A stretch of DNA of 64,000 nucleotides from Alphaproteobacteria bacterium. GTDB taxonomy: Bacteria > Pseudomonadota > Alphaproteobacteria > RF32 > CAG-239. Position 1 is the stretch's first letter. Each line of letters begins with the position of its first letter. Location: contig JAZNSB010000059.1 in NCBI GenBank assembly GCA_045590955.1, positions 2,760 through 66,759 on the forward strand, given 5' to 3'. The notes beneath the pieces were generated by a model. That model saw only the letters and a program-made list of their open reading frames with translations, had not been told where the DNA came from and did no database searches. Shown piece after piece: positions 1 through 64,000 of this stretch. The position numbers and the translations under genes are program-made.

Positions 1-634
1 AAGAAGCTCCCATCCAATGGACGGAATATGTTTCCGGCTTAATTAAATCATGAGAAAATTCCATGTCAAAATGAAGCGGATTAAAATAAGTCGGTGGGTA
101 AATTGTAATATCATCATTTTGCACAACTTCATCTAAGCTTGGCTCTAAATTATACATTTTTTGCAGTATTTGCTTAAAAATCTTGGTAATAATAAAATCA
201 GGGCTTTTCCAAATTTCTTCCTGATAAAAATCAACCATCTCTTTGATAAGGGGATGCCCTTTTTCTGCACCAAACACTGCCATTTCAGGTATGTTATTCA
301 AACAATTACCAATGAACATTTTATGTTGTAAAAAGGGCGCAAAATCTTTATAAACTGTAACATCCGTATCCAAATAAACTCCGCCATGATCATAAACGGC
401 CTTAACTCGCATATAATCGGCAACATAAGCCCACATTTTAAGATCATATACTGTTTTGAACCAAACATTGTGTTCATATTCATATTCATAATCAAACCAT
501 TGTTTTGATTTTTCGTTAAGCTCTATAATTTCAAATCCTGGCATTTTATCACGCCAGTTTTCAATACAAATGTCTGCCATTCTTGATTTTGGCTCACCAT
601 ATCCCCACACATAAAAAATCCGTTTTGGTATCAT
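1..634 (-). CDS. Glycosyltransferase, GT32-like (DXD-containing sugar-binding domain), partial; the N-terminus lies in the window and the C-terminus runs off the window start
   Basis: Manual reverse-complement translation from the ATG at 634 gives MIPKRIFYVWGYGEPKSRMADICIENWRDKMPGFEIIELNE...VYLDTDVTV..., and the frame stays open to position 1. YVWGxG plus the DTD (DXD) motif are typical of Gly_transf_sug / capsule synthesis transferases. The ORF track omits it because it has no stop inside the window. Confidence 0.55.
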   Translation of the reverse strand, partial: MIPKRIFYVWGYGEPKSRMADICIENWRDKMPGFEIIELNEKSKQWFDYEYEYEHNVWFKTVYDLKMWAYVADYMRVKAVYDHGGVYLDTDVTVYKDFAPFLQHKMFIGNCLNNIPEMAVFGAEKGHPLIKEMVDFYQEEIWKSPDFIITKIFKQILQKMYNLEPSLDEVVQNDDITIYPPTYFNPLHFDMEFSHDLIKPETYSVHWMGAS

Positions 635-662
635 TTATTTTTTCCTTTATAATTCATAAAAT

Positions 663-1412
663 TTATAACTCGCCTTTTTGCCATTTTTCATCATAAATTA
701 ATGGAGGAAGTCCATGCCAATCAATACTTCTTTTTTTAACCTGAGCTGGCACACCTACTATTAAACAGTTTTGTTCCGTAAATTTTTTTGTAACAACAGA
801 TGCTATTCCGACAATACAATTATTGGGAATTTGAGCATTTTTTGTGATTGTAACACGTTCCCCCAACCATACATGATCTCCAACTACAATTGGTGTTGTT
901 GGCAAATTTATACATTTTTTGGTTTTTGCATCTAACACGCTATGGCCATCTCCCCAAACTTTTACATTATTGGAAATCATACAATTTTTACCGATTAAAA
1001 CTTCATTACTTATTGAAGCAATAAATAACGAACAGCAGGTAGTCTCTTCACCTATTACAACCTTACAACCATCATCATAACAACCGACATGAAACTCCCC
1101 ACCATTAGCATTCTTAAATTCCACCAAAGAATTATTACCCCCAAAGTTTAATTCAGATCCTGTTAGATTTTTCGGATTTTTAATGGTCAAAACATTTCCA
1201 TCGCCATAAAAAACAACCTTTATTCCCAATTTCCTTTGGGCTTTTTTAGGCGTTAGATAAAATGTTTTGTTATTTTTAATCAATACAATTTTATTGTTTT
1301 TTGGTCTTTGCGCAACCCATATTTTAAAACAAAGAAACCGATAAACTCTAAATGTTTTCATAAAACCAGTTTTAGACATTTTTTTCTTTATTTTTTTTGA
1401 AAACAATCTCAT
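663..1412 (-). CDS. Hexapeptide-repeat (left-handed beta-helix) acyl/acetyltransferase
   Basis: The C-terminal half is full of [LIV]G-x4 hexapeptide repeats (NCMISNNVKVWGDGHSV...IVVGDHVWLGERVTITKNAQIPNNCIVGIASVV). It is tightly linked to the flanking glycosyltransferase genes. Confidence 0.55.
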   Translation of the reverse strand: MRLFSKKIKKKMSKTGFMKTFRVYRFLCFKIWVAQRPKNNKIVLIKNNKTFYLTPKKAQRKLGIKVVFYGDGNVLTIKNPKNLTGSELNFGGNNSLVEFKNANGGEFHVGCYDDGCKVVIGEETTCCSLFIASISNEVLIGKNCMISNNVKVWGDGHSVLDAKTKKCINLPTTPIVVGDHVWLGERVTITKNAQIPNNCIVGIASVVTKKFTEQNCLIVGVPAQVKKRSIDWHGLPPLIYDEKWQKGEL

Positions 1413-1424
1413 ACTTTATACCTA

Positions 1425-1859
1425 CTATTTATTTTGCCATTTTTTTAATATCCAAGAAGAAGAGTTTGTTTTATTGTCTCCACCAACACCAAAAACCAAA
1501 TCAACACCACATTCTTGGCATGTTTTTATCTCTGGTATATTATCTTTTCCTCGGTCGCCTCCATTTGCAAACACAAGCCTGTCATTTGGAAACATCTTGC
1601 GCACTTTACAAATTCCGTCAGAAGCAGAATTATCTCTATCATCAAAATCAATTGCACAAATCACACCTTTTAAGTTTTCACAAATTGTTTGTCTTGTTTT
1701 AAATGATTGAAAATTTCTGCCTTTTTTTCTACACAACCATTCATCAGAATTAACCAATACAACAACACCATCACTTGCCTCTGCAGAAGCTTTAATCATA
1801 GCAATATGACCTTCATGAATTGGATCAAACCCTCCGCTTACAATATAATAAGTTGCCAT
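1425..1859 (-). CDS. Sugar-phosphate nucleotidyltransferase (cytidylyl/adenylyltransferase fold, RfaE-domain-II / TagD-like)
   Basis: [23 protein letters not shown] carries the GxFDxxHxGH signature, with the later LVNSDEW and FANGGDRG motifs. The most likely start is the ATG at 1859, overlapping the upstream gene's stop by 1 nt (TAATG coupling). Confidence 0.6.
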   Translation of the reverse strand: MATYYIVSGGFDPIHEGHIAMIKASAEASDGVVVLVNSDEWLCRKKGRNFQSFKTRQTICENLKGVICAIDFDDRDNSASDGICKVRKMFPNDRLVFANGGDRGKDNIPEIKTCQECGVDLVFGVGGDNKTNSSSWILKKWQNK

Positions 1860-3883
1860 TATTTTTTTCCTTTCAAACATTCAACAATTTTATCAGAAAT
1901 TATTTCACATGTTTTATCCCAAGAAAACATTTTTGCTCTTTCCAAACCTTTTTTAACATATAGATCTCGCATTTGCTTATCATAATAAAAAGTTTTAAAT
2001 GCTTCCAAAACTTCTTCTTCGTTTTGTTCATCCACCAACAAAGCGGCATCTCCCACCACTTCCGGTAAAGAACTATTATTTGCACAAATAACAGGTGTCC
2101 CCGCCATCATGGCTTCCAGTGGAGGCATACCAAACCCTTCATACAACGACAAGAATATAAAGAACAACGAATGGCTATACAGAATATTCACATCCTCCAC
2201 ATCCACATACCCCAACGGCACAATATATTTGGCATATTTTTCATATTTATCGCCCAGATATTTTTTTAAGCCATCAACCAACTTTTCCTTACCATTTCCA
2301 CCCAATAAAAAATATAAGTCCGTTATGTTGTTTTTATCAATAAAATCAATAAAGTATTTCACACTACCAACAATGTTTTTGCGCTTATCATCCACAGCGC
2401 CCATATAGAAAATATATTTTGCTTCAAGATCCAAACTTGTCTCATATTTTTCAAACACAGCTCGTAATTGAACTGGATCATGCAACACCTTAAAGTCTTG
2501 AGCCGAGGAAATAGGCACAACACAAATATGGTCTTCCTTCATATTATCAAAGTATTTTAGGAAATCTGTTTTACTACAATTAGAATTTGCAAAATAGTAC
2601 GTATAAGGTGACAAATTATGATGGAAATCATAAAATACTTTCGTAAACGCATGTGGAAACCACCCATTATCAAACATCGGCATGGCATCATGCAACATAT
2701 AAAAAGAATTAAAGTGCTCAAACTGATTACTATGCGCAGGATTAAAATAACAATCATAGTTAGCTATGTTAAATTTTAAATTTCTAATGATACGATAATT
2801 TCCTCCTTTACCAAGTCTAAATGCGGGACAAATACTTTTGAGATTTTGAAATACTTTATCCTTTGTATAAAAATCAATTAAATAACTGGAACCTACCAAC
2901 AAGGTCACATCAAAACGCTCATCTTGTGCAAACTGTCTCAATAGATTATAGGCCACCCAATAGATACCACGCTTAACCTTTTCATCTTGATCCCCTAAAC
3001 GCAAAACTTCGGCATCAAAAAGCAATTTAATTTTTTTACCGACAGCTGAAAAGGATAATTTTTTCATTAATTCTGACAGCCGTCTTGAAGAATCCGAGTT
3101 GGGATAAATCTTATTTCTGCGCGTCGCATAAACATCTTCTATCAACCGATTAAGAAACAGATTCTTATCCTCCTCACTAATAGGATATTTATTAGGCAAT
3201 TCAGCAACAATGGTAATATACTTTATATAGTCCGCAACTTGTTCAACAGACCAAAAATCAGAATTCAAGCTTCCTTCTCTACGCATATAGTAATACTGAG
3301 CACAATCCATCACCTCTATTTTTTTGGCACAAAAAACAGCGTGAATTAAAAAGCTTGGATCTTCTCCCACCAACAAACCAGCCGGAAATTCTATATTATT
3401 TTTTACAATCAGTTCTTTTTTAAAAATTGCTGTTGTATATTGCCCTAAAAATTGATACTTATTAAGACGAATTCTACAATTAAAACAATCAATCACTTCT
3501 TTTCCATCTGGATAACGTATCTTGAGATCTGCCCCCTTCACAATATCTGCATCAGTTTCTTTGGCTTTGTTATACAGTTTTTCATAAAAATCCGGATCTA
3601 CAAAATCATCAGAATCAACAAACCCCAGATATTCACCTTGGGATTTCTCAATGGCCGTATTTCTTGCCACGGCTGCTCCATGATTTTTTTCAAAATCAAT
3701 TATTTTAATTCTGTTATCTTTTCCAGCATATTCTTGTAACAACTGCAAAGAAGCGTCTGTAGAACAATCATTCACACAAATAATTTCAATATCGGCAAGT
3801 GTCTGAGCAAGCAAACTGTCCAGACACTTTGACAGATATTTTTCTGTATTATAAACCGGAACAATAACAGAAACTTTGATCAT
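1859..3883 (-). CDS. Two-domain glycosyltransferase: N-terminal GT2 (GT-A) fused to C-terminal GT1 (GT-B)
   Basis: The N-terminus reads [43 protein letters not shown]...FVDSDDF (GT2, DxD). The C-terminus reads [31 protein letters not shown] (GT1 EX7E-like region). Total length is 674 aa. Confidence 0.7.
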
Positions 3884-3884
3884 A

Positions 3885-4358
3885 TTATTTTACCTGCTGT
3901 TCTCTGATTTTTGTTTCTTCTTTAGAATAACCGATAGAATCTTTTTCCGGTGTCCAACCAGTATCTTCTTTTACTTCATGGATAGGGTCTGCCAACAAAA
4001 GCTCTTGAGCATCATTATATTCTGACAAGGTCATTACAAAGTTTGCATCTTTTGCAATTTTTGCATCAATTTCTGCTTGCGCATCAGTTTCTTCTGCCGG
4101 CAATAAAATTTCTTTTTCTTTCATTGCATCAATAAGATTCTGCAAATTTTGCTTTACATCATCACCTGCGCCCAATTCTTTTAATTTTGCACATATATTT
4201 TCTTGGCTTACACCTTTGATAATGTTTTCAAACACTACTGTTGCCAAAGAATTCATTCCATAATAAATTCCTGTTTCGCTATTAATGATAATTGCCATAT
4301 CATCAGTAATATCCGCAAACATTTTTTCTTCATTTAATTGATAAGTTGTCATTTTCAC
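3885..4358 (-). CDS. PqqD-family (RiPP recognition element, RRE) protein with an acidic C-terminal extension
   Basis: The N-terminal 90 aa (YQLNEEKMFADITDDMAIIINSETGIYYGMNSLATVVFENIIKGVSQENICAKLKELGAGDDVKQNLQNLIDAMKEKEILL) follow the PqqD/RRE pattern of a beta-strand, xETGxyyxLN, then a winged-helix segment with an acidic patch. It sits 1 nt upstream of the GT gene and 7 nt downstream of the kinase-like gene. Confidence 0.5.
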   Translation of the reverse strand: MKMTTYQLNEEKMFADITDDMAIIINSETGIYYGMNSLATVVFENIIKGVSQENICAKLKELGAGDDVKQNLQNLIDAMKEKEILLPAEETDAQAEIDAKIAKDANFVMTLSEYNDAQELLLADPIHEVKEDTGWTPEKDSIGYSKEETKIREQQVK

Positions 4359-4365
4359 TCCTTTT

Positions 4366-5478
4366 TTAATTTTTTTTCATATTTTCACAAAATTGTCTCA
4401 AACATTTTACGTTTTCATTTATATCAGGACAAAGATTTATCTGATAAAACTTAAAATCTTTTAAGAAACCGATTAATTTTTGTATTGTTTTAATATCATG
4501 TGCATCTTGTGTCTGTTTTACTGTAGAATGTATCAATTGAGTAATTGCTCTGCCTTTTTTGCATTCCACAATAGATGGTTTTTCATCAGGCACAATTTCA
4601 GGGAACATACAAACTTTTATCGGATATTTATCTTTAAATTGGTTATGATATGCATCAATGTTTATTACATATTTGTCTTTTCTGGCATTATTGCACACAA
4701 ACTTTCCTTTAATATCATCATAAAGTTTGCCATACATCTTTGGAGACAAAGTAATAATTGAATAAATCGGATAAGAATATAAGTTTTGACCTTCTTTTTG
4801 CAAAATCAAATAATCATCTGAAACATATTCAAAGCCCTGCATCATGGCAAGCACGGCCAAAGTTGATTTACCTCTTTGTCCTCTGGCACAAAACAAAATT
4901 CCGTTATTATCCAAACCAACCACGGCACCATGCACCAAATTTGTTGTTTCCGTCTTCAAAATTTTATTAAACATTTGCACAAAAATATGACCTTGTTTAA
5001 TAAATTCTTCAAAGCTAAGATCTTTTACACCATAGTAATATGTATTTGTTTCAACATCATGAGCTTCAACAAAACCTTCTGGCATAAACCTGACCACCGG
5101 ATTATGTTTACTGTATTGTTCACACATCCATTCAACTTGCATTACTCCACCGGTAGCTTTGGTTAGCACCTGCTCCAATCTAAACCTTGTTTTAAGCGCT
5201 TCATTATTTTGTATTATTTCTTTTGTCAAAGAAATTGTATCTTTTTCATTCCACAACACAATTGTTGCAACGCAATCAAGCTTTTCATCTGTCATACTAT
5301 AAGATATCTGACGTTGCATCAACGGCAAAAAATCTTGATGATAAGACACAATCTTTACGTTAACAGGACCAAGCTTTACATATTTTTCAAAAGCAACTTC
5401 AGCATTTTTTTCAATATGCTGTCTCAAATTATCAATATAAGTCTTTATCTTAATCAAATTGTTTTCAGTTACCCTCAT
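4366..5478 (-). CDS. HPr-kinase C-terminal-domain-like P-loop protein (serine kinase-like)
   Basis: VHGAVVGLDNNGILFCARGQRGKSTLAVLAMMQGFEYVSDDYLIL parallels the HprK_C core (lHGvlv..G.GvLi.G.SG.GKSelaLeLi.rGh.LvaDD). The N-terminal 200 aa are unrelated to HprK. Confidence 0.5.
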   Translation of the reverse strand: MRVTENNLIKIKTYIDNLRQHIEKNAEVAFEKYVKLGPVNVKIVSYHQDFLPLMQRQISYSMTDEKLDCVATIVLWNEKDTISLTKEIIQNNEALKTRFRLEQVLTKATGGVMQVEWMCEQYSKHNPVVRFMPEGFVEAHDVETNTYYYGVKDLSFEEFIKQGHIFVQMFNKILKTETTNLVHGAVVGLDNNGILFCARGQRGKSTLAVLAMMQGFEYVSDDYLILQKEGQNLYSYPIYSIITLSPKMYGKLYDDIKGKFVCNNARKDKYVINIDAYHNQFKDKYPIKVCMFPEIVPDEKPSIVECKKGRAITQLIHSTVKQTQDAHDIKTIQKLIGFLKDFKFYQINLCPDINENVKCLRQFCENMKKN

Positions 5479-5479
5479 A

Positions 5480-6628
5480 TTATCCCCTATATATTTTCAA
5501 TACTAAATTTATAAGCTTTGGACTTTTATAGATTCTTTTACATATAAAATGTTTTGGCTTATACTTAACCCACTGTTTTAGCTCCTCAAAACTTTTCAAT
5601 GCATTTTTCAGCCTCAATTTTTTACACTTCATTTTTGCTTCATAAACAAACTTTTTATAAAAGAAAACTTTTTCATAATAAGGATATGTTTTCTTGTGCA
5701 AATCTTCATCATTTACAAACTCTGACAAAAAGCCGGGCAAAAGCATTCCAACAAACTTTGCAGCTAAAAACATTGGTGTCAGCGCATTAAAATTAATAGC
5801 AAGTTTTTTTACTTTATTTATATCAAATCCTTCTTGCGACATTAAAAACTGACAGTCAAAAATTGTGAAAAGCACTCCGGAAATTGAACAATTTCTATGC
5901 AAATTTTTTGTCAAATTACATAAAGCAATCAGAAACAAAACTTCATTGTCGGGCACTAATGTTTGTGTTCCAAAAACATTAGTTTGACGAGCACCGTCCA
6001 ACAGCATTGACAAATACTTTTTATCATAATCAATATCCAAATCCAAAAATCTGTGAATATCCAAAATTCCGGCGTCTGACCCAGGCAAATGCAAATCCAC
6101 ACTGTGAGCACCCTCTTCCTGCTCTGCTTCATATCCCATATCTCTGGCAATTTCCAAAGATTTTTCATATTTTGCATTATCCAAAATCAAAACATCAATA
6201 TCGCCCATATGCCTTGGCAAATCAAACCTCAGATGTTTCATTGCGCCACCTTTTATTATCATCGGCACAATATCGTGTTCGTTTAATTTTTTACAAATTT
6301 TTGTATAGTGAGCAAGCAATCCCAAATTTGCAAACCTAAAGAAATTCATCACACCGTTTAATCTGGGCAAAATTTCTTCCGGCCATTTCAGATTCGGATT
6401 CTGTTTTTTAACATATGCCAATAAAAGAGCTGTTTTGGCATCGTTTTCATCCAACTTCCAAACCTCAAACAATTTATCCAAATTTTCTTGAGTTTTTTCT
6501 TGAACAAACACAAAATCCATCAATCTTTTGTTTTTTGCAGAAACAATTTCTTCATAAAAACACATCAGCAGATTCTTTTCCACATCTGCCGCACTCTTAG
6601 TTTGCTTAAATACATTATCCAAATTCAT
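5480..6628 (-). CDS. Uncharacterised nucleotidyltransferase (PF14907/NTP_transf_5-like)
   Basis: MIIKGGAMKHLRFDLPRHMGDIDVLI has the G[GS]x9-13DxD nucleotidyltransferase signature. Its length and downstream helical region fit the family that co-occurs with PqqD and HprK homologues. It is the first gene of the operon, divergent from ligA. Confidence 0.45.
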   Translation of the reverse strand: MNLDNVFKQTKSAADVEKNLLMCFYEEIVSAKNKRLMDFVFVQEKTQENLDKLFEVWKLDENDAKTALLLAYVKKQNPNLKWPEEILPRLNGVMNFFRFANLGLLAHYTKICKKLNEHDIVPMIIKGGAMKHLRFDLPRHMGDIDVLILDNAKYEKSLEIARDMGYEAEQEEGAHSVDLHLPGSDAGILDIHRFLDLDIDYDKKYLSMLLDGARQTNVFGTQTLVPDNEVLFLIALCNLTKNLHRNCSISGVLFTIFDCQFLMSQEGFDINKVKKLAINFNALTPMFLAAKFVGMLLPGFLSEFVNDEDLHKKTYPYYEKVFFYKKFVYEAKMKCKKLRLKNALKSFEELKQWVKYKPKHFICKRIYKSPKLINLVLKIYRG

Positions 6629-6727
6629 TTTTTAATCCTCGCTCAGCAGAATACTACCCCCTCCGGATTTTTCAAACTTTTTTTTATTTTATTTCAAAGT
6701 TTTGTGGATTAAAAAAAATAATAATGA

Positions 6728-8836
<2,109 letters not shown>

Positions 8837-8837
8837 A

Positions 8838-9200
8838 TTACTTTTTGTTGTTATAAATCTTTTCATCAATAAAAGATTTCATTTTTTCTTTATATTCGGC
8901 ACCCCATTCCAACAAAGAATCAATAATGGGTTTAAGGCTTTTTCCCAAATTAGTAAGTTTATACTCTACTTTTGGTGGAATTTGCGCATATACTTTTCTA
9001 ATCAAAATGCCTTGCTCTTCTAACTTTTTCAAATTAGAAGTTAATACTTTTTGAGTAATATCTCCCAACTCTTTTTTGAGCTCTCCAAATCTTTTTGTTC
9101 CTTGCAATAAGGTCTCTACGATAAGAATTTTCCACTTATCCCCAATTATATCCAAGGCAAATTTTGTTGGGTGATTATTTTCTTTTTCTTTCTTTTCCAC
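8838..9200 (-). CDS. HxlR-family winged-helix transcriptional regulator
   Basis: DIIGDKWKILIVETLLQGTKRFGELKKELGDITQKVLTSNLKKLEEQGILIRKVY is the canonical HxlR HTH. Confidence 0.75.
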   Translation of the reverse strand: MEKKEKENNHPTKFALDIIGDKWKILIVETLLQGTKRFGELKKELGDITQKVLTSNLKKLEEQGILIRKVYAQIPPKVEYKLTNLGKSLKPIIDSLLEWGAEYKEKMKSFIDEKIYNNKK

Positions 9201-9342
9201 TATTTTTTCACCTGACTAAAATGCAGAAAACATATTATAGTATCTTTTAGAAACTAAGGCTTTCTAAAGTGCCTACTTTACGAAATACGATATATGACTA
9301 TAGTTAGCAAGTCAAATAAAAATTAAAACAAGAAGGAAAAAA

Positions 9343-10599
9343 ATGAAAAAAAATTACAAATTAGCATTACTGTGCACTGCCGGCGCATTAATAATGAGCA
9401 ATGTAGCTCATGCAAGCGGTTATCAGTTAAATGAATTTTCTGCCACAGGATTGGGAAGAGCTTTTTCCGGCGCAGGTATTGTTGGCGACGACTATTCTGC
9501 CATTGCGTTTAACCCTGCAGGCATGATGTTAAAAGATTCCGGCATCCAAGGCGGATTAACCTCTGTTCAGATGCATTCAAACGTAACCGGAGAAATTGAA
9601 TCTACCATCCCTTACCCCAATACTCCAAACGGACGTATGAATTTATGGAAGGCTTTACCACACTTTTTCGGACAATACAAATTAAACGACAAAACCAGAG
9701 TTGGTTTGGGCGTATATTCTCCGTTTGGTTTGGCATCAGTATATAACTATAATTGGTTTGGTGCGGGACACGGCACAAAAACAGAATTGGAAGTTGTAGA
9801 TGTTGCTGCAGCTTTGGCATATCAAATAGATCCCAAAGTAAGCATTGGTGGTTCTGTGATTTACAGATATGTTCATGGCAACCTTATCAATGCTTTTACA
9901 AAAAGCGGATACTTTTTTCCCGGCACTGTAAACCAAATGGACTTAGACGGCTGGGATTTTGCATATAGCTTTGGCCTTATGTTTGAACCCGTAAAAGGCA
10001 CACGTTTTGGTGCATCATACAGAATAAACAATGCACATACCGTAAAAGGTCAAAACAAAATTTATGGATTGACCACACCTCCGTTTAGCGCATTAAACGG
10101 TATTTATGAAGGTCGTTCTACCATGACTTTGCCGGACACATTAACATTGTCTGCTTTTCATAAGTTGAACGACAAAATTGACCTAACGGCAACAGCCAGA
10201 TACACACGTTGGTCTGTATTTGACGACTTTGTAATGCAAACAACTGCCGGTGGCGGATCTGTTGTAAGAATTCCGGAACGTTGGGGCAATGTATGGACAT
10301 ATTCTTTAGGTATGGATTACCATTACAACGACAACTGGACATTCAGAACCGGTGTTGCCTATGACCCAACTCCAATCAGAAACTCAACATTCCGCACAGC
10401 CAGAATTCCTGATTCTGACAGATTTTGGGTAACTGTTGGTACCAGCTATAAAAAAGACAACATGCAATTTGACCTCGGATATTCCCACCTGTTTATGCGC
10501 ACAGGCAGATCAAACAATACATACGAAGGCTTAACATTGCATACACGTCATGAAAATTACAGCAACATGATTGGAGCGCAAATTCAATATAATTTCTAA
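9343..10599 (+). CDS. fadL: FadL/OmpP1-family outer-membrane transporter for hydrophobic compounds
   Basis: A signal peptide is followed by the conserved N-terminal hatch motif GYQLNEFSATGLGRAFSGAG. The protein is 418 aa with a C-terminal aromatic residue (…QYNF). Confidence 0.75.
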   Translation: MKKNYKLALLCTAGALIMSNVAHASGYQLNEFSATGLGRAFSGAGIVGDDYSAIAFNPAGMMLKDSGIQGGLTSVQMHSNVTGEIESTIPYPNTPNGRMNLWKALPHFFGQYKLNDKTRVGLGVYSPFGLASVYNYNWFGAGHGTKTELEVVDVAAALAYQIDPKVSIGGSVIYRYVHGNLINAFTKSGYFFPGTVNQMDLDGWDFAYSFGLMFEPVKGTRFGASYRINNAHTVKGQNKIYGLTTPPFSALNGIYEGRSTMTLPDTLTLSAFHKLNDKIDLTATARYTRWSVFDDFVMQTTAGGGSVVRIPERWGNVWTYSLGMDYHYNDNWTFRTGVAYDPTPIRNSTFRTARIPDSDRFWVTVGTSYKKDNMQFDLGYSHLFMRTGRSNNTYEGLTLHTRHENYSNMIGAQIQYNF

Positions 10600-10620
10600 T
10601 CATTTCTGTTATAGCGCTCA

Positions 10621-10657
10621 AACACCCTTTGCTTAACATCAAAGGGTGTTTTTGTTT
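10621..10657 (+). terminator. Rho-independent terminator downstream of fadL
   Basis: aacaccctttg-cttaacat-caaagggtgtt forms an 11-bp perfect stem, followed by tttgttt. Confidence 0.7.
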
Positions 10658-10732
10658 GGCATAATTTGTGCAATTTTGTTGAAAAGCAATAAAAAATCAA
10701 CTAAATTAAATAAAATTTTTTAGGAAAAACAC

Positions 10733-11392
10733 ATGATTGCAAAATTAACAGGAACCATAGATTTTATTGGAGCAGAAAGCATTATCCTAGATGTAAACGG
10801 AGTTGGATATCTGGTTTTTTGCACCTCAAGAACTCTCGGCAGATTAACAAAAGGAACAATTATCTCCCTATATACAGAAACCGTTGTTAGAGAAGATAGT
10901 ATCACAATATACGGCTTTGCCGATATGTTGGAAAAAGAGTGGTTCCTAACCTTAACCAAAGTTCAAGGCGTAGGATCAAAAGTAGGACTGAGCATTTTAT
11001 CATCTGCAAGTTGCACAGAGCTGTCTCAAGCACTTGTTGTTCAAGACAAAAACATATTCGCCAGAGCCAACGGTGTAGGTCCTAAACTTGCCCAAAGAAT
11101 TGTTACGGAATTAAAAGATAAAATTGTTCAGCTACCGCTTGGAGCTCAAAAATCAGATTTGGGTAATGCCTTAAATATAGGCACCACAGATTCTCTGTCG
11201 GCTCCAATACCGGAAGAAACATATTCTGACCCCACAGCCATGGAAGATGCCATTTCTGCGCTTGTCAACTTAGGATACCAAAAAATAGAAGCATATCGCG
11301 CCGTTAATTTAGCGGCCAAAAACAACCCTCAGGCTGATATGCAAGAACTAATAAAACAAGCACTAAAAGAATTTGTTAAAAAGGAGTTTTAA
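10733..11392 (+). CDS. ruvA: Holliday junction DNA helicase RuvA
   Basis: MIAKLTGTIDFIGAESIILDVNGVGYLVFCTSRTL... is the typical RuvA N-terminus, followed by HhH domains. Confidence 0.9.
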   Translation: MIAKLTGTIDFIGAESIILDVNGVGYLVFCTSRTLGRLTKGTIISLYTETVVREDSITIYGFADMLEKEWFLTLTKVQGVGSKVGLSILSSASCTELSQALVVQDKNIFARANGVGPKLAQRIVTELKDKIVQLPLGAQKSDLGNALNIGTTDSLSAPIPEETYSDPTAMEDAISALVNLGYQKIEAYRAVNLAAKNNPQADMQELIKQALKEFVKKEF

Positions 11393-11395
11393 TAT

Positions 11396-12436
11396 ATGGA
11401 AGAAAGACTTGTAAGCCCTAATACGCTTGAAGAAGACAATTCAGAGATTAATACTCCGATAAACCTTCGTCCAAACAAATTAAGCGAATTTGTCGGACAA
11501 CAACAGGTTTGTGAAAATCTGCAAGTGTTTATTCAATCTGCAAAATCAAGAAATGAGGCTTTGGACCACACTTTATTTTTTGGACCTCCCGGACTTGGCA
11601 AAACCACGCTTGCCGGCATTGTTGCCAAAGAACTTGGTGTAAACTTTAAAGCAACTTCAGCCCCCATGATTACAAAATCTGGAGATTTAGCTGCCATTTT
11701 AACCAATCTTGAAGCAAATGATGTTTTGTTTATTGATGAAATTCATCGCCTCAATCCGGCAATTGAAGAAGTTTTATATTCTGCAATGGAAGATTTTCAG
11801 CTTGATTTGATTATTGGCGAAGGTCCTTCTGCCAGATCTGTAAAAATAGATCTTAAACCATTTACATTAATCGGGGCCACCACCCGCTCAGGATTACTTT
11901 CTGCTCCATTAAGAGAAAGGTTTGGCATTCCGTTAAGATTAGACTTTTATACACCACAAGAATTAATGCAAATTGTTCAAAGAGGAGCAAACTTGCTTGG
12001 CATCAACATGAATAAAGAAGGAGCTTTAGAAATTGCCAAAAGATCACGTGGCACTCCTCGTGTGGCAGGCAGACTTCTTAAAAGGGTAAGAGATTTTGGA
12101 TTAATATCAAAAGCAAAAACCATAGATGAGCAAATTGCCGATAACGCACTTATGCGTCTTGAAGTAGATAATTATGGTTTAGATTCGTTTGACAGAAGAT
12201 ACCTTGGTTGCATTGTAAAAAATTATGGCGGAGGCCCTGTTGGTGCAGACACACTCGCAGCAGCTCTTTCTGAAGAAAGAGATACAATTGAAGAAGTTAT
12301 TGAACCATTTTTGCTAAAACTTGGATTTATCCAAAGAACCCCCCGGGGCAGAGTAATTTCTGAACTTGGATATTCTTATTTAGGCCTAACACCACTCAAA
12401 AAAACAACAAAGCAGTTTGATTTATTGGAGGATTAA
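11396..12436 (+). CDS. ruvB: Holliday junction DNA helicase RuvB
   Basis: [15 protein letters not shown]...[21 protein letters not shown] (Walker A) and DEIHRL (Walker B). Confidence 0.95.
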
Positions 12437-12439
12437 ATT

Positions 12440-12892
12440 ATGACAGATTGTGTAATGCCTGCAACCGGTAAGCTTATCGGTAACAAGTTTTATTATCCCA
12501 TCAGAGTATATTTTGAAGATACCGATATAGAAGGCATTGTATACTTTGCCAACTATCTTAAATTTGCAGAAAGAGCCCGCACGGAATTTGTTCGTTATCT
12601 TGGATTTAGACAACAAGACAATTTTGAAAACGGAGAAAAAAAAGGTTTTGTGGTAAAACACATGGAAATAGATTACAAAAAACCCGCCACACTGGACGAC
12701 TGTTTAACTGTTACCGTCCAAATTTCAAAAATGAAAAACGTAAGCATTGAACTTATTCAAGAAATAAAACGCCAAGAAGAAACCTTGGCAGTAGTTACCA
12801 TAAAAGTCGGTTATATGGACTTTAACAGTGGAAGTTTATGCAAATTAAGTCCTCAAATGCTTGAAAAATTTGCTTTAGCAAGTTGCTGTTAA
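12440..12892 (+). CDS. ybgC: Tol-Pal-associated acyl-CoA thioesterase YbgC (4HBT fold)
   Basis: YYPIRVYFEDTDIEGIVYFANYLKFAERARTEFVRYLGF matches YbgC, and it lies directly upstream of tolQ. Confidence 0.8.
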   Translation: MTDCVMPATGKLIGNKFYYPIRVYFEDTDIEGIVYFANYLKFAERARTEFVRYLGFRQQDNFENGEKKGFVVKHMEIDYKKPATLDDCLTVTVQISKMKNVSIELIQEIKRQEETLAVVTIKVGYMDFNSGSLCKLSPQMLEKFALASCC

Positions 12893-12956
12893 TAGAAAAT
12901 TTAGCAATTAGCAATTATCTTTCTTATAAATTCAAAAATTTATAAGGAGATTTGCC

Positions 12957-13394
12957 ATGGCACAAGCAGCCCAAGGAAGCTTTGAAGACGGACGTTTTGT
13001 ATATCCTATCAGAGTATATTATGAAGACACAGATGCAGAAGGCGTTGTGTATCATCTTAACTACCTCAAATACATAGAAAGAACAGGCATAGAAATGCTC
13101 AGAGCCATTGGTTTTTCTCAAAAAGAAAACATGCAATCAGAAAACCCTATTGCACTTGTTGTCAGACATTTAGACATTGACTACAAATCTTTTGCATTTT
13201 TGGACGACTTACTATGGGTAAAAGCTAAACCCGTTGCCGTTAAGGGGGTAAGAATGACATTAAATTATGAAATTTATAATGAAGACAGACTTCTTACCAC
13301 CGCCACAGAAGACATTGTGATTGTTGATCTAAAAACCAAACGTCCAATGCGCCTGCCCGCCGATTTGGTAGAAAAATTAAGCAAATATATGTAG
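12957..13394 (+). CDS. Second YbgC-like 4HBT thioesterase (tandem paralogue)
   Basis: VYPIRVYYEDTDAEGVVYHLNYLKYIERTGIEMLRAIGF has the same motif set as the upstream ybgC but a diverged sequence. Confidence 0.7.
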   Translation: MAQAAQGSFEDGRFVYPIRVYYEDTDAEGVVYHLNYLKYIERTGIEMLRAIGFSQKENMQSENPIALVVRHLDIDYKSFAFLDDLLWVKAKPVAVKGVRMTLNYEIYNEDRLLTTATEDIVIVDLKTKRPMRLPADLVEKLSKYM

Positions 13395-13486
13395 AAAAGT
13401 ACATAATTTTAATCAATTTTTTAGTATTTTCTGTTAGATTTTTTCATAAATGGAAATTTGTTTAAAAATCTAGCTAGGAAAATAAC

Positions 13487-14224
13487 ATGGATACACAACT
13501 TTTAACAACAGCTACTGCCGGAAATTCATTTTATGATTTAGTCTGGGATTCAGACTGGATGACCAAAATCATTTTACTTGGATTGATTGCCGCTTCTGTA
13601 TGGACATGGGCCATTATCATTGAAAAAATCGGTATGTTTAAACAACTCAAAATGCGCACCAAAAGTTTTGAAGCAAAATTTTGGTCAGGCGGTTCACTGG
13701 ACAGATTATATGAAAACATTGGCAACAAACCCAAAGACCCAATGTCTGCCATGTTTGTTGCAGCCATGAAAGAATGGAAAAGAACAAATATTTTAAAAGC
13801 AAAAATAGACAGAGGCTTTAGGGGTGTTTCTTTGCAACAAAGAATAGAAAAGTCAATGTGTGTTTCCATGGACAAAGAACTTGAAGCAATGGAAACCCGT
13901 CTTGGATTTTTATCTTCTACCGGTTCTGTGGCTCCGTTTGTAGGATTATTTGGAACTGTTTGGGGAATTATGGATTGCTTTCAAGCTATTGCCCTAACAC
14001 AAAACAACTCTCTATCTGCCATTGCTCCCGGTATTGCAGAAGCCTTATTTACTACTGCCTTTGGTTTAATTGCCGCTATTCCGGCTGTAATTGCTTATAA
14101 CAAATTTTCTTCAGATGTAGACAGATATGCCAAACGTTTAGAAAACTTTTTAAGTGAATTCTCAAGCATTTTATCAAGAGAAATTGACGATAGCGCCATG
14201 AAAGCAGAAATTGCAGGAGAATAA
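13487..14224 (+). CDS. tolQ: Tol-Pal system protein TolQ (MotA/TolQ/ExbB proton channel)
   Basis: Three TM helices and the C-terminal conserved region SVAPFVGLFGTVWGIMDCFQAI...PGIAEALFTTAFGLIAAIPAVIAYN. Confidence 0.85.
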   Translation: MDTQLLTTATAGNSFYDLVWDSDWMTKIILLGLIAASVWTWAIIIEKIGMFKQLKMRTKSFEAKFWSGGSLDRLYENIGNKPKDPMSAMFVAAMKEWKRTNILKAKIDRGFRGVSLQQRIEKSMCVSMDKELEAMETRLGFLSSTGSVAPFVGLFGTVWGIMDCFQAIALTQNNSLSAIAPGIAEALFTTAFGLIAAIPAVIAYNKFSSDVDRYAKRLENFLSEFSSILSREIDDSAMKAEIAGE

Positions 14225-14681
14225 AATGTTCAACTATGGAATCAGAAGAGAAAGAAGAAGTTCTCGCAAAGCAAACGCAGACATAAACATCACTCCGCTG
14301 ATAGACGTTACCATGTCTTTGCTTGTTATTTTTATGGCTGCCGCACCGCTAATGACCACCGGAATTGCGCTTGATTTACCCAAAGTTGGAGGCAAAGCCC
14401 TAAATGAAGATGTTACATCTGTCAACATAAGTGTTGACAAAGATGGTTATTATTACGTGGGAGAAAAAGAAATTGCCCAAGATAACCTTGTTGAAAAATT
14501 AAAAGCCATCAAAGATGCCAACAAAGATATTTCCATAACCATATCCGGTGACACTGCCGCAGAATATGGACGTGTAATAGGGTTAATGGCCATATTAAAA
14601 CAAGCAGGTTTTGAAAAAGTAGGATTAAAAACAGAACCGCAAAAACAAACAAAAAAGAGTAAAAAAACAAGGAAAAAATAG
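14211..14681 (+). CDS. tolR: Tol-Pal system protein TolR (ExbD/TolR family)
   Basis: INITPLIDVTMSLLVIFMAAAPLM is the ExbD/TolR TM helix. It overlaps the tolQ stop. Confidence 0.8.
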   Translation: MQENKMFNYGIRRERRSSRKANADINITPLIDVTMSLLVIFMAAAPLMTTGIALDLPKVGGKALNEDVTSVNISVDKDGYYYVGEKEIAQDNLVEKLKAIKDANKDISITISGDTAAEYGRVIGLMAILKQAGFEKVGLKTEPQKQTKKSKKTRKK

Positions 14682-15622
14682 TGAAAGACCCTCTTTACAA
14701 ATCGCTGTTAGGGCACTTAATACTGGTCCTTATTATCATATTGGATATGCCGGCTTTATGGCGTAAAGATATGTCTATACACCAAGTGCCCATAATTGTT
14801 GATTTGAAAGATGTAAAAATTTCACAAATGACCAACCTTCCACCAAAAGTTAAGCTCGGCAAAGAAAATAAAGAAGCAAGCACCATAAAACGCAAAAAAG
14901 AAAATTATACTCAAAAAGAAGAAAAGCCCAAAACAACTGCTCCCAAACAAGAGACGGTTGAAACAAAAGAGCAACCCAAAGAACAAGAAGTAAAAAAAAC
15001 CAAAGAATCTTTTTTGGTAGCCCCACCGCCGGCAAAACCAAAACCCAAAACAAAGCCTAAAGAAAAACCAAAACCGGCCCAATCTGACAAACAAAGAACT
15101 AAAAAAGAAGAACCCAAAAAAGAAAATAAACCGGCCAATAAAGACCCTGTGCTTGCAAATCCTCTTAAAAGTTTGTTGGCATCTGTAGATGCATTGGAAA
15201 AAGAACTTGGCTCAAAAGATGAACATGCCACCACAACTTCAACCGAAGGGTACAAACATCAAGGTGTTGATGGCGGAACCGTTGGTTCATATTTTTCAGA
15301 ACTTTCCATTTCAGAAACAGATTTACTTGCTGGCAGATTAAGAGCATGTTGGAATTTGGACCCTGGTGCCAGAGGTATTCAGGATATGATTATTGAAATA
15401 AGAGTTCATTTAACTCCAGAAGGTAAAGTTCAAGATGTAAAAATTTTAGACACCAACAGATACAGCACAGATAAACACTTCCGCTCTGTGGCAGAAAGTG
15501 CTAGAAGAGCCGTATATGTATGCGCTCCATACACCATATTTGTTGAAAAATATGCCGACCAATACGATATGTGGAAGACCATGTTATTAAGATTTAACCC
15601 GCTTGATGGAGAAGTAAAATGA
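14681..15622 (+). CDS. tolA: TolA-like envelope protein (N-terminal TM, Lys/Pro-rich linker, C-terminal TolA-III-like domain)
   Basis: It follows tolR with ATGA overlap. It has an N-terminal anchor, a long KPKPKTKPKEKPKP low-complexity linker and a C-terminal globular domain, the same layout as TolA. Confidence 0.55.
   Translation: MKDPLYKSLLGHLILVLIIILDMPALWRKDMSIHQVPIIVDLKDVKISQMTNLPPKVKLGKENKEASTIKRKKENYTQKEEKPKTTAPKQETVETKEQPKEQEVKKTKESFLVAPPPAKPKPKTKPKEKPKPAQSDKQRTKKEEPKKENKPANKDPVLANPLKSLLASVDALEKELGSKDEHATTTSTEGYKHQGVDGGTVGSYFSELSISETDLLAGRLRACWNLDPGARGIQDMIIEIRVHLTPEGKVQDVKILDTNRYSTDKHFRSVAESARRAVYVCAPYTIFVEKYADQYDMWKTMLLRFNPLDGEVK
14930..15150 (+). repeat. Low-complexity Lys/Pro/Glu-rich coding repeat inside tolA
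   Basis: Iterated aaaccaaaacc/aaagaa units. This explains the cluster of spurious F/L-rich antisense ORFs on the minus strand (14822..15255). Confidence 0.6.
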
Positions 15623-16317
15623 GATTAAGCACAACAAAATTAGTTACGGAAAGCGCAGAATATATGATAAAAAATTATAAAAGCATGTCTGTATTTTGCC
15701 TTATTTGTTATGTCTTTATGTGTTCTTCAAAGCTGTTTGGCGGATGGCAGAGACCGGAATTTTTAATTATCCTGGCAATTGCATATATTGCGTTGGTTTA
15801 TTTTTTCAGATTTTACTTTAATAAAAAACCATTTTTTCAACTCAAAAGTGTCGGAAAATCTTTAATTCCTTCCACCAAAATTTTTATGATAATGCTTTTA
15901 TTTACTTCTCTGTTAATTTTCTTGCCGTTTTTAGGATTATTTATTGATGCCGGCACTAATTACTGGGACAAATACATGCAATATCTGCAAGCATTTCAAC
16001 AAGAAAGTCAAGTTGTTGACTTGGTACTAAATATGCTATTTATCTTTACTTCTCCAATTTTCCTATACCGACCAAGCTTAGCATTTATTTCTTCTCTTTT
16101 GGGCAGAAGCCCGTCTCTTCGCACCGCATGGAAAAAATCAACAGACAACTACTGGGTATTTTTTTCCATTGTTTTTGGTATAAATATTGCTTTACTGCTG
16201 TTACGCACAGTTCTTACCAATGACTACATATTCTTTATTTTTGCTTCCGGACTTACCATATACTTTAACATTATATTGGCAAAAACTTACGAAATTTTAT
16301 TTAACTTAGAGCAATAA
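15619..16317 (+). CDS. Hypothetical polytopic membrane protein, translationally coupled to tolA
   Basis: Its ATG overlaps the tolA stop (ATGA). At least five hydrophobic segments are present, and no recognisable family was found. Confidence 0.4.
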   Translation: MRLSTTKLVTESAEYMIKNYKSMSVFCLICYVFMCSSKLFGGWQRPEFLIILAIAYIALVYFFRFYFNKKPFFQLKSVGKSLIPSTKIFMIMLLFTSLLIFLPFLGLFIDAGTNYWDKYMQYLQAFQQESQVVDLVLNMLFIFTSPIFLYRPSLAFISSLLGRSPSLRTAWKKSTDNYWVFFSIVFGINIALLLLRTVLTNDYIFFIFASGLTIYFNIILAKTYEILFNLEQ

Positions 16318-16982
16318 TCCTGCAAAAAATTTTGCCATTCAGTCAAATGTTGCTCTCTAAAAAAGTGTGTTAAAAAATCTACCATGCACTTGTGTCTTAT
16401 TTTTCCTTCTTCAATGGCATAATCTGTATAAAGCATGTCTTTTATTTTGAGCAATTTTTCAAAAAAGTGATTAATAAAGTTATCTGACTTTCTGTTTGGC
16501 AATTTATATCTCTGATAAGAAATATCTACTTCCGGCCAAACTTTTTCATCAAAAACAACCGTCTGACATCTGGCAAAAGCATAATTTAAACACCTGATTA
16601 TTCCATTTATGCCAATTGCATCTAACATATCTGCATCGGAAACAATTTTTGCTTCAAGCAAAGTTGGTTGCAAACCTTTTAATCGCTTAGAATAGCCTAT
16701 TTGAGCAATAACATCCAAAACAAGCTTTTGCACATTTTCATCAACACCGGCATTTTTCATAATGTTTTTTGCATTAGACAACTTTTCCGAGGTTTCAAAT
16801 AACTTATAATCATCTACATCATGCAATAAAGCAGCCAATAATGTTACCGTTTCGTTTGCCTCTGTTTGAGTTTTCAAAATTTGTTGAGTTGTATCAAACA
16901 CCCTTAATACATGATCAAAACCATGCCCTGTATCATCATTTTGTAACAACGATTTCACACTGTTTTTTATATTTTCAATCAT
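16287..16982 (-). CDS. HD-domain phosphohydrolase
   Basis: GHGFDHVLRV...LAALLHDVDD carries the H...HD metal-binding motifs. Confidence 0.7.
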   Translation of the reverse strand: MIENIKNSVKSLLQNDDTGHGFDHVLRVFDTTQQILKTQTEANETVTLLAALLHDVDDYKLFETSEKLSNAKNIMKNAGVDENVQKLVLDVIAQIGYSKRLKGLQPTLLEAKIVSDADMLDAIGINGIIRCLNYAFARCQTVVFDEKVWPEVDISYQRYKLPNRKSDNFINHFFEKLLKIKDMLYTDYAIEEGKIRHKCMVDFLTHFFREQHLTEWQNFLQDYCSKLNKIS

Positions 16983-17455
16983 CTCGGCACATTTCTCAAA
17001 TGACTGTGAGCAATTGCCGCTGCCAACGCATCAGAAGAATCATTATTTTCAGGCTTTGCACCCGGCAACAAAACTTTCACCATTGTTTCCACCTGATTTT
17101 TGTCCGCATGCCCAACGCCCACAACTGCCTTTTTTATTTTGTTTGCTCCATATTCAAACAACGGAATATCAAACATTGTAGGAGCCAACAATACCACTCC
17201 TCTTGCTTCCACCAGTTTAATTGTAGACTGCGGATTAGAATTAAGAAAAACTTCTTCCGCCGCAGCCTCATCAGGTTTATATTGCTCAATTACTTGTGTT
17301 AAGGTCTCAAAAATAGATTTAAGTCTTTTAGGCAATGCTTCTTTAGGGTTTGTCTTTATTCTGCCATCGGCCACATAACAAATATGATTGGCATTAACAT
17401 CTACAATTCCCCACCCTGTTGAAGACAAGCTTGGATCAAGACCTAATATTCTCAT
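16979..17455 (-). CDS. ruvC: Crossover junction endodeoxyribonuclease RuvC
   Basis: MRILGLDPSLSSTGWGIVDV... is the canonical RuvC N-terminus. Confidence 0.9.
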   Translation of the reverse strand: MRILGLDPSLSSTGWGIVDVNANHICYVADGRIKTNPKEALPKRLKSIFETLTQVIEQYKPDEAAAEEVFLNSNPQSTIKLVEARGVVLLAPTMFDIPLFEYGANKIKKAVVGVGHADKNQVETMVKVLLPGAKPENNDSSDALAAAIAHSHLRNVPR

Positions 17456-18195
17456 AAACTTTCCAATACACCTTCTGCAAATTCTGCATTGTGGAAAACA
17501 TGTTGCACATCATCATCTTCTTCCAATGCATCAACAAAAGCCAAAAGTTTTTCTGCGCTTTCTTTGTCTGCTATCGTTGTCTTTGCCACAGGTTTCCACT
17601 CCAATCTTGAAGCGCAAGGTGTTCCAAATTTTTGTTCCAAAGCCTCTGTAACCACATTCAAATCTTCAGGCAAAGTTTCAATTTCATGAGATTCTTCAGT
17701 AAACACTTCTTGAGCACCGGCTTCCAAAGCTGCTTCAAACATTTCATCAGCAGAGGCTGTTTCCAAAGGATATTGCACATATCCTATACGTTGAAAGTTA
17801 AATGCCACAGAACCGTCCACACCCATACTTCCGCCTCTTTTGTTAAATAATGCACGCACATTACTTGCCGTTCTGTTTTTATTATCTGTCAAAGCTTCAA
17901 CAATCACAGCCACGTTTGCCGGACCGAAACCTTCATATCTCATGGTCACAAAATCATCACCACCGGCGGTCTGAGAAGCTTTTGCAATTGCTCTTTCAAT
18001 GTTATCTTTTGGCATACTTTCAGCTCTTGCTGCCTGCACGGCCAATCTCAATCTCGGGTTTTTATCCGGATCAGGCATACCGGATTTTGCTGCCACAGTA
18101 ATTTCTCTTGAAAGTTTTGCAAAAACTCTTGCTTTTTTTGCGTCTTGCGCACCTTTACGATACATAATATTTTTAAATTGCGAATGTCCTGCCAT
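17452..18195 (-). CDS. yebC: YebC/PmpR-family DNA-binding transcriptional regulator
   Basis: MAGHSQFKNIMYRKGAQDAKKARVFAKLSREITVAAKSG... is highly conserved. Confidence 0.9.
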   Translation of the reverse strand: MAGHSQFKNIMYRKGAQDAKKARVFAKLSREITVAAKSGMPDPDKNPRLRLAVQAARAESMPKDNIERAIAKASQTAGGDDFVTMRYEGFGPANVAVIVEALTDNKNRTASNVRALFNKRGGSMGVDGSVAFNFQRIGYVQYPLETASADEMFEAALEAGAQEVFTEESHEIETLPEDLNVVTEALEQKFGTPCASRLEWKPVAKTTIADKESAEKLLAFVDALEEDDDVQHVFHNAEFAEGVLESL

Positions 18196-18227
18196 TTTCT
18201 TTTCCTTAAAATCTTATTATTTTAAAA

Positions 18228-19001
18228 TTAGTATTTTGTAATCATATAATCCAATCTGTTTTCATCTGCAAATAAAATTTTAATTCCCACACCTTTTATG
18301 TTTACCAGTTCTTGTCCCGGATCTACATAAATGTTTTCAAATTCTCCTTTGTCTGCATTTTGTTTTGAATAATCCAAATATAGGAACAAAATTTTTCCTA
18401 ATTCCATACCACCATATTTAATTTCAAACCCTTTAACAGGATGAGATTGCACCGCAGAAGACTTTCTTACCGGTACCATACGAAGTTGTCTTGGTGTTGG
18501 AATATAATCTTCTCCAATAATAATCAAACTTGAACCTTTAAGTTCTCCGCAAATTCTGGCAAATGTTCCGTCTTCATTTAAGAGCAACACCACATTTTCT
18601 ATATTTGTTGGAAGCAATGCATATCTGACACCGTCAACAGTCACTTCTCCAACAATTTTATATGTTTGGTTTTTATAATACTTAAACGGAACAGACACAT
18701 TTCCAATTACCCCGTCAATGGAAGGTCTGACAAAATTTTCAGCATATTCATCTCTTTGCATGATTTTGTTTACTGCCACCGGATATCCCACCATAGCACT
18801 GTGCACGGTATTTATATCCGGCTCCATTTCCGTAACATAATCTGATGATACTTTTTTCATATCCCAATCATACAAAGAAACTTTATACCCTTTGAAAAAA
18901 GCAAACATCTGTTTAGAATCCCAAACATCATGACTTTTTGCACTTATGCAAGAAGACAAAACAAGCATACAGCTTAAAAGAACAAATTTTTTCATTACCA
19001 T
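18228..19001 (-). CDS. Hypothetical lipoprotein
   Basis: A signal peptide with an LSSC lipobox (MKKFVLLSCMLVLSSC), and no recognisable domain. Confidence 0.4.
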   Translation of the reverse strand: MVMKKFVLLSCMLVLSSCISAKSHDVWDSKQMFAFFKGYKVSLYDWDMKKVSSDYVTEMEPDINTVHSAMVGYPVAVNKIMQRDEYAENFVRPSIDGVIGNVSVPFKYYKNQTYKIVGEVTVDGVRYALLPTNIENVVLLLNEDGTFARICGELKGSSLIIIGEDYIPTPRQLRMVPVRKSSAVQSHPVKGFEIKYGGMELGKILFLYLDYSKQNADKGEFENIYVDPGQELVNIKGVGIKILFADENRLDYMITKY

Positions 19002-19078
19002 TTCTCTACAAATTAATGTTTTGATAAGTATAATTAATATAACATAAAGTTAAAGTAGTAAACAATAGATTCTAACTT

Positions 19079-20761
19079 ATGAGGAAAATTATGCAAATAT
19101 CCGACATTAAAGACCTATTAAAGACAAAAAAACTTGATGCATACCTTATAAACAGAGGCAATGTTTTCATAAATTCAGATATTTTACCGCAAGAAAACAT
19201 CATAAACAAGCTCACCGGATTTACCGGAAGCAACGCCACTCTTATTGTTTGCCAAAAAGACTGCTATTTATTCACGGATTCCAGATACGAACTTCAAGCT
19301 CCCATTGAAACCAAAGGAAAAAAAATAAAAGTTATTTGCGGATATTTTTTAGATTGGCTCAAAGAACAAAAAGAAGACTTCAAACTTGGTATCAATCCAT
19401 GGACTTTAAGCATAGACACTTTTAACAAAATCAAAAAAAGAGCGCCACAAATTCAAATTGTAAAATCAGATTTATTAAATATCGGAAGCAACATATGCAA
19501 AAAAACTTTTAACGTATTTGAACATCAAACAAAGTTTTGTGGCATCAAGTCAAAAGAAAAAATCAAACAAATCAGGACCTTTATAGAAGAAAAAAATCTT
19601 GATGCTCTTCTTTTGTGTTCTCCGGAAAGCGTTTCTTGGTTGTTAAACATCCGTTCAAACTGCTTACCTTGCACGCCGGTTGTTAGGGCCTTTGCTCTCA
19701 TCACAAAACAAGGCAAAACGCAAACTTTTGCGCAGAATTTAAAAAATCTTGATTATGCCGATTTTAAAGATTTACCTCAGGCTTTAGAAAAATTTACAAA
19801 CATTGGTATTGATGAAAAACAAACCCCTCTTTTTATTAGTGATTTTATTGGAAGATACAAAAGAATTTCAGACCCTGTAATGGACTTAAAGGCTGTTAAA
19901 AACAACACAGAATTAAAAGGCTTTAGAGCATGCCACATAGAAGATGGGGTTGCCGTAACCAAACTTCTTTATTGGCTCAAACACTCTTGGCAAAACAAAA
20001 CAGAGCTTGATGTTGTAAAAAAATTATTTTCTTTACGTCAACAAGGCAAACTGTTTTTTTCCAACAGTTTTGAAACTATTGCGGGTTTTGGTCCAAACGG
20101 AGCCATTGTTCATTACAGTCCATCAATAAAAAGCAACAAAAAGCTTGGAAACGGACTTGTTTTAATAGACAGTGGCGGACAATACTTCAACGGCACCACA
20201 GACGTCACACGCACCATTTGCCTTGGCAAACCCACAAAAGAACAAATCCAGTGTTTTACAGCGGTTTTAAAAGCCCATATTGCTTTAAGCTCTGCATATT
20301 TTCCGCAAGGCACACAAGCCGGCAAATTAGAAAGTTTATCAAAATCGCAACTTTGGAAAATTGGCAAAAATTATATGCACGGCACAGGACACGGTGTTGG
20401 ACATTTTTCCGTAATTCATGAAAATCCGCCCAGCATATCAAGCTCTAAAAACCTGCAACCACTAAAAGAAGGCATGGTTACTTCTATTGAACCGGGATAT
20501 TACAAAGAATCAAAATTCGGCATAAGAATTGAAAATTTGGTAGAAATTTGCAAATGTTCACAATCTTTTGAATTTGAGATGCTAAAATTTGAGCCTCTAA
20601 CTTTAGTTCCTATTGATAAAGAGCTGATTGATGCATATTTATTGAGCAAAGAAGAAAAGGCATGGCTCAATGAATATCATAAAAAAGTTTTTGCAAAAAT
20701 TTCAAAAAGACTATCCAAAGAAGAACGTTCTTGGCTTGCTGACGCTTGCAGTCCTATTTAG
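19079..20761 (+). CDS. pepP: Xaa-Pro aminopeptidase (M24B, aminopeptidase P-like)
   Basis: A creatinase-like N-terminal domain plus an M24 core with HGTGHGVGHFSVIHE and IEPGYY. The tail ...AWLNEYHKKV...SWLADACSPI is characteristic of the family. Confidence 0.8.
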   Translation: MRKIMQISDIKDLLKTKKLDAYLINRGNVFINSDILPQENIINKLTGFTGSNATLIVCQKDCYLFTDSRYELQAPIETKGKKIKVICGYFLDWLKEQKEDFKLGINPWTLSIDTFNKIKKRAPQIQIVKSDLLNIGSNICKKTFNVFEHQTKFCGIKSKEKIKQIRTFIEEKNLDALLLCSPESVSWLLNIRSNCLPCTPVVRAFALITKQGKTQTFAQNLKNLDYADFKDLPQALEKFTNIGIDEKQTPLFISDFIGRYKRISDPVMDLKAVKNNTELKGFRACHIEDGVAVTKLLYWLKHSWQNKTELDVVKKLFSLRQQGKLFFSNSFETIAGFGPNGAIVHYSPSIKSNKKLGNGLVLIDSGGQYFNGTTDVTRTICLGKPTKEQIQCFTAVLKAHIALSSAYFPQGTQAGKLESLSKSQLWKIGKNYMHGTGHGVGHFSVIHENPPSISSSKNLQPLKEGMVTSIEPGYYKESKFGIRIENLVEICKCSQSFEFEMLKFEPLTLVPIDKELIDAYLLSKEEKAWLNEYHKKVFAKISKRLSKEERSWLADACSPI

Positions 20762-21197
20762 CCTGTTTTTTGTTTTTCAGAGCAAAGCAAGGCTTATATA
20801 TCAGGCGGGATTTTCTCCTGACCAAAGCCTGGAGCAATACTTTGATATCACCAGAAGATATTGGCAAAAGCCGATTATTTTTGTATTTTTTAATGGCAGA
20901 CCATGTTATATGTGTCCCCAAACCATAAACAGCATATACAATGTTTGGCAAAACAACTTTGCAGATTTGTATGACTATTTTGAAATCAACTACTTTCAAG
21001 ATCAAGAATATAATTTTATCCAAAACTATCAATTACGTGCACCTTTAAGTATTGTTTTGCAAAACGTAAACAATGGCGTTATGACAAATTGGGTAAAAAT
21101 AGACAACCCTCAAACCGGCTATCTTCCATCTCCCATATACAAAGAAAGATTAATAAGCGACATAAACAATTTCTTTGGTCATATTCCGAGTTTTTAA
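20670..21197 (+). CDS. Hypothetical small CxxC protein (possible thioredoxin-like/secreted); the real start is probably internal, around the TTG near 20734
   Basis: The ORF overlaps pepP by 92 nt. The hydrophobic segment LLTLAVLFSLFFVF is followed by a CYMC motif. The 3' boundary is firm; the 5' boundary is uncertain. Confidence 0.3.
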   Translation: MNIIKKFLQKFQKDYPKKNVLGLLTLAVLFSLFFVFQSKARLIYQAGFSPDQSLEQYFDITRRYWQKPIIFVFFNGRPCYMCPQTINSIYNVWQNNFADLYDYFEINYFQDQEYNFIQNYQLRAPLSIVLQNVNNGVMTNWVKIDNPQTGYLPSPIYKERLISDINNFFGHIPSF

Positions 21198-21404
21198 ATT
21201 GAACCGCACGAACTCACTGTAAGCCTTAAAAATCAAGGGTTAGCAAAGAATTTTGCTAACCCTGTCCAAACTGGCTGCGCGTGGTGTACAGTCATCGAAC
21301 TTTTACAACAACATCGCAAAGAAGTTATTTCTATTAAAGATCAACTCCGCTATGTTAGGGAAATATTGGCAGCATGATCCTCATAAACAAAGTATATCAG
21401 AATA

Positions 21405-21433
21405 TTGACAGGAATATAGTTTTTTGTTATAAT
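21405..21433 (+). promoter_or_regulatory. Consensus sigma70 promoter: TTGACA, 17-nt spacer, TATAAT
   Basis: ttgaca(21405-21410) ggaatatagtttttttgt tataat(21428-21433). Downstream is a perfect SD aggagg (21466-21471), 6 nt before the ATG at 21478. Confidence 0.6.
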
Positions 21434-21477
21434 TTCTATAATTAGTATAAAAGGAAGTTTTTCTTAGGAGGTTTAGA

Positions 21478-22320
21478 ATGTATTACCACTTTGAGCGAGA
21501 ATTGAAAAATATCCAAAACAATATCCAAGATAATGAAAAATATTATGACAAAGATAAAGTAAGGATGTTTGGTGATAAGCTTAAATTAGCCGATTTATGC
21601 ACGAGGATATATTTTGAAAGAGAAAAGTTGTTGCGTGAACAAAAAGAAACAACGGATGCAGAAAAACTGCAAAAATTGAAAGAGCAAACTGCAAACTTAG
21701 ATCAATTTATAGAAGAAAATAAATTAAGAGAAAAGAGGGATGAGGCTTTTGAATATATTCGAAAAACAAGTCCCATGTATAAAAAACTTTATGAGTCTGG
21801 AGCGAGGTTAGGAATTGACTACATTGTAATACCTGACGGCGCAGCATATCACTATCCCGCAACATCAATTGATCATAGACCAGATAGATGTTTTATTGAT
21901 TATGAACGATTAGGATATGAAAAAGGAAAGCCTTGTGAAAATTACAACAGTGGGGCTTGTGTTGTTTTTGACGGGGAAGATTTAATATTAACGTGTGATT
22001 GTTCATTATATGAGTCTTTAACAAGAAGTTGTAAATATGAAACACGGGGAGGCATTCCTTTTTACAATGGTGGTCAGGAGATGTATTTTGATAGTGTCCC
22101 TTTAGAAAGACAGTTTGAAGGAATGATAATACAGACCAAAGGAAATAATTATCAACTTGTTCCTTTAGGACTTGGAGACCAAAGAAGCTATAAAGATGAA
22201 ATGCTTTGGAAGTTGTTAAGACAAAAGAGACATAATCAAAAAGGCTTTCATGGACCAAGAAAAAGACGCCCTTTACCAACAGAGGACAGGTTCAACGTCA
22301 GAGGAGGGGGGAGAGAGTAG
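21478..22320 (+). CDS. Hypothetical protein, GC-richer than its surroundings, with an N-terminal coiled-coil and a Cys-rich C-terminal half; an orphan cargo gene
   Basis: A 280-aa ORF with a consensus promoter and SD. Its composition (gggg/agg-rich, ending ...RGGGRE) is atypical for the window. Confidence 0.5.
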   Translation: MYYHFERELKNIQNNIQDNEKYYDKDKVRMFGDKLKLADLCTRIYFEREKLLREQKETTDAEKLQKLKEQTANLDQFIEENKLREKRDEAFEYIRKTSPMYKKLYESGARLGIDYIVIPDGAAYHYPATSIDHRPDRCFIDYERLGYEKGKPCENYNSGACVVFDGEDLILTCDCSLYESLTRSCKYETRGGIPFYNGGQEMYFDSVPLERQFEGMIIQTKGNNYQLVPLGLGDQRSYKDEMLWKLLRQKRHNQKGFHGPRKRRPLPTEDRFNVRGGGRE

Positions 22321-22374
22321 TTGGTTCAAGGATTGTAAAGTGTTATAATTGTTTGAACCATGAATTTCTGATGA

Positions 22375-22410
22375 AAAAACAAGAGGTTAGATATCAAAAT
22401 CTAACCTCTA
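22375..22410 (-). terminator. Rho-independent terminator read on the minus strand
   Basis: Minus strand: gaggttagat-tttgat-atctaacctc (10-bp stem) followed by ttgtttttt. Confidence 0.55.
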
Positions 22411-22416
22411 TTCAAA

Positions 22417-22434
22417 TTGGCTGCTTGACCTGGA
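22417..22434. repeat. 18-bp direct repeat of the tRNA-Gln 3' end (ttggctgcttgacctgga); att-like
   Basis: It is identical to 22570..22587, which covers the 3' acceptor/T-stem of the tRNA-Gln gene. Confidence 0.7.
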
Positions 22435-22539
22435 AGTATTGAGCTTTTCAAGCTCAATGATCTTACCGCGGGCAGACATATACCTGCCCGCATTGCGATT
22501 CCGAACGGTTGGTTCGAGCCCAATGATAAAACAGCCAAC

Positions 22540-22568
22540 AAAAAAAGCACCACAAGGGTGCTGTTTTT
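22540..22568. terminator. Bidirectional hairpin terminator immediately 3' of tRNA-Gln
   Basis: gcacc-acaag-ggtgc with A-run/T-run on both sides. Read on the minus strand it is gcacccttgtggtgcttttttt, nearly identical to the terminator after tRNA-Thr. Confidence 0.55.
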
Positions 22569-22570
22569 AT

Positions 22571-22644
22571 TGGCTGCTTGACCTGGATTCGAACCAAGAT
22601 TAACGGAGTCAGAGTCCGCTGTCCTACCATTAGACGATCAAGCA
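22571..22644 (-). tRNA. tRNA-Gln (anticodon CUG)
   Basis: Minus-strand RNA TGCTTGATCGTCTAATGGTAGGACAGCGGACTCTGACTCCGTTAATCTTGGTTCGAATCCAGGTCAAGCAGCCA. It has a 7-bp acceptor stem, a GGTTCGAATCC T-arm, an anticodon loop CT-CTG-AC, discriminator G and encoded CCA. The 3' half is very similar to E. coli tRNA-Gln. Confidence 0.85.
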
Positions 22645-22705
22645 ATTATAATTTTCTGTGTTTTTATGCTTTTTATCATACTTTGTCAATAATTTTATTT
22701 AAAAA

Positions 22706-22745
22706 AACAACCGGCCACTCATTTCTGAGAAAGCCGGTTTGTTTT
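22706..22745 (-). terminator. Terminator of the M15 peptidase gene
   Basis: aaccggc...gccggtt inverted repeat followed by a T-run on the minus strand. Confidence 0.5.
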
Positions 22746-22748
22746 TCA

Positions 22749-23312
22749 CTAAATGTCAAAGACATTAAAGGCTCCGTACCAAATGTGGTCTGAAATATCC
22801 ACGTTTGGGAACCTTCGCTCAAACTCTGCTTGCGACATATACACCGCAAAATAGACATTTGGCATGACAACGCTGTTGTCTCTCTTGCCTCTAAAATAAC
22901 CGGACCTATCCAAAATGCAGGTGTGAGACACCTCAGCAGGATTTGGATCTTTTACATCCAGAGCATAACAGCTATGATGCACCTTGCGCATCATAATGTT
23001 ATTGATCTTACTTGAGGTTGTCCATGGCACATAACCATAAGTCAATCCCTCGCCTGTCAGTCCCAGTTCTTCGGCTTTTTGTTTAATCAACTCCAAGCCC
23101 TCGGCCTTATTAGCCATTGTTGCAATAGGGAAAATGCTCACAATCACAACCTCTCCGTCACGATTGGATATATCCAATGCAAACTCCGGAAAGTCTCCTC
23201 CTCTATATTCACTGAGGTCTCCCTCAAAATTTTCCGGAAACTCATACTCGCTTTTTTTAAGCTGAGGGAGCTGAGTGGACAACAAGTTCAACAATACTAA
23301 ATGCTTTTTCAT
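22749..23312 (-). CDS. Secreted peptidase M15-like (VanY-type D,D-carboxypeptidase / L-Ala-D-Glu peptidase fold); possible cell-wall hydrolase
   Basis: A signal peptide, then VHHSCYALDV aligns with the VanY SxHxxGxAxD motif (G replaced by C), with a later DISDHIW His. The gene lies between two tRNA genes. Confidence 0.45.
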   Translation of the reverse strand: MKKHLVLLNLLSTQLPQLKKSEYEFPENFEGDLSEYRGGDFPEFALDISNRDGEVVIVSIFPIATMANKAEGLELIKQKAEELGLTGEGLTYGYVPWTTSSKINNIMMRKVHHSCYALDVKDPNPAEVSHTCILDRSGYFRGKRDNSVVMPNVYFAVYMSQAEFERRFPNVDISDHIWYGAFNVFDI

Positions 23313-23438
23313 AGCTTAATTTTTTTAAAACAAACATAATTATTGTGATAAACACATATTTTCGTATTTTGGAGAATAACATCATTTTTTATAAAAATCA
23401 AGCATCTTTATTTTTTTTTGTAAAAAAATAATTTTATA

Positions 23439-23467
23439 TTGACAACAATAAAACAGTAATATATAAA
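23439..23467 (+). promoter_or_regulatory. sigma70-like promoter for tRNA-Thr
   Basis: ttgaca(23439-23444), a 17-nt spacer, tataaa(23462-23467), 13 nt upstream of the tRNA 5' end. Confidence 0.5.
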
Positions 23468-23480
23468 CTCAAGCACAAAC

Positions 23481-23556
23481 GCCGACATAGCTCAGTTGGT
23501 AGAGCAACTGATTTGTAATCAGTGGGTCCGGAGTTCAAGTCTCTCTGTCGGCACCA
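23481..23556 (+). tRNA. tRNA-Thr (anticodon UGU)
   Basis: GCCGACATAGCTCAGTTGGTAGAGCAACTGATTTGTAATCAGTGGGTCCGGAGTTCAAGTCTCTCTGTCGGCACCA. A GCCGAYATAGCTCAGTTGGTAGAGC-type 5' half, anticodon loop TT-TGT-AA, and encoded CCA. Confidence 0.85.
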
Positions 23557-23565
23557 TTAAAACAA

Positions 23566-23594
23566 AAACGCACCTTTGTGGTGCTTTTTTTGTT
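23566..23594 (+). terminator. Rho-independent terminator after tRNA-Thr
   Basis: gcacc-tttgt-ggtgc followed by ttttttt. Confidence 0.6.
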
Positions 23595-23797
23595 TTAAAT
23601 CGTGTTGATTTGAGGTTCGAATTTCCGACCCACTTGGTGTCGGGGCGAGGCAGAAAAAAGCCAAAAGTAATTGGCTTTTTTCAACGCAGGTTACGCTTTT
23701 GTTAGCTTGTGAGCAAGTGGCAACGACGCGAAACAAGCGTTACAAAGGCGGTGACCGAAGTGAGTTAGTAAGCCGAAGGCGAACTTACGAACAAGAA

Positions 23798-23824
23798 CAA
23801 GTCTCTCTGTCGGCACCATTAAAA
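23798..23824. repeat. 27-bp direct repeat of the tRNA-Thr 3' end (caagtctctctgtcggcaccattaaaa); att-like
   Basis: It is identical to 23536..23562. It is followed by the hairpin tccccctttcatggggga plus a T-run at 23825..23850. Confidence 0.7.
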
Positions 23825-23984
23825 AAATCCCCCTTTCATGGGGGATTTTTATTTTAAATAACATTTGATTTTTACAATAAAATAGGCAGAACCACCAAGA
23901 AAAGCAGACGAAAACACTATTGCACCATTATAAAAAAAGATATATAATCAAACAAAAATCAATTATTATAAATAAATTTAAATT

Positions 23985-24443
23985 ATGAGAATCTTTTCAT
24001 TCAGGAAACCCATTGTTATCAATGGAGAAAACATCGTGATTAATGATTTAGCATTCAATCACAAATACAAAAAAGAAAAAAATTGCCTTATTGTTGTAGG
24101 CAAAATTAAGGATTGTACAATCTCTTACAGAGCTGTCTATGACCTAAACGGCAAGTTTATGTTTTTAAAACTATACAAACATAAACGCCTCTGTGCTCTC
24201 GTTTCTTGGAAACAAGAATACGACATTGAAGATGTTGAAACGATAAACAAAGATGGCAACAGAAACATCGTTACCAGCAAATATCTTTCAACAGCTAAGA
24301 TTCAACACAAGTTAGTAGAAAAGTCATTCTACACTTGTGTAAATAACGAAGTCCATAACAAAGTATTCCGATTAACAGATGGAAAATGGACTTCAGAAGG
24401 AGATTTTCCAAAAAGTCATTTAGCCTACTGGATTTCTCAGTAA
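23985..24443 (+). CDS. Hypothetical protein (152 aa)
   Basis: A clean ORF followed by a strong terminator at 24453..24486. No recognisable domain. Confidence 0.4.
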   Translation: MRIFSFRKPIVINGENIVINDLAFNHKYKKEKNCLIVVGKIKDCTISYRAVYDLNGKFMFLKLYKHKRLCALVSWKQEYDIEDVETINKDGNRNIVTSKYLSTAKIQHKLVEKSFYTCVNNEVHNKVFRLTDGKWTSEGDFPKSHLAYWISQ

Positions 24444-24452
24444 AACATCATC

Positions 24453-24486
24453 CCCTCACAATTTTATTGTTGTGAGGGGCTTTTAT
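24453..24486. terminator. Bidirectional terminator between convergent genes
   Basis: cccctcacaa-ttttatt-gttgtgagggg followed by cttttat. Confidence 0.6.
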
Positions 24487-24545
24487 ATAGTGGTTATAAG
24501 AAAATATAGCTCAAAACCTTTTTTTTATCTTTAACAACACTTTTC

Positions 24546-25637
24546 TCATCTAATATTCAAACGTGACACCAGAGCTTTTTGTTCTGCAAATTCTTTTGCT
24601 GTCATCACATTTTTTCCTGCCTCTAAAGGCTTAAACAAGTGGTCATTAGCCGTATAATTTACAAGACCATCATCTGCCCTGGGGGAAAGATAGCGATTGA
24701 AGTTGTGAAAAGGTGTTTCTGTAAGCTGCATAGTCGTCCCTATTGGCATAGAAAAATCCTCTCCATTACGCCAATTTGCATATTTTTTCATATCTTCATT
24801 AGAGCTTGGATAGATTTTTTCAAAACCTTTCATATAACTAAACAACCTTGCCTCTGTATCTTGAAGTTTTGGCTCTGTAAAATAAGAACCTTTTGCTTCC
24901 ATTTTAATTTCTGGCATTCTTTTTTGTGCGCTTTCCATCAAAAGAGCAATCTCTGCCAAAGCTTTATCTTTTTCTGCATCAGACATACTTGAACCAAAAT
25001 GTTGCATACGAACAATGTTTTGATAAGCGGTATGCATTGCCACAGAAAACTGCTCATTTTCAAGCTTATCATATAGATTTTCCGGTTTTATTTCTTTTTG
25101 AAGTTGTGGAGTCTCTAATCCCTGCAATTCTTTTATACGCTTACGGGCATGCCCTGTCCCCCTGACTACTGCATCTATTTTTCTAACAAGTGAAGATGAT
25201 GCCATAACATTTGCTTTTACTCTCTCAAATCTTTCTTTTTGTACTTGCCTGTAAGTCTTTTTTCCAACAAGAAATTCCCCCATCAATATCATATCTTTAC
25301 CATAATTTTCAGATAATTTCTGAAAGAAATTTCTTTTTTTCTGTGGCTTTACTCCCATATAAGTTGTCTTTCCGTCGGAAGTTTTTACTTTTACGGCAGC
25401 AGAAAGATCATATTTTGCAGCCATTTCATTGTCTTTACTCTGCTCTTTTATTGATGATTTCAAAATTTCAAAAGACTGTTTAGCTACATCAAAAAATCTT
25501 TGTGCTCTTTCTTTATCTCTTTCTCCAAGATCTTTACACGCCTCTTTAAAAGAGATTTTTCCCGCAGCAACATCACCCATCAAATATAAAAAATCTGCAA
25601 ATGTTGAATGTCTGGTAATTTTCTTTTCTTCTGGCAT
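24546..25637 (-). CDS. Hypothetical protein (about 360 aa, mostly helical, no signal peptide)
   Basis: A long ORF whose probable start is MPEEKKITRH (25637); the upstream ORF extension is hydrophobic. No recognisable family. It is divergent from an XRE regulator. Confidence 0.4.
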   Translation of the reverse strand: MPEEKKITRHSTFADFLYLMGDVAAGKISFKEACKDLGERDKERAQRFFDVAKQSFEILKSSIKEQSKDNEMAAKYDLSAAVKVKTSDGKTTYMGVKPQKKRNFFQKLSENYGKDMILMGEFLVGKKTYRQVQKERFERVKANVMASSSLVRKIDAVVRGTGHARKRIKELQGLETPQLQKEIKPENLYDKLENEQFSVAMHTAYQNIVRMQHFGSSMSDAEKDKALAEIALLMESAQKRMPEIKMEAKGSYFTEPKLQDTEARLFSYMKGFEKIYPSSNEDMKKYANWRNGEDFSMPIGTTMQLTETPFHNFNRYLSPRADDGLVNYTANDHLFKPLEAGKNVMTAKEFAEQKALVSRLNIR

Positions 25638-25684
25638 TGTCCACCTCCTATAACACATTACATATATAAATAAAATACCACAAA

Positions 25685-25702
25685 TGTTGACTAAAGTCAA
25701 CA
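25685..25702. promoter_or_regulatory. Perfect palindromic candidate operator tgttgac-taaa-gtcaaca between divergent genes
   Basis: A 7-4-7 inverted repeat in the 110-bp divergent intergenic region between the XRE gene and the 24546..25637 gene. Confidence 0.5.
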
Positions 25703-25746
25703 CCATTTAATTTTTAACATCTATAATGTTCAAAGGTAGGTAAACA

Positions 25747-25956
25747 TTGAGTAACAGATTGCAAATCATAGGCTCAAACATACGCCAGCACCGCAAAGAA
25801 CAAAATCTGTTACAGATTGATTTAGCTGTTATGGTAGGTATTGATAGAGCATATTTATCAGAAATTGAAAATGGTAAAACAAATGTTTCAATTGGTCTTT
25901 TATATGCAATCGCAGACGCATTAAAAATATCAATATGCTCCATTTTGCCACAATAA
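25747..25956 (+). CDS. XRE-family (Cro/CI-type) HTH transcriptional regulator, TTG start
   Basis: QNLLQIDLAVMVGIDRAYLSEIENGKTNVSIGLLYAIADAL is a canonical HTH_XRE. RBS aggtagg. It is preferred over the overlapping minus-strand ORF 25707..25943. Confidence 0.7.
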   Translation: MSNRLQIIGSNIRQHRKEQNLLQIDLAVMVGIDRAYLSEIENGKTNVSIGLLYAIADALKISICSILPQ

Positions 25957-25963
25957 AAATTAC

Positions 25964-26533
25964 TTAAGCCCTTACAATATCAGAAATAAAGTTTATTTCA
26001 TCTATTCCAATATTTTTTAAGCCTGTTTGCCATTTTTGTTCATCTTCCTTGCAAAACACCAAATCGGGTGTAGCATCTGTTATCAACCACATATTTTGTT
26101 TTATTTCTTCTTCAAGTTGACCTTTTTTCCATCCGGCATATCCGAGAGTAATAATTTTATTTTTCGGACCCATTCCGCATGCAATATCTGCAACAACTTC
26201 TAATGAAGAAGAAATTGCAAAATTTTCATCTATCATTACCGTATCAGACTTTACATATTCTGTACTATGGAGCACAAATCCTCTTATTCTTTCCAATGGA
26301 CCGCCATTATAAAGGTCTGCATCTGTTGTTTGAATTTTACTTCCCAAATCCATTTGGTTTACAATGTCTTGGAAAGAAACCTCTTGCATTTTTTTGTTAA
26401 TTATAAAGCCCATGGCGCCATCTTTGCTATGCGAACAAACATATATCACACTCTTGGCAAACAAGCCCTCATCTTTACCAGAAGGCACACTAATAAGGCA
26501 TTTACCTGTTAAAAAGTCATTAAATTCTTGCAT
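25964..26533 (-). CDS. yqgE: YqgE/AlgH-family protein (UPF0301)
   Basis: KCLISVPSGKDEGLFAKSVIYVCSHSKDGAMGFIINK...GGPLE...LGYAGWKKGQLEEEI aligns along the whole length of E. coli YqgE. Confidence 0.8.
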   Translation of the reverse strand: MQEFNDFLTGKCLISVPSGKDEGLFAKSVIYVCSHSKDGAMGFIINKKMQEVSFQDIVNQMDLGSKIQTTDADLYNGGPLERIRGFVLHSTEYVKSDTVMIDENFAISSSLEVVADIACGMGPKNKIITLGYAGWKKGQLEEEIKQNMWLITDATPDLVFCKEDEQKWQTGLKNIGIDEINFISDIVRA

Positions 26534-26620
26534 AATTATTTCCAGTCTGTAGTTAAGTTTTGCTTGTATTATAGCATTTTTTGTTCTATCTATAAATATA
26601 TCTTTTATAACTAGGAAAAA

Positions 26621-29260
26621 TTGATGAAAACTTGGTTAACATATTTATGTATTGTGTTTGGTTTTTTATCTTTACAGCCTAAAGTTTTACATGCAACACA
26701 AGATGCCCTTTCTCAAAGAGTTGCCGAAGAAATGCAAGTTGAGCTCATCTCTGACGAAGATGTGAACAGATTTTATAATATGTATCAAAAAATCAAACAG
26801 GCAAAAGATGAAACCGAGATTAGAAACATAATATATGAAACGTTTCCCAACATCCCTCACAGCGACCTGGAAAGCAAAATTGTATTGGCAGAAACAACAT
26901 TTAAAAGCTATAAGTATTTTGCAAATAAATATCAACAAATTAAAAAGGCATTTATCACCCCAAAAACTCCGCCTATGTATGTAGAAGATGATGATGTTGC
27001 CCACTTAGAAGAAAACCAAGAAAAATTTAAAAATTCAAAACAAGAAGTTTTTACCAATTTCAAAAGAGTGGTTTCTTACGCATTTGACAAAAAAAACTTT
27101 GAAGCCATAGAGGCCAAAAAAATTCGCAAAATAGTTACATCTCCGGTAAGGTCAGAATCAGACCAATTATACAAACTGGCAATTACAAAGTGGAACGCAT
27201 CTTCCGTACCATATTACAATAAAGACAAAGACATATATGACGGAGAAAGCCCCTGGACAATCACAGATAATATATCTGTAAGACTAGTCAGCCCATATAC
27301 GGCAATTAATAACAGCCAAGAACAGATTATTGGTATGCATGTATTGTTAAAAAACAACAACCACATACCGGCAACCGGCAACAAAACAAAAGGGATAAAA
27401 GCACCGTATCTTACGTTTGAAAATTCTAAAAATATAGAAATCAAACAAGTCTTGTTTCCATTTCCATCCGTCAAAGACCAAATACCCGTATATGAAGAAG
27501 CTTTTATAATTATTGTAAACTTAAAAGTTCCGGACATTACAAAACCTTTGTTCCTAAATGCAACTTTGCATGCCGATTTATGCAAAAATCACCAATGCTC
27601 ACCAACACAAATTAATGCAAATTTACCTCTTATTGAAGGCGTAGGTGTATTTACCCCTGCCCAACCTTACATTAACAGAGGATATGCTTTTGCACCAAAA
27701 TATAACCAAAAAGAAATAAACATCAGCAAAGCAATGTTGCTAACCGATGGAGCCAATAATAAACAACTGGTTTTACAAATTGAAGGAAAAAATAATCTTA
27801 AAGTATATGTTGATACTCAAGATGATATTGTTGTCAATAATCCCAAAGTTACCATTCGCGACAATAAAACATTGTTTTTTTATGATGTTCCGCAAAACAG
27901 TGACCATTTAATCGGCAAAGAAATCAAAGTTTTTGCTCAAGCAAACGCAACAACAAGCACATTAAAAAAAATTATCATAACCAAAGGCAACCCAAATGAT
28001 ATTTTCTATCAACAATTAGATTTTAGCTTGCTCTGTCTGGCCTTTTTGGGTGGATTGCTATTAAACTTTATGCCTTGCGTGTTCCCCGTCTTATCATTAA
28101 AAATAAAAAATCTGGCAAGCATAGAACACAGCAACAGTTCAAAAATAAGGTTGTCTTTTGCCAACACTGCGTTTGGAATTTTTAGTGCATTCGCCATCAT
28201 AATTTTATGCCTAATACAGCTAAAAAAAATAGGTATGGAACTTGGCTGGGGAATACAATTTCAAAATCCGATATTTTTAATTTCAATGATATTTCTTATT
28301 GCCTTTTTGTTTATGATTTCAGCTGGTATTATTGGCTTTAATCCATATATTTTTATGCCCAAAAAAGTAGCATCATTTGTTCAAGAACAACAACACTCTT
28401 CATTTATTGCCGGAATTCTTATGGTTTTGCTGGCCACACCCTGTACAGCGCCATATCTGGCAACCGCAATAGGCTTTGCTTTGGCAGGAGATGTTTATGA
28501 TATAACATATATATTAAGCACTGTAGCATTAGGCTTTGCTTTCCCATACATTATTGTAGCAATCACACCAAATGCCCGCAAACTTTTTCCAAAATCCGGA
28601 AAATGGATGAATTTTATTTCATACATTGCAAACATTTTACTGCTCATCACAATTATATGGCTCATGTTTATATTATACGGACAAACCGGTGGTTGGTATA
28701 TCTTTAGATTATGCCTTTATACAATTGCTTTTATACTATTGATGATAGCATACATCAATGTCTTAGAAATGTCATTTGACAAAACATTCAAATTTACCGT
28801 TTTTGAACTGATAATTCACGCCATTGGCTTAATCCTTGTATCTTTTTTATTGATATACGCCATCAAAGACGGGCAAGACGCCTACAACAAACAATACCAA
28901 ATTCACTCGCAAAACAGGCAACCACAGTTTGACCAATCTATAATAGAAAAAGAACTCAAAGACAATAATGCCCTTATCATCAAAGTAGTAGCAGACTGGT
29001 GTGCCACCTGCACTTATAACAACATCACCGGTTATAATTCTCCGGTGATTAAAGGCATGATTGAACAAAAGAAAATAAAAATTATAGAGTTGGACTGGAC
29101 CAATAAAGACCAAAATTTATTAAAATTTATGAAAAAATATGGACGCAGCGGAATACCGTTTAATATCTTCTTTTCAAAAAAATTTCCATACGGCATTGTA
29201 ATGCCCGAGATTGTTTCAGAGCATGATTTAAAGAATTTTATAAAAGATTTTATGGATTAA
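26621..29260 (+). CDS. dsbD: DsbD-family thiol:disulfide interchange protein with a long N-terminal periplasmic domain
   Basis: A signal peptide, a central polytopic membrane domain with conserved Cys (MPCVFPVL ... ATPCTAPY), and a C-terminal thioredoxin fold (WCATC). Confidence 0.7.
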   Translation: MMKTWLTYLCIVFGFLSLQPKVLHATQDALSQRVAEEMQVELISDEDVNRFYNMYQKIKQAKDETEIRNIIYETFPNIPHSDLESKIVLAETTFKSYKYFANKYQQIKKAFITPKTPPMYVEDDDVAHLEENQEKFKNSKQEVFTNFKRVVSYAFDKKNFEAIEAKKIRKIVTSPVRSESDQLYKLAITKWNASSVPYYNKDKDIYDGESPWTITDNISVRLVSPYTAINNSQEQIIGMHVLLKNNNHIPATGNKTKGIKAPYLTFENSKNIEIKQVLFPFPSVKDQIPVYEEAFIIIVNLKVPDITKPLFLNATLHADLCKNHQCSPTQINANLPLIEGVGVFTPAQPYINRGYAFAPKYNQKEINISKAMLLTDGANNKQLVLQIEGKNNLKVYVDTQDDIVVNNPKVTIRDNKTLFFYDVPQNSDHLIGKEIKVFAQANATTSTLKKIIITKGNPNDIFYQQLDFSLLCLAFLGGLLLNFMPCVFPVLSLKIKNLASIEHSNSSKIRLSFANTAFGIFSAFAIIILCLIQLKKIGMELGWGIQFQNPIFLISMIFLIAFLFMISAGIIGFNPYIFMPKKVASFVQEQQHSSFIAGILMVLLATPCTAPYLATAIGFALAGDVYDITYILSTVALGFAFPYIIVAITPNARKLFPKSGKWMNFISYIANILLLITIIWLMFILYGQTGGWYIFRLCLYTIAFILLMIAYINVLEMSFDKTFKFTVFELIIHAIGLILVSFLLIYAIKDGQDAYNKQYQIHSQNRQPQFDQSIIEKELKDNNALIIKVVADWCATCTYNNITGYNSPVIKGMIEQKKIKIIELDWTNKDQNLLKFMKKYGRSGIPFNIFFSKKFPYGIVMPEIVSEHDLKNFIKDFMD

Positions 29261-29684
29261 TCTGGCTTCTTGCAAGCCTATCTACCATTTCATTTTCTTT
29301 ATGGCCGGCATGACCTTTAACCCACACCCATTCAATATTGTGCATAGCAACCAAAACATCAAGTTCTTGCCATAAGTCAATGTTTTTTACTTCTGATTTT
29401 TTATTTGTAGTTTTCCAACCGTTAGCCTTCCAGTTTTTCATCCACTGAGTTACACCATCCATCACATATTTACTGTCAGTATATAGAGTAATGTCGCACT
29501 GTTTGGTTAAAGATTTCAAGGCATTAATAACGGCAGTAAGTTCCATTCTGTTGTTGGTTGTTTCATCTGCATGACCACAAATTTGTTTTTCTGCCTTCGG
29601 GTGGCGCAAAATAGCAGCCCAACCGCCTTTACCCGGATTTCCTGAACAAGCACCATCTGTCCAAATACAAATTTTTGATGCCAT
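29250..29684 (-). CDS. rnhA: Ribonuclease HI
   Basis: MASKICIWTDGACSGNPGKGGWAAIL...TNNRMELTA...TDSKYV match the RNase H catalytic motifs. The start is taken at the internal ATG (29684). Confidence 0.9.
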   Translation of the reverse strand: MASKICIWTDGACSGNPGKGGWAAILRHPKAEKQICGHADETTNNRMELTAVINALKSLTKQCDITLYTDSKYVMDGVTQWMKNWKANGWKTTNKKSEVKNIDLWQELDVLVAMHNIEWVWVKGHAGHKENEMVDRLARSQINP

Positions 29685-29685
29685 C

Positions 29686-30750
29686 TTACATTCTTTCAAA
29701 AAAGTTATCAAAAAATTCATTCAACAATCGTGGATGGTTTTCACTATTAAAAGCATCTGTAATAAACTTTTTAAGTTTCTCTTGAGAAATTCTTATTCTA
29801 AAGTCTTTTGGCGCGGCATTTTCTGCCCCTATAACTCCCATTATATTAAAATCTTCATCTATTTCTTCTTTTGCCAAAACAATGCTCATATCCGTAAACT
29901 TTAACATTCCTCGTGGAGGCAACCTCAAATCTGCTCTTGAAATAAGATTAATTTGTCCCTCAATGCCGGATACACTATCCATTTGATTATTCGCACTAAA
30001 GCGCACTTTATTATAATCCCCACCGGTTTCTCTGGTATTGCAAGACAAATAAATTTCTCTGGCGATTGCATTGCTGTTATTTTCTGCCGCCAACATAAAA
30101 CTGATTTTCACATATTTTTCAGGAGGATTATCAATACTTTTTGGATACAAGACATCTTCATCTGCATTTTCAATAATTTCAATTTTTTTATTTTCAATTA
30201 TTAAATCAATGTTTGGTTGCGGACGCTTTCCAAACATTCCGGCAATAACAGAATAAGGAGCCGGCACATTATTAGAGCCGGAACGAATATAAATTCTGTT
30301 ACCAACAGTTGACATAAGTGGTGCAGTCTCAGATTTTGGAATATATGTTGCAATATATCCATCTCCGTTAGCGTCGCTTGCAATAATGTGATTTCTTACT
30401 TTGTTATGAGAAGGCAACGTACAACCGGAAATTGCTCCTTCAAGCCAACTTAAAAAACGATGCACATTTTTTACTTTAACTTTTGCCTTTGCCACATCTC
30501 CAATTTCCACATCTCTGGAACATTCCACCCCCCAAACAATTACTCCTCCTTCAGAATTTCCAAATCCTGAAATTGCTTTGGCCAGGTTTTTTCTGTCATC
30601 TCTGTGCAGAGTATACATTTTTTGACCGGTAGAGGCAGCCTTTTTAAAATCTAAAAAAAGCTCTTCTGTTTGCAAATCAAGAATAAATTCATCTATTGCA
30701 TCTTCGCCAAAATATACCAAACGGTTAAAAATATCTTCTGCTCTGGACAT
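29686..30750 (-). CDS. AlbA_2 / Schlafen-like domain protein (putative ATP-dependent DNA-binding regulator)
   Basis: FLDFKKAASTGQKMYTLHRDDRKNLAKAISGFGNSEGGVIVWGV matches the AlbA_2 core. The start is chosen at MSRAEDIF, which has an aggag RBS. Confidence 0.5.
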   Translation of the reverse strand: MSRAEDIFNRLVYFGEDAIDEFILDLQTEELFLDFKKAASTGQKMYTLHRDDRKNLAKAISGFGNSEGGVIVWGVECSRDVEIGDVAKAKVKVKNVHRFLSWLEGAISGCTLPSHNKVRNHIIASDANGDGYIATYIPKSETAPLMSTVGNRIYIRSGSNNVPAPYSVIAGMFGKRPQPNIDLIIENKKIEIIENADEDVLYPKSIDNPPEKYVKISFMLAAENNSNAIAREIYLSCNTRETGGDYNKVRFSANNQMDSVSGIEGQINLISRADLRLPPRGMLKFTDMSIVLAKEEIDEDFNIMGVIGAENAAPKDFRIRISQEKLKKFITDAFNSENHPRLLNEFFDNFFERM

Positions 30751-30801
30751 ATTTTTTCTCCTGTTAAAGAATTTATGCCCATAATAAAACAAAAAGCTTA
30801 A

Positions 30802-32067
30802 TTATTGCTTTATAATTTTCTCAATTTCTTCAATTTGCAGATGATCTTTGGCATTTCCAAGCACAACATATGTTGGCTTTCCATAAAATATCCTTTTTGC
30901 CTCGCTTTGCACCTGTTCTTTAGTAACCGCTTGTATTTTATCAATTAGTTCTTCCGTTGTTTTTACTCTTGAATGCGTCAACAATTGTGAGGCCAAAAAT
31001 CTGGATGTAGCACCGGTTGATTCAAAAGCCATCAATATATCGGCTTTTAGCTGATTTTTTGCCTTATTCAGTTCTTTATCAGACACCGGTTCTGTACAAA
31101 TTTTACGTAATTCTTCACAAATTACCTCTGTCATTTGTTTAACTTTTTCATGACTTGTGCCGGCATAAACAGCAAAAGAACCTGCAGAATTATATGCTCT
31201 TGAAAAACAATATACACTATACGCCAAACCTCTTTTTTCTCTTACCTCTTGGAACAATCTTGAAGAAGATCCGCCTCCCAAAATATAAGACAAAGTTTCT
31301 ATCGGCATAAACCTTTCTTCTTCAAAATCATTAGCAGAAGCAAATCCTAAAACAATTCTGGTTTGTTCAGTATCTTTTTCTTTTAAACAAAAACCACCGG
31401 TATAATGAGCCAAAGGTCTTTTTGCAGTAGTCCTTGACCTGAAATTACCCCATTTTTGTTTAACAAGCTCCACAAACTGTGCATGATCAACCTTACCGCA
31501 AGCACAAGCCACAATGTTTTGTGCGCAATAATGATTCAACATATAGTTTTGCAAATCTTCTTTACCAAAACCCAAAACGCGTTCTTTTGTGCCCAGAATA
31601 TCTCTTCCCAAAGGCTGATCTTCAAACAACTTATTCTGAAACAAATCAAAAATCACATCATCCGGATCATCTGCCGAGCGTCTTATTTCTTGCACCACCA
31701 CATCTTGTTCTTTTTTAATTTCTTCTTCCGGAAAAGTAGAATTTAGCAAAATATCTGACAAAATATCTACCGCCAAAGGAATATGCTCTTTTAAAACCTT
31801 TGCATAAAAAGCTGTTGTTTCTCTTGATGTATATGCATTCATAGAACCGCCCACGCTTTCAATTTCTTCAGAAATTTGCTTTGCGGTTCTGGTTTTTGTG
31901 CCTTTAAAAGCCATATGTTCCAAAAAATGAGAAATTCCGTTTATTTCCAAATTTTCATCGGCAGAACCGGTATTTACAAAAAAGCCCACAGATGCAGATT
32001 CCAAACTTGGCATATTTGCAGTTAAAATTCTCAATCCGTTAGGCAATACAGATATTTTAAAATCCAT
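30802..32067 (-). CDS. M16-family zinc peptidase (insulinase/MPP-like)
   Basis: HFLEHMAFKGT is the inverted zincin HxxEH motif, and a downstream Glu is conserved. Confidence 0.8.
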   Translation of the reverse strand: MDFKISVLPNGLRILTANMPSLESASVGFFVNTGSADENLEINGISHFLEHMAFKGTKTRTAKQISEEIESVGGSMNAYTSRETTAFYAKVLKEHIPLAVDILSDILLNSTFPEEEIKKEQDVVVQEIRRSADDPDDVIFDLFQNKLFEDQPLGRDILGTKERVLGFGKEDLQNYMLNHYCAQNIVACACGKVDHAQFVELVKQKWGNFRSRTTAKRPLAHYTGGFCLKEKDTEQTRIVLGFASANDFEEERFMPIETLSYILGGGSSSRLFQEVREKRGLAYSVYCFSRAYNSAGSFAVYAGTSHEKVKQMTEVICEELRKICTEPVSDKELNKAKNQLKADILMAFESTGATSRFLASQLLTHSRVKTTEELIDKIQAVTKEQVQSEAKRIFYGKPTYVVLGNAKDHLQIEEIEKIIKQ

Positions 32068-32141
32068 TTTTAAATTCCTTGAAAAAGATTATATATTATG
32101 ACTAAATATATAATATATTTTTTATAATGAAAGGAAAATTT

Positions 32142-32798
32142 ATGACAAAATTTGCAGTTGTTCTATCCGGATGCGGAAACCAAGACGGAGCAGAAATTCA
32201 TGAAAGTGTTTGCACCCTTTTATCTTTAGATTTGGCAGGTGTAAAATATGAATGCTTTGCTCCGGATATTGAGCAAGACATTGTTAAAAACTTTATTACA
32301 AAAGAAAAAATGCCGGAAAATCGCAATGTATTAACAGAAAGCGCTCGCATTGCCAGAGGAAACATAAAAGATTTAGCTCAATTTTCTGCGCAAGATTTTG
32401 ACGGCATTATTTTCCCCGGAGGCATGGGAGCAGCCTTAAATCTTAGTGATTTTGCTCAAAAAGGAAAAATTGCACAGGTTAACCCACAGGTTAGAAATGC
32501 CATTGAAGAAGCTTATAGGCATAACATTGTAATTGCCGCAGAATGTATAGCCCCAACATTGTTGGCTTTGGTGTTGGGAAAATATGGCATAAAAATTACA
32601 ATCGGAGATGATGAAAATTTGGCAAAAACATTGGAAGAATTGGGAGTAAAACATCAAAAAACCAAGCCGACGGAAGCTTGCGTGGACAAAGAACACAAAA
32701 TTGTTACAACTGCCTGCTATATGTTTGACATTGGCATAAAAGATGTATTCTTAAGCACTCAAAACTTAGTTAAAGAATGCCTTAATTTGCTAAAATAA
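32142..32798 (+). CDS. elbB: ElbB / ES1-family (DJ-1/PfpI-like) protein
   Basis: MTKFAVVLSGCGNQDGAEIHESVCTLLSL...CFAPD... aligns closely with E. coli ElbB. The start is moved to the ATG with an aaggaaaa RBS. Confidence 0.7.
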   Translation: MTKFAVVLSGCGNQDGAEIHESVCTLLSLDLAGVKYECFAPDIEQDIVKNFITKEKMPENRNVLTESARIARGNIKDLAQFSAQDFDGIIFPGGMGAALNLSDFAQKGKIAQVNPQVRNAIEEAYRHNIVIAAECIAPTLLALVLGKYGIKITIGDDENLAKTLEELGVKHQKTKPTEACVDKEHKIVTTACYMFDIGIKDVFLSTQNLVKECLNLLK

Positions 32799-32828
32799 AA
32801 AAGGTCCGACTTTTGTCGGACCCGTAAA

Positions 32829-33269
32829 CTAAGTTGTTTTTTCTTTAATTTTGTTGTCTACAAGCATTTTTAATGCCTCTATGCTTATAATCCTTTGGTT
32901 AAAGCTTGAGGCTTGTTCGTGTTTTCCGAAAACGGTGGCTTCATTTTTGCAAGAATGGTAAATCTGCATGTCAAAAATAAGCTCATTGTTTAGTGTGTTT
33001 AGCTCCTTTACGGTCAAATCTTCAAGGATTGAAACAACTTGTTCCAAATTTGGAACAGACATGAAACAAAAGCTTTCATCCATCAATTGTTTTGTTTCTC
33101 TTAAAGGGAGGTGATTCCAGAGACATTCCCGAATGAAATCATAGTCCAAAACATTTTCTTCAGATTGTTTTTTGGTGTTGATTCCCTGCTTTTTTGCCTG
33201 TTTTTCAACAATTGTGGCCAGCACACAAACTATTACGGCAGCTGCCAAAAAAAATAATACATTTTCCAT
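32829..33269 (-). CDS. Hypothetical protein with an N-terminal signal/anchor
   Basis: An ORF with a terminator hairpin (ggtccgac-tttt-gtcggacc, 32803..32822) downstream. Confidence 0.3.
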   Translation of the reverse strand: MENVLFFLAAAVIVCVLATIVEKQAKKQGINTKKQSEENVLDYDFIRECLWNHLPLRETKQLMDESFCFMSVPNLEQVVSILEDLTVKELNTLNNELIFDMQIYHSCKNEATVFGKHEQASSFNQRIISIEALKMLVDNKIKEKTT

Positions 33270-33378
33270 ACTTATTAAATTTTAGAATTGTTATTTAATT
33301 TTGAACAGATATATAAACCATAAAGCCAAAAAAATCAAGCACAAAAAAGAGAGGTTCTGACACCTCTCTTTTTGTTTC

Positions 33379-33726
33379 TTAAATCTGTTTTTTTTCTGCA
33401 TCTATCAATATAGCCGTCAAAAACATGATAATTGTTGCTATGGCAAAACCACCACAAAACAACAAAAATGCTCCGTCGTCTTCAACTTCTCTGGGCACAC
33501 TTGTATATATAAAGGCCACACAGGTTCCAAACATTACCGGCATAGAAGTTATGCTCAACACCCTTGGTCTGATAAACCAAACCAACAGCTGCAAAATCAA
33601 ACCGGCCAGTGCAATAAGACAGATAGCCTGCCAGTCAATAGGCCAAAAAAAGCATACGCACAGCGCCCAAAAAAATGTTGCAAAAGAGGGCATAAGCAAC
33701 GCAGATAAATTTTTTTTAAGTTTCAT
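33379..33726 (-). CDS. Hypothetical small membrane protein (3-4 TM)
   Basis: A hydrophobic ORF followed by the terminator aagagaggt-tctgac-acctctctt. Confidence 0.3.
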   Translation of the reverse strand: MKLKKNLSALLMPSFATFFWALCVCFFWPIDWQAICLIALAGLILQLLVWFIRPRVLSITSMPVMFGTCVAFIYTSVPREVEDDGAFLLFCGGFAIATIIMFLTAILIDAEKKQI

Positions 33727-33860
33727 AACCTCATAATTTTTAGTGACACATTCTTAAAACAATGAATACAGATTTACATTTATTTATTAAAAAAGCAACA
33801 GTTTTTTTTGACTCCTAAAACAAAAACATATAAGCTATTGAACAAAAAAGAGGCTTAAAA

Positions 33861-34799
33861 ATGACAGAAACAAAAAAAGCAAGTAAAAACCGCACAATCA
33901 TTTTATCAAAAATTCAAGAAAAGATGCTGTCACCTGATTTACTCAGTCTGTCTAAACCGGCAACCGTTGCCCAACTCACAAATGCCACAATTAATCAAGA
34001 TTTAATGGACTGTCTTGATAAATTACCCAAAAAATTTATAGATTTGTTGTTTATTGACCCTCCATACAATCTAAACAAATCTTTTAACCAGCTAAAATTT
34101 AAAAAAACAGATGATGAGCACTATCAATCTTGGTTTGAAAGTTGGTTTGAAAAACTTATCCCATGCTTAAAACCAACCGCCTCAGTATATGTTTGTTGCG
34201 ACTGGGTTTCAAGCCCCGCCATATATAATGTTTTAAAAAAACACTTAATTATCAGAAATCGCATTACCTGGGAAAGAGAAAAAGGCAGAGGTGCAAAAAA
34301 CAACTGGAAAAACTGCTCAGAAGACATTTGGTTTGCCACAATGTCAGATGATTATTACTTTAACTGTGATGCCGTAAAACTCAAAAAAAGAGTTCTTGCC
34401 CCATATAAAGATAAATCCGGTCAACCAAAAGACTGGCAAGAAAGTGATAATGGAAAATATCGCTTAACACACCCGTCAAACCTGTGGAATGACATCTCTA
34501 TCCCTTTTTGGTCAATGCCTGAAAACACAGATCATCCCACTCAAAAGCCTGAAAAACTTGTTGCAAAAATCATTTTAGCATCAAGCAAAGAAAAAGACTT
34601 TGTCTTTGACCCGTTTTTGGGCTCGGGCACAACCTCTGTTGTTGCAAAAAAATTAAATCGCAAATTCTGTGGTATTGAGCAAGACAAACACTTTGCCCTC
34701 ACTGCCCTTCGCAGATTGCAAATGGCAGAAGAGAACAAAGAAATACAAGGCTATCATGAAGGCCTGTTTTGGGAACGCAATTCACATCCCAAAAAGTAA
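33861..34799 (+). CDS. Beta-class N6-adenine/N4-cytosine DNA methyltransferase, CcrM/M.HinfI-like, orphan
   Basis: FIDLLFIDPPYNL (motif IV), HPTQKPEKLV and DPFLGSGTTSVVAKKLNRKFCGIE (motif I) align closely with Caulobacter CcrM (…DPPYNL…AHPTQKPEALL…[24 protein letters not shown]). CcrM's C-terminal 80-aa extension is absent. No restriction gene is adjacent. Confidence 0.75.
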   Translation: MTETKKASKNRTIILSKIQEKMLSPDLLSLSKPATVAQLTNATINQDLMDCLDKLPKKFIDLLFIDPPYNLNKSFNQLKFKKTDDEHYQSWFESWFEKLIPCLKPTASVYVCCDWVSSPAIYNVLKKHLIIRNRITWEREKGRGAKNNWKNCSEDIWFATMSDDYYFNCDAVKLKKRVLAPYKDKSGQPKDWQESDNGKYRLTHPSNLWNDISIPFWSMPENTDHPTQKPEKLVAKIILASSKEKDFVFDPFLGSGTTSVVAKKLNRKFCGIEQDKHFALTALRRLQMAEENKEIQGYHEGLFWERNSHPKK

Positions 34800-36563
34800 T
34801 TAATCTTTTGCTACAATGCAAATTCCCAACTCTTTAAGTTGCTCCGGCGTAACATTGCTTGGAGCTTGCATCATCAAATCTTGTGCTTTACCATTTAACG
34901 GGAAAGCAATCACATCACGAATAATTGGCTCATCCAAAAGCAACATGATAATTCTATCAACACCAAAAGCAGAACCGGCGTGAGGAGGTGCACCAAACTT
35001 AAACGCATTTATCATACCCCCAAATTTCTCATCCACAACAGAATTTGCATATCCGGCAATTTCAAATGCCTTATACATAATTTGCGGATTATGGTTTCTA
35101 ACTGCACCGGACAAAATTTCAGCGCCGTTACAAACCAAATCATATTGATATGCCAATATATCTAACGGATTTTTGTTAAGTAGAGCATCCATTTCGCCCT
35201 GAGGCATAGAAAACGGATTATGAGAAAATTCCACTTTTCCGGTTTCCTCATTTTCTTCATACATCGGAAAATCCACAATCCATGCAAACTTAACGGCATT
35301 TTTATCTGTCAGGTTCAAATCATTTGCCAATTTTTCACGCAATTTTCCTGCAAACTTAGGCAATGTTTTTGTATTGCCCGTCACAAAGAAAACAGCTCCG
35401 TTATCAGGCACATTAAGTTCTTGTTTAATCTGATTTTGTTTCTCAGGTGTCAACACTCGGGCCAATCCCTTATTTCCTTCTTGCAAATAAGAAACATACG
35501 CCACACCGCCAAAACCGTTTTCTTTTCCAAAGGCATCTATTTTATCAAAGAAAGATCTGGGGTTTGTTGCCACATCTTTTACCACAATGGCTCTTACAAT
35601 GTTTCCTTCCTTAACTTTTTCATCATATACAGAAAAACCGCTGTCCCCAAACAAGTGAGTTGCTTCTTGTATTTCAAGCGGATTTCTCAAATCAGGCTTA
35701 TCTGTTCCATATTTAAGCATAGAAAGGTTATATGGAATATGAACGAACGGTTTTGCATCTACTGTTTTTTGCGGATTAAATTCCACAAAGATAGTGTGCA
35801 ATACATTTTCAATTACGGCAAAAACGTCTTCTTGAGTTGCAAAACTCATTTCCATATCCATCTGATAAAATTCTCCGGGAGACCTGTCTGCTCTTGGATC
35901 CTCGTCTCTAAAACACGGAGCAATTTGAAAATATCTGTCAAAACCAGACACCATCAACAGCTGTTTAAATTGTTGCGGAGCTTGTGGTAAAGCAAAAAAT
36001 TTACCGGGATTTAGTCTTGACGGCACCAAAAAATCTCTTGCACCTTCAGGAGAAGAAGAAGTTAAAATCGGAGTTTGAAATTCATTAAAACCGCTTTCAA
36101 ACATTAACTCTCTAATTCTTTTTATTACCTTTGAGCGCAAAATTATATTGTTATGGATTCTTTCTTTTCTCAAATCTAAAAAACGATATTTCAAACGAAT
36201 ATCTTCCGGAGCATCATCTTCCACTGCAATTTGAAATGGAATAATCTCAGATGTTGAATAAACTTTCAAAGAATTTACTTTAATTTCAATATCTCCTGTC
36301 GGCATATTTTTATTTATACTTTCTCTTTTAATAACTTCTCCTTCAATACCAATCACAGATTCTGCTCTTAATGCATCAATTTGATTAAACAAATCTGAAG
36401 AAGAATCAAACACACATTGTGTAATGCCGTAATGGTCTCGCAAATCCACAAAGCACAAATTACCCAAATTTCTTTTGCGATGTATCCAACCTGCCAGTTT
36501 TACTGTTTTTTGCACATCAGCCAGTCTTAACTCGCCACATGTATGAGAACGATATTGATGCAT
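34800..36563 (-). CDS. aspS: Aspartyl-tRNA synthetase
   Basis: A 587-aa class II aaRS with the anticodon-binding OB domain plus motifs (FRDEDPRADRSPGEFYQMDMEMSF; GGAPPHAGSAFGVDRIIMLL). Confidence 0.95.
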   Translation of the reverse strand: MHQYRSHTCGELRLADVQKTVKLAGWIHRKRNLGNLCFVDLRDHYGITQCVFDSSSDLFNQIDALRAESVIGIEGEVIKRESINKNMPTGDIEIKVNSLKVYSTSEIIPFQIAVEDDAPEDIRLKYRFLDLRKERIHNNIILRSKVIKRIRELMFESGFNEFQTPILTSSSPEGARDFLVPSRLNPGKFFALPQAPQQFKQLLMVSGFDRYFQIAPCFRDEDPRADRSPGEFYQMDMEMSFATQEDVFAVIENVLHTIFVEFNPQKTVDAKPFVHIPYNLSMLKYGTDKPDLRNPLEIQEATHLFGDSGFSVYDEKVKEGNIVRAIVVKDVATNPRSFFDKIDAFGKENGFGGVAYVSYLQEGNKGLARVLTPEKQNQIKQELNVPDNGAVFFVTGNTKTLPKFAGKLREKLANDLNLTDKNAVKFAWIVDFPMYEENEETGKVEFSHNPFSMPQGEMDALLNKNPLDILAYQYDLVCNGAEILSGAVRNHNPQIMYKAFEIAGYANSVVDEKFGGMINAFKFGAPPHAGSAFGVDRIIMLLLDEPIIRDVIAFPLNGKAQDLMMQAPSNVTPEQLKELGICIVAKD

Positions 36564-36632
36564 AATTTTTTCCTTCTTTTAAGTTTTATTACAGATTGTT
36601 TTATTCTTTTAAAACAATAAATTCAAGTAAAT

Positions 36633-37514
36633 TTACATATTTCTTTGAATAATAAAGTCTGCCAGTTCTTTTAAGATTGTTGCTTTTTCTCCAAACATAT
36701 CCAAAGATTGTTTTGCCTGCTCAGTCAAATCTTGTTCCATTTGCTTTGCCTTTTCCAAACCATAAAGCGTTACAAATGTCACTTTTCCTTGTTCTTTGTC
36801 TTTTCTCAAAGTTTTGCCCACAAGCTTTGCATCTCCCTGATAATCTAAAATATCGTCAGATATCTGAAATGTCATTCCAATGTTGGTTGCATACTTAAGC
36901 AAAGCTTGTGTTTCTTCAGCACTTGCATTTCCCAAAACAGCACCGGCTTCAATTGCATATTTAAGCAATCTTCCCGTTTTCATTTTTTCAATTCTGGCAA
37001 TCAAATTTTCATCTTTTTGCGGATTTTTTTCTGCATACAAATCAAGCATCTGTCCGGCAACCATTCCGTCATAAGCACCGGCGGCATTTGCCAACAATTT
37101 AACCAGTTTACACTTTTTCTCATCAGATAGTTTTGCATCTGCAATAACCTCAAAAGCCTTTGTCAACAATCCGTCTCCGGCAATAATAGCCGTTGCTTCA
37201 TCAAATTGTTTATGGCAAGTTGGCTTTCCGCGTCTGAAATCATCATTATCCATTGCCGGCAAATCATCATGAATTAAAGAATATGTATGCAACATTTCCA
37301 AAGATACCCCCACATCAATGGCATCTTCAAAACTCAGTCCGAACATTTTGGCACAATTATACACCAAAAACGGTCTCAATCTTTTTCCACCGGCTTTTAC
37401 GGAATATTCCATTGCTTCAATCACTCTTTTTTCTGCTCCATCCGGCTTTGCAAAAAAACGGTCCAACTGAGCATTAAACTGCTCAGAAAAATTTTCAATT
37501 TCAGTCAAAATCAT
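36633..37514 (-). CDS. ispA: Farnesyl/geranyl diphosphate synthase (polyprenyl synthetase)
   Basis: The first DDxxD motif (LIHDDLPAMDNDDFRRGKPT) and the second (FQISDDILD) are both present. Confidence 0.85.
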   Translation of the reverse strand: MILTEIENFSEQFNAQLDRFFAKPDGAEKRVIEAMEYSVKAGGKRLRPFLVYNCAKMFGLSFEDAIDVGVSLEMLHTYSLIHDDLPAMDNDDFRRGKPTCHKQFDEATAIIAGDGLLTKAFEVIADAKLSDEKKCKLVKLLANAAGAYDGMVAGQMLDLYAEKNPQKDENLIARIEKMKTGRLLKYAIEAGAVLGNASAEETQALLKYATNIGMTFQISDDILDYQGDAKLVGKTLRKDKEQGKVTFVTLYGLEKAKQMEQDLTEQAKQSLDMFGEKATILKELADFIIQRNM

Positions 37515-37747
37515 TCTTCGTCACTTTCAAATTTTGTTAAAGATACACTTCCGTCTTCATTCATGCATATTTTTTCAATTTTAAGCTCAGCTTCTTTAAG
37601 TTTTTGTTCACAAAACTTTTTCAATTTCATTGCTTTTTCATAAGATACTGCAGCATCTTCAAGCTTCACCTTACCGCTTTCCAGCTCTTTTACAATTTGT
37701 TCCAAATCGCCAAGGGCTGTTTCAAAAGTTAAATTTTCTTCAGACAT
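37511..37747 (-). CDS. xseB: Exodeoxyribonuclease VII small subunit
   Basis: LTFETALGDLEQIVKELESGKVKLEDAAVSYEKAMKLKKFCEQKL is the canonical XseB, and it overlaps the ispA start as in many bacteria. Confidence 0.85.
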   Translation of the reverse strand: MSEENLTFETALGDLEQIVKELESGKVKLEDAAVSYEKAMKLKKFCEQKLKEAELKIEKICMNEDGSVSLTKFESDEE

Positions 37748-37870
37748 ATTCTCTCCCGAATTTTTTTGATTATTATTTTCATATCATATTAAAGTTTATA
37801 TATCAATTAGCTTTATAACACATTTTAACAACTTAAATAACGATTACATTCTTTGCCAAGGAGATTTATC

Positions 37871-38134
37871 ATGAACACAGAACAACTAGCACGTATATTA
37901 CAACTTTTATCCAACCCTAAAAGACTTCAAATTCTTTTTTTACTAAAAGAAAAAGAACAAAATGTAAAATCCATTGAAGAACAAATAGACTTATCTCAGT
38001 CAGCTTTATCGCAACACTTGGCTTTATTAAGAAAATTTGACATTGTCCAGACAAAAAGAGTTGCCCAAAACATTTTTTATTCTATAAAAGACCAAAAAGT
38101 ATTGTCTATATTGGAGTTACTCAGCAAATTATAA
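37871..38134 (+). CDS. ArsR/SmtB-family transcriptional regulator
   Basis: MNTEQLARILQLLSNPKRLQILFLL...LSQSALSQHLALLRKFDIV. There is an aaggag RBS 7 nt upstream of this ATG. Confidence 0.7.
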   Translation: MNTEQLARILQLLSNPKRLQILFLLKEKEQNVKSIEEQIDLSQSALSQHLALLRKFDIVQTKRVAQNIFYSIKDQKVLSILELLSKL

Positions 38135-39310
38135 AGTTGTGATTTTCACATTTTTTCTTTTTGCATCAAAACCAAAAGCAATTTTTCCGTCTCTTAAAAG
38201 CAGAGCATCCTTACCAAACACATCAAATCTCCATCCGCTTAAAAGAGGATTTTGTTTATCATCAAAAGATGCCAAGCGCTTTAAATCATCTTCCGTTGCA
38301 ATCAGTCTTGCCACAATACCAGTTTCCAAACTTTTTAATTTGAGCAAAAGCTTCATCAATTCCAACAAACCCGGACAATAATTTCCGCCCCCCTCTGTTT
38401 CCAACTTAACATAGTCTTTAGCAGATAGTTTCTTAAAGTTTTCAACCACCTGCAAAATTTCAACAGCCAATTTTCCTTCCACAATATCTTTACGCATGTT
38501 TCTAATGTTTGCCAACTGTTCATGAGTGGTAGGGCATTCAGAAGCAATGTTCAGCAAACATTCATCTTTTACAATGTTTTGTCTTGGCAAATTTTTTCGT
38601 TTTGCTCTTTCTTCTCGCCAAGCTGCTAATTCTCTCAGCAGAGTCAAAAATCTTACATTATGAGATCTGTGCTTAATTTTTTTCCATGCATCTTTTGGAT
38701 CTGTTTCATATGTATTTTCATCAGATAAAATTTTTAATTCTTCAAAACAACACTCTTCATGTTTGTTGTGCTCTAATTTTTTCTTCAGAAACAAGTAAAT
38801 GTCTTTCAAATAAGTCACATCACAAATTGCATAATTAAGCTGTTTTTCATCAAGCGGGCGTTTACTCCAATTTGTAAGCCTGCAAGTCTTATCTAATTCT
38901 GCCTTACAAACAAACCTTACCAAATTTTCATAACTGATAGATTCTCCAAAACCGCAAGCCATCGCCGCTACTTGAGTATCAAATATATTTTGAGGTATTT
39001 TTCCGCTTATATTATATAAAATTTCAATGTCTTGTCTTCCCGAATGAAAAACCTTAACCACATTTTGGTTTTGCATCAAATCAAAAAAACTCTGCAAATT
39101 AATATCTTCTGCCAAAGGGTCTATTATCACATCATTTTTTTCAGAGCCCACCTGAATAAGGCACAATTTTGCATAATATGTTTTTTCTCTCAAAAACTCT
39201 AAATCAACGGTTATAAATTTATCATTTTCCAAAGATTTACAAAAATCATTAAGTTCTGCTGTTGTAGTAATAAGTTTCATTTTTCCATCCGGTATATTAA
39301 CTTTTTGCAT
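38129..39310 (-). CDS. rnd: Ribonuclease D
   Basis: The DEDDy 3'-5' exonuclease motifs (FITVDLEF..., ...HSGRQDIEIL, YAICDVTYL) are followed by an HRDC-like region. Confidence 0.8.
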   Translation of the reverse strand: MQKVNIPDGKMKLITTTAELNDFCKSLENDKFITVDLEFLREKTYYAKLCLIQVGSEKNDVIIDPLAEDINLQSFFDLMQNQNVVKVFHSGRQDIEILYNISGKIPQNIFDTQVAAMACGFGESISYENLVRFVCKAELDKTCRLTNWSKRPLDEKQLNYAICDVTYLKDIYLFLKKKLEHNKHEECCFEELKILSDENTYETDPKDAWKKIKHRSHNVRFLTLLRELAAWREERAKRKNLPRQNIVKDECLLNIASECPTTHEQLANIRNMRKDIVEGKLAVEILQVVENFKKLSAKDYVKLETEGGGNYCPGLLELMKLLLKLKSLETGIVARLIATEDDLKRLASFDDKQNPLLSGWRFDVFGKDALLLRDGKIAFGFDAKRKNVKITTL

Positions 39311-39396
39311 TATATAACCACATATCCTATTTTCAAGAATTTTCTCACAAAAAAAGGCGGTAAAAAACCGCCTTTCTTTTTTACAATTGCAAAGAG

Positions 39397-49273: not shown

Positions 49274-51688
49274 TTGTTCAAAAAGGCCGGACATATTTTT
49301 GTTTTTTTTGTCGGAATGTATCTGACACTTTTGCTTGCTAGCACAAACTCTCAAGCATCAACGGGCTCTAGTGTAACATTAAGTTTTCCGTGGAACAACC
49401 AAGTAAGTTCTGCCGTATTTTTTAGAGAAGGTTATTTATGGATTGTTTTTGACCGCAAACATGAATTTGATCTGCAGGAACTTGCCAGAACTTCTAAAGA
49501 ATATATAAAAGAAATTGTATCTCTCCCCCATCCAAAAGCCACAATCTTGCGTTTGTTGCCCACAGACAAAATCTTTGTTGCCGTAAGAAAAGAAGGTTTG
49601 CTTTGGATTGTTGATATTTTTGACAAAGAAAGAGAGCCTTTAAGAAGTGCCACAAAAATCCTTACCGAATTTGACGGTCTTCAACATTCTTACCTGTTTA
49701 TTCCATCTGCCACATCAGGAAATGCCATCTCCATCATAGACCCATTGGTTGGAGATACACTGCTCATTATCCCTTCTGCAGATTATTCTTTAAATCTGCC
49801 CACAAATTATTCTTACCCTGATTTAGAATTTTTGCAATCTGTTCAAGGTATTGCCATTGTCCCCAACACAGATGATTTATATTTAAATAAAACCACAGAG
49901 GGAATATCTATCAAAGCACAAAAGCGCAGTTTACACATTTCAAACAACCTTGAATATCTTAAAAAAGAACAACTTTTTTCTACAGCTGCAACAGAAGATA
50001 AAGACCTTCTTTTACCCCATGTTGATATGAACAAACATAACTTTATTGCCTCAGAACATAAGCTTATCACAGATTTGTCTCTTGCATCTGCAAACAACAA
50101 ACAATCTGCCCGTACAGAACTTGCCAAATTTTATATCGGACACGGACTTGGAACAAACGCTCTTGGTTTGTTGGCGCAAAATTACAAAGCAAACCCTAAT
50201 CAAAACAAACAATTTTACTTTTTAAGAGGACTTGCAAACTTTTTGACCAAAAGATATCAAGAAGCATCTGCAGATTTTTCAAACAAATTACTTGAAGGAG
50301 ATGAAAACGCCATATTCTGGCAAACAATCACTCAGTCTCAAACACAAATAAAACCACAAGATAATGCAATTACTTCTGCATATATTTATCTTTTGAGCAA
50401 TTACCCCGAAGATTTAAAAGAAAGAGCCTCTCTTGCCGGAGCACACATAGCTATTTCTGCAGAAGACGACGTAACAGCTCATAAGTTTTTAGACATATTA
50501 AAAAATGCAAATGTCAATCGCTTAAGAAAAGCCCACATAAAATACATCACTGGCAAAATATTTTTACTCCAGGGATACCCTCAAAATGCTTTAAGAGAAT
50601 TTACAGACATTGCACGCTCAGATTCACAAAAATGGGCATCTTTTTCCAGAAAAGAAATTGCCAATTTGGCACATGCTTTCAACTTTATCAGCATATCAGA
50701 TGCCACACAAGAACTTGAAAAAATATACTTTGCTTGGCACACCCAAAGCTTTAGAGAACAAGTTTTGCATGATTTGATTTATCTTTATTCAGAAAATCAA
50801 GATTACCACAGAGCTATAGAAAGAGAATATGAACTATATAAAATGCAAACAGATGAAGTAAAAAAAGCCCAAACCAAACAACAAATGATAACAACAATAG
50901 AAAACCTGTTTTTAGAAGACGTAAACATCAAAATTTCTGCCTTCAAGATTTTGGCTTTATATGACTCTTTTAATTGGATTGCTGTGCAAAGCCCAAAATA
51001 CAACAGCATTGTCAGAAAACTTGTAGATAGACTTGTTGCCGTAGATTTGTTGGAAAGAGCAAAAGAATTAATCAAAACTCAACTGGCAGACAAAAAAACT
51101 CCGAATACAGAAAAACAAAAATTGATAGCCCGACTTGCTCTCATATATCTTTTTGAAAATGCCCCTACACAAGCATTAAAAGTAATTCAAGACAACAAAC
51201 ATTTAAATGCAGACAAACAAATGACAGAGCAAATTCAGGTCATTAAAGCCAGAGCATATATAGACATCAACAGACCTGATTTGGCTTTAAAAACTCTTGA
51301 AAAAGAAAACACCAAGAATGCTATATTATTAAAAACAGATTTATATATGAAAGCCCAAAAATGGGAACAAGCCGCAGACAGTATCAAACAACTCATAGAA
51401 CCGGCTGTTGCAGGCAAGCCTCTTTCTGATGAACAAGCAGAATATATTTTAGACTGGGCATTGGCTTTGAAAAAAGCTGGCAAAGAAACTGTTTTGGTCA
51501 GACTAAGAAACAGCTTCTTACCCCAATTTGAAAAAACCAAGTATTACAGCCCGTTTTCTTTATTAACCAGCCACTTGGATTCTAATAAAATAGATTTAAA
51601 TAAAATAGAAAAAACCATAGATGATACCAAATTATTCAGCAATTTTGTAAAAAGTTACAACAAATCTTTGCAAGAAATAGGACAATAA
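49274..51688 (+). CDS. Large periplasmic TPR-like repeat protein in the flagellar locus (TTG start)
   Basis: An 804-aa protein with a signal peptide (…[12 protein letters not shown]) and a helical-repeat-rich body. It is co-directional with and adjacent to motE. Confidence 0.45.
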
Positions 51689-51698
51689 GAATAATAAA

Positions 51699-53684
51699 AT
51701 GGCATCAAACATATTTCACATAAACAGCAGTTTTGAACCTTCCGGAGACCAACCGCAAGCCATAAAAGAACTAACAGACGGATTAAAAAACGGACAACAA
51801 AATCAAATTTTGCTCGGAGTAACAGGTTCCGGCAAAACTTTTACCATGGCAAAAATCATTGAACAAAGCAAACGCCCTGCCCTCATTATGGCTCCCAACA
51901 AAATTTTGGCAGCCCAATTATACTCTGAGATGAAAGATTTTTTTCCCAACAATAATGTAGAATACTTTGTATCATATTATGACTATTACCAACCCGAAGC
52001 ATATATTCCCAAAACAGATACATATATTGAAAAAGATTCTTCCATAAATGAACAAATTGATATGATGCGTCACGGAGCAACCAGAAACGTATTAGAAAAC
52101 AGAGATGTAATTATTGTTGCATCTGTATCTTGTATATATGGATTGGGTAGCATGGAATCATATTCATCCATGTGTTTTGAAATAAAAACCGGAGACAACA
52201 TTGAGCCTTCCGCTCTTTTCCGCAACCTCTGCCAACTTCAATATGAACGCAATCAAACAGACTTCAAACGCTCTACTTTCAGAGCCAATGGAGACATAGT
52301 TGATATTTTTCCTGCACACTATGAAGACAGAGCTTGGAGATTATCCTTTTTTGGAGATGAAGTAGAAGAAATATATGAAATAGACGCCCTAACAGGCAAA
52401 AAAACCGCAAAACTGGATTCTGTGGTTGTATATCCTGCCAGCCATTATGTAACGCCAAGACCTGCATTATCGCAAGCAATTACAGAAATTAAAAAAGAAC
52501 TCAAAACACAAATAGAAACATTTAAAAATCAAGGCAAACTTCTAGAGGCCCAAAGATTGGAACAACGCACAAAATTTGATCTTGAAATGCTTGAAACAAC
52601 AGGACACTGCAAAGGGATTGAAAATTATTCCAGATTTTTAACCGGAAGAAACCCCGGCGAACCTCCGCCCACACTGTTTGAATATCTTCCCAAAGATTGC
52701 ATAATTTTCATAGATGAAAGTCACATTAGTGTTCCTCAAATCGGAGCCATGTTTAAGGGAGACCAAAGTCGCAAACAAACTCTGTCAGAATTTGGATTTC
52801 GCCTTCCTTCTTGCAAAGACAACCGTCCTCTTAAATTTGAAGAATGGAATAAAATGCGTGGACAGACCATCTTTGTTTCTGCCACTCCCGGAGACTGGGA
52901 ACTTGAACAAACGCAAGGTGTTTTTACTGAACAGCTTATTCGTCCCACCGGACTTACCGACCCTGTTTGCATTGTCAGACCGGTAGAAAATCAAATAGAC
53001 GACTTGATGAAAGAATGCAAAATCAGAGCACAAAAGAATCAATGAGTTTTGGTTACAACCTTAACCAAAAGAATGGCAGAAAAACTCACCGATTATTTAA
53101 GAGAAAATAACATTAGGGTTAAATATCTGCACTCTGATATTGAAACACTTGAAAGAATTGAAATCATCAGAGACTTAAGACTTGGCAATTTTGATGTTCT
53201 TGTCGGCATTAACCTGCTCAGAGAAGGTTTAGACATACCTGAATGTTCTTTGGTTGCCATTTTAGATGCAGATAAAGAAGGTTTTTTGCGTTCATATCGC
53301 TCATTAATCCAAACCATTGGCAGAGCCGCCAGAAACTCAGAAGGACAAGTCATTTTGTATGCAGACAAGATGACAGGCTCCATCCAAACCGCATTAGAAG
53401 AAACCAATCGTAGAAGAACCAAACAACTGGCATATAATACCGCCCACAACATTACCCCGGCCACCATTAACAAACAAATTTCTCCAACATTGTTTAAAAT
53501 GATAAATGCAGATTATGTTGAAAAAGAACAAATTTCTCTCAACAAAGACGGCAACATAGAAAAACAAATTAAAGAACTTACAAAAAAGATGAAACAAGCA
53601 GCAGAAAATCTTAACTTTGAAGATGCCGTTAAATATCGTGATCAAATCAAAAAATTAGAAAAAGACTTTTTACAAAAAGTGTAG
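51699..53684 (+). pseudogene. uvrB: uvrB (excinuclease ABC subunit B) interrupted by a single in-frame TGA at 53043..53045; both halves are otherwise intact
   Basis: The N-terminal part (51699..53045) carries Walker A ([10 protein letters not shown]). The C-terminal part (53049..53684) carries helicase motifs V/VI and the UVR domain. They are in the same frame and read ...[15 protein letters not shown], against the conserved ...[15 protein letters not shown]. This fits CGA changed to TGA. Confidence 0.7.
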
Positions 53685-53693
53685 GAAAAACTT

Positions 53694-54134
53694 ATGAAAA
53701 TAACCATCAAAGCAATAGGAAAATGTAAAAAAGGCTCACCGGAAGCAGAACTGATTAATGAATATATCAAGCGTAGCAAATGGGATATTTGCATTAAAGA
53801 AGCAGATAACTCTACCCAAGAAAAAGAAGCTTCATTTTTAACCTCCGGCTTACCTGCAAACGCAAAAATTGTGGTCTTAGATGAAAGAGGAATAAACATA
53901 AAATCCATAGAACTCGCACAAACTGTTGAAAATTGGCAAAATAACGGTTGCAATGAAATATGTTTTCTTATCGGGGGAGCAGACGGTCACCTTGAAAGCA
54001 CTCGCCAAAAAGCAGATTTAATTTTATCATTCGGTCGCCTGACATTGCCACATATGTTAATGAGAGCCGTTTTAACAGAACAAATATATCGCATCCAAAC
54101 CATTTTGTCCGGACACCCATACCACAGAGAATAA
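53694..54134 (+). CDS. rlmH: 23S rRNA (pseudouridine1915-N3)-methyltransferase RlmH
   Basis: A SPOUT fold with the typical length and the ...GHPYHRE C-terminus. Confidence 0.85.
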   Translation: MKITIKAIGKCKKGSPEAELINEYIKRSKWDICIKEADNSTQEKEASFLTSGLPANAKIVVLDERGINIKSIELAQTVENWQNNGCNEICFLIGGADGHLESTRQKADLILSFGRLTLPHMLMRAVLTEQIYRIQTILSGHPYHRE

Positions 54135-54210
54135 AAACAAGTTAATTTTAAAAAAAATAGGGCCAAAATAAGTTAGCCCTATAATTATCATTGCCTATAG
54201 TTAAAAATCA

Positions 54211-54561
54211 TCAATTTTTACGCACGTTTGCCACGGCACTCCACATTTTTTCTATATTATAAAACTCTCTTACTTCAGCTCTAAAGATATGAACAATTAC
54301 ATCATAGGCATCAATAAGCACCCAATCTGCCTTGTCCTGACCTTCCACCACAGATTTAAAACCGTTATCTTTTAAGGCCTGATACACATATTCTGCCACT
54401 GCCGCCACGTGTCTTTGAGAATTTCCGGTTGCCACCACCATATGGTCGGCAATGCTGGTTTTTCCTTGCAAATCCATATGCACAATGTTTTCTGCTTTAT
54501 TATCTTCCAAAGTTTTAAGCACTATCTGTAAAATATCTTTTTTTTGTTTTTTCATTTTCAC
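54211..54561 (-). CDS. rsfS: Ribosomal silencing factor RsfS (Iojap)
   Basis: DHMVVATGNSQRHVAAVAE...WVLIDAYDVIVHIF. Confidence 0.85.
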   Translation of the reverse strand: MKMKKQKKDILQIVLKTLEDNKAENIVHMDLQGKTSIADHMVVATGNSQRHVAAVAEYVYQALKDNGFKSVVEGQDKADWVLIDAYDVIVHIFRAEVREFYNIEKMWSAVANVRKN

Positions 54562-54563
54562 CT

Positions 54564-55655
<1,092 letters not shown>

Positions 55656-55680
55656 TTAATAACACTCTCCAACCAAAAGT

Positions 55681-55935
55681 TTATTCTGTAACCACAGAAA
55701 CATAAACTTTATCGTCGGCTTTTGTGGCAAATTCCACTTTTCCTTCAGCCACAGCAAAGATTGTATGGTCTTTACCCATATCAACATTTTTGCCCGGATG
55801 ATATTTGGTGCCTCTTTGACGAATAATGATATTACCAGGAATAACTTTTTCTCCGCCAAATTTTTTCACACCTAAGCGACGACCTTCCGAGTCTCTACCG
55901 TTACTGGAGCTACCGCCTGATTTCTTATGTGCCAT
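55681..55935 (-). CDS. rpmA: 50S ribosomal protein L27
   Basis: [29 protein letters not shown]... is canonical. Confidence 0.95.
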
Positions 55936-55949
55936 ATCTAAATCTCCTC

Positions 55950-56273
55950 TTATTTACCTTCAGCAGGCTTTGCAGCACCGCCCAAAATATCTGTAATTTT
56001 AACGATTGTAATGTTTTGGCGATGACCATTTTTACGACGATAATTTTGTCTTCTTTTCTTTTTGAAAACAATTACCTTTGCATCTTTTGCCTGTTTTACA
56101 ACCAAAGCCTTAACGCTGGCTTCTTTTACTAACGGTGTTCCGATTTTATCGCCCAAAGCCAAAACTTCGTTAAATACAACCTCAGAACCCTCTTCGGCCT
56201 TAATTTTTTCAATTTTCAGCACGTCGCCGGAATTAACTTTATATTGTTTTCCGCCTGTTTTTATTATTGCATA
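55950..56273 (-). CDS. rplU: 50S ribosomal protein L21
   Basis: [25 protein letters not shown]... is canonical. The start is taken at MYAII. Confidence 0.9.
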
Positions 56274-56349
56274 CATTTTTTCTTCCATTCATAAATATCA
56301 AACTTTTTTATGCAATATACATAAGATTTTCTTACTGTCAACATAAAAT

Positions 56350-56817
56350 TTATTGTTTCTTTACAAATACTCTGTATAAGGATGGATTCATAAACTTTGT
56401 CTTCCATATTCCTTTTTTATTTTTCATAGCCTGTTTTTGTTGCAAAGCATATTCATCACCATATTGCGCATAAGACAAGGCATAACCTTCTGCCACCATT
56501 TGCTCTGCCAAATCTTTGCCGTTGCAATAACATGTTGCCAACCATCTGTTATATTTGTCTTTGCCTTCTTTTTTGCACTCAATTTTTCCTTTTATCAAAG
56601 ATTGTAAAAACTTTTTTGACTGTTTTCCGCATTTAATTTCTTTTTTACCTTCATAACAAATTTGCATATATTCCGGAGCATCAATTCCTTTTAACCTGAC
56701 ATTTTCTCCATTTATCAAAATACTGTCTCCATCCAATACGTTAATTTGTCCATTTGCCGTGGCAAAATTACAAATAACAAGTAACAGCAGTAAAAGCAAT
56801 ACAGATTTTATATTCAT
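56350..56817 (-). CDS. Secreted thermonuclease-like (SNase fold) nuclease
   Basis: A signal peptide, then VLDGDSILINGENVRLKGIDAPE ... DKYNRWLATCYCNGKDLAEQMVAEGYALSY parallels the staphylococcal nuclease motifs (DGDT..RL.GIDAPE ... DRYGR.LA.V ... G.A). Confidence 0.65.
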   Translation of the reverse strand: MNIKSVLLLLLLLVICNFATANGQINVLDGDSILINGENVRLKGIDAPEYMQICYEGKKEIKCGKQSKKFLQSLIKGKIECKKEGKDKYNRWLATCYCNGKDLAEQMVAEGYALSYAQYGDEYALQQKQAMKNKKGIWKTKFMNPSLYRVFVKKQ

Positions 56818-56937
56818 AACACCTCTCAATGTTCACTATATCTGCAAATTTATGTTTTTTGCAAGAATATATTGTAAAAGTAATAAAAATACTTTGTAAT
56901 TCTATTTATTTGACGTAATATAAGATAAATTTTTATT

Positions 56938-57783
56938 GTGAGGTTTGAAGTGTTTAAAAAATTTTTACTTATATCTTTGTTGTTTTTAAGTTCTTGCGCC
57001 ATTTCACAACGCAGTTTCAAAGAAATTATTAACGACCCGTTTAACCTTAAGGCAGAGGGCAAGAATGCAACAAACGCCCCTTTAACATTAGAAAACAGCG
57101 TTGTAATCTGTCGTTCAAAACAATGTGCGCCGGCAAAACTTTCTATGTCAAAAGAATATATTTATAATTCTTTATTGCAACTTTTTGACAACAACGACAA
57201 CAGCAGAGCGCTTGTTTGCCAGTCAAACCCGGCAAGCAAATCTTGCTTAGAGACATATATCACACTACCGATAACTGTGGGCATTACCCCGGCATATATG
57301 TATATTGATTATGTAAAAATTTCAGACGTTTCATTTACGGAAGATACTTCACAAATAACCGCTTTATTAAATTACCACGTTACATATAACGGTCAAACAC
57401 CGGTATGCAACCCATCAAAAACCATTATCTTTGCAAAAAATGCTGAACACGTATTGTTGGAAGATTCCGGTTATTCTTGCAAGATGACAACTGTTGGAAA
57501 AACATCTGTAAAAACAGTTTTTGCCATTGATTACATAGACTTAGATTATGGTTTTATCGGCGGATATTATTCAATAGGTCTTTCCGGTCCGGCATATGGT
57601 GGAGGCACCGGTTACATGTTGCTTAAATTACAAAAAAATGCATATCCTTTATCTCCGGCTCTGCAAACACCAAAAAATTCTCAAAATAAAGATATTGCCA
57701 GAGAACAGAATATAAACAGAACCTCAAATAGCCAATCAACCGCAGGAGTTGACGGGGTTCAGATATTCCCGATAAACAAATAG
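56938..57783 (+). CDS. Hypothetical lipoprotein (GTG start; lipobox LSSC)
   Basis: FKKFLLISLLFLSSC. No recognisable domain. A terminator follows at 57805..57838. Confidence 0.4.
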   Translation: MRFEVFKKFLLISLLFLSSCAISQRSFKEIINDPFNLKAEGKNATNAPLTLENSVVICRSKQCAPAKLSMSKEYIYNSLLQLFDNNDNSRALVCQSNPASKSCLETYITLPITVGITPAYMYIDYVKISDVSFTEDTSQITALLNYHVTYNGQTPVCNPSKTIIFAKNAEHVLLEDSGYSCKMTTVGKTSVKTVFAIDYIDLDYGFIGGYYSIGLSGPAYGGGTGYMLLKLQKNAYPLSPALQTPKNSQNKDIAREQNINRTSNSQSTAGVDGVQIFPINK

Positions 57784-57804
57784 CAAACACACTTTTTAAT
57801 AAAA

Positions 57805-57838
57805 AAGCACCCCGACCGGAGTGCTTTTTTTTGTTTTT
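57805..57838. terminator. Bidirectional rho-independent terminator
   Basis: aagcac-cccgaccgga-gtgctt followed by ttttttttg. Confidence 0.6.
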
Positions 57839-57847
57839 TAAAGACAG

Positions 57848-59014
57848 TTATCTGCCGTCATCTCTGCCTGTCGGCATATTTTGACGAGTATTTACATGTT
57901 GTTTTTCTTGGGCTTTTTGTTCTTTTTTAATTTCTTTTTCTCGTTTTCTTGCCGCAATTTTTGTTCTTAAAGCCGCAATTGCAGCCAAAGGCCTTGCATA
58001 GGCAATATCTTCGGCAGAACGTCTTACCAATGACAAATTATCTTCGTTCATAGCTTCAGATTTAATGCTTTCTCTCATTAACTTTAATGCCTTTTTGGCC
58101 AATTTACGATCCGCCTTGCCAATGTCTTCAAGGCAGTGTGTTATTGCATATACCTCATGTTCGTTAGGTTTATCATGTGTTCTAAGATAATATTCCACAT
58201 GCTTAAATGCTGTTTCGGCAAATTTCGGATCTTTTCTTGAAATTTCTCCCATAAGATAGAAATCTGAGGTGTTTAAGCCACCACGAACCAGCTCATAACG
58301 TGCCGCAATTCTTTCAACACGTTCCGGTTCAGCAGCTCCACTTGCAATCAATCTAGTATAAGCACGCTGGGCAGCATTTTTTACATCTTCCCTATGAGTT
58401 GAGGTTTCATAGCGTTCAATTATATTAAAACACCTTTCTACATCATAAGGTTTTAGGTCTTCACTAAATTGTACCAATGTAGAAATGACTCTAGGCGTTA
58501 GTTCTTCTTCATAATGACGATCCATTGAACAGATACTACCAATCGGATCTCTCAAAGCACCAGGAAATTTTTTTGCAATGGTTACAATATCGGACAAAAC
58601 ACGCTTACGATCCACTTCTCCAACTTTTGCACTAGAGGCCGTTATAGAAATAGCAGTTTCTAATAAATTTCCTAGCTCTGGGTTTTTTTCTAAATCTTTA
58701 CCCCACCAATCAGTACTTTTTAAATCAGACACAATATGTATCCCCGCCTCAGGAATTTCCAATAATATGTCGGTACAAAATTCGCGGTTTTCAGAATTAT
58801 ACATCGCACGAAGCATCTTAGCTATGCCTGATGATGGAACCTCTTTTGAAGTTTTAGATATTTCTCGTATAGTTTTTAAAATCTCCGCAGCAAGCTCCGG
58901 ATTTTTATCAACCTTCTGACCGACCTTCTCCCAATCATGGTAAGGATAACAAGGTTCTTCTTTTATCCGCTTCATCATAGAATCAAATTCTTTTCTATCT
59001 TCCTCAGTAACCAT
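57848..59014 (-). CDS. Hypothetical all-helical protein (388 aa, Arg/Glu-rich, no signal peptide); monocistronic and terminator-flanked
   Basis: A clean ORF with somewhat higher GC than its neighbours and terminators on both sides. Confidence 0.4.
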   Translation of the reverse strand: MVTEEDRKEFDSMMKRIKEEPCYPYHDWEKVGQKVDKNPELAAEILKTIREISKTSKEVPSSGIAKMLRAMYNSENREFCTDILLEIPEAGIHIVSDLKSTDWWGKDLEKNPELGNLLETAISITASSAKVGEVDRKRVLSDIVTIAKKFPGALRDPIGSICSMDRHYEEELTPRVISTLVQFSEDLKPYDVERCFNIIERYETSTHREDVKNAAQRAYTRLIASGAAEPERVERIAARYELVRGGLNTSDFYLMGEISRKDPKFAETAFKHVEYYLRTHDKPNEHEVYAITHCLEDIGKADRKLAKKALKLMRESIKSEAMNEDNLSLVRRSAEDIAYARPLAAIAALRTKIAARKREKEIKKEQKAQEKQHVNTRQNMPTGRDDGR

Positions 59015-59230
59015 AACACACCTCCTATATACTGTAAAAAACCGAACATTTTTTTACAATGTTTTAAGGAATCATGAGATAAACTGGCTTAACATCAGGA
59101 AGTCCTTGTTTTTATTTTGTTATTGCATATTAGACAAAAATATGGCATAATAAATATAGGCATTGGATTTAAATGTTCCTTTTTTTACAATGACATAAAT
59201 CTCAATTTTTCAGACTGTTTACACTAAAAA

Positions 59231-59257
59231 AAAAGACGATTAAAATCGTCTTTTGTC
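59231..59257. terminator. Hairpin terminator after holC
   Basis: agacgatt-aa-aatcgtct with A/T runs on both sides. Confidence 0.5.
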
Positions 59258-59707
59258 TTATTGTTTTTGTTCCCATTTACCAACGCTGTTTTGTTGCCAA
59301 TAATTAAGCTCTGCATCTTGTTCTTTTAAGCGTTTCCATAAATCTCTGGCATATTCAAGAGATTCCTTATTGTTTCCGTCAAAAATACAAAAAACTCTCT
59401 CAAAAACCTCATCAGATTTATAATCTGCACAATCCACCAAAAACAAATAGCTTGCTCCGTTTGGATTATCATCTTCACATGTAAGCCAAATAGGTTGCTT
59501 ATCTGCCTGACCATATTTTTTGCATGAATGAGGCAGAAAACTATCTTCTTTATACGTCCAAAGCAAGTTATTTAATAATTCCACCCTCTCCTCATTTCCA
59601 ATGCGGACCAATATATTTTTTTGTGATGCATATGCTTTTTCCAGCAATTTTGGAAGCACATTTTCCAAGGTATCATGTTGCAAATGATAAAAATCAATTC
59701 TGTTCAT
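59258..59707 (-). CDS. holC: DNA polymerase III chi subunit
   Basis: MNRIDFYHLQHDTLENVLPKLLEKAYASQKNILVR... is the alphaproteobacterial HolC pattern. Confidence 0.7.
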   Translation of the reverse strand: MNRIDFYHLQHDTLENVLPKLLEKAYASQKNILVRIGNEERVELLNNLLWTYKEDSFLPHSCKKYGQADKQPIWLTCEDDNPNGASYLFLVDCADYKSDEVFERVFCIFDGNNKESLEYARDLWKRLKEQDAELNYWQQNSVGKWEQKQ

Positions 59708-60941
59708 TTATCAACTCCATTTTAACCATATGCATTTCTTCATCACGGTCTATTTCCATTTCCATCGGACGCATCATATCTGCTTTTGCATATACCACCA
59801 TATCTTCCACATCTTTAATGCTTATAATGGTTCTGCCATCAATTTTGGCAATCCTATCTCCTTCTTTTAATCCGTGTTTAGCCGCCAAACCGTCATGTTT
59901 TACTTTTGCCACAACAACATTAAAAGTCTCATTTTTCAGCCACAATCCCAAATCATAAATCTCAAACAAATTTTCTTCTTTTTCTTTTGCCAACGTTACT
60001 TGTTCTTGAGGCTGTTCTTCAATTATTATATTTTTGATGATTTGCTGATTATTTCTTTGCAAAACAATCTCCACATTTTCTCCAACTTTGGTCTGAGCAA
60101 TTTCTCTGGACAGGTTCTTAATGTTTTTCACGTCTTTGCCGTTAAATTTAACAATTTTATCACCCACTTCCAAACCTTGTTTCATTGCCGGACCACCATT
60201 TTTCAAAGAAGATATTATTCCGGCTCCGTCTTCAGATTGTAGCATTGCACCAATATAACCTCTTTTTACCTCTCCGGTCTGTTTTAACTGATTTACCACC
60301 CACATTACCTGATTAATTGGGCTTGCAAAACCAATCCCTTGTGACAAACCGGTATCAGAGAATATGGCAGAATTTACACCTATTACTTCTCCTTGCAAAT
60401 TAAACATAGGACCGCCGGAATTTCCCTGATTTATTGAGGCATCTGTTTGCAAAAAATTATCATACGGACCCACTTCAATATCTCTTGATTTTGCAGAAAT
60501 AATACCGGCAGTCAAACTACCTCCTAAACCAAACGGATTTCCAATGGCCAAAATCCAATCCCCAACTCTTACTTTGTCAGAATCTCCTATCACTACAGGG
60601 CTTAACTTTATATCCGGATTAATTTTGAGCAATGCCACATCAGATTTTTTATCCACGCCTACCACATTTGCATCATATTCATCATCATTAGCCAATACCA
60701 CATTAATTTTTGTGGCTTTTTCAATAACATGCAAATTGGTAACAATATATCCGTCTTCTGAAATAATAAATCCCGAACCCAAAGACTGATGTTCAACATC
60801 TTCATCTGTTTCTTGAACGGTAGACACATTAACCACACAATCAAAAAGCTTTTCTGCCACATCTGCAAAACTGATTGGCACTTGAGCATTGACAGGCAAG
60901 GCAACAAACATCAGACTTAAAGTTAAGACAAGTTTCTTCAT
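59694..60941 (-). CDS. degP: Periplasmic serine endoprotease DegP/HtrA (trypsin domain + PDZ)
   Basis: DVALLKINPD (Asp) and GNSGGPMFNLQGEVIGVNSAI (Ser) form the catalytic triad context. PDZ domains lie C-terminal. Confidence 0.85.
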   Translation of the reverse strand: MKKLVLTLSLMFVALPVNAQVPISFADVAEKLFDCVVNVSTVQETDEDVEHQSLGSGFIISEDGYIVTNLHVIEKATKINVVLANDDEYDANVVGVDKKSDVALLKINPDIKLSPVVIGDSDKVRVGDWILAIGNPFGLGGSLTAGIISAKSRDIEVGPYDNFLQTDASINQGNSGGPMFNLQGEVIGVNSAIFSDTGLSQGIGFASPINQVMWVVNQLKQTGEVKRGYIGAMLQSEDGAGIISSLKNGGPAMKQGLEVGDKIVKFNGKDVKNIKNLSREIAQTKVGENVEIVLQRNNQQIIKNIIIEEQPQEQVTLAKEKEENLFEIYDLGLWLKNETFNVVVAKVKHDGLAAKHGLKEGDRIAKIDGRTIISIKDVEDMVVYAKADMMRPMEMEIDRDEEMHMVKMELINEQN

Positions 60942-61810
60942 TATTTTTTATGTCCTTGCTCATTTTGTAAGAATTTGAAAAATTCAGAATTTGGAGAAAT
61001 CAACAATTTTGTCCCATCTTGCAAAGACTTTTTATATGCCTCCAAAGATCTATAAAAATCATAAAACTTTGTATCCAAAGCTGCGGCCTCGTTCCATAAG
61101 TCAATAACTTCTTTATCTCCTTGACCTTTTATGATTTCTGCCTCTTTTTGAGCCTCTGCAATTATAAACACTTTTTCTTTTTCTGCAGTTGCTCTAATTT
61201 GCTGTGCAGCTTGCTGACCTTTTGCTCTAAATTCTTTTGCGTCTCTTTCTCTCTCTGCTTTCATTCTGGCATTTATTGCTTGCAAAACTTCCACCGGCAA
61301 ATCGGCCCTTCTAATTCTTACATCTGCCACACTCACACCAATTTGCTGAGCATCATTTTTTACTGCAGCACTGATATCTGCCATTATCTGAGTTCTTTGG
61401 CTTGACAACAACTCAGGCAAAGTAATTTTTCCCAACACTTTTCTAATAGAAGAATTAACAATTTCTTCTAATTTTGAATTTGCCTGATATTCTGTTCTTA
61501 CTGTTTTATAAAACTTTAGAGGATCAACAATTTTATATCTTGTAAAGCTGTCCACATCTAAACGTTTTTTATCGTTGAGCACAATTTCTTGCGCCGGAGG
61601 ATCTAAATTTAACAATCTGTTGTCATAATATACCACATTTTGTATAAACGGCACCTTAAATTTCAATCCGGCATCTTTTATCTCTCTGACAGGCTCACCA
61701 AATTGCAACACAATCGCCTGTTCTGTCTGATTAACCACATACACACTGGCAATCAAAGATATGATCATTAAAAATATAAAAATTAATGCATATTTTTTCT
61801 TAGTTTCCAT
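60941..61810 (-). CDS. hflC: HflC (SPFH/band-7 protease modulator)
   Basis: An N-terminal TM plus an SPFH domain (NQTEQAIVLQFGEPVREIKDAGLKFKVPF). It sits downstream of hflK. The start is taken at METKKK. Confidence 0.85.
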   Translation of the reverse strand: METKKKYALIFIFLMIISLIASVYVVNQTEQAIVLQFGEPVREIKDAGLKFKVPFIQNVVYYDNRLLNLDPPAQEIVLNDKKRLDVDSFTRYKIVDPLKFYKTVRTEYQANSKLEEIVNSSIRKVLGKITLPELLSSQRTQIMADISAAVKNDAQQIGVSVADVRIRRADLPVEVLQAINARMKAERERDAKEFRAKGQQAAQQIRATAEKEKVFIIAEAQKEAEIIKGQGDKEVIDLWNEAAALDTKFYDFYRSLEAYKKSLQDGTKLLISPNSEFFKFLQNEQGHKK

Positions 61811-62936
61811 GGTTTTCTCCTTTAGCAAGCAATGTTGTCGGCAGCGAAATTTCTTTTCTGTCGCCTGTATTTTTATCTGCCACATTCATATTTACCTGTT
61901 TCATTGCAGCATTATTCAATATCTTTTTTATCGGATTTTTATTGTCATTTAACTGCAACAAAGGTAGCACATTAGTGTTTTTGTTATCAAAAATAACCTT
62001 ATCCACTTTTCCTAGCACATCTTCCATTGCTTCTATATACATTCTTTTTCTGGTCACTTCTTTTCCATTTTTATAAGAATTATAGATGGCTTTATATCTT
62101 TGAGTTTCACCCAGCGCCTTTTGAACCACTCCTTGCTTATAAGCTTCAGCGTTTTGAATTCTTTGTACGGCTTCTCCTTTTGCTTTTGGCAAAATTTCAT
62201 TTCTATATGCCTCTGCCTCATTTTTAAATCTTTCCATATCGGCTCTTGCTCTCTGCACTTCATTAAAAGCATCAACCACTTGCTTTGGCGGGTCTGCTTT
62301 TTGTAATTTCACTCTCACAATTTGCACACCTGCTCCAAACTCATCCAAAACATTTTGCAGTTCTTCTTTAGTTTCATCTTCCACTTTTCCTCTGTCGCCG
62401 GTAATTATCGGTTGCATTTCAGATTGACCGATAATTTCTCTTAACACAGATTGAGCAGCAACACGCACGGTATTGTCCACATCTGTCATATTAAACAAAT
62501 AATCTTTTGCACTTTTAACTTTCCAAACAATTGTCAAATTTATATCAACAATGTTTTCGTCTCCTGTTAACATATGACTTTCTGTAAAAGCTGTTCTGCT
62601 GTTTGGCTCAATTCCCAAATTAATACTTCTTTCTTGGGTTGTATTTACCTTTTTTACTTCTTCAATGGGATAAGGCAAATGATAATGTAATCCGGCATCT
62701 GTTGTCTGAACATATTTTCCAAATCTTAAAACCACACCTTGCTGATTGGGGTTTACCTGATAAAAGCCGGAAGCACCCCACAAAATCAACAATCCTGCAA
62801 TTATATATTTAAAAGGCATATTAAAATCATTTCCTTTTTTAAAGCGCAAATCAATCACCTTAATTTCTCTGTCATTTTCCGGCCACGGATTATCTTGTCC
62901 GGCTTGTTCCCAAGGATTTATAGTTTTTTTGTTCAT
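61800..62936 (-). CDS. hflK: HflK (SPFH/band-7 protease modulator)
   Basis: VNPNQQGVVLRFGKYVQTTDAGLHYHLPYPIEEV plus the long charged C-terminal region. Confidence 0.85.
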   Translation of the reverse strand: MNKKTINPWEQAGQDNPWPENDREIKVIDLRFKKGNDFNMPFKYIIAGLLILWGASGFYQVNPNQQGVVLRFGKYVQTTDAGLHYHLPYPIEEVKKVNTTQERSINLGIEPNSRTAFTESHMLTGDENIVDINLTIVWKVKSAKDYLFNMTDVDNTVRVAAQSVLREIIGQSEMQPIITGDRGKVEDETKEELQNVLDEFGAGVQIVRVKLQKADPPKQVVDAFNEVQRARADMERFKNEAEAYRNEILPKAKGEAVQRIQNAEAYKQGVVQKALGETQRYKAIYNSYKNGKEVTRKRMYIEAMEDVLGKVDKVIFDNKNTNVLPLLQLNDNKNPIKKILNNAAMKQVNMNVADKNTGDRKEISLPTTLLAKGENHGN

Positions 62937-63025
62937 CTGCTTTATCTCCTGTTGATTTATAATTCTATATAATATAAATAATAAACAAAGACAATTATCA
63001 AAAATGATATCAACAGGATAAAAAC

Positions 63026-64000
63026 ATGATTGAACAAATAAGAAAAATTGTAAATTCTTACTTTACACAAGAAGAAATAGATTCATTAAATCTGTTTAAT
63101 AATAAGATTATTTTAACATTAAAAAACACTAACAAAGATTTTGACGCACTTAAAGCAGAACTTGAAAAACTGCCTAACATAAACTCGGTATCAATCATAT
63201 ATACCGGCACAAAAGATGTTTCTTCGTTCAATCAACCGCAAAAAAAAGAACTGTTACCAACAGTAAAAAATGTAATTTTGGTATCTTCAGGCAAAGGCGG
63301 AGTTGGCAAATCCACCACATCTGTAAACCTTGCCTTGGCATTAAAAAACCTTGGTTTAAAAGTTGCTCTTTTTGATGCTGACATATATGGTCCTTCTATT
63401 CCCAAAATGCTCGGATATGAAGGATTAACCCCCATAAGTTACGACGGAATAAGCTTTGAACCGTTTGAAAAATATGACATAAAATCAATGTCAATCGGCA
63501 CACTGTTAGACAATAACAGCGCCCTGATTTGGAGAGGTCCGAAGGCCTGCTCTGCTTTGGAACAATTGCTTGGTCAAACCTCCTGGGGACCAACAGACGT
63601 AATGGTAATAGACACACCTCCCGGCACCGGAGATATCCAAATTTTCTTAAGTCAAAATCTTAACATTACCGGCGCTGTAATTGTTTCAACTCCGCAAGAT
63701 GTTGCTCTTATAGATGCCATAAAAGGAGTAAATATGTATAAAAGTGTAAACATTCCGATTCTCGGCATTGTTCAAAACATGAGTTACTTTTTGTGTGACA
63801 AGTGCCAACACAAAGCATACATATTTGGACAAGACGGAGCAAAAGACACAGCTGAACAATTATCTGTTCCATTTTTGGGAGAGATTCCTTTGAGCATTGA
63901 TTTACGCATTGCTTCTGATGAAGGCCTCCCCATTATAGAACATAACATTACAAGCCCCATTTCAGAGGCATACATAAACATTGCAAAACAAATTAAACCG
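63026..64000 (+). CDS. mrp: Fe-S cluster carrier ATPase Mrp/ApbC, partial; the 3' end lies beyond the window
   Basis: An N-terminal DUF59-like region, then VILVSSGKGGVGKSTTSVNLALAL (deviant Walker A) and the CxxC-containing FLCDKCQHKAYIFG. Confidence 0.8.
   Translation, partial: MIEQIRKIVNSYFTQEEIDSLNLFNNKIILTLKNTNKDFDALKAELEKLPNINSVSIIYTGTKDVSSFNQPQKKELLPTVKNVILVSSGKGGVGKSTTSVNLALALKNLGLKVALFDADIYGPSIPKMLGYEGLTPISYDGISFEPFEKYDIKSMSIGTLLDNNSALIWRGPKACSALEQLLGQTSWGPTDVMVIDTPPGTGDIQIFLSQNLNITGAVIVSTPQDVALIDAIKGVNMYKSVNIPILGIVQNMSYFLCDKCQHKAYIFGQDGAKDTAEQLSVPFLGEIPLSIDLRIASDEGLPIIEHNITSPISEAYINIAKQIKP

Follow-up and report, generated by a model that had tools for sequence, protein, structure and literature searches.

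The seven minus-strand genes at the start of the window (the whole 64-kb stretch of DNA analyzed) are, judged from sequence, a distinct and undescribed variant of a Linear Polyphosphorylated Peptide (LPP)-type system. The LPP family, from the Bacillota, is the closest described system (Popov et al., Nat Commun 2026, PMC13381572). In a reading to which we give nearly an even chance, the locus would be a self-contained, LPP-like phospho-glycosylation cassette with an acceptor fused to its own RRE. A preliminary description of this DNA had proposed an undescribed pathway. The cyclase-less combination of an RRE, an HprK-like kinase and an NTP_transf_5 enzyme is already known as LPP (PMC13381572), and it is the variant that is new.

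The seven ORFs run in the same direction, are close-set and lie where the preliminary description had placed them as one compact run. In order of transcription they encode a PF14907 nucleotidyltransferase, a kinase, the RRE protein, a GT2-GT1/GT4 glycosyltransferase, a cytidylyltransferase-like enzyme, an acetyltransferase and a GT32 enzyme. The junctions, in the same order, measure 1, 7 and 1 nt, an overlap, 12 nt and 28 nt; the last two exceed the limit of 9 nt once given for all gaps. The fused GT2 and GT1/GT4 glycosyltransferase (1859..3883, minus strand like all the genes here) matches Pfam Glycos_transf_2 (7e-40) and Glycos_transf_1 (2e-20). It is followed by a cytidylyltransferase-like sugar/polyol-phosphate nucleotidyltransferase of the RfaE domain II/TagD-like kind (1425..1880; PF01467, 4e-9; TIGR02199, 1e-11) and a WbbJ/WcaF-like hexapeptide-repeat O-acetyltransferase (663..1412; NF007240, 7e-15; Hexapep). 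The GT32 glycosyltransferase (1..634; Gly_transf_sug, DXD sugar-binding region; PF04488, 2e-16) is cut by the window edge, with an open reading over 2-634, a complete 5′ end and a truncated 3′ end. The operon probably goes on beyond that edge. Related loci go on with a GT2 of about 220 aa and often also with a radical SAM enzyme. Ten related loci have a counterpart of the fused glycosyltransferase gene (cluster c12), and the GC content of the operon is below that of its flanks. Upstream, the operon and ligA diverge from a short intergenic region (6629..6730, about 100-130 bp), the presumed promoter. Neither an ORF nor an Rfam match was found in it, and its promoter-like matches show no excess over shuffle expectation. 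As had been noted, it is too short for a precursor gene.

The first gene (5480..6628) encodes a Pol-beta-type nucleotidyltransferase that scores 66 bits (E 5e-18) against PF14907 (NTP_transf_5), where the gathering score (GA, the Pfam family threshold) is 31. G127, D143-x-D145, D190 and H192 are conserved among 79 family members. The kinase (4366..5478) falls below the thresholds of the HPr-kinase families, with 20.1 bits for PF07475 (GA 33.3) and 15.9 for TIGR00679 (240). It fits the HprK/PEPCK P-loop kinase superfamily by both fold and P-loop signature. Like HprK/P and PEP carboxykinase, it has the P-loop kinase fold and the GxxGxGKS...DD signature. Unlike HprK/P, it is sub-threshold in Pfam and TIGR and has no PTS/HPr context. 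The N-terminal domain and two-domain layout superpose better on PEPCK than on HprK/P. An HPr kinase/phosphorylase proper was rejected on these scores and on the lack of PTS genes nearby.

The third gene (3885..4358) encodes a 157-aa protein with a PqqD/lasso-B1-type winged-helix RRE domain at aa 1-88 (4095..4358). It reaches the PqqD GA exactly, at 23.4 bits. With this match, the PF14907 score and the kinase fold, the families first assigned to the triad were right. The predicted RRE fold was likewise found, as the AF2 model matches the lasso B1 RREs TbiB1 and TfuB1 in Foldseek (TM 0.82, prob 1.0). A profile search of the PDB also matched TbiB1 (E 2.3e-6). Translation probably starts at the ATG at 4352, because homologues begin MTNYxLNE. 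A role in PQQ biosynthesis as PqqD proper was rejected, since neither the operon nor the related loci have pqqA/B/C/E neighbors.

What follows the RRE had been called a 60-aa acidic tail. The first 27 aa are an acidic, sequence-variable extension of the RRE domain (aa 89-115; 4014..4094), which is ordered, with a helix at 99-104 and a strand at 111-114 ending in Y114; AF2 pLDDT is about 90 up to aa ~115. The remaining 42 residues (aa 116-157; 3888..4013), DAQELLLADPIHEVKEDTGWTPEKDSIGYSKEETKIREQQVK, form a module that is predicted to be disordered (pLDDT <50 for aa 118-141) and hardly varies among 186 unique sequences. No other segment of the RRE protein is as well conserved as this tail, suggesting that the acceptor may be the protein's own tail. 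Such conservation paired with predicted disorder is what one commonly sees in a peptide that enzymes read. A search of 1.8 billion representative proteins found the tail motif only in the RRE-tail family. T133-G-W-T136 of the tail is encoded at 3951-3962. Ser or Thr is present at 133 and/or 136 in 207 of the 212 unique tails, and five have a hydroxyl at neither position. In divergent members A, L, K, N or Q replaces Thr at 136.

There is experimental precedent for the link drawn earlier to lasso-peptide tailoring, in which a kinase acts on a precursor Ser. PsmK phosphorylates the Ser of pseudomycoidin, and PsmN, a DxD-dependent enzyme of the PF14907 type, is required for the hexose on that phospho-Ser (PMC6993621). 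The operon resembles the paeninodin and pseudomycoidin clusters in three respects: an HprK-like kinase, which in lasso clusters phosphorylates a precursor Ser, a PF14907-type enzyme with a DxD metal site, needed in pseudomycoidin for hexose on the phosphate, and a B1-type RRE that comes nearest, both in sequence and among solved structures, to lasso B1 proteins. Unlike those clusters, it has no Asn-synthetase-like cyclase, B2 peptidase, ABC exporter or lasso precursor, and it has dedicated classical glycosyltransferases, cytoplasmic ones, for glycan extension.

Like LPP clusters, the operon combines a discrete PqqD-type RRE, an HprK-like kinase and an NTP_transf_5 transferase, lacks a lasso cyclase and is set among glycosyltransferase/capsule-type genes. 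The LPP RRE is Pfam PqqD, LppN is NTP_transf_5 (Suppl. Data 2), and most of the HprK-like LPP kinases escape the Hpr_kinase_C model (PMC13381572). In LPP clusters the precursors have genes of their own, one to three per cluster, and are 35-200 aa long with the leader YxxPxVLxHQxIxFET|xxS; a SipW-type SpI leader peptidase and an MsbA-like exporter are encoded as well (PMC13381572). In contrast, exporter and separate precursor are missing from the window, and no SpI peptidase was found in the operon or in the part of the window scanned for it. The RRE of this family bears the fused invariant 42-aa tail, the kinase often has a second, fused RRE, and the glycosyltransferases are in the same operon immediately after the triad. 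Its hosts are diderm and mostly uncultured rather than Bacillota. The tail sequence E-T133-G-W-T136 resembles the LPP junction E-T(-1)|x-x-S(3), where S3 is the phospho-site, polyphosphorylated by LppK (PMC13381572). This likeness spans about 4-5 positions and could be due to chance.

No cyclase, peptidase, exporter or separate precursor is encoded among the operon genes, and the operon proteins, tblastn of the window and motif searches all indicate that this absence, reported at the outset, is real. An Asn-synthetase-like macrolactam cyclase and a transglutaminase-like B2 peptidase are absent from the operon and its recurrent neighbors. The peptidase scan covered the seven operon proteins, none of which matched the SipW-type SpI leader peptidase (TIGR02228), and part of the rest of the window. 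Across more than 80 related loci there is no recurrent peptidase cluster except DUF1796, in eight. An MsbA-like exporter from a related locus, used as a tblastn query, found nothing in the window. Searched for in the window and across 1.46 Mb of loci, the LPP leader motif gave zero matches. The lasso leader [Y/W]xxPxL with Thr at -2 is absent from the window, and its 10 matches in a six-frame translation of the 1.46 Mb are in line with chance. None of the loci, nor the DNA beside them, holds another conserved small ORF.

RRE-guided phosphorylation, followed by phospho-glycosylation through the PF14907 enzyme and extension by the glycosyltransferases, could also act on an acceptor peptide or protein encoded elsewhere in the genome, with the invariant tail as a docking hub for the kinase, the nucleotidyltransferase and/or the first glycosyltransferase, a reading we hold unlikely. 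The RRE fold is of the leader-binding lasso B1 type, and GIYYGMN, its beta-strand region, hardly varies, implying a conserved bound partner. Also, for LPP it is proposed that the enzymes are contacted by the part of the leader off the RRE (PMC13381572). The hydroxyl at 136 is not universal, and an invariant sequence suits a protein-protein interface. In RiPPs it is generally the core that varies and the leader that is conserved; an invariant tail would suit a motif for enzyme docking just as well. However, neither the more than 80 loci nor the 64-kb window holds a candidate precursor, and horizontal spread over six or more phyla-level lineages would require every host to have an unlinked acceptor that is compatible. 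The RREs associated with the kinase bear on this as well. The kinase's own RRE is fused to it in most Gastranaerophilales loci and is a separate gene in locus L074; the strand of the extension is kept in the fused ones. These second RREs lack the tail, which is odd for a general docking device, and the tail-bearing protein is nonetheless kept in those loci, fitting an enzyme-side RRE plus a tail-bearing substrate.

Homologues of the triad number more than 600 kinases and more than 1,000 RREs, mainly in uncultured gut and endosymbiont-like bacteria. They come from Gastranaerophilales, gut Alphaproteobacteria, Rickettsiales, Desulfovibrionaceae, Bacteroidales and others, at least six phyla-level lineages, all diderm. 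The order nucleotidyltransferase-kinase-RRE is kept in about 75 of 80 reference-genome loci. While the triad core is fixed over more than 80 loci, the glycosyltransferase set is hypervariable, with 50 different architectures among 54 loci and combinations that almost never repeat. The repertoire includes GT2, GT4, GT8, GT32, DUF4422 and MptE-like/WaaZ-like enzymes, along with an epimerase, UDP-Glc dehydrogenase and acetyl- and methyltransferases. One to eight glycosyltransferase genes lie downstream of the triad in all 61 loci compared, answering whether the two always travel together. It is very improbable that the triad sits beside glycosyltransferases with which it shares no function, for example as a remnant RiPP tailoring cassette inserted in a polysaccharide locus. 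Glycan loci are insertion hot spots and glycosyltransferase content differs from locus to locus, but the genes are co-oriented and closely spaced in the window, co-occur in 61 of 61 loci over distant lineages, and encode three triad proteins under strong purifying conservation with intact catalytic motifs.

Many glycosyltransferases with nucleotide-sugar and tailoring enzymes, varying between strains, are a trait of O-antigen, capsule and LOS loci. Several of the enzymes also bear a short basic-aromatic-hydrophobic terminal tag. The triad might have been repurposed to act at the inner membrane, phosphorylating and nucleotidylating or glycosylating a lipid or a sugar there, to make a surface glycoconjugate (LOS/LPS-core-like, capsule-like or another lipid-linked glycan) with the RRE-like protein only a structural subunit. 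We regard this as slightly less likely still than an acceptor encoded elsewhere. It would suit the diderm carriers, a glycosyltransferase repertoire and hypervariability like those of LOS/capsule loci (flippase-free when MsbA is used), the terminal tag as a possible membrane anchor, and an operon GC under that of the flanks, as in acquired glycan islands. LPP and paeninodin clusters, too, lie within capsule loci (PMC13381572). Against it, an initiating phosphoglycosyltransferase, Wzx/Wzy, Wzm/Wzt, GT9 heptosyltransferase and Kdo transferase are absent from the operon and not recurrent in its neighbors. In the characterized lasso and LPP clusters examined, the substrates of HprK-like kinases are peptides, and it is hard to see what a genuine RRE bearing an invariant disordered peptide would do in lipid or sugar chemistry. 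A sugar-metabolic role is documented for no triad member, and no relative was an ordinary O-antigen/capsule locus where the triad had demonstrably such a role. An acceptor elsewhere and a surface glycoconjugate were the two possibilities first offered; both stay as alternatives, and the conserved tail as its own acceptor is a third that had been missed.

In the cis-acceptor reading that we favor, the kinase would phosphorylate a Ser/Thr of the RRE protein's own 42-residue disordered tail, most likely T136 and/or T133 beside the invariant G-W. To that phosphate the PF14907 enzyme would then attach the first sugar, in the way of PsmN with the phospho-Ser of pseudomycoidin, and the linked GT2/GT4/GT32 enzymes would extend a strain-specific glycan. 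The cytidylyltransferase-like enzyme may feed the glycosyltransferases and the acetyltransferase decorate the glycan. Recognition element and "precursor" would be one polypeptide, making a leader peptidase unnecessary. A self-contained acceptor would also explain the spread over at least six phyla-level lineages. We count for this reading the likeness to LPP, the hydroxyls in 207/212 tails, the family-only motif and the lack of another small ORF. Against it we count that T136 is not universal, that five tails lack both hydroxyls, that AF2 found no docked conformation of the tail, that the LPP likeness is short and that the window ends within the operon, leaving any later gene out of view. In addition, LppK refuses an S3T substrate (PMC13381572), while the tails here mostly have Thr. 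A hypervariable glycan argues for surface exposure, yet an exporter is encoded in only two of 46 complete related loci.

It is possible, at a good deal less than even chances, that RRE and substrate are naturally fused in the 157-aa protein, a ribosomally made scaffold whose tail is the primer for protein-primed phosphoglycan synthesis. The tail would be phosphorylated at T136/T133 and phospho-glycosylated by the PF14907 enzyme before the linked glycosyltransferases build the glycan, which may remain on the protein or pass to another acceptor. In glycogenin, the LysW amino-group carrier protein and pearlin scaffold peptides, the disordered tail of a small polypeptide is the covalent anchor for a non-peptide product. 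If the cis-acceptor reading is right, the analogy with these is one of concept only, with no kinship of sequence or fold and with other chemistry. If true, phosphoglycan synthesis would proceed without a leader peptidase or a dedicated exporter, and the protein-primed route would be widespread in gut Melainabacteria, gut Alphaproteobacteria and Rickettsiales-like bacteria.

The seven minus-strand ORFs of the preliminary description are all present within 1-6628 of the window, at the positions given there, the 3′-most running off the window edge. Successive genes, in transcription order, are separated by 1 nt, 7 nt, 1 nt, an overlap, 12 nt, and 28 nt. The starts of homologues suggest the gene for the RRE protein begins at the ATG at 4352, in which case the second junction is 13 nt instead of 7 nt. 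The tight spacing of the seven ORFs makes a single operon likely, though two junctions (12 nt and 28 nt) are wider than originally described. GC content is 0.31-0.35 in the operon (1-6628) versus 0.37-0.41 in the flanking housekeeping genes (7000-12000), and this lower GC suggests that the operon was horizontally acquired. About 100-130 bp lie between the first operon gene and the divergent ligA, with neither an ORF nor an Rfam match in this upstream region. The Rfam scan of the operon and its vicinity gave no match, nor did a PADLOC search for defence systems, and neither the promoter scan nor the terminator scan exceeded shuffle expectation. The remaining window carries the housekeeping genes of a low-GC diderm (ligA, ruvAB, and genes for a FadL-like OMP, AspRS, DsbD, M16/M24 peptidases, DegP, and HflK/C). 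Two proteins, of 991 aa (42680-45655, minus strand) and 804 aa (49274-51688, plus strand), had no Pfam match at E<=1e-5.

The operon begins with a triad coding for a PF14907 nucleotidyltransferase (NT5), an HprK/PEPCK-fold kinase, and the RRE protein. NT5 (5480-6628, minus strand) scored 66 bits against PF14907, for which the gathering score is 31, and its Pol-beta signature, G127...D143-x-D145 with D190/H192, is kept across 79 relatives. The 157-aa RRE protein (3885-4358, minus strand) has a PqqD score exactly at threshold. Its profile matches the lasso B1 protein TbiB1 (E 2e-6) and its AF2 model superposes on the TbiB1 and TfuB1 leader complexes with a TM of 0.82, in line with the RRE fold proposed earlier for this gene. 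Downstream of the triad are genes for a GT2-GT4 fusion, a cytidylyltransferase-like enzyme, a WbbJ-like acetyltransferase, and a GT32. Some kinase homologues (P0007, P0013, P0014, and others) have a precomputed match to PF27840, an accession that a scan of the window kinase with the local Pfam copy did not return. The '...ELCIK' C-terminus that recurs in some kinases was rejected as a motif; it arises where the kinase gene overlaps, in another frame, the conserved MNYxLNE start of the gene that follows.

Homologues of the window kinase number more than 612 (50-66% identity) and those of the RRE protein more than 1,088, nearly all of 152-164 aa and with 57-70% identity over the full length. Scanning a single genome for each species gave 80 loci, every one of them from a MAG or an otherwise uncultured isolate. 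The hosts are mostly Gastranaerophilales/Melainabacteria, the others being gut Alphaproteobacteria, Rickettsiales/Rickettsiaceae, Desulfovibrionaceae, Bacteroidales, Planctomycetota, and Spirochaetia. By ORF calling and clustering, the order NT5, kinase, RRE protein is found in about 75 of the 80 loci, and tblastn located the RRE protein in 86 out of 87 loci. The PF14907 enzyme in the same loci has a lower identity to the window copy (median 35%) than either partner. This faster divergence would fit a donor or first-sugar specificity varying with the glycan.

Glycosyltransferase (GT) genes lie downstream of the triad in all 61 loci having at least 6 kb of sequence (1-8 per locus, median 4), so the synteny check proposed in the preliminary description came out positive, with the triad always accompanied by GTs. 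Five-gene orders are highly varied, with 50 different orders among 54 loci. That the triad and the GTs are unrelated modules, merely adjacent, is highly improbable. Recurrent accessory genes code for GT8, DUF4422, GT32, a GT2 of about 220 aa (31 of the 46 complete loci), a radical SAM enzyme (20 of 46), aldo-keto reductases, a split transketolase, an FkbM-type methyltransferase, MptE-like proteins, an epimerase, and UDP-Glc dehydrogenase. Past the window edge, the operon would be expected to continue with the GT2 of about 220 aa, with or without the radical SAM enzyme. Unrelated cassette enzymes share a short terminal tag, [KR]-x-[KR]-[YWH]-[YF]-L-F-G-[FI]-[IL]-P, at times duplicated, in L003, L015, L017, L018, L022, L024, L032, L034, L045, L067, and other related loci. 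The carriers are a GT2 of about 286 aa encoded ahead of NT5, aldo-keto reductases, the C subunit of the transketolase, and AKR-radical SAM fusions. The window acetyltransferase (663-1412, minus strand) has a comparable N-terminal stretch, RVYRFLCFKIW. The tag could anchor its carriers to the membrane or serve in docking. Several Gastranaerophilales loci also have a repeated intergenic element, with the antisense reading '...PLPLPPPTRGGG...', shortly downstream of the RRE-tail gene (L035, ~11998-12138; L038, ~12106-12192; L042, ~12241-12462; L044, ~13584-13724; L052, ~11978-12157), which is probably a genomic repeat.

Precedent for the chemistry comes from two peptide families. In pseudomycoidin, a phospho-glycosylated lasso peptide, the HprK-like PsmK phosphorylates the C-terminal Ser and PsmN, an 'uncharacterised NTP transferase', is required, via its DxD site, for the phosphate to carry one or two hexoses (PMC6993621). 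Popov et al. 2026 defined the Linear Polyphosphorylated Peptides (LPP) in Bacillota, with a core of SpI peptidase, discrete RRE (Pfam PqqD), HprK-like kinase, NTP_transf_5, and MsbA-like exporter (PMC13381572). The LPP core genes are embedded in capsule/GT-rich loci and their HprK-like kinases almost never match Hpr_kinase_C (PMC13381572). LPP precursors carry YxxPxVLxHQxIxFET|xxS, with cleavage after T(-1) and S3 polyphosphorylated; LppK rejected an S3T substrate, and LppN was inactive on heterologous expression (PMC13381572). The window triad belongs to the same three families. Unlike the LPP core, it is encoded without a peptidase, an exporter, or a separate precursor. The locus is a variant of the recently described LPP-like kind, with a distinctive and testable twist in the tail of its RRE protein. 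The preliminary observation was confirmed and its interpretation partly supported, as the triad does associate with GTs but the pathway is of a kind already described. Our literature search found no published description of the diderm triad family, and nothing relevant on PF14907 or on Melainabacteria with PqqD.

Alignments of the RRE protein show the strongest conservation in the tail, aa 116-157 (encoded by 3888-4013), rather than in the RRE. This feature was overlooked in the preliminary description, which mentioned a 60-aa acidic tail. The tail reads D-A-Q-E-L-L-L-A-D-P-I-H-E-V-K-E-[ED]-T-G-W-T-P-E-K..., and in many columns 184-186 of the 186 unique sequences share one residue. AF2 confidently models aa 1-115, in which the RRE is supplemented by a further helix and a strand that ends at Y114, and predicts disorder in the tail (pLDDT <50 for aa 118-141). 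Searching 1.8 billion representative proteins with the tail only (phmmer, E<=0.001) gave just 29 matches, all from this family or its fragments except for a chance ankyrin match. Within the tail, E132-T133-G-W-T136 is spaced like the E-T|x-x-S at the LPP junction and phospho-site, a short resemblance that does not amount to proof. Ser or Thr occupies position 133 and/or 136 in 207 of 212 unique tails (98%). T136 as a strictly conserved acceptor was rejected as divergent members have A/L/K/N/Q at this position; the rule that stands is a hydroxyl at one or both of 133 and 136.

Other candidates related to the tail were also rejected. P0267, the multi-repeat match of the tail-only search, is an ankyrin-repeat protein (LLLDAGADVNVKDDSGWTPLH) and resembles the tail by chance, not homology; the tail motif LLLADPIHEVKEETGWTPE is close enough to the ankyrin-repeat consensus to draw it in with phmmer. 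The apparent stand-alone tail peptides of 50-70 aa, P0250 and P0242, are pieces of genes cut off at the ends of contigs of 570-759 bp. Larger proteins bearing the tail motif, P0245 and P0261, appear to be chimeric or mis-called genes.

In most loci (L005, L015, L016, L021, L023, and most Gastranaerophilales) the kinase is about 490-515 aa with its own C-terminal RRE-like (PqqD-like) domain. This domain stops at the equivalent of Y114, without a tail, and a separate tail-bearing protein is still encoded. The spirochaete locus L074, with the order NT5, RRE-tail, kinase, RRE, has its second, tail-less RRE as a separate 143-aa gene (L074:3349-3711). Y114-N-D-A was rejected as a leader-like [Y/W]xxP RRE-binding motif; the Y114 strand is part of the domain, as it is confidently folded and retained in the tail-less kinase-fused RREs.

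We propose the kinase would phosphorylate a hydroxyl residue and the PF14907 enzyme would prime the phosphate with a sugar. The operon GTs, fed by the cytidylyltransferase-like enzyme, would extend a strain-specific glycan that the acetyltransferase may modify. The acceptor is possibly the RRE protein's own tail, a reading we put at somewhat less than an even chance. No other candidate precursor was found, the only conserved small ORFs in or around any locus being an XRE-type regulator (6 loci) and antisense artefacts. An acceptor in trans, with the conserved tail as an enzyme-docking hub, is unlikely. The related loci have no recurrent cyclase, B2 or SpI peptidase, Wzx/Wzy, or initiating transferase, and an MsbA-like exporter is absent from the window and encoded in only two of the 46 complete loci. 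This lack of an initiating or export gene speaks against a lipid or sugar acceptor in a LOS/capsule-like pathway, as does the action on peptides of the characterised lasso and LPP HprK-like kinases examined. Such a pathway would be consistent with the diderm hosts, the LOS-like GT repertoire, the hypervariability, and possible membrane-anchor tags on cassette enzymes, yet we consider it quite unlikely. The sole peptidase-like gene recurring across the related loci codes for a DUF1796 'putative papain-like cysteine peptidase' (gene cluster c14), present in eight loci (L016, L023, L032, L043, L045, L051, L059, and L067). It could process the tail in these loci.

If the tail is the acceptor in cis, this would be, to our knowledge, the first natural case of an RRE fused to its own substrate, and a bacterial example of protein-primed phosphoglycan synthesis. 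It would also provide a tractable three-protein system for the function of PF14907 enzymes (cf. PsmN and LppN) and a function for more than 1,000 'hypothetical' proteins. These proteins hardly vary among Melainabacteria from the guts of humans and animals or in several endosymbiont-like lineages, where the hypervariable glycan module suggests a role in contacts with the host, phages, or the community. Under the rival readings too, the family takes the LPP-type chemistry beyond Bacillota into diderm bacteria and shows it to be hard-wired to classical glycosyltransferases.

Follow-up and report, generated by a model that had tools for sequence, protein, structure and literature searches.

Putative structured tRNA-linked repeats behind tRNA genes of gut Alphaproteobacteria resemble the TLRs of Escherichia coli

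Introduction

The tRNA-linked repeats (TLRs) of Escherichia coli have reportedly been known since 1978, with Egan and Landy (1978) and Rudd (1999) named as the sources. They carry several names, including RtT RNA in Rfam (RF00391, rttR behind tyrT/tyrV) and rrA, rrB and rrF behind 5S rRNA. [quoted passage not shown] The rrB unit lies between the terminators T1 and T2, has an 18-nt repeat with a spacing of 150 bp, is made by read-through, and is bound by Hfq and CsrA (PMC8144298). Except for rrA/B/F, no function is known for the TLRs that follow tRNA and rRNA genes in E. coli (PMC8144298, Stenum et al. 2021). A functional small RNA is also excised from a tRNA trailer in the case of 3'ETS-leuZ (glyW-cysT-leuZ; cited in PMC8144298), which, unlike the units described below, lacks a duplicated tRNA end, an inverted tRNA half and any array. 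A tRNA 3' end that occurs as direct repeats is the textbook signature of integration (PMC9897764).

The locus described here lies in a 64-kb stretch of DNA, analysed as a whole and referred to as the window. An earlier note on this DNA had interpreted it as the scar of an integrative element at tRNA-Gln that left a single cargo gene, or alternatively as a small RNA derived from a tRNA 3' end. On sequence comparison, the arrangement appears to match the long-known and largely unexplained one of E. coli, and to belong to a large family located behind many tRNAs of gut Alphaproteobacteria.

Locus features

The tRNA-Gln(CUG) gene that had been placed on the minus strand was found there by both ARAGORN and Rfam. 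Its 3' end is duplicated exactly, as had been noticed, with a length of 19 nt in place of the 18 nt first given: ATTGGCTGCTTGACCTGGA occurs as a direct repeat at 22416-22434 and 22569-22587, the two copies are 153 bp apart, and 0.01 such repeats are expected per window by chance. The unit formed in this way begins behind the tRNA with the conserved terminator T1, which is followed in turn by an inverted and diverged copy of the 3' half of the tRNA, by hairpins and by the exact tRNA 3'-end copy. Two perfect hairpins between the copies (22438-22458 and 22468-22491) and a minus-strand terminator beyond the far copy (22409-22382) had been described and are present. T1 lies directly behind tRNA-Gln and was absent from the earlier note. 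Each repeat copy is followed by a terminator. The unit is thus flanked by two terminators, and no promoter-like site was found inside it. By eye, the palindrome centred on T1 shows an AAC...GTT frame. A covariance model, R1, matches the window unit at 22417-22538 with 97.5 bits, and the 135-nt unit, with a GC content of 0.46, is the sole GC-richer part of the locus.

A further, weaker match to the repeat had been pointed out at 21272-21300. Its approximately 7 nt (TGGCTGC) are not significant alone, and comparison with related loci identifies it as a real core copy followed by a trailer terminator, T3, which is probably the native tRNA-Gln trailer.

The same architecture is present behind the neighbouring tRNA-Thr(UGU), where a repeat of 30 nt with one mismatch (23536-23565 and 23798-27) had been missed. 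The 64-kb window contains two copies of T1, both behind tRNAs. The features of both loci are listed in Table 1.

Table 1. Positions of features at the tRNA-Gln and tRNA-Thr loci of the window
Feature	Position	Strand	Remarks
T3 terminator	21226..21263	-	Leader CCA-GTTTGGACAGGG, homologous to T2 and to the L149 distal trailer
Core copy 3 (GCAGCCA)	21272..21278	-	Last unit boundary of the array
Conserved ORF remnant (...LLQQHRKEVISIKDQLRYV..LAA*)	21272..21377	+	Homology to L001 and L077 begins exactly at TGGCTGC
Degenerate core-like copy GCTGCCAAT	21365..21373	-	Between cargo promoter and ORF remnant; weak on its own
Cargo segment	21405..22320	+	Promoter 21405-21433, SD 21466-21471, 280-aa ORFan 21478-22320; convergent with the tRNA
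T2 terminator	22374..22409	-	Trailer-type; related to terminators behind other tRNA-Gln arrays
Core copy 2	22416..22434	-	Exact copy of tRNA-Gln 3' end; forms the 3' end of the unit
Three internal hairpins	22438..22516	-	22502-22516, 22468-22491, 22438-22458; compensatory changes in 9 Gln-type units
Inverted, diverged tRNA-Gln 3' half	22511..22538	-	Acceptor 3' strand and T arm; closing stem with core copy 2
Unit start: A-rich spacer and T1	22537..22570	-	Hairpin 22546-22562, U-run to 22537
Core copy 1	22569..22587	-	Last 17 nt of tRNA-Gln and 2 nt of trailer
tRNA-Gln(CUG)	22571..22644	-	CCA encoded; ARAGORN; Rfam tRNA 60.4 bits
tRNA-Gln upstream promoter	about 22650-22690		Own promoter, TTGACA ... 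TATAAT
tRNA-Thr(UGU)	23481..23556	+	Divergent, 1 kb away, same architecture; ARAGORN; Rfam
Thr-type unit	23557..23818	+	Structured body with internal bidirectional terminator
T1 of Thr-type unit	23570-23584	+	Almost identical to T1 of the Gln-type unit
Inverted tRNA-Thr 3' half	about 23603-23635	+	
Direct copy of tRNA-Thr 3' end	23798-23818	+	
Second terminator	23823..23850	+	After the Thr-type unit

Related loci

The same layout was found behind Gln, Thr, Ser, Val, Gly and Arg tRNAs on approximately 20 related contigs, mostly from gut or rumen Alphaproteobacteria MAGs, with most of these loci retrieved using patterns derived from the unit itself. The T1 sequence is nearly identical behind tRNA-Gln, tRNA-Thr and many tRNAs of the related genomes, and is nearly invariant beside eight different tRNA ends. 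A search with the T1 pattern gave 25 genome loci, approximately 17 of them from gut or rumen Alphaproteobacteria MAGs, in which T1 is invariably preceded by a tRNA or a copy of a tRNA end (Thr, Gln, Ser three times, Val and Gly). The R1 covariance model recovered 14 Gln-type units and gave no significant match on the tRNA-sense strand beyond these. A pattern scan of metagenomes added at least 6 further Gln-type units, with at least 7 relevant loci among the matches listed for what is a loose pattern.

The units range in size from 135 to 260 bp. Each tRNA in the window is followed by one unit, and 2-3 units occur in six of the related loci (L018, L020, L029, L030, L051 and L113). Tandem arrays are present in L018, L020, L021, L029, L030 and L051, those of L020 and L021 being fractional. 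In the related loci the terminal tRNA-end copy is often followed by a second terminator, or by the next unit. The bodies of the units vary between tRNAs, yet are kept across species at the same tRNA. No Rfam family was assigned to the units, either at the gathering threshold or at E<=10. The arrangement is found again at no fewer than 7 other tRNA-Gln loci of related genomes, where the repeat is contained in a longer structured unit, and this recurrence argues against the mobile-element scar.

Predicted structure

In the alignment of Gln-type units, 91.8 % of the cells at predicted pairs are paired, compared with 35-47 % when the partners are slid, and double changes are seen at 8 pairs (23 cells). 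The covariation score is 0.187 vs 0.100, a value reached in none of 500 shuffles, and the alignments for the Gln-type and Thr-type folds are small, comprising 9 and 4 mutually related sequences. The Thr-type fold has a 17-bp closing stem in which G.U pairs are frequent. There are 34 G.U cells vs 8 A.C cells, which favours the tRNA-sense strand, and this strand gives the more stable fold in all 13 family units compared. For E1 the predicted values are -64.8 kcal/mol (z -7.0) for the sense strand vs -57.3 for the antisense strand. The CCA can also pair within the closing stem, unlike that of a tRNA acceptor end. Since the 153-bp unit is kept across species with compensatory changes, it is not decaying DNA. 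A folded single strand of DNA could also account for the covariation in the hairpins and for the excess of G.U cells.

Cargo gene and array joints

The 280-aa ORFan lies in another segment of the array, of roughly 1.1 kb, which has copies of the 3' end of tRNA-Gln at its boundaries and a related trailer terminator behind each of them. Its promoter was correctly read as TTGACA-17-TATAAT, matching at 12/12 positions with a TG extension, and so was the AGGAGG Shine-Dalgarno sequence located 6 nt ahead of the ATG at 21478. The gene had also been described as GC-richer than its surroundings, which it is not: its GC content is 0.349, against a mean of 0.359 ± 0.029 for window genes, its GC3 is 0.27 vs 0.30, and it ranks 23rd of 58 in codon usage. 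In composition the gene is therefore not foreign to the window. No match to the encoded protein was obtained in Pfam, PHROG or PADLOC. An identical entry is present among 5.8 billion proteins, with only 3 close homologues, and the AlphaFold model is poor (pLDDT 46.5). Homologues of the gene are found between like units elsewhere (L001).

The order of the segments differs among genomes. In the window it is tRNA, unit, cargo with ORF remnant, and trailer; in L077 it is cargo with remnant, unit, and trailer; and in L001 it is unit, ORFan, remnant, unit, orphan gene, and partial unit. In the ORFs tested, no recombinase was found to account for any of this reshuffling. Pfam gave no integrase or transposase in about 27 of the 62 window ORFs (every ORF of 280-450 aa and several others), IntI was absent from the ORFs scanned, and no recombinase recurred among the 25 commonest families of the 58 ORFs flanking related loci, a comparison that a single integrase could escape.

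Comparison with E. coli TLRs

The likeness to TLRs extends over several features. The unit lies directly behind the tRNA and in the same orientation, at tRNA-Gln and at tRNA-Thr alike; the repeat and spacing of the Gln-type unit (19 nt, 153 bp) are close to those of rrB (18 nt, 150 bp); one to several tandem units occur per locus, with one per tRNA in the window and 2-3 in relatives; and two terminators surround the unit, as they do in rrB. In the RtT consensus, too, the fold is closed by pairing between the tRNA-end copy and a segment on the 5' side, and RtT also has the T-arm region of the tRNA as a diverged, inverted copy. The differences are that the host belongs to a low-GC gut lineage of Alphaproteobacteria and not to the Enterobacteria, that one nearly invariant T1 is common to units behind eight tRNAs, and that the arrays also hold protein-coding cargo.

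The RtT model (RF00391) gave no match at E<=10 in window positions 21150-24000 or in 8 related loci; in E. coli it detected 4 units at 133-137 bits. The best nhmmer hit to the E. coli units was not significant (E=5.3), pairwise local scores against E. coli TLRs were inside the shuffle range, and the R1 model did not match the E. coli loci. As there is no significant sequence similarity, the likeness may be convergent.

Proposed origin and function

The anatomy of the unit, its family, the conserved fold with its strand bias and the shuffled unit order, all observed, are best combined by regarding the 153 bp at 22417-22570 (minus strand), which begin right behind the CCA of tRNA-Gln and extend to the second CCA, as a TLR-type unit whose RNA is made via read-through, and which is part of an array that recombines at tRNA ends. 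We give this reading a probability of about 0.55; transcription, processing and the mechanism of recombination are the parts that we infer. The unit would be transcribed from the tRNA promoter upon read-through of T1, by analogy with rrA/rrB/rrF, and the transcript would end at T2. The antisense segment would pair with the terminal copy and produce a closed, branched fold whose 3' end resembles a tRNA acceptor end. Because the unit presents the same 3' end as the tRNA, the enzymes of tRNA 3'-end maturation could release and trim it, and the product may then persist as a stable small RNA. Read-through could be rare, since T1 has the appearance of a competent terminator. In the DNA itself, the joints of the array would be the repeated tRNA ends, at which units and gene-bearing segments such as that of the 280-aa ORFan might be gained, lost and reordered by recombination. 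The small RNA suggested in the earlier note is close to this proposal.

Integration offers a different, and unlikely, account of the same arrays. The segments would be tandem remnants of tRNA-integrating islands, with a tyrosine integrase acting in trans or since lost, and the unit would be the conserved region next to attP, a DNA site in place of an RNA gene; each island would have supplied its own terminator for the tRNA, in a manner resembling cis-mobilizable elements. Genomic islands and cis-mobilizable elements do share with this locus the direct repeats of the tRNA 3' end, tandem segments, accessory or ORFan cargo, and the provision of a new 3' flank or terminator to the tRNA by each inserted segment. 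In the window the cargo gene lies between core copies with a trailer-like terminator behind each, as the single-gene scar of the earlier note would have it, the order of units differs among genomes, and the cargo of the family consists mostly of ORFans or accessory genes, e.g. MazG, UDG and radical SAM. The ends of the cargo unit share only 7-9 nt, which is too short for ordinary homologous recombination. However, no integrase or integrase remnant was detected in the window ORFs tested and none recurs among the 58 flanking ORFs, the units were not found in viral contigs, and the orphan gene is typical in composition. Remnants would not be expected to show compensatory changes and strand bias or to be conserved as these units of 135-260 bp are, and integrases of differing specificity would hardly leave the same T1 beside eight tRNA ends, many tRNA identities here sharing their neighbouring sequence.

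The strand-specific fold, with its wobble pairs and bulges, and the AAC...GTT frame of the T1-centred palindrome also allow the units to be read as recombination sites. In single-stranded DNA, an imperfect hairpin recognised by its structure would arise from the tRNA end together with T1 and the inverted half of the tRNA, as in integron attC sites or the folded attP of CTX phage, and units and cassettes would be captured behind the tRNA. We regard such a gene-capture array as very improbable. Like attC and cassette arrays and the CTX phage attP, the family consists of structured imperfect palindromes repeated among mostly unknown genes (L001, L018 and the window); as with attC, structure is kept more than sequence and the fold is strand-specific. 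The end sequence follows the tRNA while the architecture is constant, and the units contain no recombinase. Against this, the arrays are anchored at a tRNA end and not at attI/intI, an integrase of the integron type was not seen, comparison of L077 with the window places the joint at or before CCA whereas that of attC is at G|TT, and the cargo genes have their own promoters and face against the array. To our knowledge, no system of this kind has ever been connected with the TLRs of E. coli. The broader idea that tRNA 3' ends anchor gene capture, with the units as recombination sites of an integron-like platform without a linked integrase, is quite improbable. If it were true, the units would be read as a folded single strand or via their antisense tRNA segment, ORFan cassettes could enter, leave and change their order behind the tRNA, and E. 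coli TLRs would be explained as well. It is a long shot, finally, that the units are a functionless by-product of slippage, unequal crossing-over or hairpin-primed template switching at a terminator behind highly transcribed tRNAs. Tandem and sometimes fractional arrays (L021 and L020 here, and 3.14 repeats in E. coli) and a palindrome centred on a hairpin terminator would be natural products of such events; compensatory changes that keep the hairpins, the recurrence of the architecture at many tRNAs and in a distant lineage, and bodies that differ by tRNA and, for a given tRNA, are kept across species would not.

Under the TLR-type reading, an architecture familiar from E. coli is now seen in a distant, low-GC gut lineage whose units have no detectable sequence similarity to those of E. 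coli, which points to either an old and widespread class or a solution that has arisen repeatedly in connection with the processing of tRNA 3' ends. The family provides leads in the invariant T1 behind many tRNAs and in the arrays that carry and reshuffle ORFan genes. In annotation, the units account for 'partial tRNA' copies that would otherwise be taken for prophage scars.

Several other kinds of element were considered and rejected. A phage origin was dismissed after the T1 pattern gave one unrelated viral contig and the unit-end pattern gave five viral matches, none of which was a unit according to R1; a 14-mer scan was non-specific. A MITE does not fit imperfect inverted ends that copy the resident tRNA, nor units that occur only behind tRNAs or tRNA-end copies, with 2 copies of T1 in 64 kb. 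In a miniature element of the IS200/IS605 type the unrelated end hairpins, the tandem arrays and the copying of the resident tRNA by the ends would be out of place. The TGG... at the start of the inverted half had suggested a retroelement with a tRNA primer-binding site; no reverse transcriptase was seen, and the inverted half is explained by pairing within the unit.

Duplicated end of tRNA-Gln

The 3' end of tRNA-Gln(CUG), ATTGGCTGCTTGACCTGGA, recurs behind the gene as an exact direct repeat of 19 nt, one more than the 18 nt claimed in the earlier note, and 0.01 matches of this length are expected per window by chance (shuffles). The tRNA itself lies where that note had placed it, and the two perfect hairpins between the copies and the terminator after the far copy (T2) are present as it had described. 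The repeat feature is real. An additional terminator, T1, which the note did not mention, directly follows the tRNA, so the repeat-bounded stretch, referred to here as the Gln unit, has a terminator on each side. Just past T1, the 3' half of the resident tRNA (T arm plus 3' strand of the acceptor stem) is repeated in inverted and diverged form.

The same layout is found behind a divergent tRNA-Thr(UGU) located 1 kb from tRNA-Gln, where the inverted half is that of tRNA-Thr and T1 differs from the Gln T1 at one base in 25. These are the only two occurrences of T1 in the 64 kb. Orthologues of the Thr unit are present at the related loci L015, L021 and, as three tandem copies, L018. In the third L018 copy (5440-5700), inserted sequence provides a good SD and an ORF of 34 codons (MRLTEQTRVIEVKRSLVGIVAIAKGELTNKNESL) that extends into the terminal tRNA-end copy.

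Features of the tRNA-Gln and tRNA-Thr region
Feature	Position	Strand	Remarks
tRNA-Gln(CUG)	22571-22644	-	CCA encoded; ARAGORN and Rfam agree
Direct repeat	22416-22434, 22569-22587		19 nt
Gln unit	22417-22570	-
T1 hairpin	22546-22562		directly behind tRNA-Gln
T2	22409-22382		terminator after far copy
Orphan gene	21478-22320	+	280 aa
Orphan gene promoter	21405-21433		12/12 score, TG extension
Core 3	21272-21278		GCAGCCA
Remnant region	21198-21377	+
175-aa ORF	20670-21197	+	no Pfam match
187-aa ORFan	22749-23312	-	no Pfam, PHROG or PADLOC match
Thr layout	23481-23850		262-bp unit (T1, inverted tRNA-Thr half, 30-nt copy of tRNA-Thr 3' end), then a second terminator
Thr internal terminator	about 23648-23686		bidirectional
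ORF	23985-24443	+	no Pfam match
ORF	24546-25706	-	no Pfam match
ORF	18228-19001	-	no Pfam match
Schlafen/AlbA_2-domain protein	29686-30792	-
N6/N4 DNA methylase	33861-34799	+

Related loci

A scan for the T1 pattern in one genome per species returned 25 loci, about 17 of them in MAGs labelled Alphaproteobacteria from the gut of sheep, goat, roe deer, mouse or human. T1 always stands behind a tRNA (Thr-UGU, Gln-CUG, Ser-UGA, Ser-GGA, Ser-CGA, Val-UAC, Gly-CCC and, from a metagenome, Arg-UCU) or a tRNA-end copy. Sequence downstream of T1 is strongly complementary to the tRNA end (z -3 to -10), and most loci have a direct tRNA-end copy 107-226 nt further on. Tandem arrays of two to three units occur at L018, L020, L021, L029, L030, L051 and L113, and tRNAs with T1 and no unit at L016 and L019. 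A covariance model built on the Gln-type unit minus T1 matched 14 units, all in tRNA-Gln arrays, and none among the units of other tRNAs, E. coli or viral contigs; its only further match in the window was a weak one (28.5 bits) on the opposite strand, overlapping the Gln unit. The T1 sequence also lies behind a tRNA in contigs binned as Clostridia, L006 (MAG, 3100-3260) and L027, and in L006 the T arm of that tRNA comes next in inverted form. Either these contigs have been misbinned or the family extends beyond Alphaproteobacteria.

Fold and strand

In an alignment of nine Gln-type units taken from different contigs, all share T1, several internal hairpins and a 16-pair closing stem in which the inverted half pairs with the tRNA-end copy at the unit's terminus. 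Pairing on this structure covers 91.8% of cells, compared with 35-47% when the partners are slid, and pairing is kept through two-sided changes at eight pairs (23 cells). The covariation score of 0.187 (0.100 in shuffles) was reached by 0 of 500 shuffles, figures that are supportive, not final, because the sequences are related and few. In the four Thr-type units the closing stem has 17 pairs and the branched body is conserved. The fold is biased towards the tRNA-sense strand, with 34 G.U cells against 8 A.C cells and the more stable fold on that strand in 13 of 13 family units; the window unit folds at -64.8 kcal/mol in sense (z -7.0) versus -57.3 on the other strand.

Comparison with tRNA-linked repeats

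[quoted passage not shown] The three units behind 5S rRNA lie between two terminators of their own, also named T1 and T2, with a repeat spacing of 150 bp, arise by T1 read-through and subsequent processing, and are bound by Hfq and CsrA; no function is known for the remaining TLRs, and an early claim for rtT was withdrawn (PMC8144298). The tyrT-tyrV and rrnB trailer sequences of E. coli were examined directly. In the Rfam consensus of RtT (RF00391) a 5' segment pairs with the tRNA-end copy and closes the unit, and the E. coli RtT unit also has the T-arm region of tRNA-Tyr in inverted, diverged form. With its copied tRNA end, closing pairing, inverted tRNA segment and terminators, the window unit has TLR architecture. 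Positions 21150-24000 of the window and eight related loci gave no RF00391 match at E<=10 in an Rfam search, so the unit is no member by score, and sequence homology to E. coli TLRs could not be shown with nhmmer, pairwise comparison against shuffles or the covariance model. The element belongs to a class that is known but unexplained; by analogy it may work like a TLR, as a new variant apparently unrelated in sequence to the E. coli units. The rrB unit of the rrnB trailer shares a GCGGGCAGG...CCCGC hairpin with the window unit (22468-22491) and GGATTTGAAC with a Ser-type unit of L029; the rrnB/window alignment scores at chance level, so the common motifs may be coincidence.

Array order and joints

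Read in the tRNA direction, the array consists of tRNA-Gln, core 1 (cores being copies of the tRNA-Gln 3' end), the unit, core 2, T2, the orphan gene and its promoter (directed against the tRNA), a degenerate core, a conserved 105-nt ORF remnant, core 3 and the terminator T3. The leader CCA-(A/G)(T/G)TTG(A/G)A(C/T)AG(G/A)G is common to T2, to T3 and to the distal trailer in L149, a different tRNA-Gln array. The remnant recurs in L077 and L001, where TGGCTGC is the exact starting point of homology to the window and the next element is a Gln-type unit, compared with T3 only in the window; the order of these shared pieces thus varies between loci. In L001 the order is unit, 299-aa ORFan, remnant, unit, orphan homologue and partial unit. 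At L018 the three units behind tRNA-Thr are followed by MazG-like, UDG-like and B12-radical-SAM genes, beyond which lie a short core and T1.

Most differences between the remnant and its copy in L077 fall on third codon positions, so it was recently coding; it lacks a start codon and is in frame with the upstream 175-aa ORF, beyond the TAA stop of that ORF. In L001 and L077 a 46-48-aa ORF (M(K)VVVFVGC...) could begin at a GTG within T1's reverse complement.

Interpretation

The unit is interpreted, with a probability of roughly 0.55, as a trailer RNA from T1 read-through whose repeated ends double as array joints. Transcription would read through T1 into the unit and end at T2, and, since the RNA carries the tRNA's own 3' end in a helix, it could be trimmed as a tRNA is. 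These repeated ends would also be the joints where the array gains units and gene segments and changes their order. Identity at the joints is as little as 7-9 nt, which suggests site-specific or microhomology-driven joining over ordinary homologous recombination.

Tandem remnants of integrase-driven islands are a less probable source of the array; Pfam gave no integrase or transposase (about 27 of 62 window ORFs; 58 flanking ORFs of related loci, among the 25 commonest families). An integron-like array with folded single-strand sites is improbable, and origin by slippage at the terminator, as a by-product with no function, is equally so. The scar idea of the earlier note survives for the cargo segment with the orphan gene only; its small-RNA alternative fits the unit.

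Orphan gene and neighbouring ORFs

The orphan gene has the consensus promoter reported before and an AGGAGG SD 6 nt upstream of its ATG. The supposed GC richness was not borne out: GC is 0.349 against 0.359 +/- 0.029 for 58 window ORFs, GC3 is 0.27 against 0.30, and codon-use distance ranks 23 of 58. The protein has no family match and only three close relatives (85-87% identity), and its structure model is confident for N-terminal helices only. Its C-terminus departs from the relatives right at the junction with the flank, the final ~12 residues being wholly unlike those of its two homologues (22260-22320 versus L001 1870-1925), so that homology breaks off within the ORF. On the plus strand, the gene has no good terminator of its own in 22321-22567. 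The transcript probably continues in antisense across the unit as far as the reverse side of T1 (then GTTTTTATT), which would make its 3' UTR perfectly antisense to the tRNA-Gln 3' end over 19 nt.

The gene that does stand out in composition here is the 187-aa ORFan between the divergent tRNAs (GC 0.43 and GC3 0.48, versus 0.36 and 0.30). ORFans are unusually abundant around the tRNA pair: several ORFs there lack a Pfam match, and those of them also scanned against PHROG and PADLOC gave none in either. The Schlafen/AlbA_2 and DNA methylase genes a few kb away may be defence-related.

Follow-up and report, generated by a model that had tools for sequence, protein, structure and literature searches.

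The tRNA-Thr(UGU) gene in the 64,000-nt window (the window being the whole stretch of DNA that was analysed) was found to be followed directly by a unit of 262 bp without genes, in the arrangement of a site-specific tDNA integration, with a regenerated tRNA and an original 3' fragment that has been displaced. The unit belongs to a family of discrete elements which are gene-less, target-specific, more conserved than their surroundings, polymorphic in their presence, tandemly accreting and modular. With moderate confidence, this family is interpreted as consisting of non-autonomous, attP-sized integrative elements lacking genes, which would be mobilised in trans and inserted at the 3' ends of specific tRNA and tmRNA genes. 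The kind of event, tDNA integration that restores the gene, is well known; a miniature, integrase-less and modular family that mirrors its targets and extends across phyla appears to be undescribed, and literature searches found no published description of this element.

Two tRNA Genes with Displaced 3' Ends

The window represents core chromosome, carrying genes for AspRS, LigA, RuvABC, Obg, L21 and FliM. Within it the 27-mer CAAGTCTCTCTGTCGGCACCATTAAAA occurs in two exact copies (Table 1) and at no other position in the 64 kb when up to three mismatches are allowed; 0 matches are expected in the window, and 2 were reached in 0 of 100 shuffles. The first copy comprises the final 21 nt of tRNA-Thr(UGU) and the 6 nt that follow, while the second ends in ...GGCACCA plus TTAAAA and runs into a terminator hairpin. 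Both the exact duplication of the tRNA end and the hairpin terminator behind the second copy had been reported in the preliminary description of this DNA, and both are confirmed here. A further copy of the 27-mer, which that description had suggested seeking as the far attR of a larger island, is not present in the window.

The 235 bp between the repeats have a G+C content of 45.1%, compared with 35.5% for the window and 18–20% for the adjacent spacers. As had also been described, this GC-rich insert contains two terminator-like hairpins (23570-23584 and 23654-23681) and the motif GGTTCGAAT (23615-23623). A weaker likeness continues past the 27-mer, 23564-23600 and 23823-23859 being 70% identical, with hairpin stems which differ but are compensated. 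The unit can be delimited equivalently as 23563-23824 or as 23536-23797.

A second element was identified at tRNA-Gln, 900 bp away, where the final 17 nt of the gene plus 2 nt are repeated exactly. The insert between these 19-bp repeats is 134 bp long with a G+C content of 46%, and a different terminator (22382-22409) stands after the second copy. Nearly the same 31-nt hairpin, AAAAAC(A)GCACCnTTGTGGTGCTTTTTTTGTT (hereafter H1), is located directly 3' of both tRNA-Thr and tRNA-Gln and at no other place in the window. On the basis of a GC-rich hairpin followed by a T-run, intrinsic terminators were recognised at H1 of the Thr element, at H1 of the Gln element (22546-22562) and at the native terminators of both tRNAs, in a scan which found 11 sites where 1.4 were expected.

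Table 1. Positions of the two elements and associated features in the window.
Feature	Position	Strand	Basis	Remarks
tRNA-Thr(UGU), intact	23481..23556	+	ARAGORN; Rfam tRNA, 65.4 bits	3' part from T-loop onward supplied by the element
Direct repeat, copy 1	23536..23562	+	Exact 27-mer	T-loop CAAGT, T-stem 3' strand, acceptor 3' strand, ACCA, TTAAAA
Extended hairpin F-H1-F' (ttaaaacaaaaac / GCACCTTTGTGGTGC / tttttttgttttaa)	23557..23598	+	H1 at 23570-23584	Element-borne bidirectional terminator right after CCA
Inverted, imperfect copy of tRNA-Thr 3' part	23599..23634	+	Strongest at 23612-23634 (GAGGTTCGAATTTCCGACCCACT), reverse complement of variable loop and T-arm	
Hairpin H2 (CCGACCC-ACTT-GGTGTCGG), then partial direct copy of variable loop and T-stem 5' strand (GTCGGGGCGAGG)	23626..23650	+	Folds; comparison with other types	
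Hairpin H3 (aaaaaaGCCAAaagtaaTTGGCtttttt)	23654..23681	.	12-bp hairpin in all folds	Second terminator-like hairpin, between A-tract and T-tract
GC-rich right-hand segment	23682..23797	+	49% GC; nested hairpins	Subterminal hairpin GTAAG...CTTAC at 23768-23788, 10 nt before right junction
Direct repeat, copy 2	23798..23824	+	Exact 27-mer	Displaced original tRNA-Thr 3' fragment
Native tRNA-Thr terminator (AAAAATCCCCC-TTTCAT-GGGGGATTTTT)	23823..23850	+	Terminator scan	Displaced by the insertion
tRNA-Gln(CUG)	22571..22644	-	ARAGORN, Rfam	Second family member on its 3' side
Gln-type element	22416..22570	-	F-H1-F' (H1 at 22547-22561)	Repeat copy 1 at 22587-22569, copy 2 at 22434-22416
Inverted tRNA-Gln 3' end and T-arm	22538-22509	-		Interior of Gln-type element
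GTTCGGAATCG	22506-22496	-		Interior of Gln-type element
GC hairpin	about 22491-22468	-		Interior of Gln-type element
Subterminal hairpin	22457-22439	-		Interior of Gln-type element
Native tRNA-Gln terminator	22382..22409	-	Terminator scan	Displaced by the Gln-type element

Distribution and Layout of the Family

Relatives were sought by scanning one genome per species for GCACCNTTGTGGTGCTTTTTTT. This resulted in 37 loci; gut or rumen MAGs named "Alphaproteobacteria bacterium" account for about 22, the taxonomic names being the labels of the database records. Hairpin H1 abuts the 3' end of a tRNA, tmRNA or tRNA fragment in 26 of the 37 loci and is an ordinary terminator in the other 11, and one IMG/VR phage contig uses it three times as a plain terminator. 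H1 alone is therefore not diagnostic of the element.

The common layout begins with the tRNA up to its CCA, followed by an A-rich segment F, hairpin H1, a T-rich segment F' which pairs with F, and an inverted copy of the T-arm and acceptor of that same tRNA. The middle holds one to three more hairpins and a GC-rich segment, with a closing hairpin 0–10 nt before the junction. On the right stands a direct copy consisting of the last 0–5 T-loop bases, the T-stem 3' strand, the acceptor 3' strand and CCA, after which the native terminator is found. Across the family the elements measure about 130–260 bp and have no genes inside. Both elements of the window follow this plan, the Thr element scoring 9/12 for the inverted copy at offset 58 with the repeat at +246, and the Gln element having its inverted copy at the position given in Table 1 with the repeat at +137. 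Direct repeats, that is, an intact tRNA and a displaced 3' fragment, were also seen in at least ten other loci.

Ten target types in three phyla were recorded, in gut Alphaproteobacteria MAGs, one Eubacterium MAG and one Planctomycetota MAG. These are Thr-UGU (window, L014, L021, L024, L097, and L100), Gln-CUG (window), Ser-CGA (L006 and L082), Ser-GGA (L002, L025, L026, L028, and L091), Ser-UGA (L033), Gly-CCC (L036), Phe (L037), Met (L020, Planctomycetota MAG), tmRNA (L013, Eubacterium MAG) and one unidentified tRNA (L030). A scheme in which the GC-rich segment is an insertion exactly at the split of the T-loop (T-stem 5' copy, segment and repeat) was tried and rejected. It fits the Ser, Gln, Met and window Thr elements. 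The backbone of the Gly type and L100 is without a tRNA-specific direct copy, and the T-loop split is thus not a universal feature.

A local replication error in this genome only, such as slippage or a template switch at the hairpin of the terminator, was also considered as the source of the duplicated tRNA end; template switching can produce direct and inverted copies of a short segment around a hairpin (quasi-palindrome mutagenesis). Such an origin is extremely improbable and is in practice refuted by the presence of the same unit in other species and at other tRNAs, and by about 150 bp of insert for which the window holds no source.

Conservation, Empty Site and Exchange of Modules

The Thr unit is 94% identical to that of L021 (over 224 nt), 89% to that of L014 and 85% to that of L024, with the same internal boundaries, whereas the DNA flanking the Thr units of these species does not align. 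The neighbouring M24 peptidase shares only about 46% protein identity with its orthologues in L003 and L023. Locus L023 represents a syntenic empty site, in which the M24 peptidase, a small ORF and tRNA-Thr are followed only by H1 and native flank.

These observations bear directly on the preliminary description, which had read the site as integration into a tRNA 3' end followed by decay and had proposed comparison of the locus in relatives. The first part holds, as an attL/attR footprint is present. The second does not agree with a unit which is 85–94% identical in three other species (L021, L014, and L024) and with a fixed layout at nine or more other targets. Mobile-element remnants and an XRE repressor had also been named downstream; the ORFs of 152, 386 and 78 aa at 23985-25943 have no significant Pfam match, and the XRE claim is accordingly not supported. 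Among the families listed, no XRE, integrase or transposase gene was found beside the Thr unit or the related copies. The two flanking proteins have no exact match on record.

A related possibility is that of a passive scar: deletions would have removed almost the whole of a large island or prophage integrated in the tRNA, with the fused and immobile ends remaining between attL and attR. The geometry fits, decayed and truncated copies exist, and tRNA-Thr is a real phage target, as displaced tRNA-Thr fragments are carried at provirus edges. However, those provirus fragments start in the anticodon loop and hence at a different sublocation, and no island-type genes lie downstream of the Thr unit. 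Such decay also fits poorly with the same fusion point at 85–94% identity in four species with unalignable flanks, with tandem identical copies, with a second element of identical layout at tRNA-Gln, and with a layout common to ten target types in three phyla. This explanation is disfavoured and considered very improbable.

Tandem copies were found in L013, L020, L021, L033, L036 and L100. Truncation often affects the distal copy (L013, L024, L033, L037, and L100), and the far repeat is absent from some single copies (L002, L026, and L028). In general the left end is always anchored to the tRNA, while right ends often break off at varying positions and lack the repeat. In L024 and L082 the repeat grows to 90–190 bp and includes the tRNA end and flank. 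Integrase-less, defence-type cargo was observed to occupy the same tRNA sites.

Left blocks, which are specific to the tRNA, and right-hand backbones can be exchanged as modules. The Thr-specific left block is combined with a Ser-like GC-rich segment in L097 and with the backbone of the Gly-type L036 in L100. In L014, H3 is replaced by a GCTCCGGTGGAGC hairpin of a type also present in L013 and L036, and central hairpins of divergent sequence within an unchanged layout occur in L097, L100 and the first of the L025 copies. At its left end the Thr unit has 55 nt that match the native sequence behind tRNA-Thr in L023, from which it follows that the Thr att region carries at least 75 bp of an H1-type tRNA-Thr locus.

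Spread could also have occurred without any dedicated enzyme, the unit being a passenger carried by homologous recombination after DNA uptake (transformation or gene transfer agents), with the tRNA as left arm and the displaced fragment, with or without flank, as right arm, and with one-sided events giving rise to the right-truncated copies. The tRNA-anchored left ends and variably truncated, repeat-less right ends are as this would predict, as are the 90–190 bp repeats in L024 and L082, the match of the left 55 nt to the L023 flank and the integrase-less cargo in the same sites. What it does not explain is the origin of the first 19–27 bp repeats, their constant start at the boundary of T-loop and T-stem at ten target types, and an inverted target copy with a fixed hairpin order across phyla. 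Moreover, 19–27 bp is marginal for RecA-dependent exchange. This route is judged unlikely.

Inverted Copy of the Target tRNA

The presence of an inverted copy of the target's T-arm region means that the 3' third of the tRNA and the left part of the element fold as a palindrome, and an imperfect palindrome with arms of roughly 40 bp, centred on H1, was found in every type. Within the window the inverted copy is clearest in 23612-23634 of the Thr element and in the corresponding part of the Gln element. The acceptor part of the Thr-type inverted copy is weak in the window; the corresponding stretch is native flank in L023, and 23599-23611 also resembles the native flank of relatives.

Covariation between this copy and its target was examined in 15 elements of nine target types, by pairing 16 nt (variable loop, T-stem 5' strand and T-loop) with the segment ~54–59 nt downstream. 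As MAFFT did not align the inverted part across types, a register-fixed count of pairs was used instead of a covariance model of the whole unit. Standard pairs occupied 84% of the cells compared with 71% in shuffles, and double changes 36 cells compared with 13.7, neither value being reached in any of 500 shuffles. Sliding the partner by 1–3 columns lowered the pairing to 19–47%. Most element-bearing tRNAs scored 9–12/12 at offsets 54–59, compared with 5–8/12 at scattered offsets for tRNAs without an element in the same loci; the window tRNA-Gln, the Met type and the Gly tRNA of L036 scored only 8, so the separation from the control tRNAs is incomplete. The lower stem F:F' likewise covaries between loci (caattac/gtaattg, agccaat/gttggct, and aaacat/atgttt).

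One possible role of the inverted copy is that of a guide, in which a folded single strand (DNA or RNA) would pair with or mimic the 3' third of the tRNA and direct an enzyme acting in trans to make the cut and the join at that tRNA; a swap of the left block would retarget the backbone to another tRNA. This role is considered quite unlikely.

Folding and Strand Asymmetry

The Thr unit folds much better than its shuffles, with -106.4 kcal/mol for plus-strand RNA (z = -6.0) and -88.6 for the minus strand (z = -4.4), and with z = -5.0 for plus-strand DNA. The plus strand folds better in 10 of 12 units. In the MFE folds of these 12 units, 68 internal G.U pairs are found on the plus strand vs. 20 on the minus strand (42 vs. 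15 when one unit per type is taken), and when each tRNA end is aligned to its inverted copy, taken as the reverse complement, 43 G.T mismatches stand against 23 A.C. In the Ser types the hairpins of the GC-rich segment show compensatory changes (GGCG/CGCC, GGCA/TGCC, and GCCA/TGGC). GNRA-like loops close stems of the elements. The wobble asymmetry may hint at a single-stranded form with the polarity of the tRNA, and is treated as a hint only because strand-biased mutation could yield the same pattern.

Such a form would be expected under structure-guided insertion of a single strand, in which folded ssDNA (or an RNA route) is inserted by an HUH/Y1 enzyme (IS200/IS605, RAYT) or a Xer/integron-like one and the inverted copy mimics or pairs with the target. 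The long fold-back of the tRNA 3' third with the element in every type, the covariation of both inverted copy and lower hairpin stem with the target, and the hairpins adjoining both ends are consistent with this, together with the better folding and wobble excess of the plus strand and a central hairpin whose structure is kept while its sequence varies. Against it, the surroundings of the copies yielded no gene of the Y1, HUH or Xer type among the families listed, and the right junctions share no conserved cleavage motif. Strand-biased deamination could explain the wobble asymmetry, and the inverted copy of the window Thr element has a weak acceptor part in a stretch which is also native flank in L023. 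IS200/IS605 elements are not known to create or carry target repeats of 19–27 bp. Insertion by this route is regarded as unlikely.

Searches for Genes and Known RNAs

No gene was detected within the 235-bp or the 134-bp insert. Pfam and PHROGs searches of 101 ORFs within 4 kb of related copies gave no recurrent integrase or transposase among the 25 most frequent families listed, and for the 59 ORFs of the window no integrase family was among the 25 most frequent families listed. No larger relative with the same ends and an integrase was seen in IMG/VR, in the phage and plasmid collections or near the copies. In IMG/VR, internal motifs of the Thr and Ser types gave only chance matches in coding DNA, and the 24-nt tRNA-Thr end plus flank gave no match; nor did blastn of the Thr insert against the phage and plasmid collections.

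Only tRNA and tmRNA were returned by Rfam 15 for the window and 15 related loci (at gathering thresholds and at E<=10), and in the window only the two tRNAs, with nothing credible at E<=10 between 22200 and 24000. ARAGORN predicted no tmRNA in the window. Readings of the insert as tmRNA (the two-piece form included), SRP RNA or a ribozyme, the first two of which had been suggested earlier from motifs in the GC-rich segment, are therefore rejected. A hammerhead-like reading of CUGAUGAG in the Ser types was also discarded, as the stems misfit and Rfam gave no match.

The structure could alternatively be maintained by purifying selection, as a module useful to the host in termination, insulation or 3'-end processing, or as a small RNA with a tRNA-like 3' end. 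An element far more conserved than its flanks, compensatory changes in the GC-rich-segment hairpins, stems closed by GNRA-like loops, a structured and G.U-rich plus strand, and other occurrences of H1 as a normal terminator (such as the three in the phage contig) are compatible with such a function. However, close relatives lack the unit at this site (L023), occupation is limited to some of the tRNAs, and tandem and truncated copies occur. No promoter-like site was found inside the unit, Rfam gave no match for it, and the segment with the inverted copy is probably rarely transcribed because it lies between two terminators. A host module of this kind is considered improbable.

Proposed Mobility and Significance

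Attachment sites of the lambda type (attP) are about 240 bp long. The left end of the element re-creates the tRNA 3' end and supplies a strong bidirectional terminator, by which, under the preferred reading of an attP-sized element moved in trans, expression of the tRNA would be kept normal; insertion would be nearly neutral, because the host keeps a functional tRNA. Excision and integration would take place by recombination within the shared 19–27 bp segment (T-stem 3' strand, acceptor, and CCA), catalysed by a recombinase encoded elsewhere, for which a tyrosine integrase of the tRNA-3'-end class is the likeliest candidate. The unit would thus act as an attP-only mini-island or minimal cis-mobilizable element, and horizontal transfer would have carried it between gut Alphaproteobacteria and to other phyla.

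The arguments for this reading are (i) exact repeats at both tRNAs of the window, each followed by a different native terminator, (ii) one layout at ten target types, with the hairpin abutting a tRNA or tmRNA end or fragment in 26/37 loci, (iii) an inverted segment which follows the identity of the target, (iv) a Thr unit 85–94% identical amid unalignable flanks, together with the empty site of L023, (v) tandem copies and the module exchange in L097 and L100, and (vi) a gene-less unit with no recurrent integrase nearby and a fold of z = -6.0. Against it stand several observations. No candidate recombinase was found and no larger, integrase-bearing relative was seen. The crossover site is not defined, since the repeat holds only 0–5 of the 7 T-loop bases. 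An inverted target copy is not known to be required in the attP sites of tyrosine integrases, and a duplex attP has no need of the single-stranded form at which the wobble asymmetry hints. The many right-truncated copies without a repeat mean that frequent secondary deletions must be assumed, and the high conservation could reflect function and not recent transfer.

If mobilised in trans, the units would be the smallest class among elements that integrate into tDNA. They would also mark the presence of a recombinase yet to be recognised and give rise to partial tRNA repeats which confuse island finders. If the inverted copy does guide insertion, it would constitute a new, retargetable principle, namely naturally programmable, nucleic-acid-guided insertion at tRNA genes. 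As the same sites hold integrase-less defence-type cargo, the units may help to build such hotspots.

Comparison with Known Systems

Genes for tRNA and tmRNA are classic landing sites, and the known players are of kilobase size and bring their own integrase; the unit described here keeps its target alive. In tDNA integration, the target gene is split, its 3' part is restored by the incoming element and the displaced 3' fragment marks the far end (PMC4383910). The family resembles the tyrosine-integrase islands and prophages in tDNA (Islander/TIGER) in the restored gene, the displaced direct repeat, the use of tmRNA as a target and the tandem arrays. Of the two parts of the Islander definition, the tRNA with its displaced fragment is present (27/27 for Thr and 19/19 for Gln), while an integrase inside the element is lacking. 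The elements of the window measure 134–262 bp and not kilobases and contain no gene, and the inverted target copy, the fixed series of hairpins and the use of one backbone at many tRNAs are further features which set the family apart.

Integron attC cassettes and the attP(+) hairpin of CTX phage (XerCD) are recombination sites formed by a folded single strand. As in these sites, the elements are short and (nearly) gene-less, their sequence varies while an imperfect hairpin is kept, wobble pairs and mismatches are strand-specific, and the folded strand imitates a duplex target. They differ from them in that no link to IntI or Xer was found, in that the target is a tRNA gene and not attI or dif, and in the direct repeats of 19–27 bp.

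REPINs and palindromic elements derived from IS200/IS605 are moved by Y1 transposases (RAYT/TnpA) (PMC3116915; PMC2817692). Like REPINs, the present elements are miniature, non-coding, hairpin-rich, extragenic, non-autonomous and often terminators. REPINs, however, are dispersed in hundreds of copies with no fixed gene and have neither an inverted copy matched to a target nor long repeats of it, and no RAYT or TnpA was seen here. The hairpins near both ends would agree with the IS200/IS605 and REPIN pattern, but the direct repeats are long and the junction has no conserved motif. Nor do the elements conform to MITEs, which are defined by terminal inverted repeats and a duplication of 2–10 bp, as their ends are not mutually inverted and the repeat is 19–27 bp of tRNA sequence.

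The closest described category is that of CIMEs, decayed ICEs or IMEs which retain attL and attR and have lost the genes for integration and transfer (PMC5704250). Here too, attL and attR are kept and mobility genes are missing, the att-type repeats lie at a tRNA 3' end, tandem accretion occurs and mobilisation by a helper, in trans or in cis, is presumed. With regard to a parent, tandem arrays and adjacent integrase-less cargo were seen, and searches of the IMG/VR, phage and plasmid collections gave no ICE, IME or phage whose ends match. Each CIME is regarded as what decay has left of a particular ICE or IME, whereas the present elements, for which no parental element was found, are approximately of attP size, are conserved as such across species and phyla, and are retargeted in a modular manner.

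Mini-elements and genes around the window tRNAs

The tRNA-Gln(CUG) gene of the window bears a second mini-element of the same family as the unit behind tRNA-Thr, meaning that both window tRNAs are occupied. The insert is 134 bp in length with an exact repeat of 19 bp, and H1, the terminator-type hairpin directly following the tRNA CCA, is the same as that at tRNA-Thr. The H1-type terminator sequence GCACCCTTGTGGTGC recurs widely, ending each of three consecutive phage genes in L038 and being present as a 15-mer at the end of tRNA-Val in two Polaromonas MAGs (L001 and L022).

No Pfam match was obtained for the ORFs flanking both tRNAs (280, 187, 152, 386, and 78 aa; window 21478-25943), and neither L003 nor L023, the two syntenic loci, contained homologues of these. 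This region, located between the M24 peptidase and AlgH-like genes, may be strain-specific DNA. Elsewhere in the window, the Schlafen/AlbA_2 protein gene, which could be a defence-type gene, is flanked by genes for RNase HI and an M16 peptidase in a region otherwise of housekeeping character.

Features discussed in this section, with coordinates within each locus
Feature	Location	Strand	Remark
tRNA-Gln(CUG) with second mini-element	Window 22416-22644	minus	
368-aa protein, Schlafen/AlbA_2 domain (E = 3e-9)	Window 29686-30792	minus	
Extra DNA (~120 bp) in second tandem Thr element	L021 5443-5565		In loop of GC-rich segment
Hairpin GCACCCTTGTGGTGC (exact sequence) plus A-tracts and T-tracts	L038 9879-11827		IMG/VR contig
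tRNA-Ser(CGA) locus with long duplication	L082 1-2320	minus	
Displaced tRNA-Thr fragment	L097 ~1500-1760		IMG/VR provirus edge
Displaced tRNA-Thr fragment	L100 ~9800-10240		IMG/VR provirus edge

Cargo and duplications at related loci

The extra DNA in the second of two tandem Thr mini-elements of L021 includes an ORF of 33 codons, with AAGGAGA as a Shine-Dalgarno-like sequence, as well as a small hairpin resembling a terminator, and the loop therefore tolerates cargo. After these two elements lies a 2.5-kb cargo without integrase (L021 5640-8000 and L008 1-260, contiguous on contig JAFVWM010000036), bordered by degenerate tRNA-Thr 3' fragments and encoding a B12-binding radical SAM protein, a UDG-family protein, and a MazG-like protein. 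Its last tRNA-Thr fragment is preceded by a conserved stretch of ~130 nt also found in L004 and L015.

At the L082 locus, the native flank of tRNA-Ser(CGA) is present twice. A ~190-bp copy of it comes directly after the tRNA, and next are a gene for a 384-aa DndB-family (DGQHR) protein, a degenerate tRNA fragment and H1. A full mini-element then precedes the repeat, beyond which lies the native flank itself. This arrangement is a long Campbell-type duplication, without any integrase.

The tRNA-Thr fragments in L097 and L100 start in the anticodon loop, a classical phage att sublocation, with mini-elements directly downstream of them; two kinds of element therefore use one tRNA at different sublocations.

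Follow-up and report, generated by a model that had tools for sequence, protein, structure and literature searches.

The locus analyzed here raises the question of whether a uvrB gene interrupted by one in-frame TGA has been inactivated by mutation, reflects an error in the sequence, still yields a working protein, or is read with a different genetic code. In the window (the whole stretch of DNA that was analyzed, 64,000 nucleotides, hereafter 64 kb), uvrB occupies positions 51699..53684 of the + strand. In a mechanical ORF list, one reading frame holds both ORFs of the gene, 51699..53045 (448 aa, ATG start) and 53049..53684 (211 aa, TTG start), and the codons around the stop read AAT CAA TGA GTT TTG GTT ACA ACC. 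The preliminary description of this DNA, which had reported a uvrB split by one in-frame TGA into two ORFs of the same frame, was accurate to the base. Both pieces matched the NCBIfam UvrB equivalog NF003673 (653 positions) over the ranges given in Table 1, with 731.6 bits (E = 7.7e-220) for the upstream and 313.8 bits (E = 2.2e-93) for the downstream piece; together the scores amounted to approximately 1045 bits, against a whole-protein cut-off of 743. As the match of the two pieces was collinear and contained no indel, only one codon of uvrB is affected. The locus shares with ordinary UvrB (NF003673/TIGR00631; structures such as 9gy7, 2d7d and 1d9z) a full-length profile match (2-652 of 653) and all near-invariant residues, and the upstream piece can be aligned to solved UvrB structures (e.g., 9gy7_E). 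It differs in that a stop stands for the invariant Arg before VLVTTLTK, so that the frame of approximately 660 aa, uninterrupted in 79 aligned relatives, is discontinuous here. In kind, this is an ordinary nonsense-interrupted gene, of a type already known.

Table 1. Features of the interrupted uvrB gene (positions refer to the 64-kb window).
Feature	Position	Strand	Description
uvrB upstream piece	51699..53042	+	448 codons; N-terminal helicase core, UvrA-binding region and beta-hairpin, by homology to solved UvrB structures; NF003673 positions 2-443
In-frame TGA	53043..53045	+	In place of the invariant Arg directly before the VLVTTLTK(K/R)MAE helicase motif
uvrB downstream piece	53046..53684	+	212 codons plus TAG stop (53682..53684); second helicase domain and C-terminal UvrC-binding region; NF003673 positions 446-652
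TTG, first in-frame potential restart codon past the stop	53049..53051	+	Listed only as the start of a mechanical ORF call

The identity of the residue replaced by the stop was assessed on 80 loci encoding relatives of UvrB, taken from one-genome-per-species bacterial contigs. In all 75 loci where the motif [VI]L[VI]TTLTK could be located, the preceding codon encoded Arg (AGA in 23, CGC in 20, CGG in 12, CGT in 11, CGA in 6 and AGG in 3) and none carried a stop at that codon; in the 25 relatives listed, a single codon separates the two abutting parts of uvrB. The same residue occupied the column of the stop in 79 of 79 homologues aligned with MAFFT, as well as in 164 of 164 further database proteins, in full agreement with the earlier statement that the stop replaces a conserved Arg. 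The accompanying proposal, that CGA had changed to TGA, held in part. TGA is one substitution away from both CGA (C to T) and AGA (A to T), and L062, the closest relative covering the site, carries CGA at the homologous codon, which makes this a possible route. On the other hand, AGA is the dominant Arg codon of the window (362 AGA vs. 23 CGA among 586 Arg codons; 21 vs. 0 in uvrB itself), so that the route from CGA is no more likely than that from AGA, and a transversion of AGA to TGA is at least as plausible. The ancestral codon was accordingly rated to be AGA just as likely as CGA.

Neither half of the gene showed signs of decay. Near-invariant columns, defined as those conserved in at least 97% of the 79 homologues, were kept at 138 of 138 positions upstream of the stop and at 75 of 75 downstream (213 of 213), the stop itself being the sole violation, and the family-invariant residues of the helicase motifs, the beta-hairpin and the C-terminal UvrC-binding region were all present. 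The conserved motifs are hence intact on both sides of the TGA, as had been noted before. Divergence told the same story: the ratio of downstream to upstream (C/N) divergence between this uvrB and its relatives was 1.17 (range 1.04-1.34), compared with a background of 1.10 ± 0.14 among other UvrBs separated by comparable distances (393 pairs), and the downstream piece consequently displayed no excess divergence. At near-invariant codons, 0 changes were counted in approximately 173 nonsynonymous sites downstream and approximately 494 in the whole gene, which under a simple Poisson bound limits neutral divergence since the appearance of the stop to less than 0.017 (downstream) or less than 0.006 (whole gene) substitutions per site (95%). 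Because neither half has decayed, the stop is either very recent or artefactual; the option of a very recent nonsense mutation, one of those first put forward, was upheld in this form. In terms of age, the lesion is no older than within-species variation, or else not real.

The most probable explanation is that one base was substituted (AGA or CGA to TGA) and that the codon for Arg449 thereby became a stop in an otherwise normal uvrB. A real and an erroneous T at 53043 predict an identical picture at the sequence level. A sequencing, assembly or consensus artefact, in which the true base at 53043 would be A or C and uvrB would be intact, was considered possible, if somewhat unlikely; this reading also covers a metagenome-assembled consensus that picked a minority or chimeric allele. 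It would explain why the gene is flawless but for one base, with every near-invariant column kept and no excess divergence, and it agrees with the fact that every relative is intact with Arg at the site. The intact uvrB of all relatives, which indicates selection for the gene in the clade, likewise counts against a real mutation. In addition, the lineage is known from this sequence alone. Among 5.8 billion protein clusters no UvrB more than 80% identical was found, the closest sharing 76-80% identity, in searches with both the joined protein and the N-terminal piece; the latter was searched alone as well because truncated, nearly identical products would fall below the bit-score cut of the joined search. 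No 448-aa product was detected in either search, exact-product look-ups returned no record of the 448-aa uvrB piece or of the neighbouring RlmH, and metagenome contigs did not contain the DNA around the site when it was used as an exact pattern in which 53043 was set to N. Since public records include neither the exact product of the N-terminal piece nor that of rlmH, nothing else has been sampled from this lineage.

Against an artefact stands the quality of the window, which displays no other defect along its 64 kb: none of its approximately 60 genes is frameshifted or split, and approximately 91% of it is coding. Real nonsense polymorphisms occur in most bacterial genomes, while stop-creating substitution errors are rare in polished assemblies. 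The state of the window points to an assembly of good quality, where a substitution error would a priori be expected less often than a genuine nonsense polymorphism. A real mutation was weighted above an error only because the rest of the window is devoid of signs of error and because bacterial genomes commonly carry nonsense polymorphisms; that the T at 53043 is real is in this sense inferred rather than measured.

If the substitution is real, the interrupted gene might still be functional, either through basal read-through of UGA, in which a near-cognate tRNA would yield full-length protein at a level of a few per cent, or through re-initiation at TTG 53049, giving a non-covalent two-piece UvrB; we regard this as improbable. 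UGA is the leakiest of the bacterial stop codons. In E. coli K-12 reporters, UGA is read through at approximately 2-4% via Trp-tRNA-Trp (PMC10570021). In the gene analyzed here, an in-frame TTG lies one codon past the stop and nothing in the downstream piece is damaged, features that would favor residual function. Read-through by tRNA-Trp, however, would insert Trp where all 243 homologues have Arg, making useful UvrB activity doubtful; read-through by a tRNA-Arg, with a G:U mismatch at the first position, would conceivably restore the wild-type residue. No stimulatory RNA structure was detected downstream of the stop, the segment 53025..53125 folding no more stably than its shuffled versions (z = -0.95). 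As for re-initiation, anti-Shine-Dalgarno pairing averaged -5.0 kcal/mol in front of the genes of the window and -0.76 kcal/mol at random positions, and no Shine-Dalgarno sequence preceded the candidate restarts, with values of -0.9 kcal/mol for TTG 53049 and +2.0 kcal/mol for ATG 53073. The position of the break was equally unfavorable to a two-piece protein. In the alignment to solved UvrB structures, and with the domain limits of the literature, it would lie immediately ahead of the first beta-strand of the second helicase domain; the predicted first helix of that domain, which precedes the strand, would stay with the upstream piece, and a clean domain boundary would thus be missed.

The wider distribution of the stop also argued against residual function: besides its absence from all relatives, a pattern degenerate at the codon level (TGA, then codons for V/I-L-V/I-T-T-L-T-K-K/R-M-A-E) gave 0 matches to other uvrB genes among 241 million metagenome records. 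In control searches, the TGA form of this pattern matched the window once and the Arg form recovered 63 of the 80 relatives. Programmed read-through, as one form of the stop-codon read-through suggested earlier, was disfavoured on these grounds (no downstream structure, no Rfam match, a stop conserved in no relative). An evolved split gene was rejected, the missing Shine-Dalgarno sequence and the lack of metagenome matches counting against it. That the TGA is both real and tolerated, with enough UvrB supplied by low-level UGA read-through or as two pieces via TTG 53049, was deemed highly improbable; if true, uvrB would be a natural case of a helicase gene that is leaky or split.

The use of TGA across the window bears on the remaining explanation. 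TGA ends RuvC (Pfam profile 1-148 of 148), YebC, RsfS, XseB and DegP (NCBIfam, to 432 of 434) at the ends of their profiles, two of these stops overlapping the start of the following gene as ATGA. Among the 61 ORFs of the gene map with 100 aa or more, 7 have TGA as their stop, including the upstream piece of uvrB. Internal TGA, TAA or TAG codons were absent from the 15,248 codons of 40 other genes of the window, in which Trp was encoded by TGG 135 times. The only tRNAs in the window are tRNA-Gln(CTG) and tRNA-Thr(TGT), with neither a UCA-anticodon nor a suppressor tRNA within the 64 kb, and no Rfam family was matched apart from these two. The locus resembles UGA-sense codes (UGA as Trp in table 4 and as Gly in table 25) and selenocysteine insertion in that the reading frame of a conserved gene contains a UGA. 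Unlike them, TGA acts in this window as a terminator, and its in-frame occurrence is a single one, at an Arg position and with no SECIS-like structure. A UGA-reassigned code (table 4 or table 25) was discarded given the absence of internal TGA codons and the five genes terminated by it, and a selenoprotein given the fold of 53025..53125, the lack of an Rfam match and the Arg of the 243 homologues. That TGA encodes an amino acid here (Trp, Gly, Sec or even Arg), which would leave uvrB a normal gene, is scarcely credible: the sole point in favour is that the gene around the stop is without fault, against at least five conserved genes terminated by TGA exactly at their profile ends, the absence of internal TGA codons with TGG used for Trp, the lack of a UCA-anticodon tRNA in the window and of structured RNA after the codon, and a homologous residue that is Arg and never Cys, Sec, Trp or Gly. 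Recoding is effectively refuted for the window. The preliminary description had considered an alternative code unlikely because no other long gene showed an in-frame TGA; both statements were confirmed for the window, and none of the conserved in-frame TGA codons in other genes that it had named as a sign of recoding was found.

The same description had presented incipient loss of repair as typical of reductive evolution, which the composition of the window did not bear out; apart from this framing and the CGA origin, the options that it listed held up in the main. With approximately 35% G+C, the window contains no other split, frameshifted or disrupted gene, nor did any other pair of adjacent ORFs match one family, and ligA, ruvA, ruvB, ruvC, xseB, holC, rnd, aspS, the flagellar cluster and other housekeeping genes are intact. 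Such compactness, together with the intact genes, speaks against a pseudogene-rich reductive genome and against an error-prone assembly. A precedent for the loss of NER genes is Orientia tsutsugamushi, a host-restricted alphaproteobacterium in which uvrB, uvrC and mfd have been deleted (PMC2575882; NER, nucleotide excision repair). The present case is similar in that an NER gene is inactivated in an alphaproteobacterium of low G+C content. In contrast to Orientia, uvrB is here neither deleted nor eroded: it bears one lesion in a compact 64 kb where the other repair genes are intact, so genome-wide reductive evolution is not evident. A search of the literature on uvrB nonsense pseudogenes returned only general cases of presence or deletion of NER genes in reduced genomes, and the locus was described in none of the papers found. 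The closest UvrB proteins (74-80% identical) come from uncultured gut and rumen Alphaproteobacteria, with source labels that in some cases read 'Azospirillum sp. 47_25' or 'Alphaproteobacteria bacterium'. The gene starts 10 bp past a gene for an 804-aa protein and ends 9 bp before rlmH, an arrangement partly common to the closest relatives.

Other features of the window were recorded alongside uvrB. Directly upstream of it, the segment 46529..51688 (+) carries a flagellar run consisting of fliL, fliM, a DUF6468 protein, an FlbB-like collar protein and the 804-aa protein; the last gave only faint TPR/SctY-like matches, and its gene was also found in front of uvrB in relatives L003, L007 and L008, with approximately 38% identity. 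The largest gene of the window that could not be annotated is an ORF of 991 aa (42680..45655, -), with no NCBIfam or Pfam match at the thresholds used and flanked on the same strand by ORFs of 245 and 242 aa. Three further ORFs of 313-388 aa had no Pfam match (57848..59014, -; 24546..25706, -; 14681..15622, +), two of them ending in TGA. An 879-aa protein (26621..29260, +) resembles the thiol:disulfide reductase DsbD in its C-terminal half (profile 165-546 of 574), its approximately 460 N-terminal residues having no family match. The segment 10733..12892 (+) was considered as a candidate split gene and rejected: ruvA, ruvB and the gene of a 4HBT thioesterase (ybgC-like) are complete separate genes, consecutive in one frame with a stop plus one codon between each. 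A second in-frame stop was observed within one or two codons of a genuine TGA in 14681..15622 (TGA GAT TAA), 37511..37747 (TGA TTT TGA) and 54211..54561 (TGA TGA); such tandem stops may hint at a somewhat leaky TGA in this organism, in a sample far too small to judge. GC skew was negative in nearly every 2-kb bin of 1..64000 (cumulative -4.8), with genes on both strands, which fits a position of the whole window on a single replichore, the + strand being the lagging-strand template.

Returning to the single-base substitution as the preferred explanation, its consequences would follow from the position of the stop. If the T at 53043 is real, translation would end after residue 448, and the truncated protein would still comprise the N-terminal ATPase/helicase half with the UvrA-binding region and the beta-hairpin but would lack the second RecA-like helicase domain (from the VLVTTLTK motif onward) and the C-terminal UvrC-binding domain. 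Given the established UvrABC mechanism, on which this prediction is based, such a protein would be expected neither to hydrolyse ATP productively nor to recruit UvrC, and could not support incision. We infer that UvrB function would be lost if the base is real, and, with both of these domains missing, established knowledge of UvrABC would predict that NER is lost or nearly lost in the strain or population. The genes uvrA, uvrC and mfd were not found within the 64-kb window. Under the same condition, uvrB would be a nascent pseudogene, extremely young and at the level of a within-species polymorphism rather than in a long-standing state.

The stop in uvrB has no bearing on the evolution of the genetic code, on recoding or on new protein architecture, and if the base is an error, a correction of the assembly would be the only consequence. 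If it is real, this strain or population of an otherwise unsampled gut-type alphaproteobacterium would have just lost NER; uvrB would then have to be flagged as a pseudogene and NER regarded as doubtful in this organism, and the locus would provide one data point on the onset of repair-gene loss.
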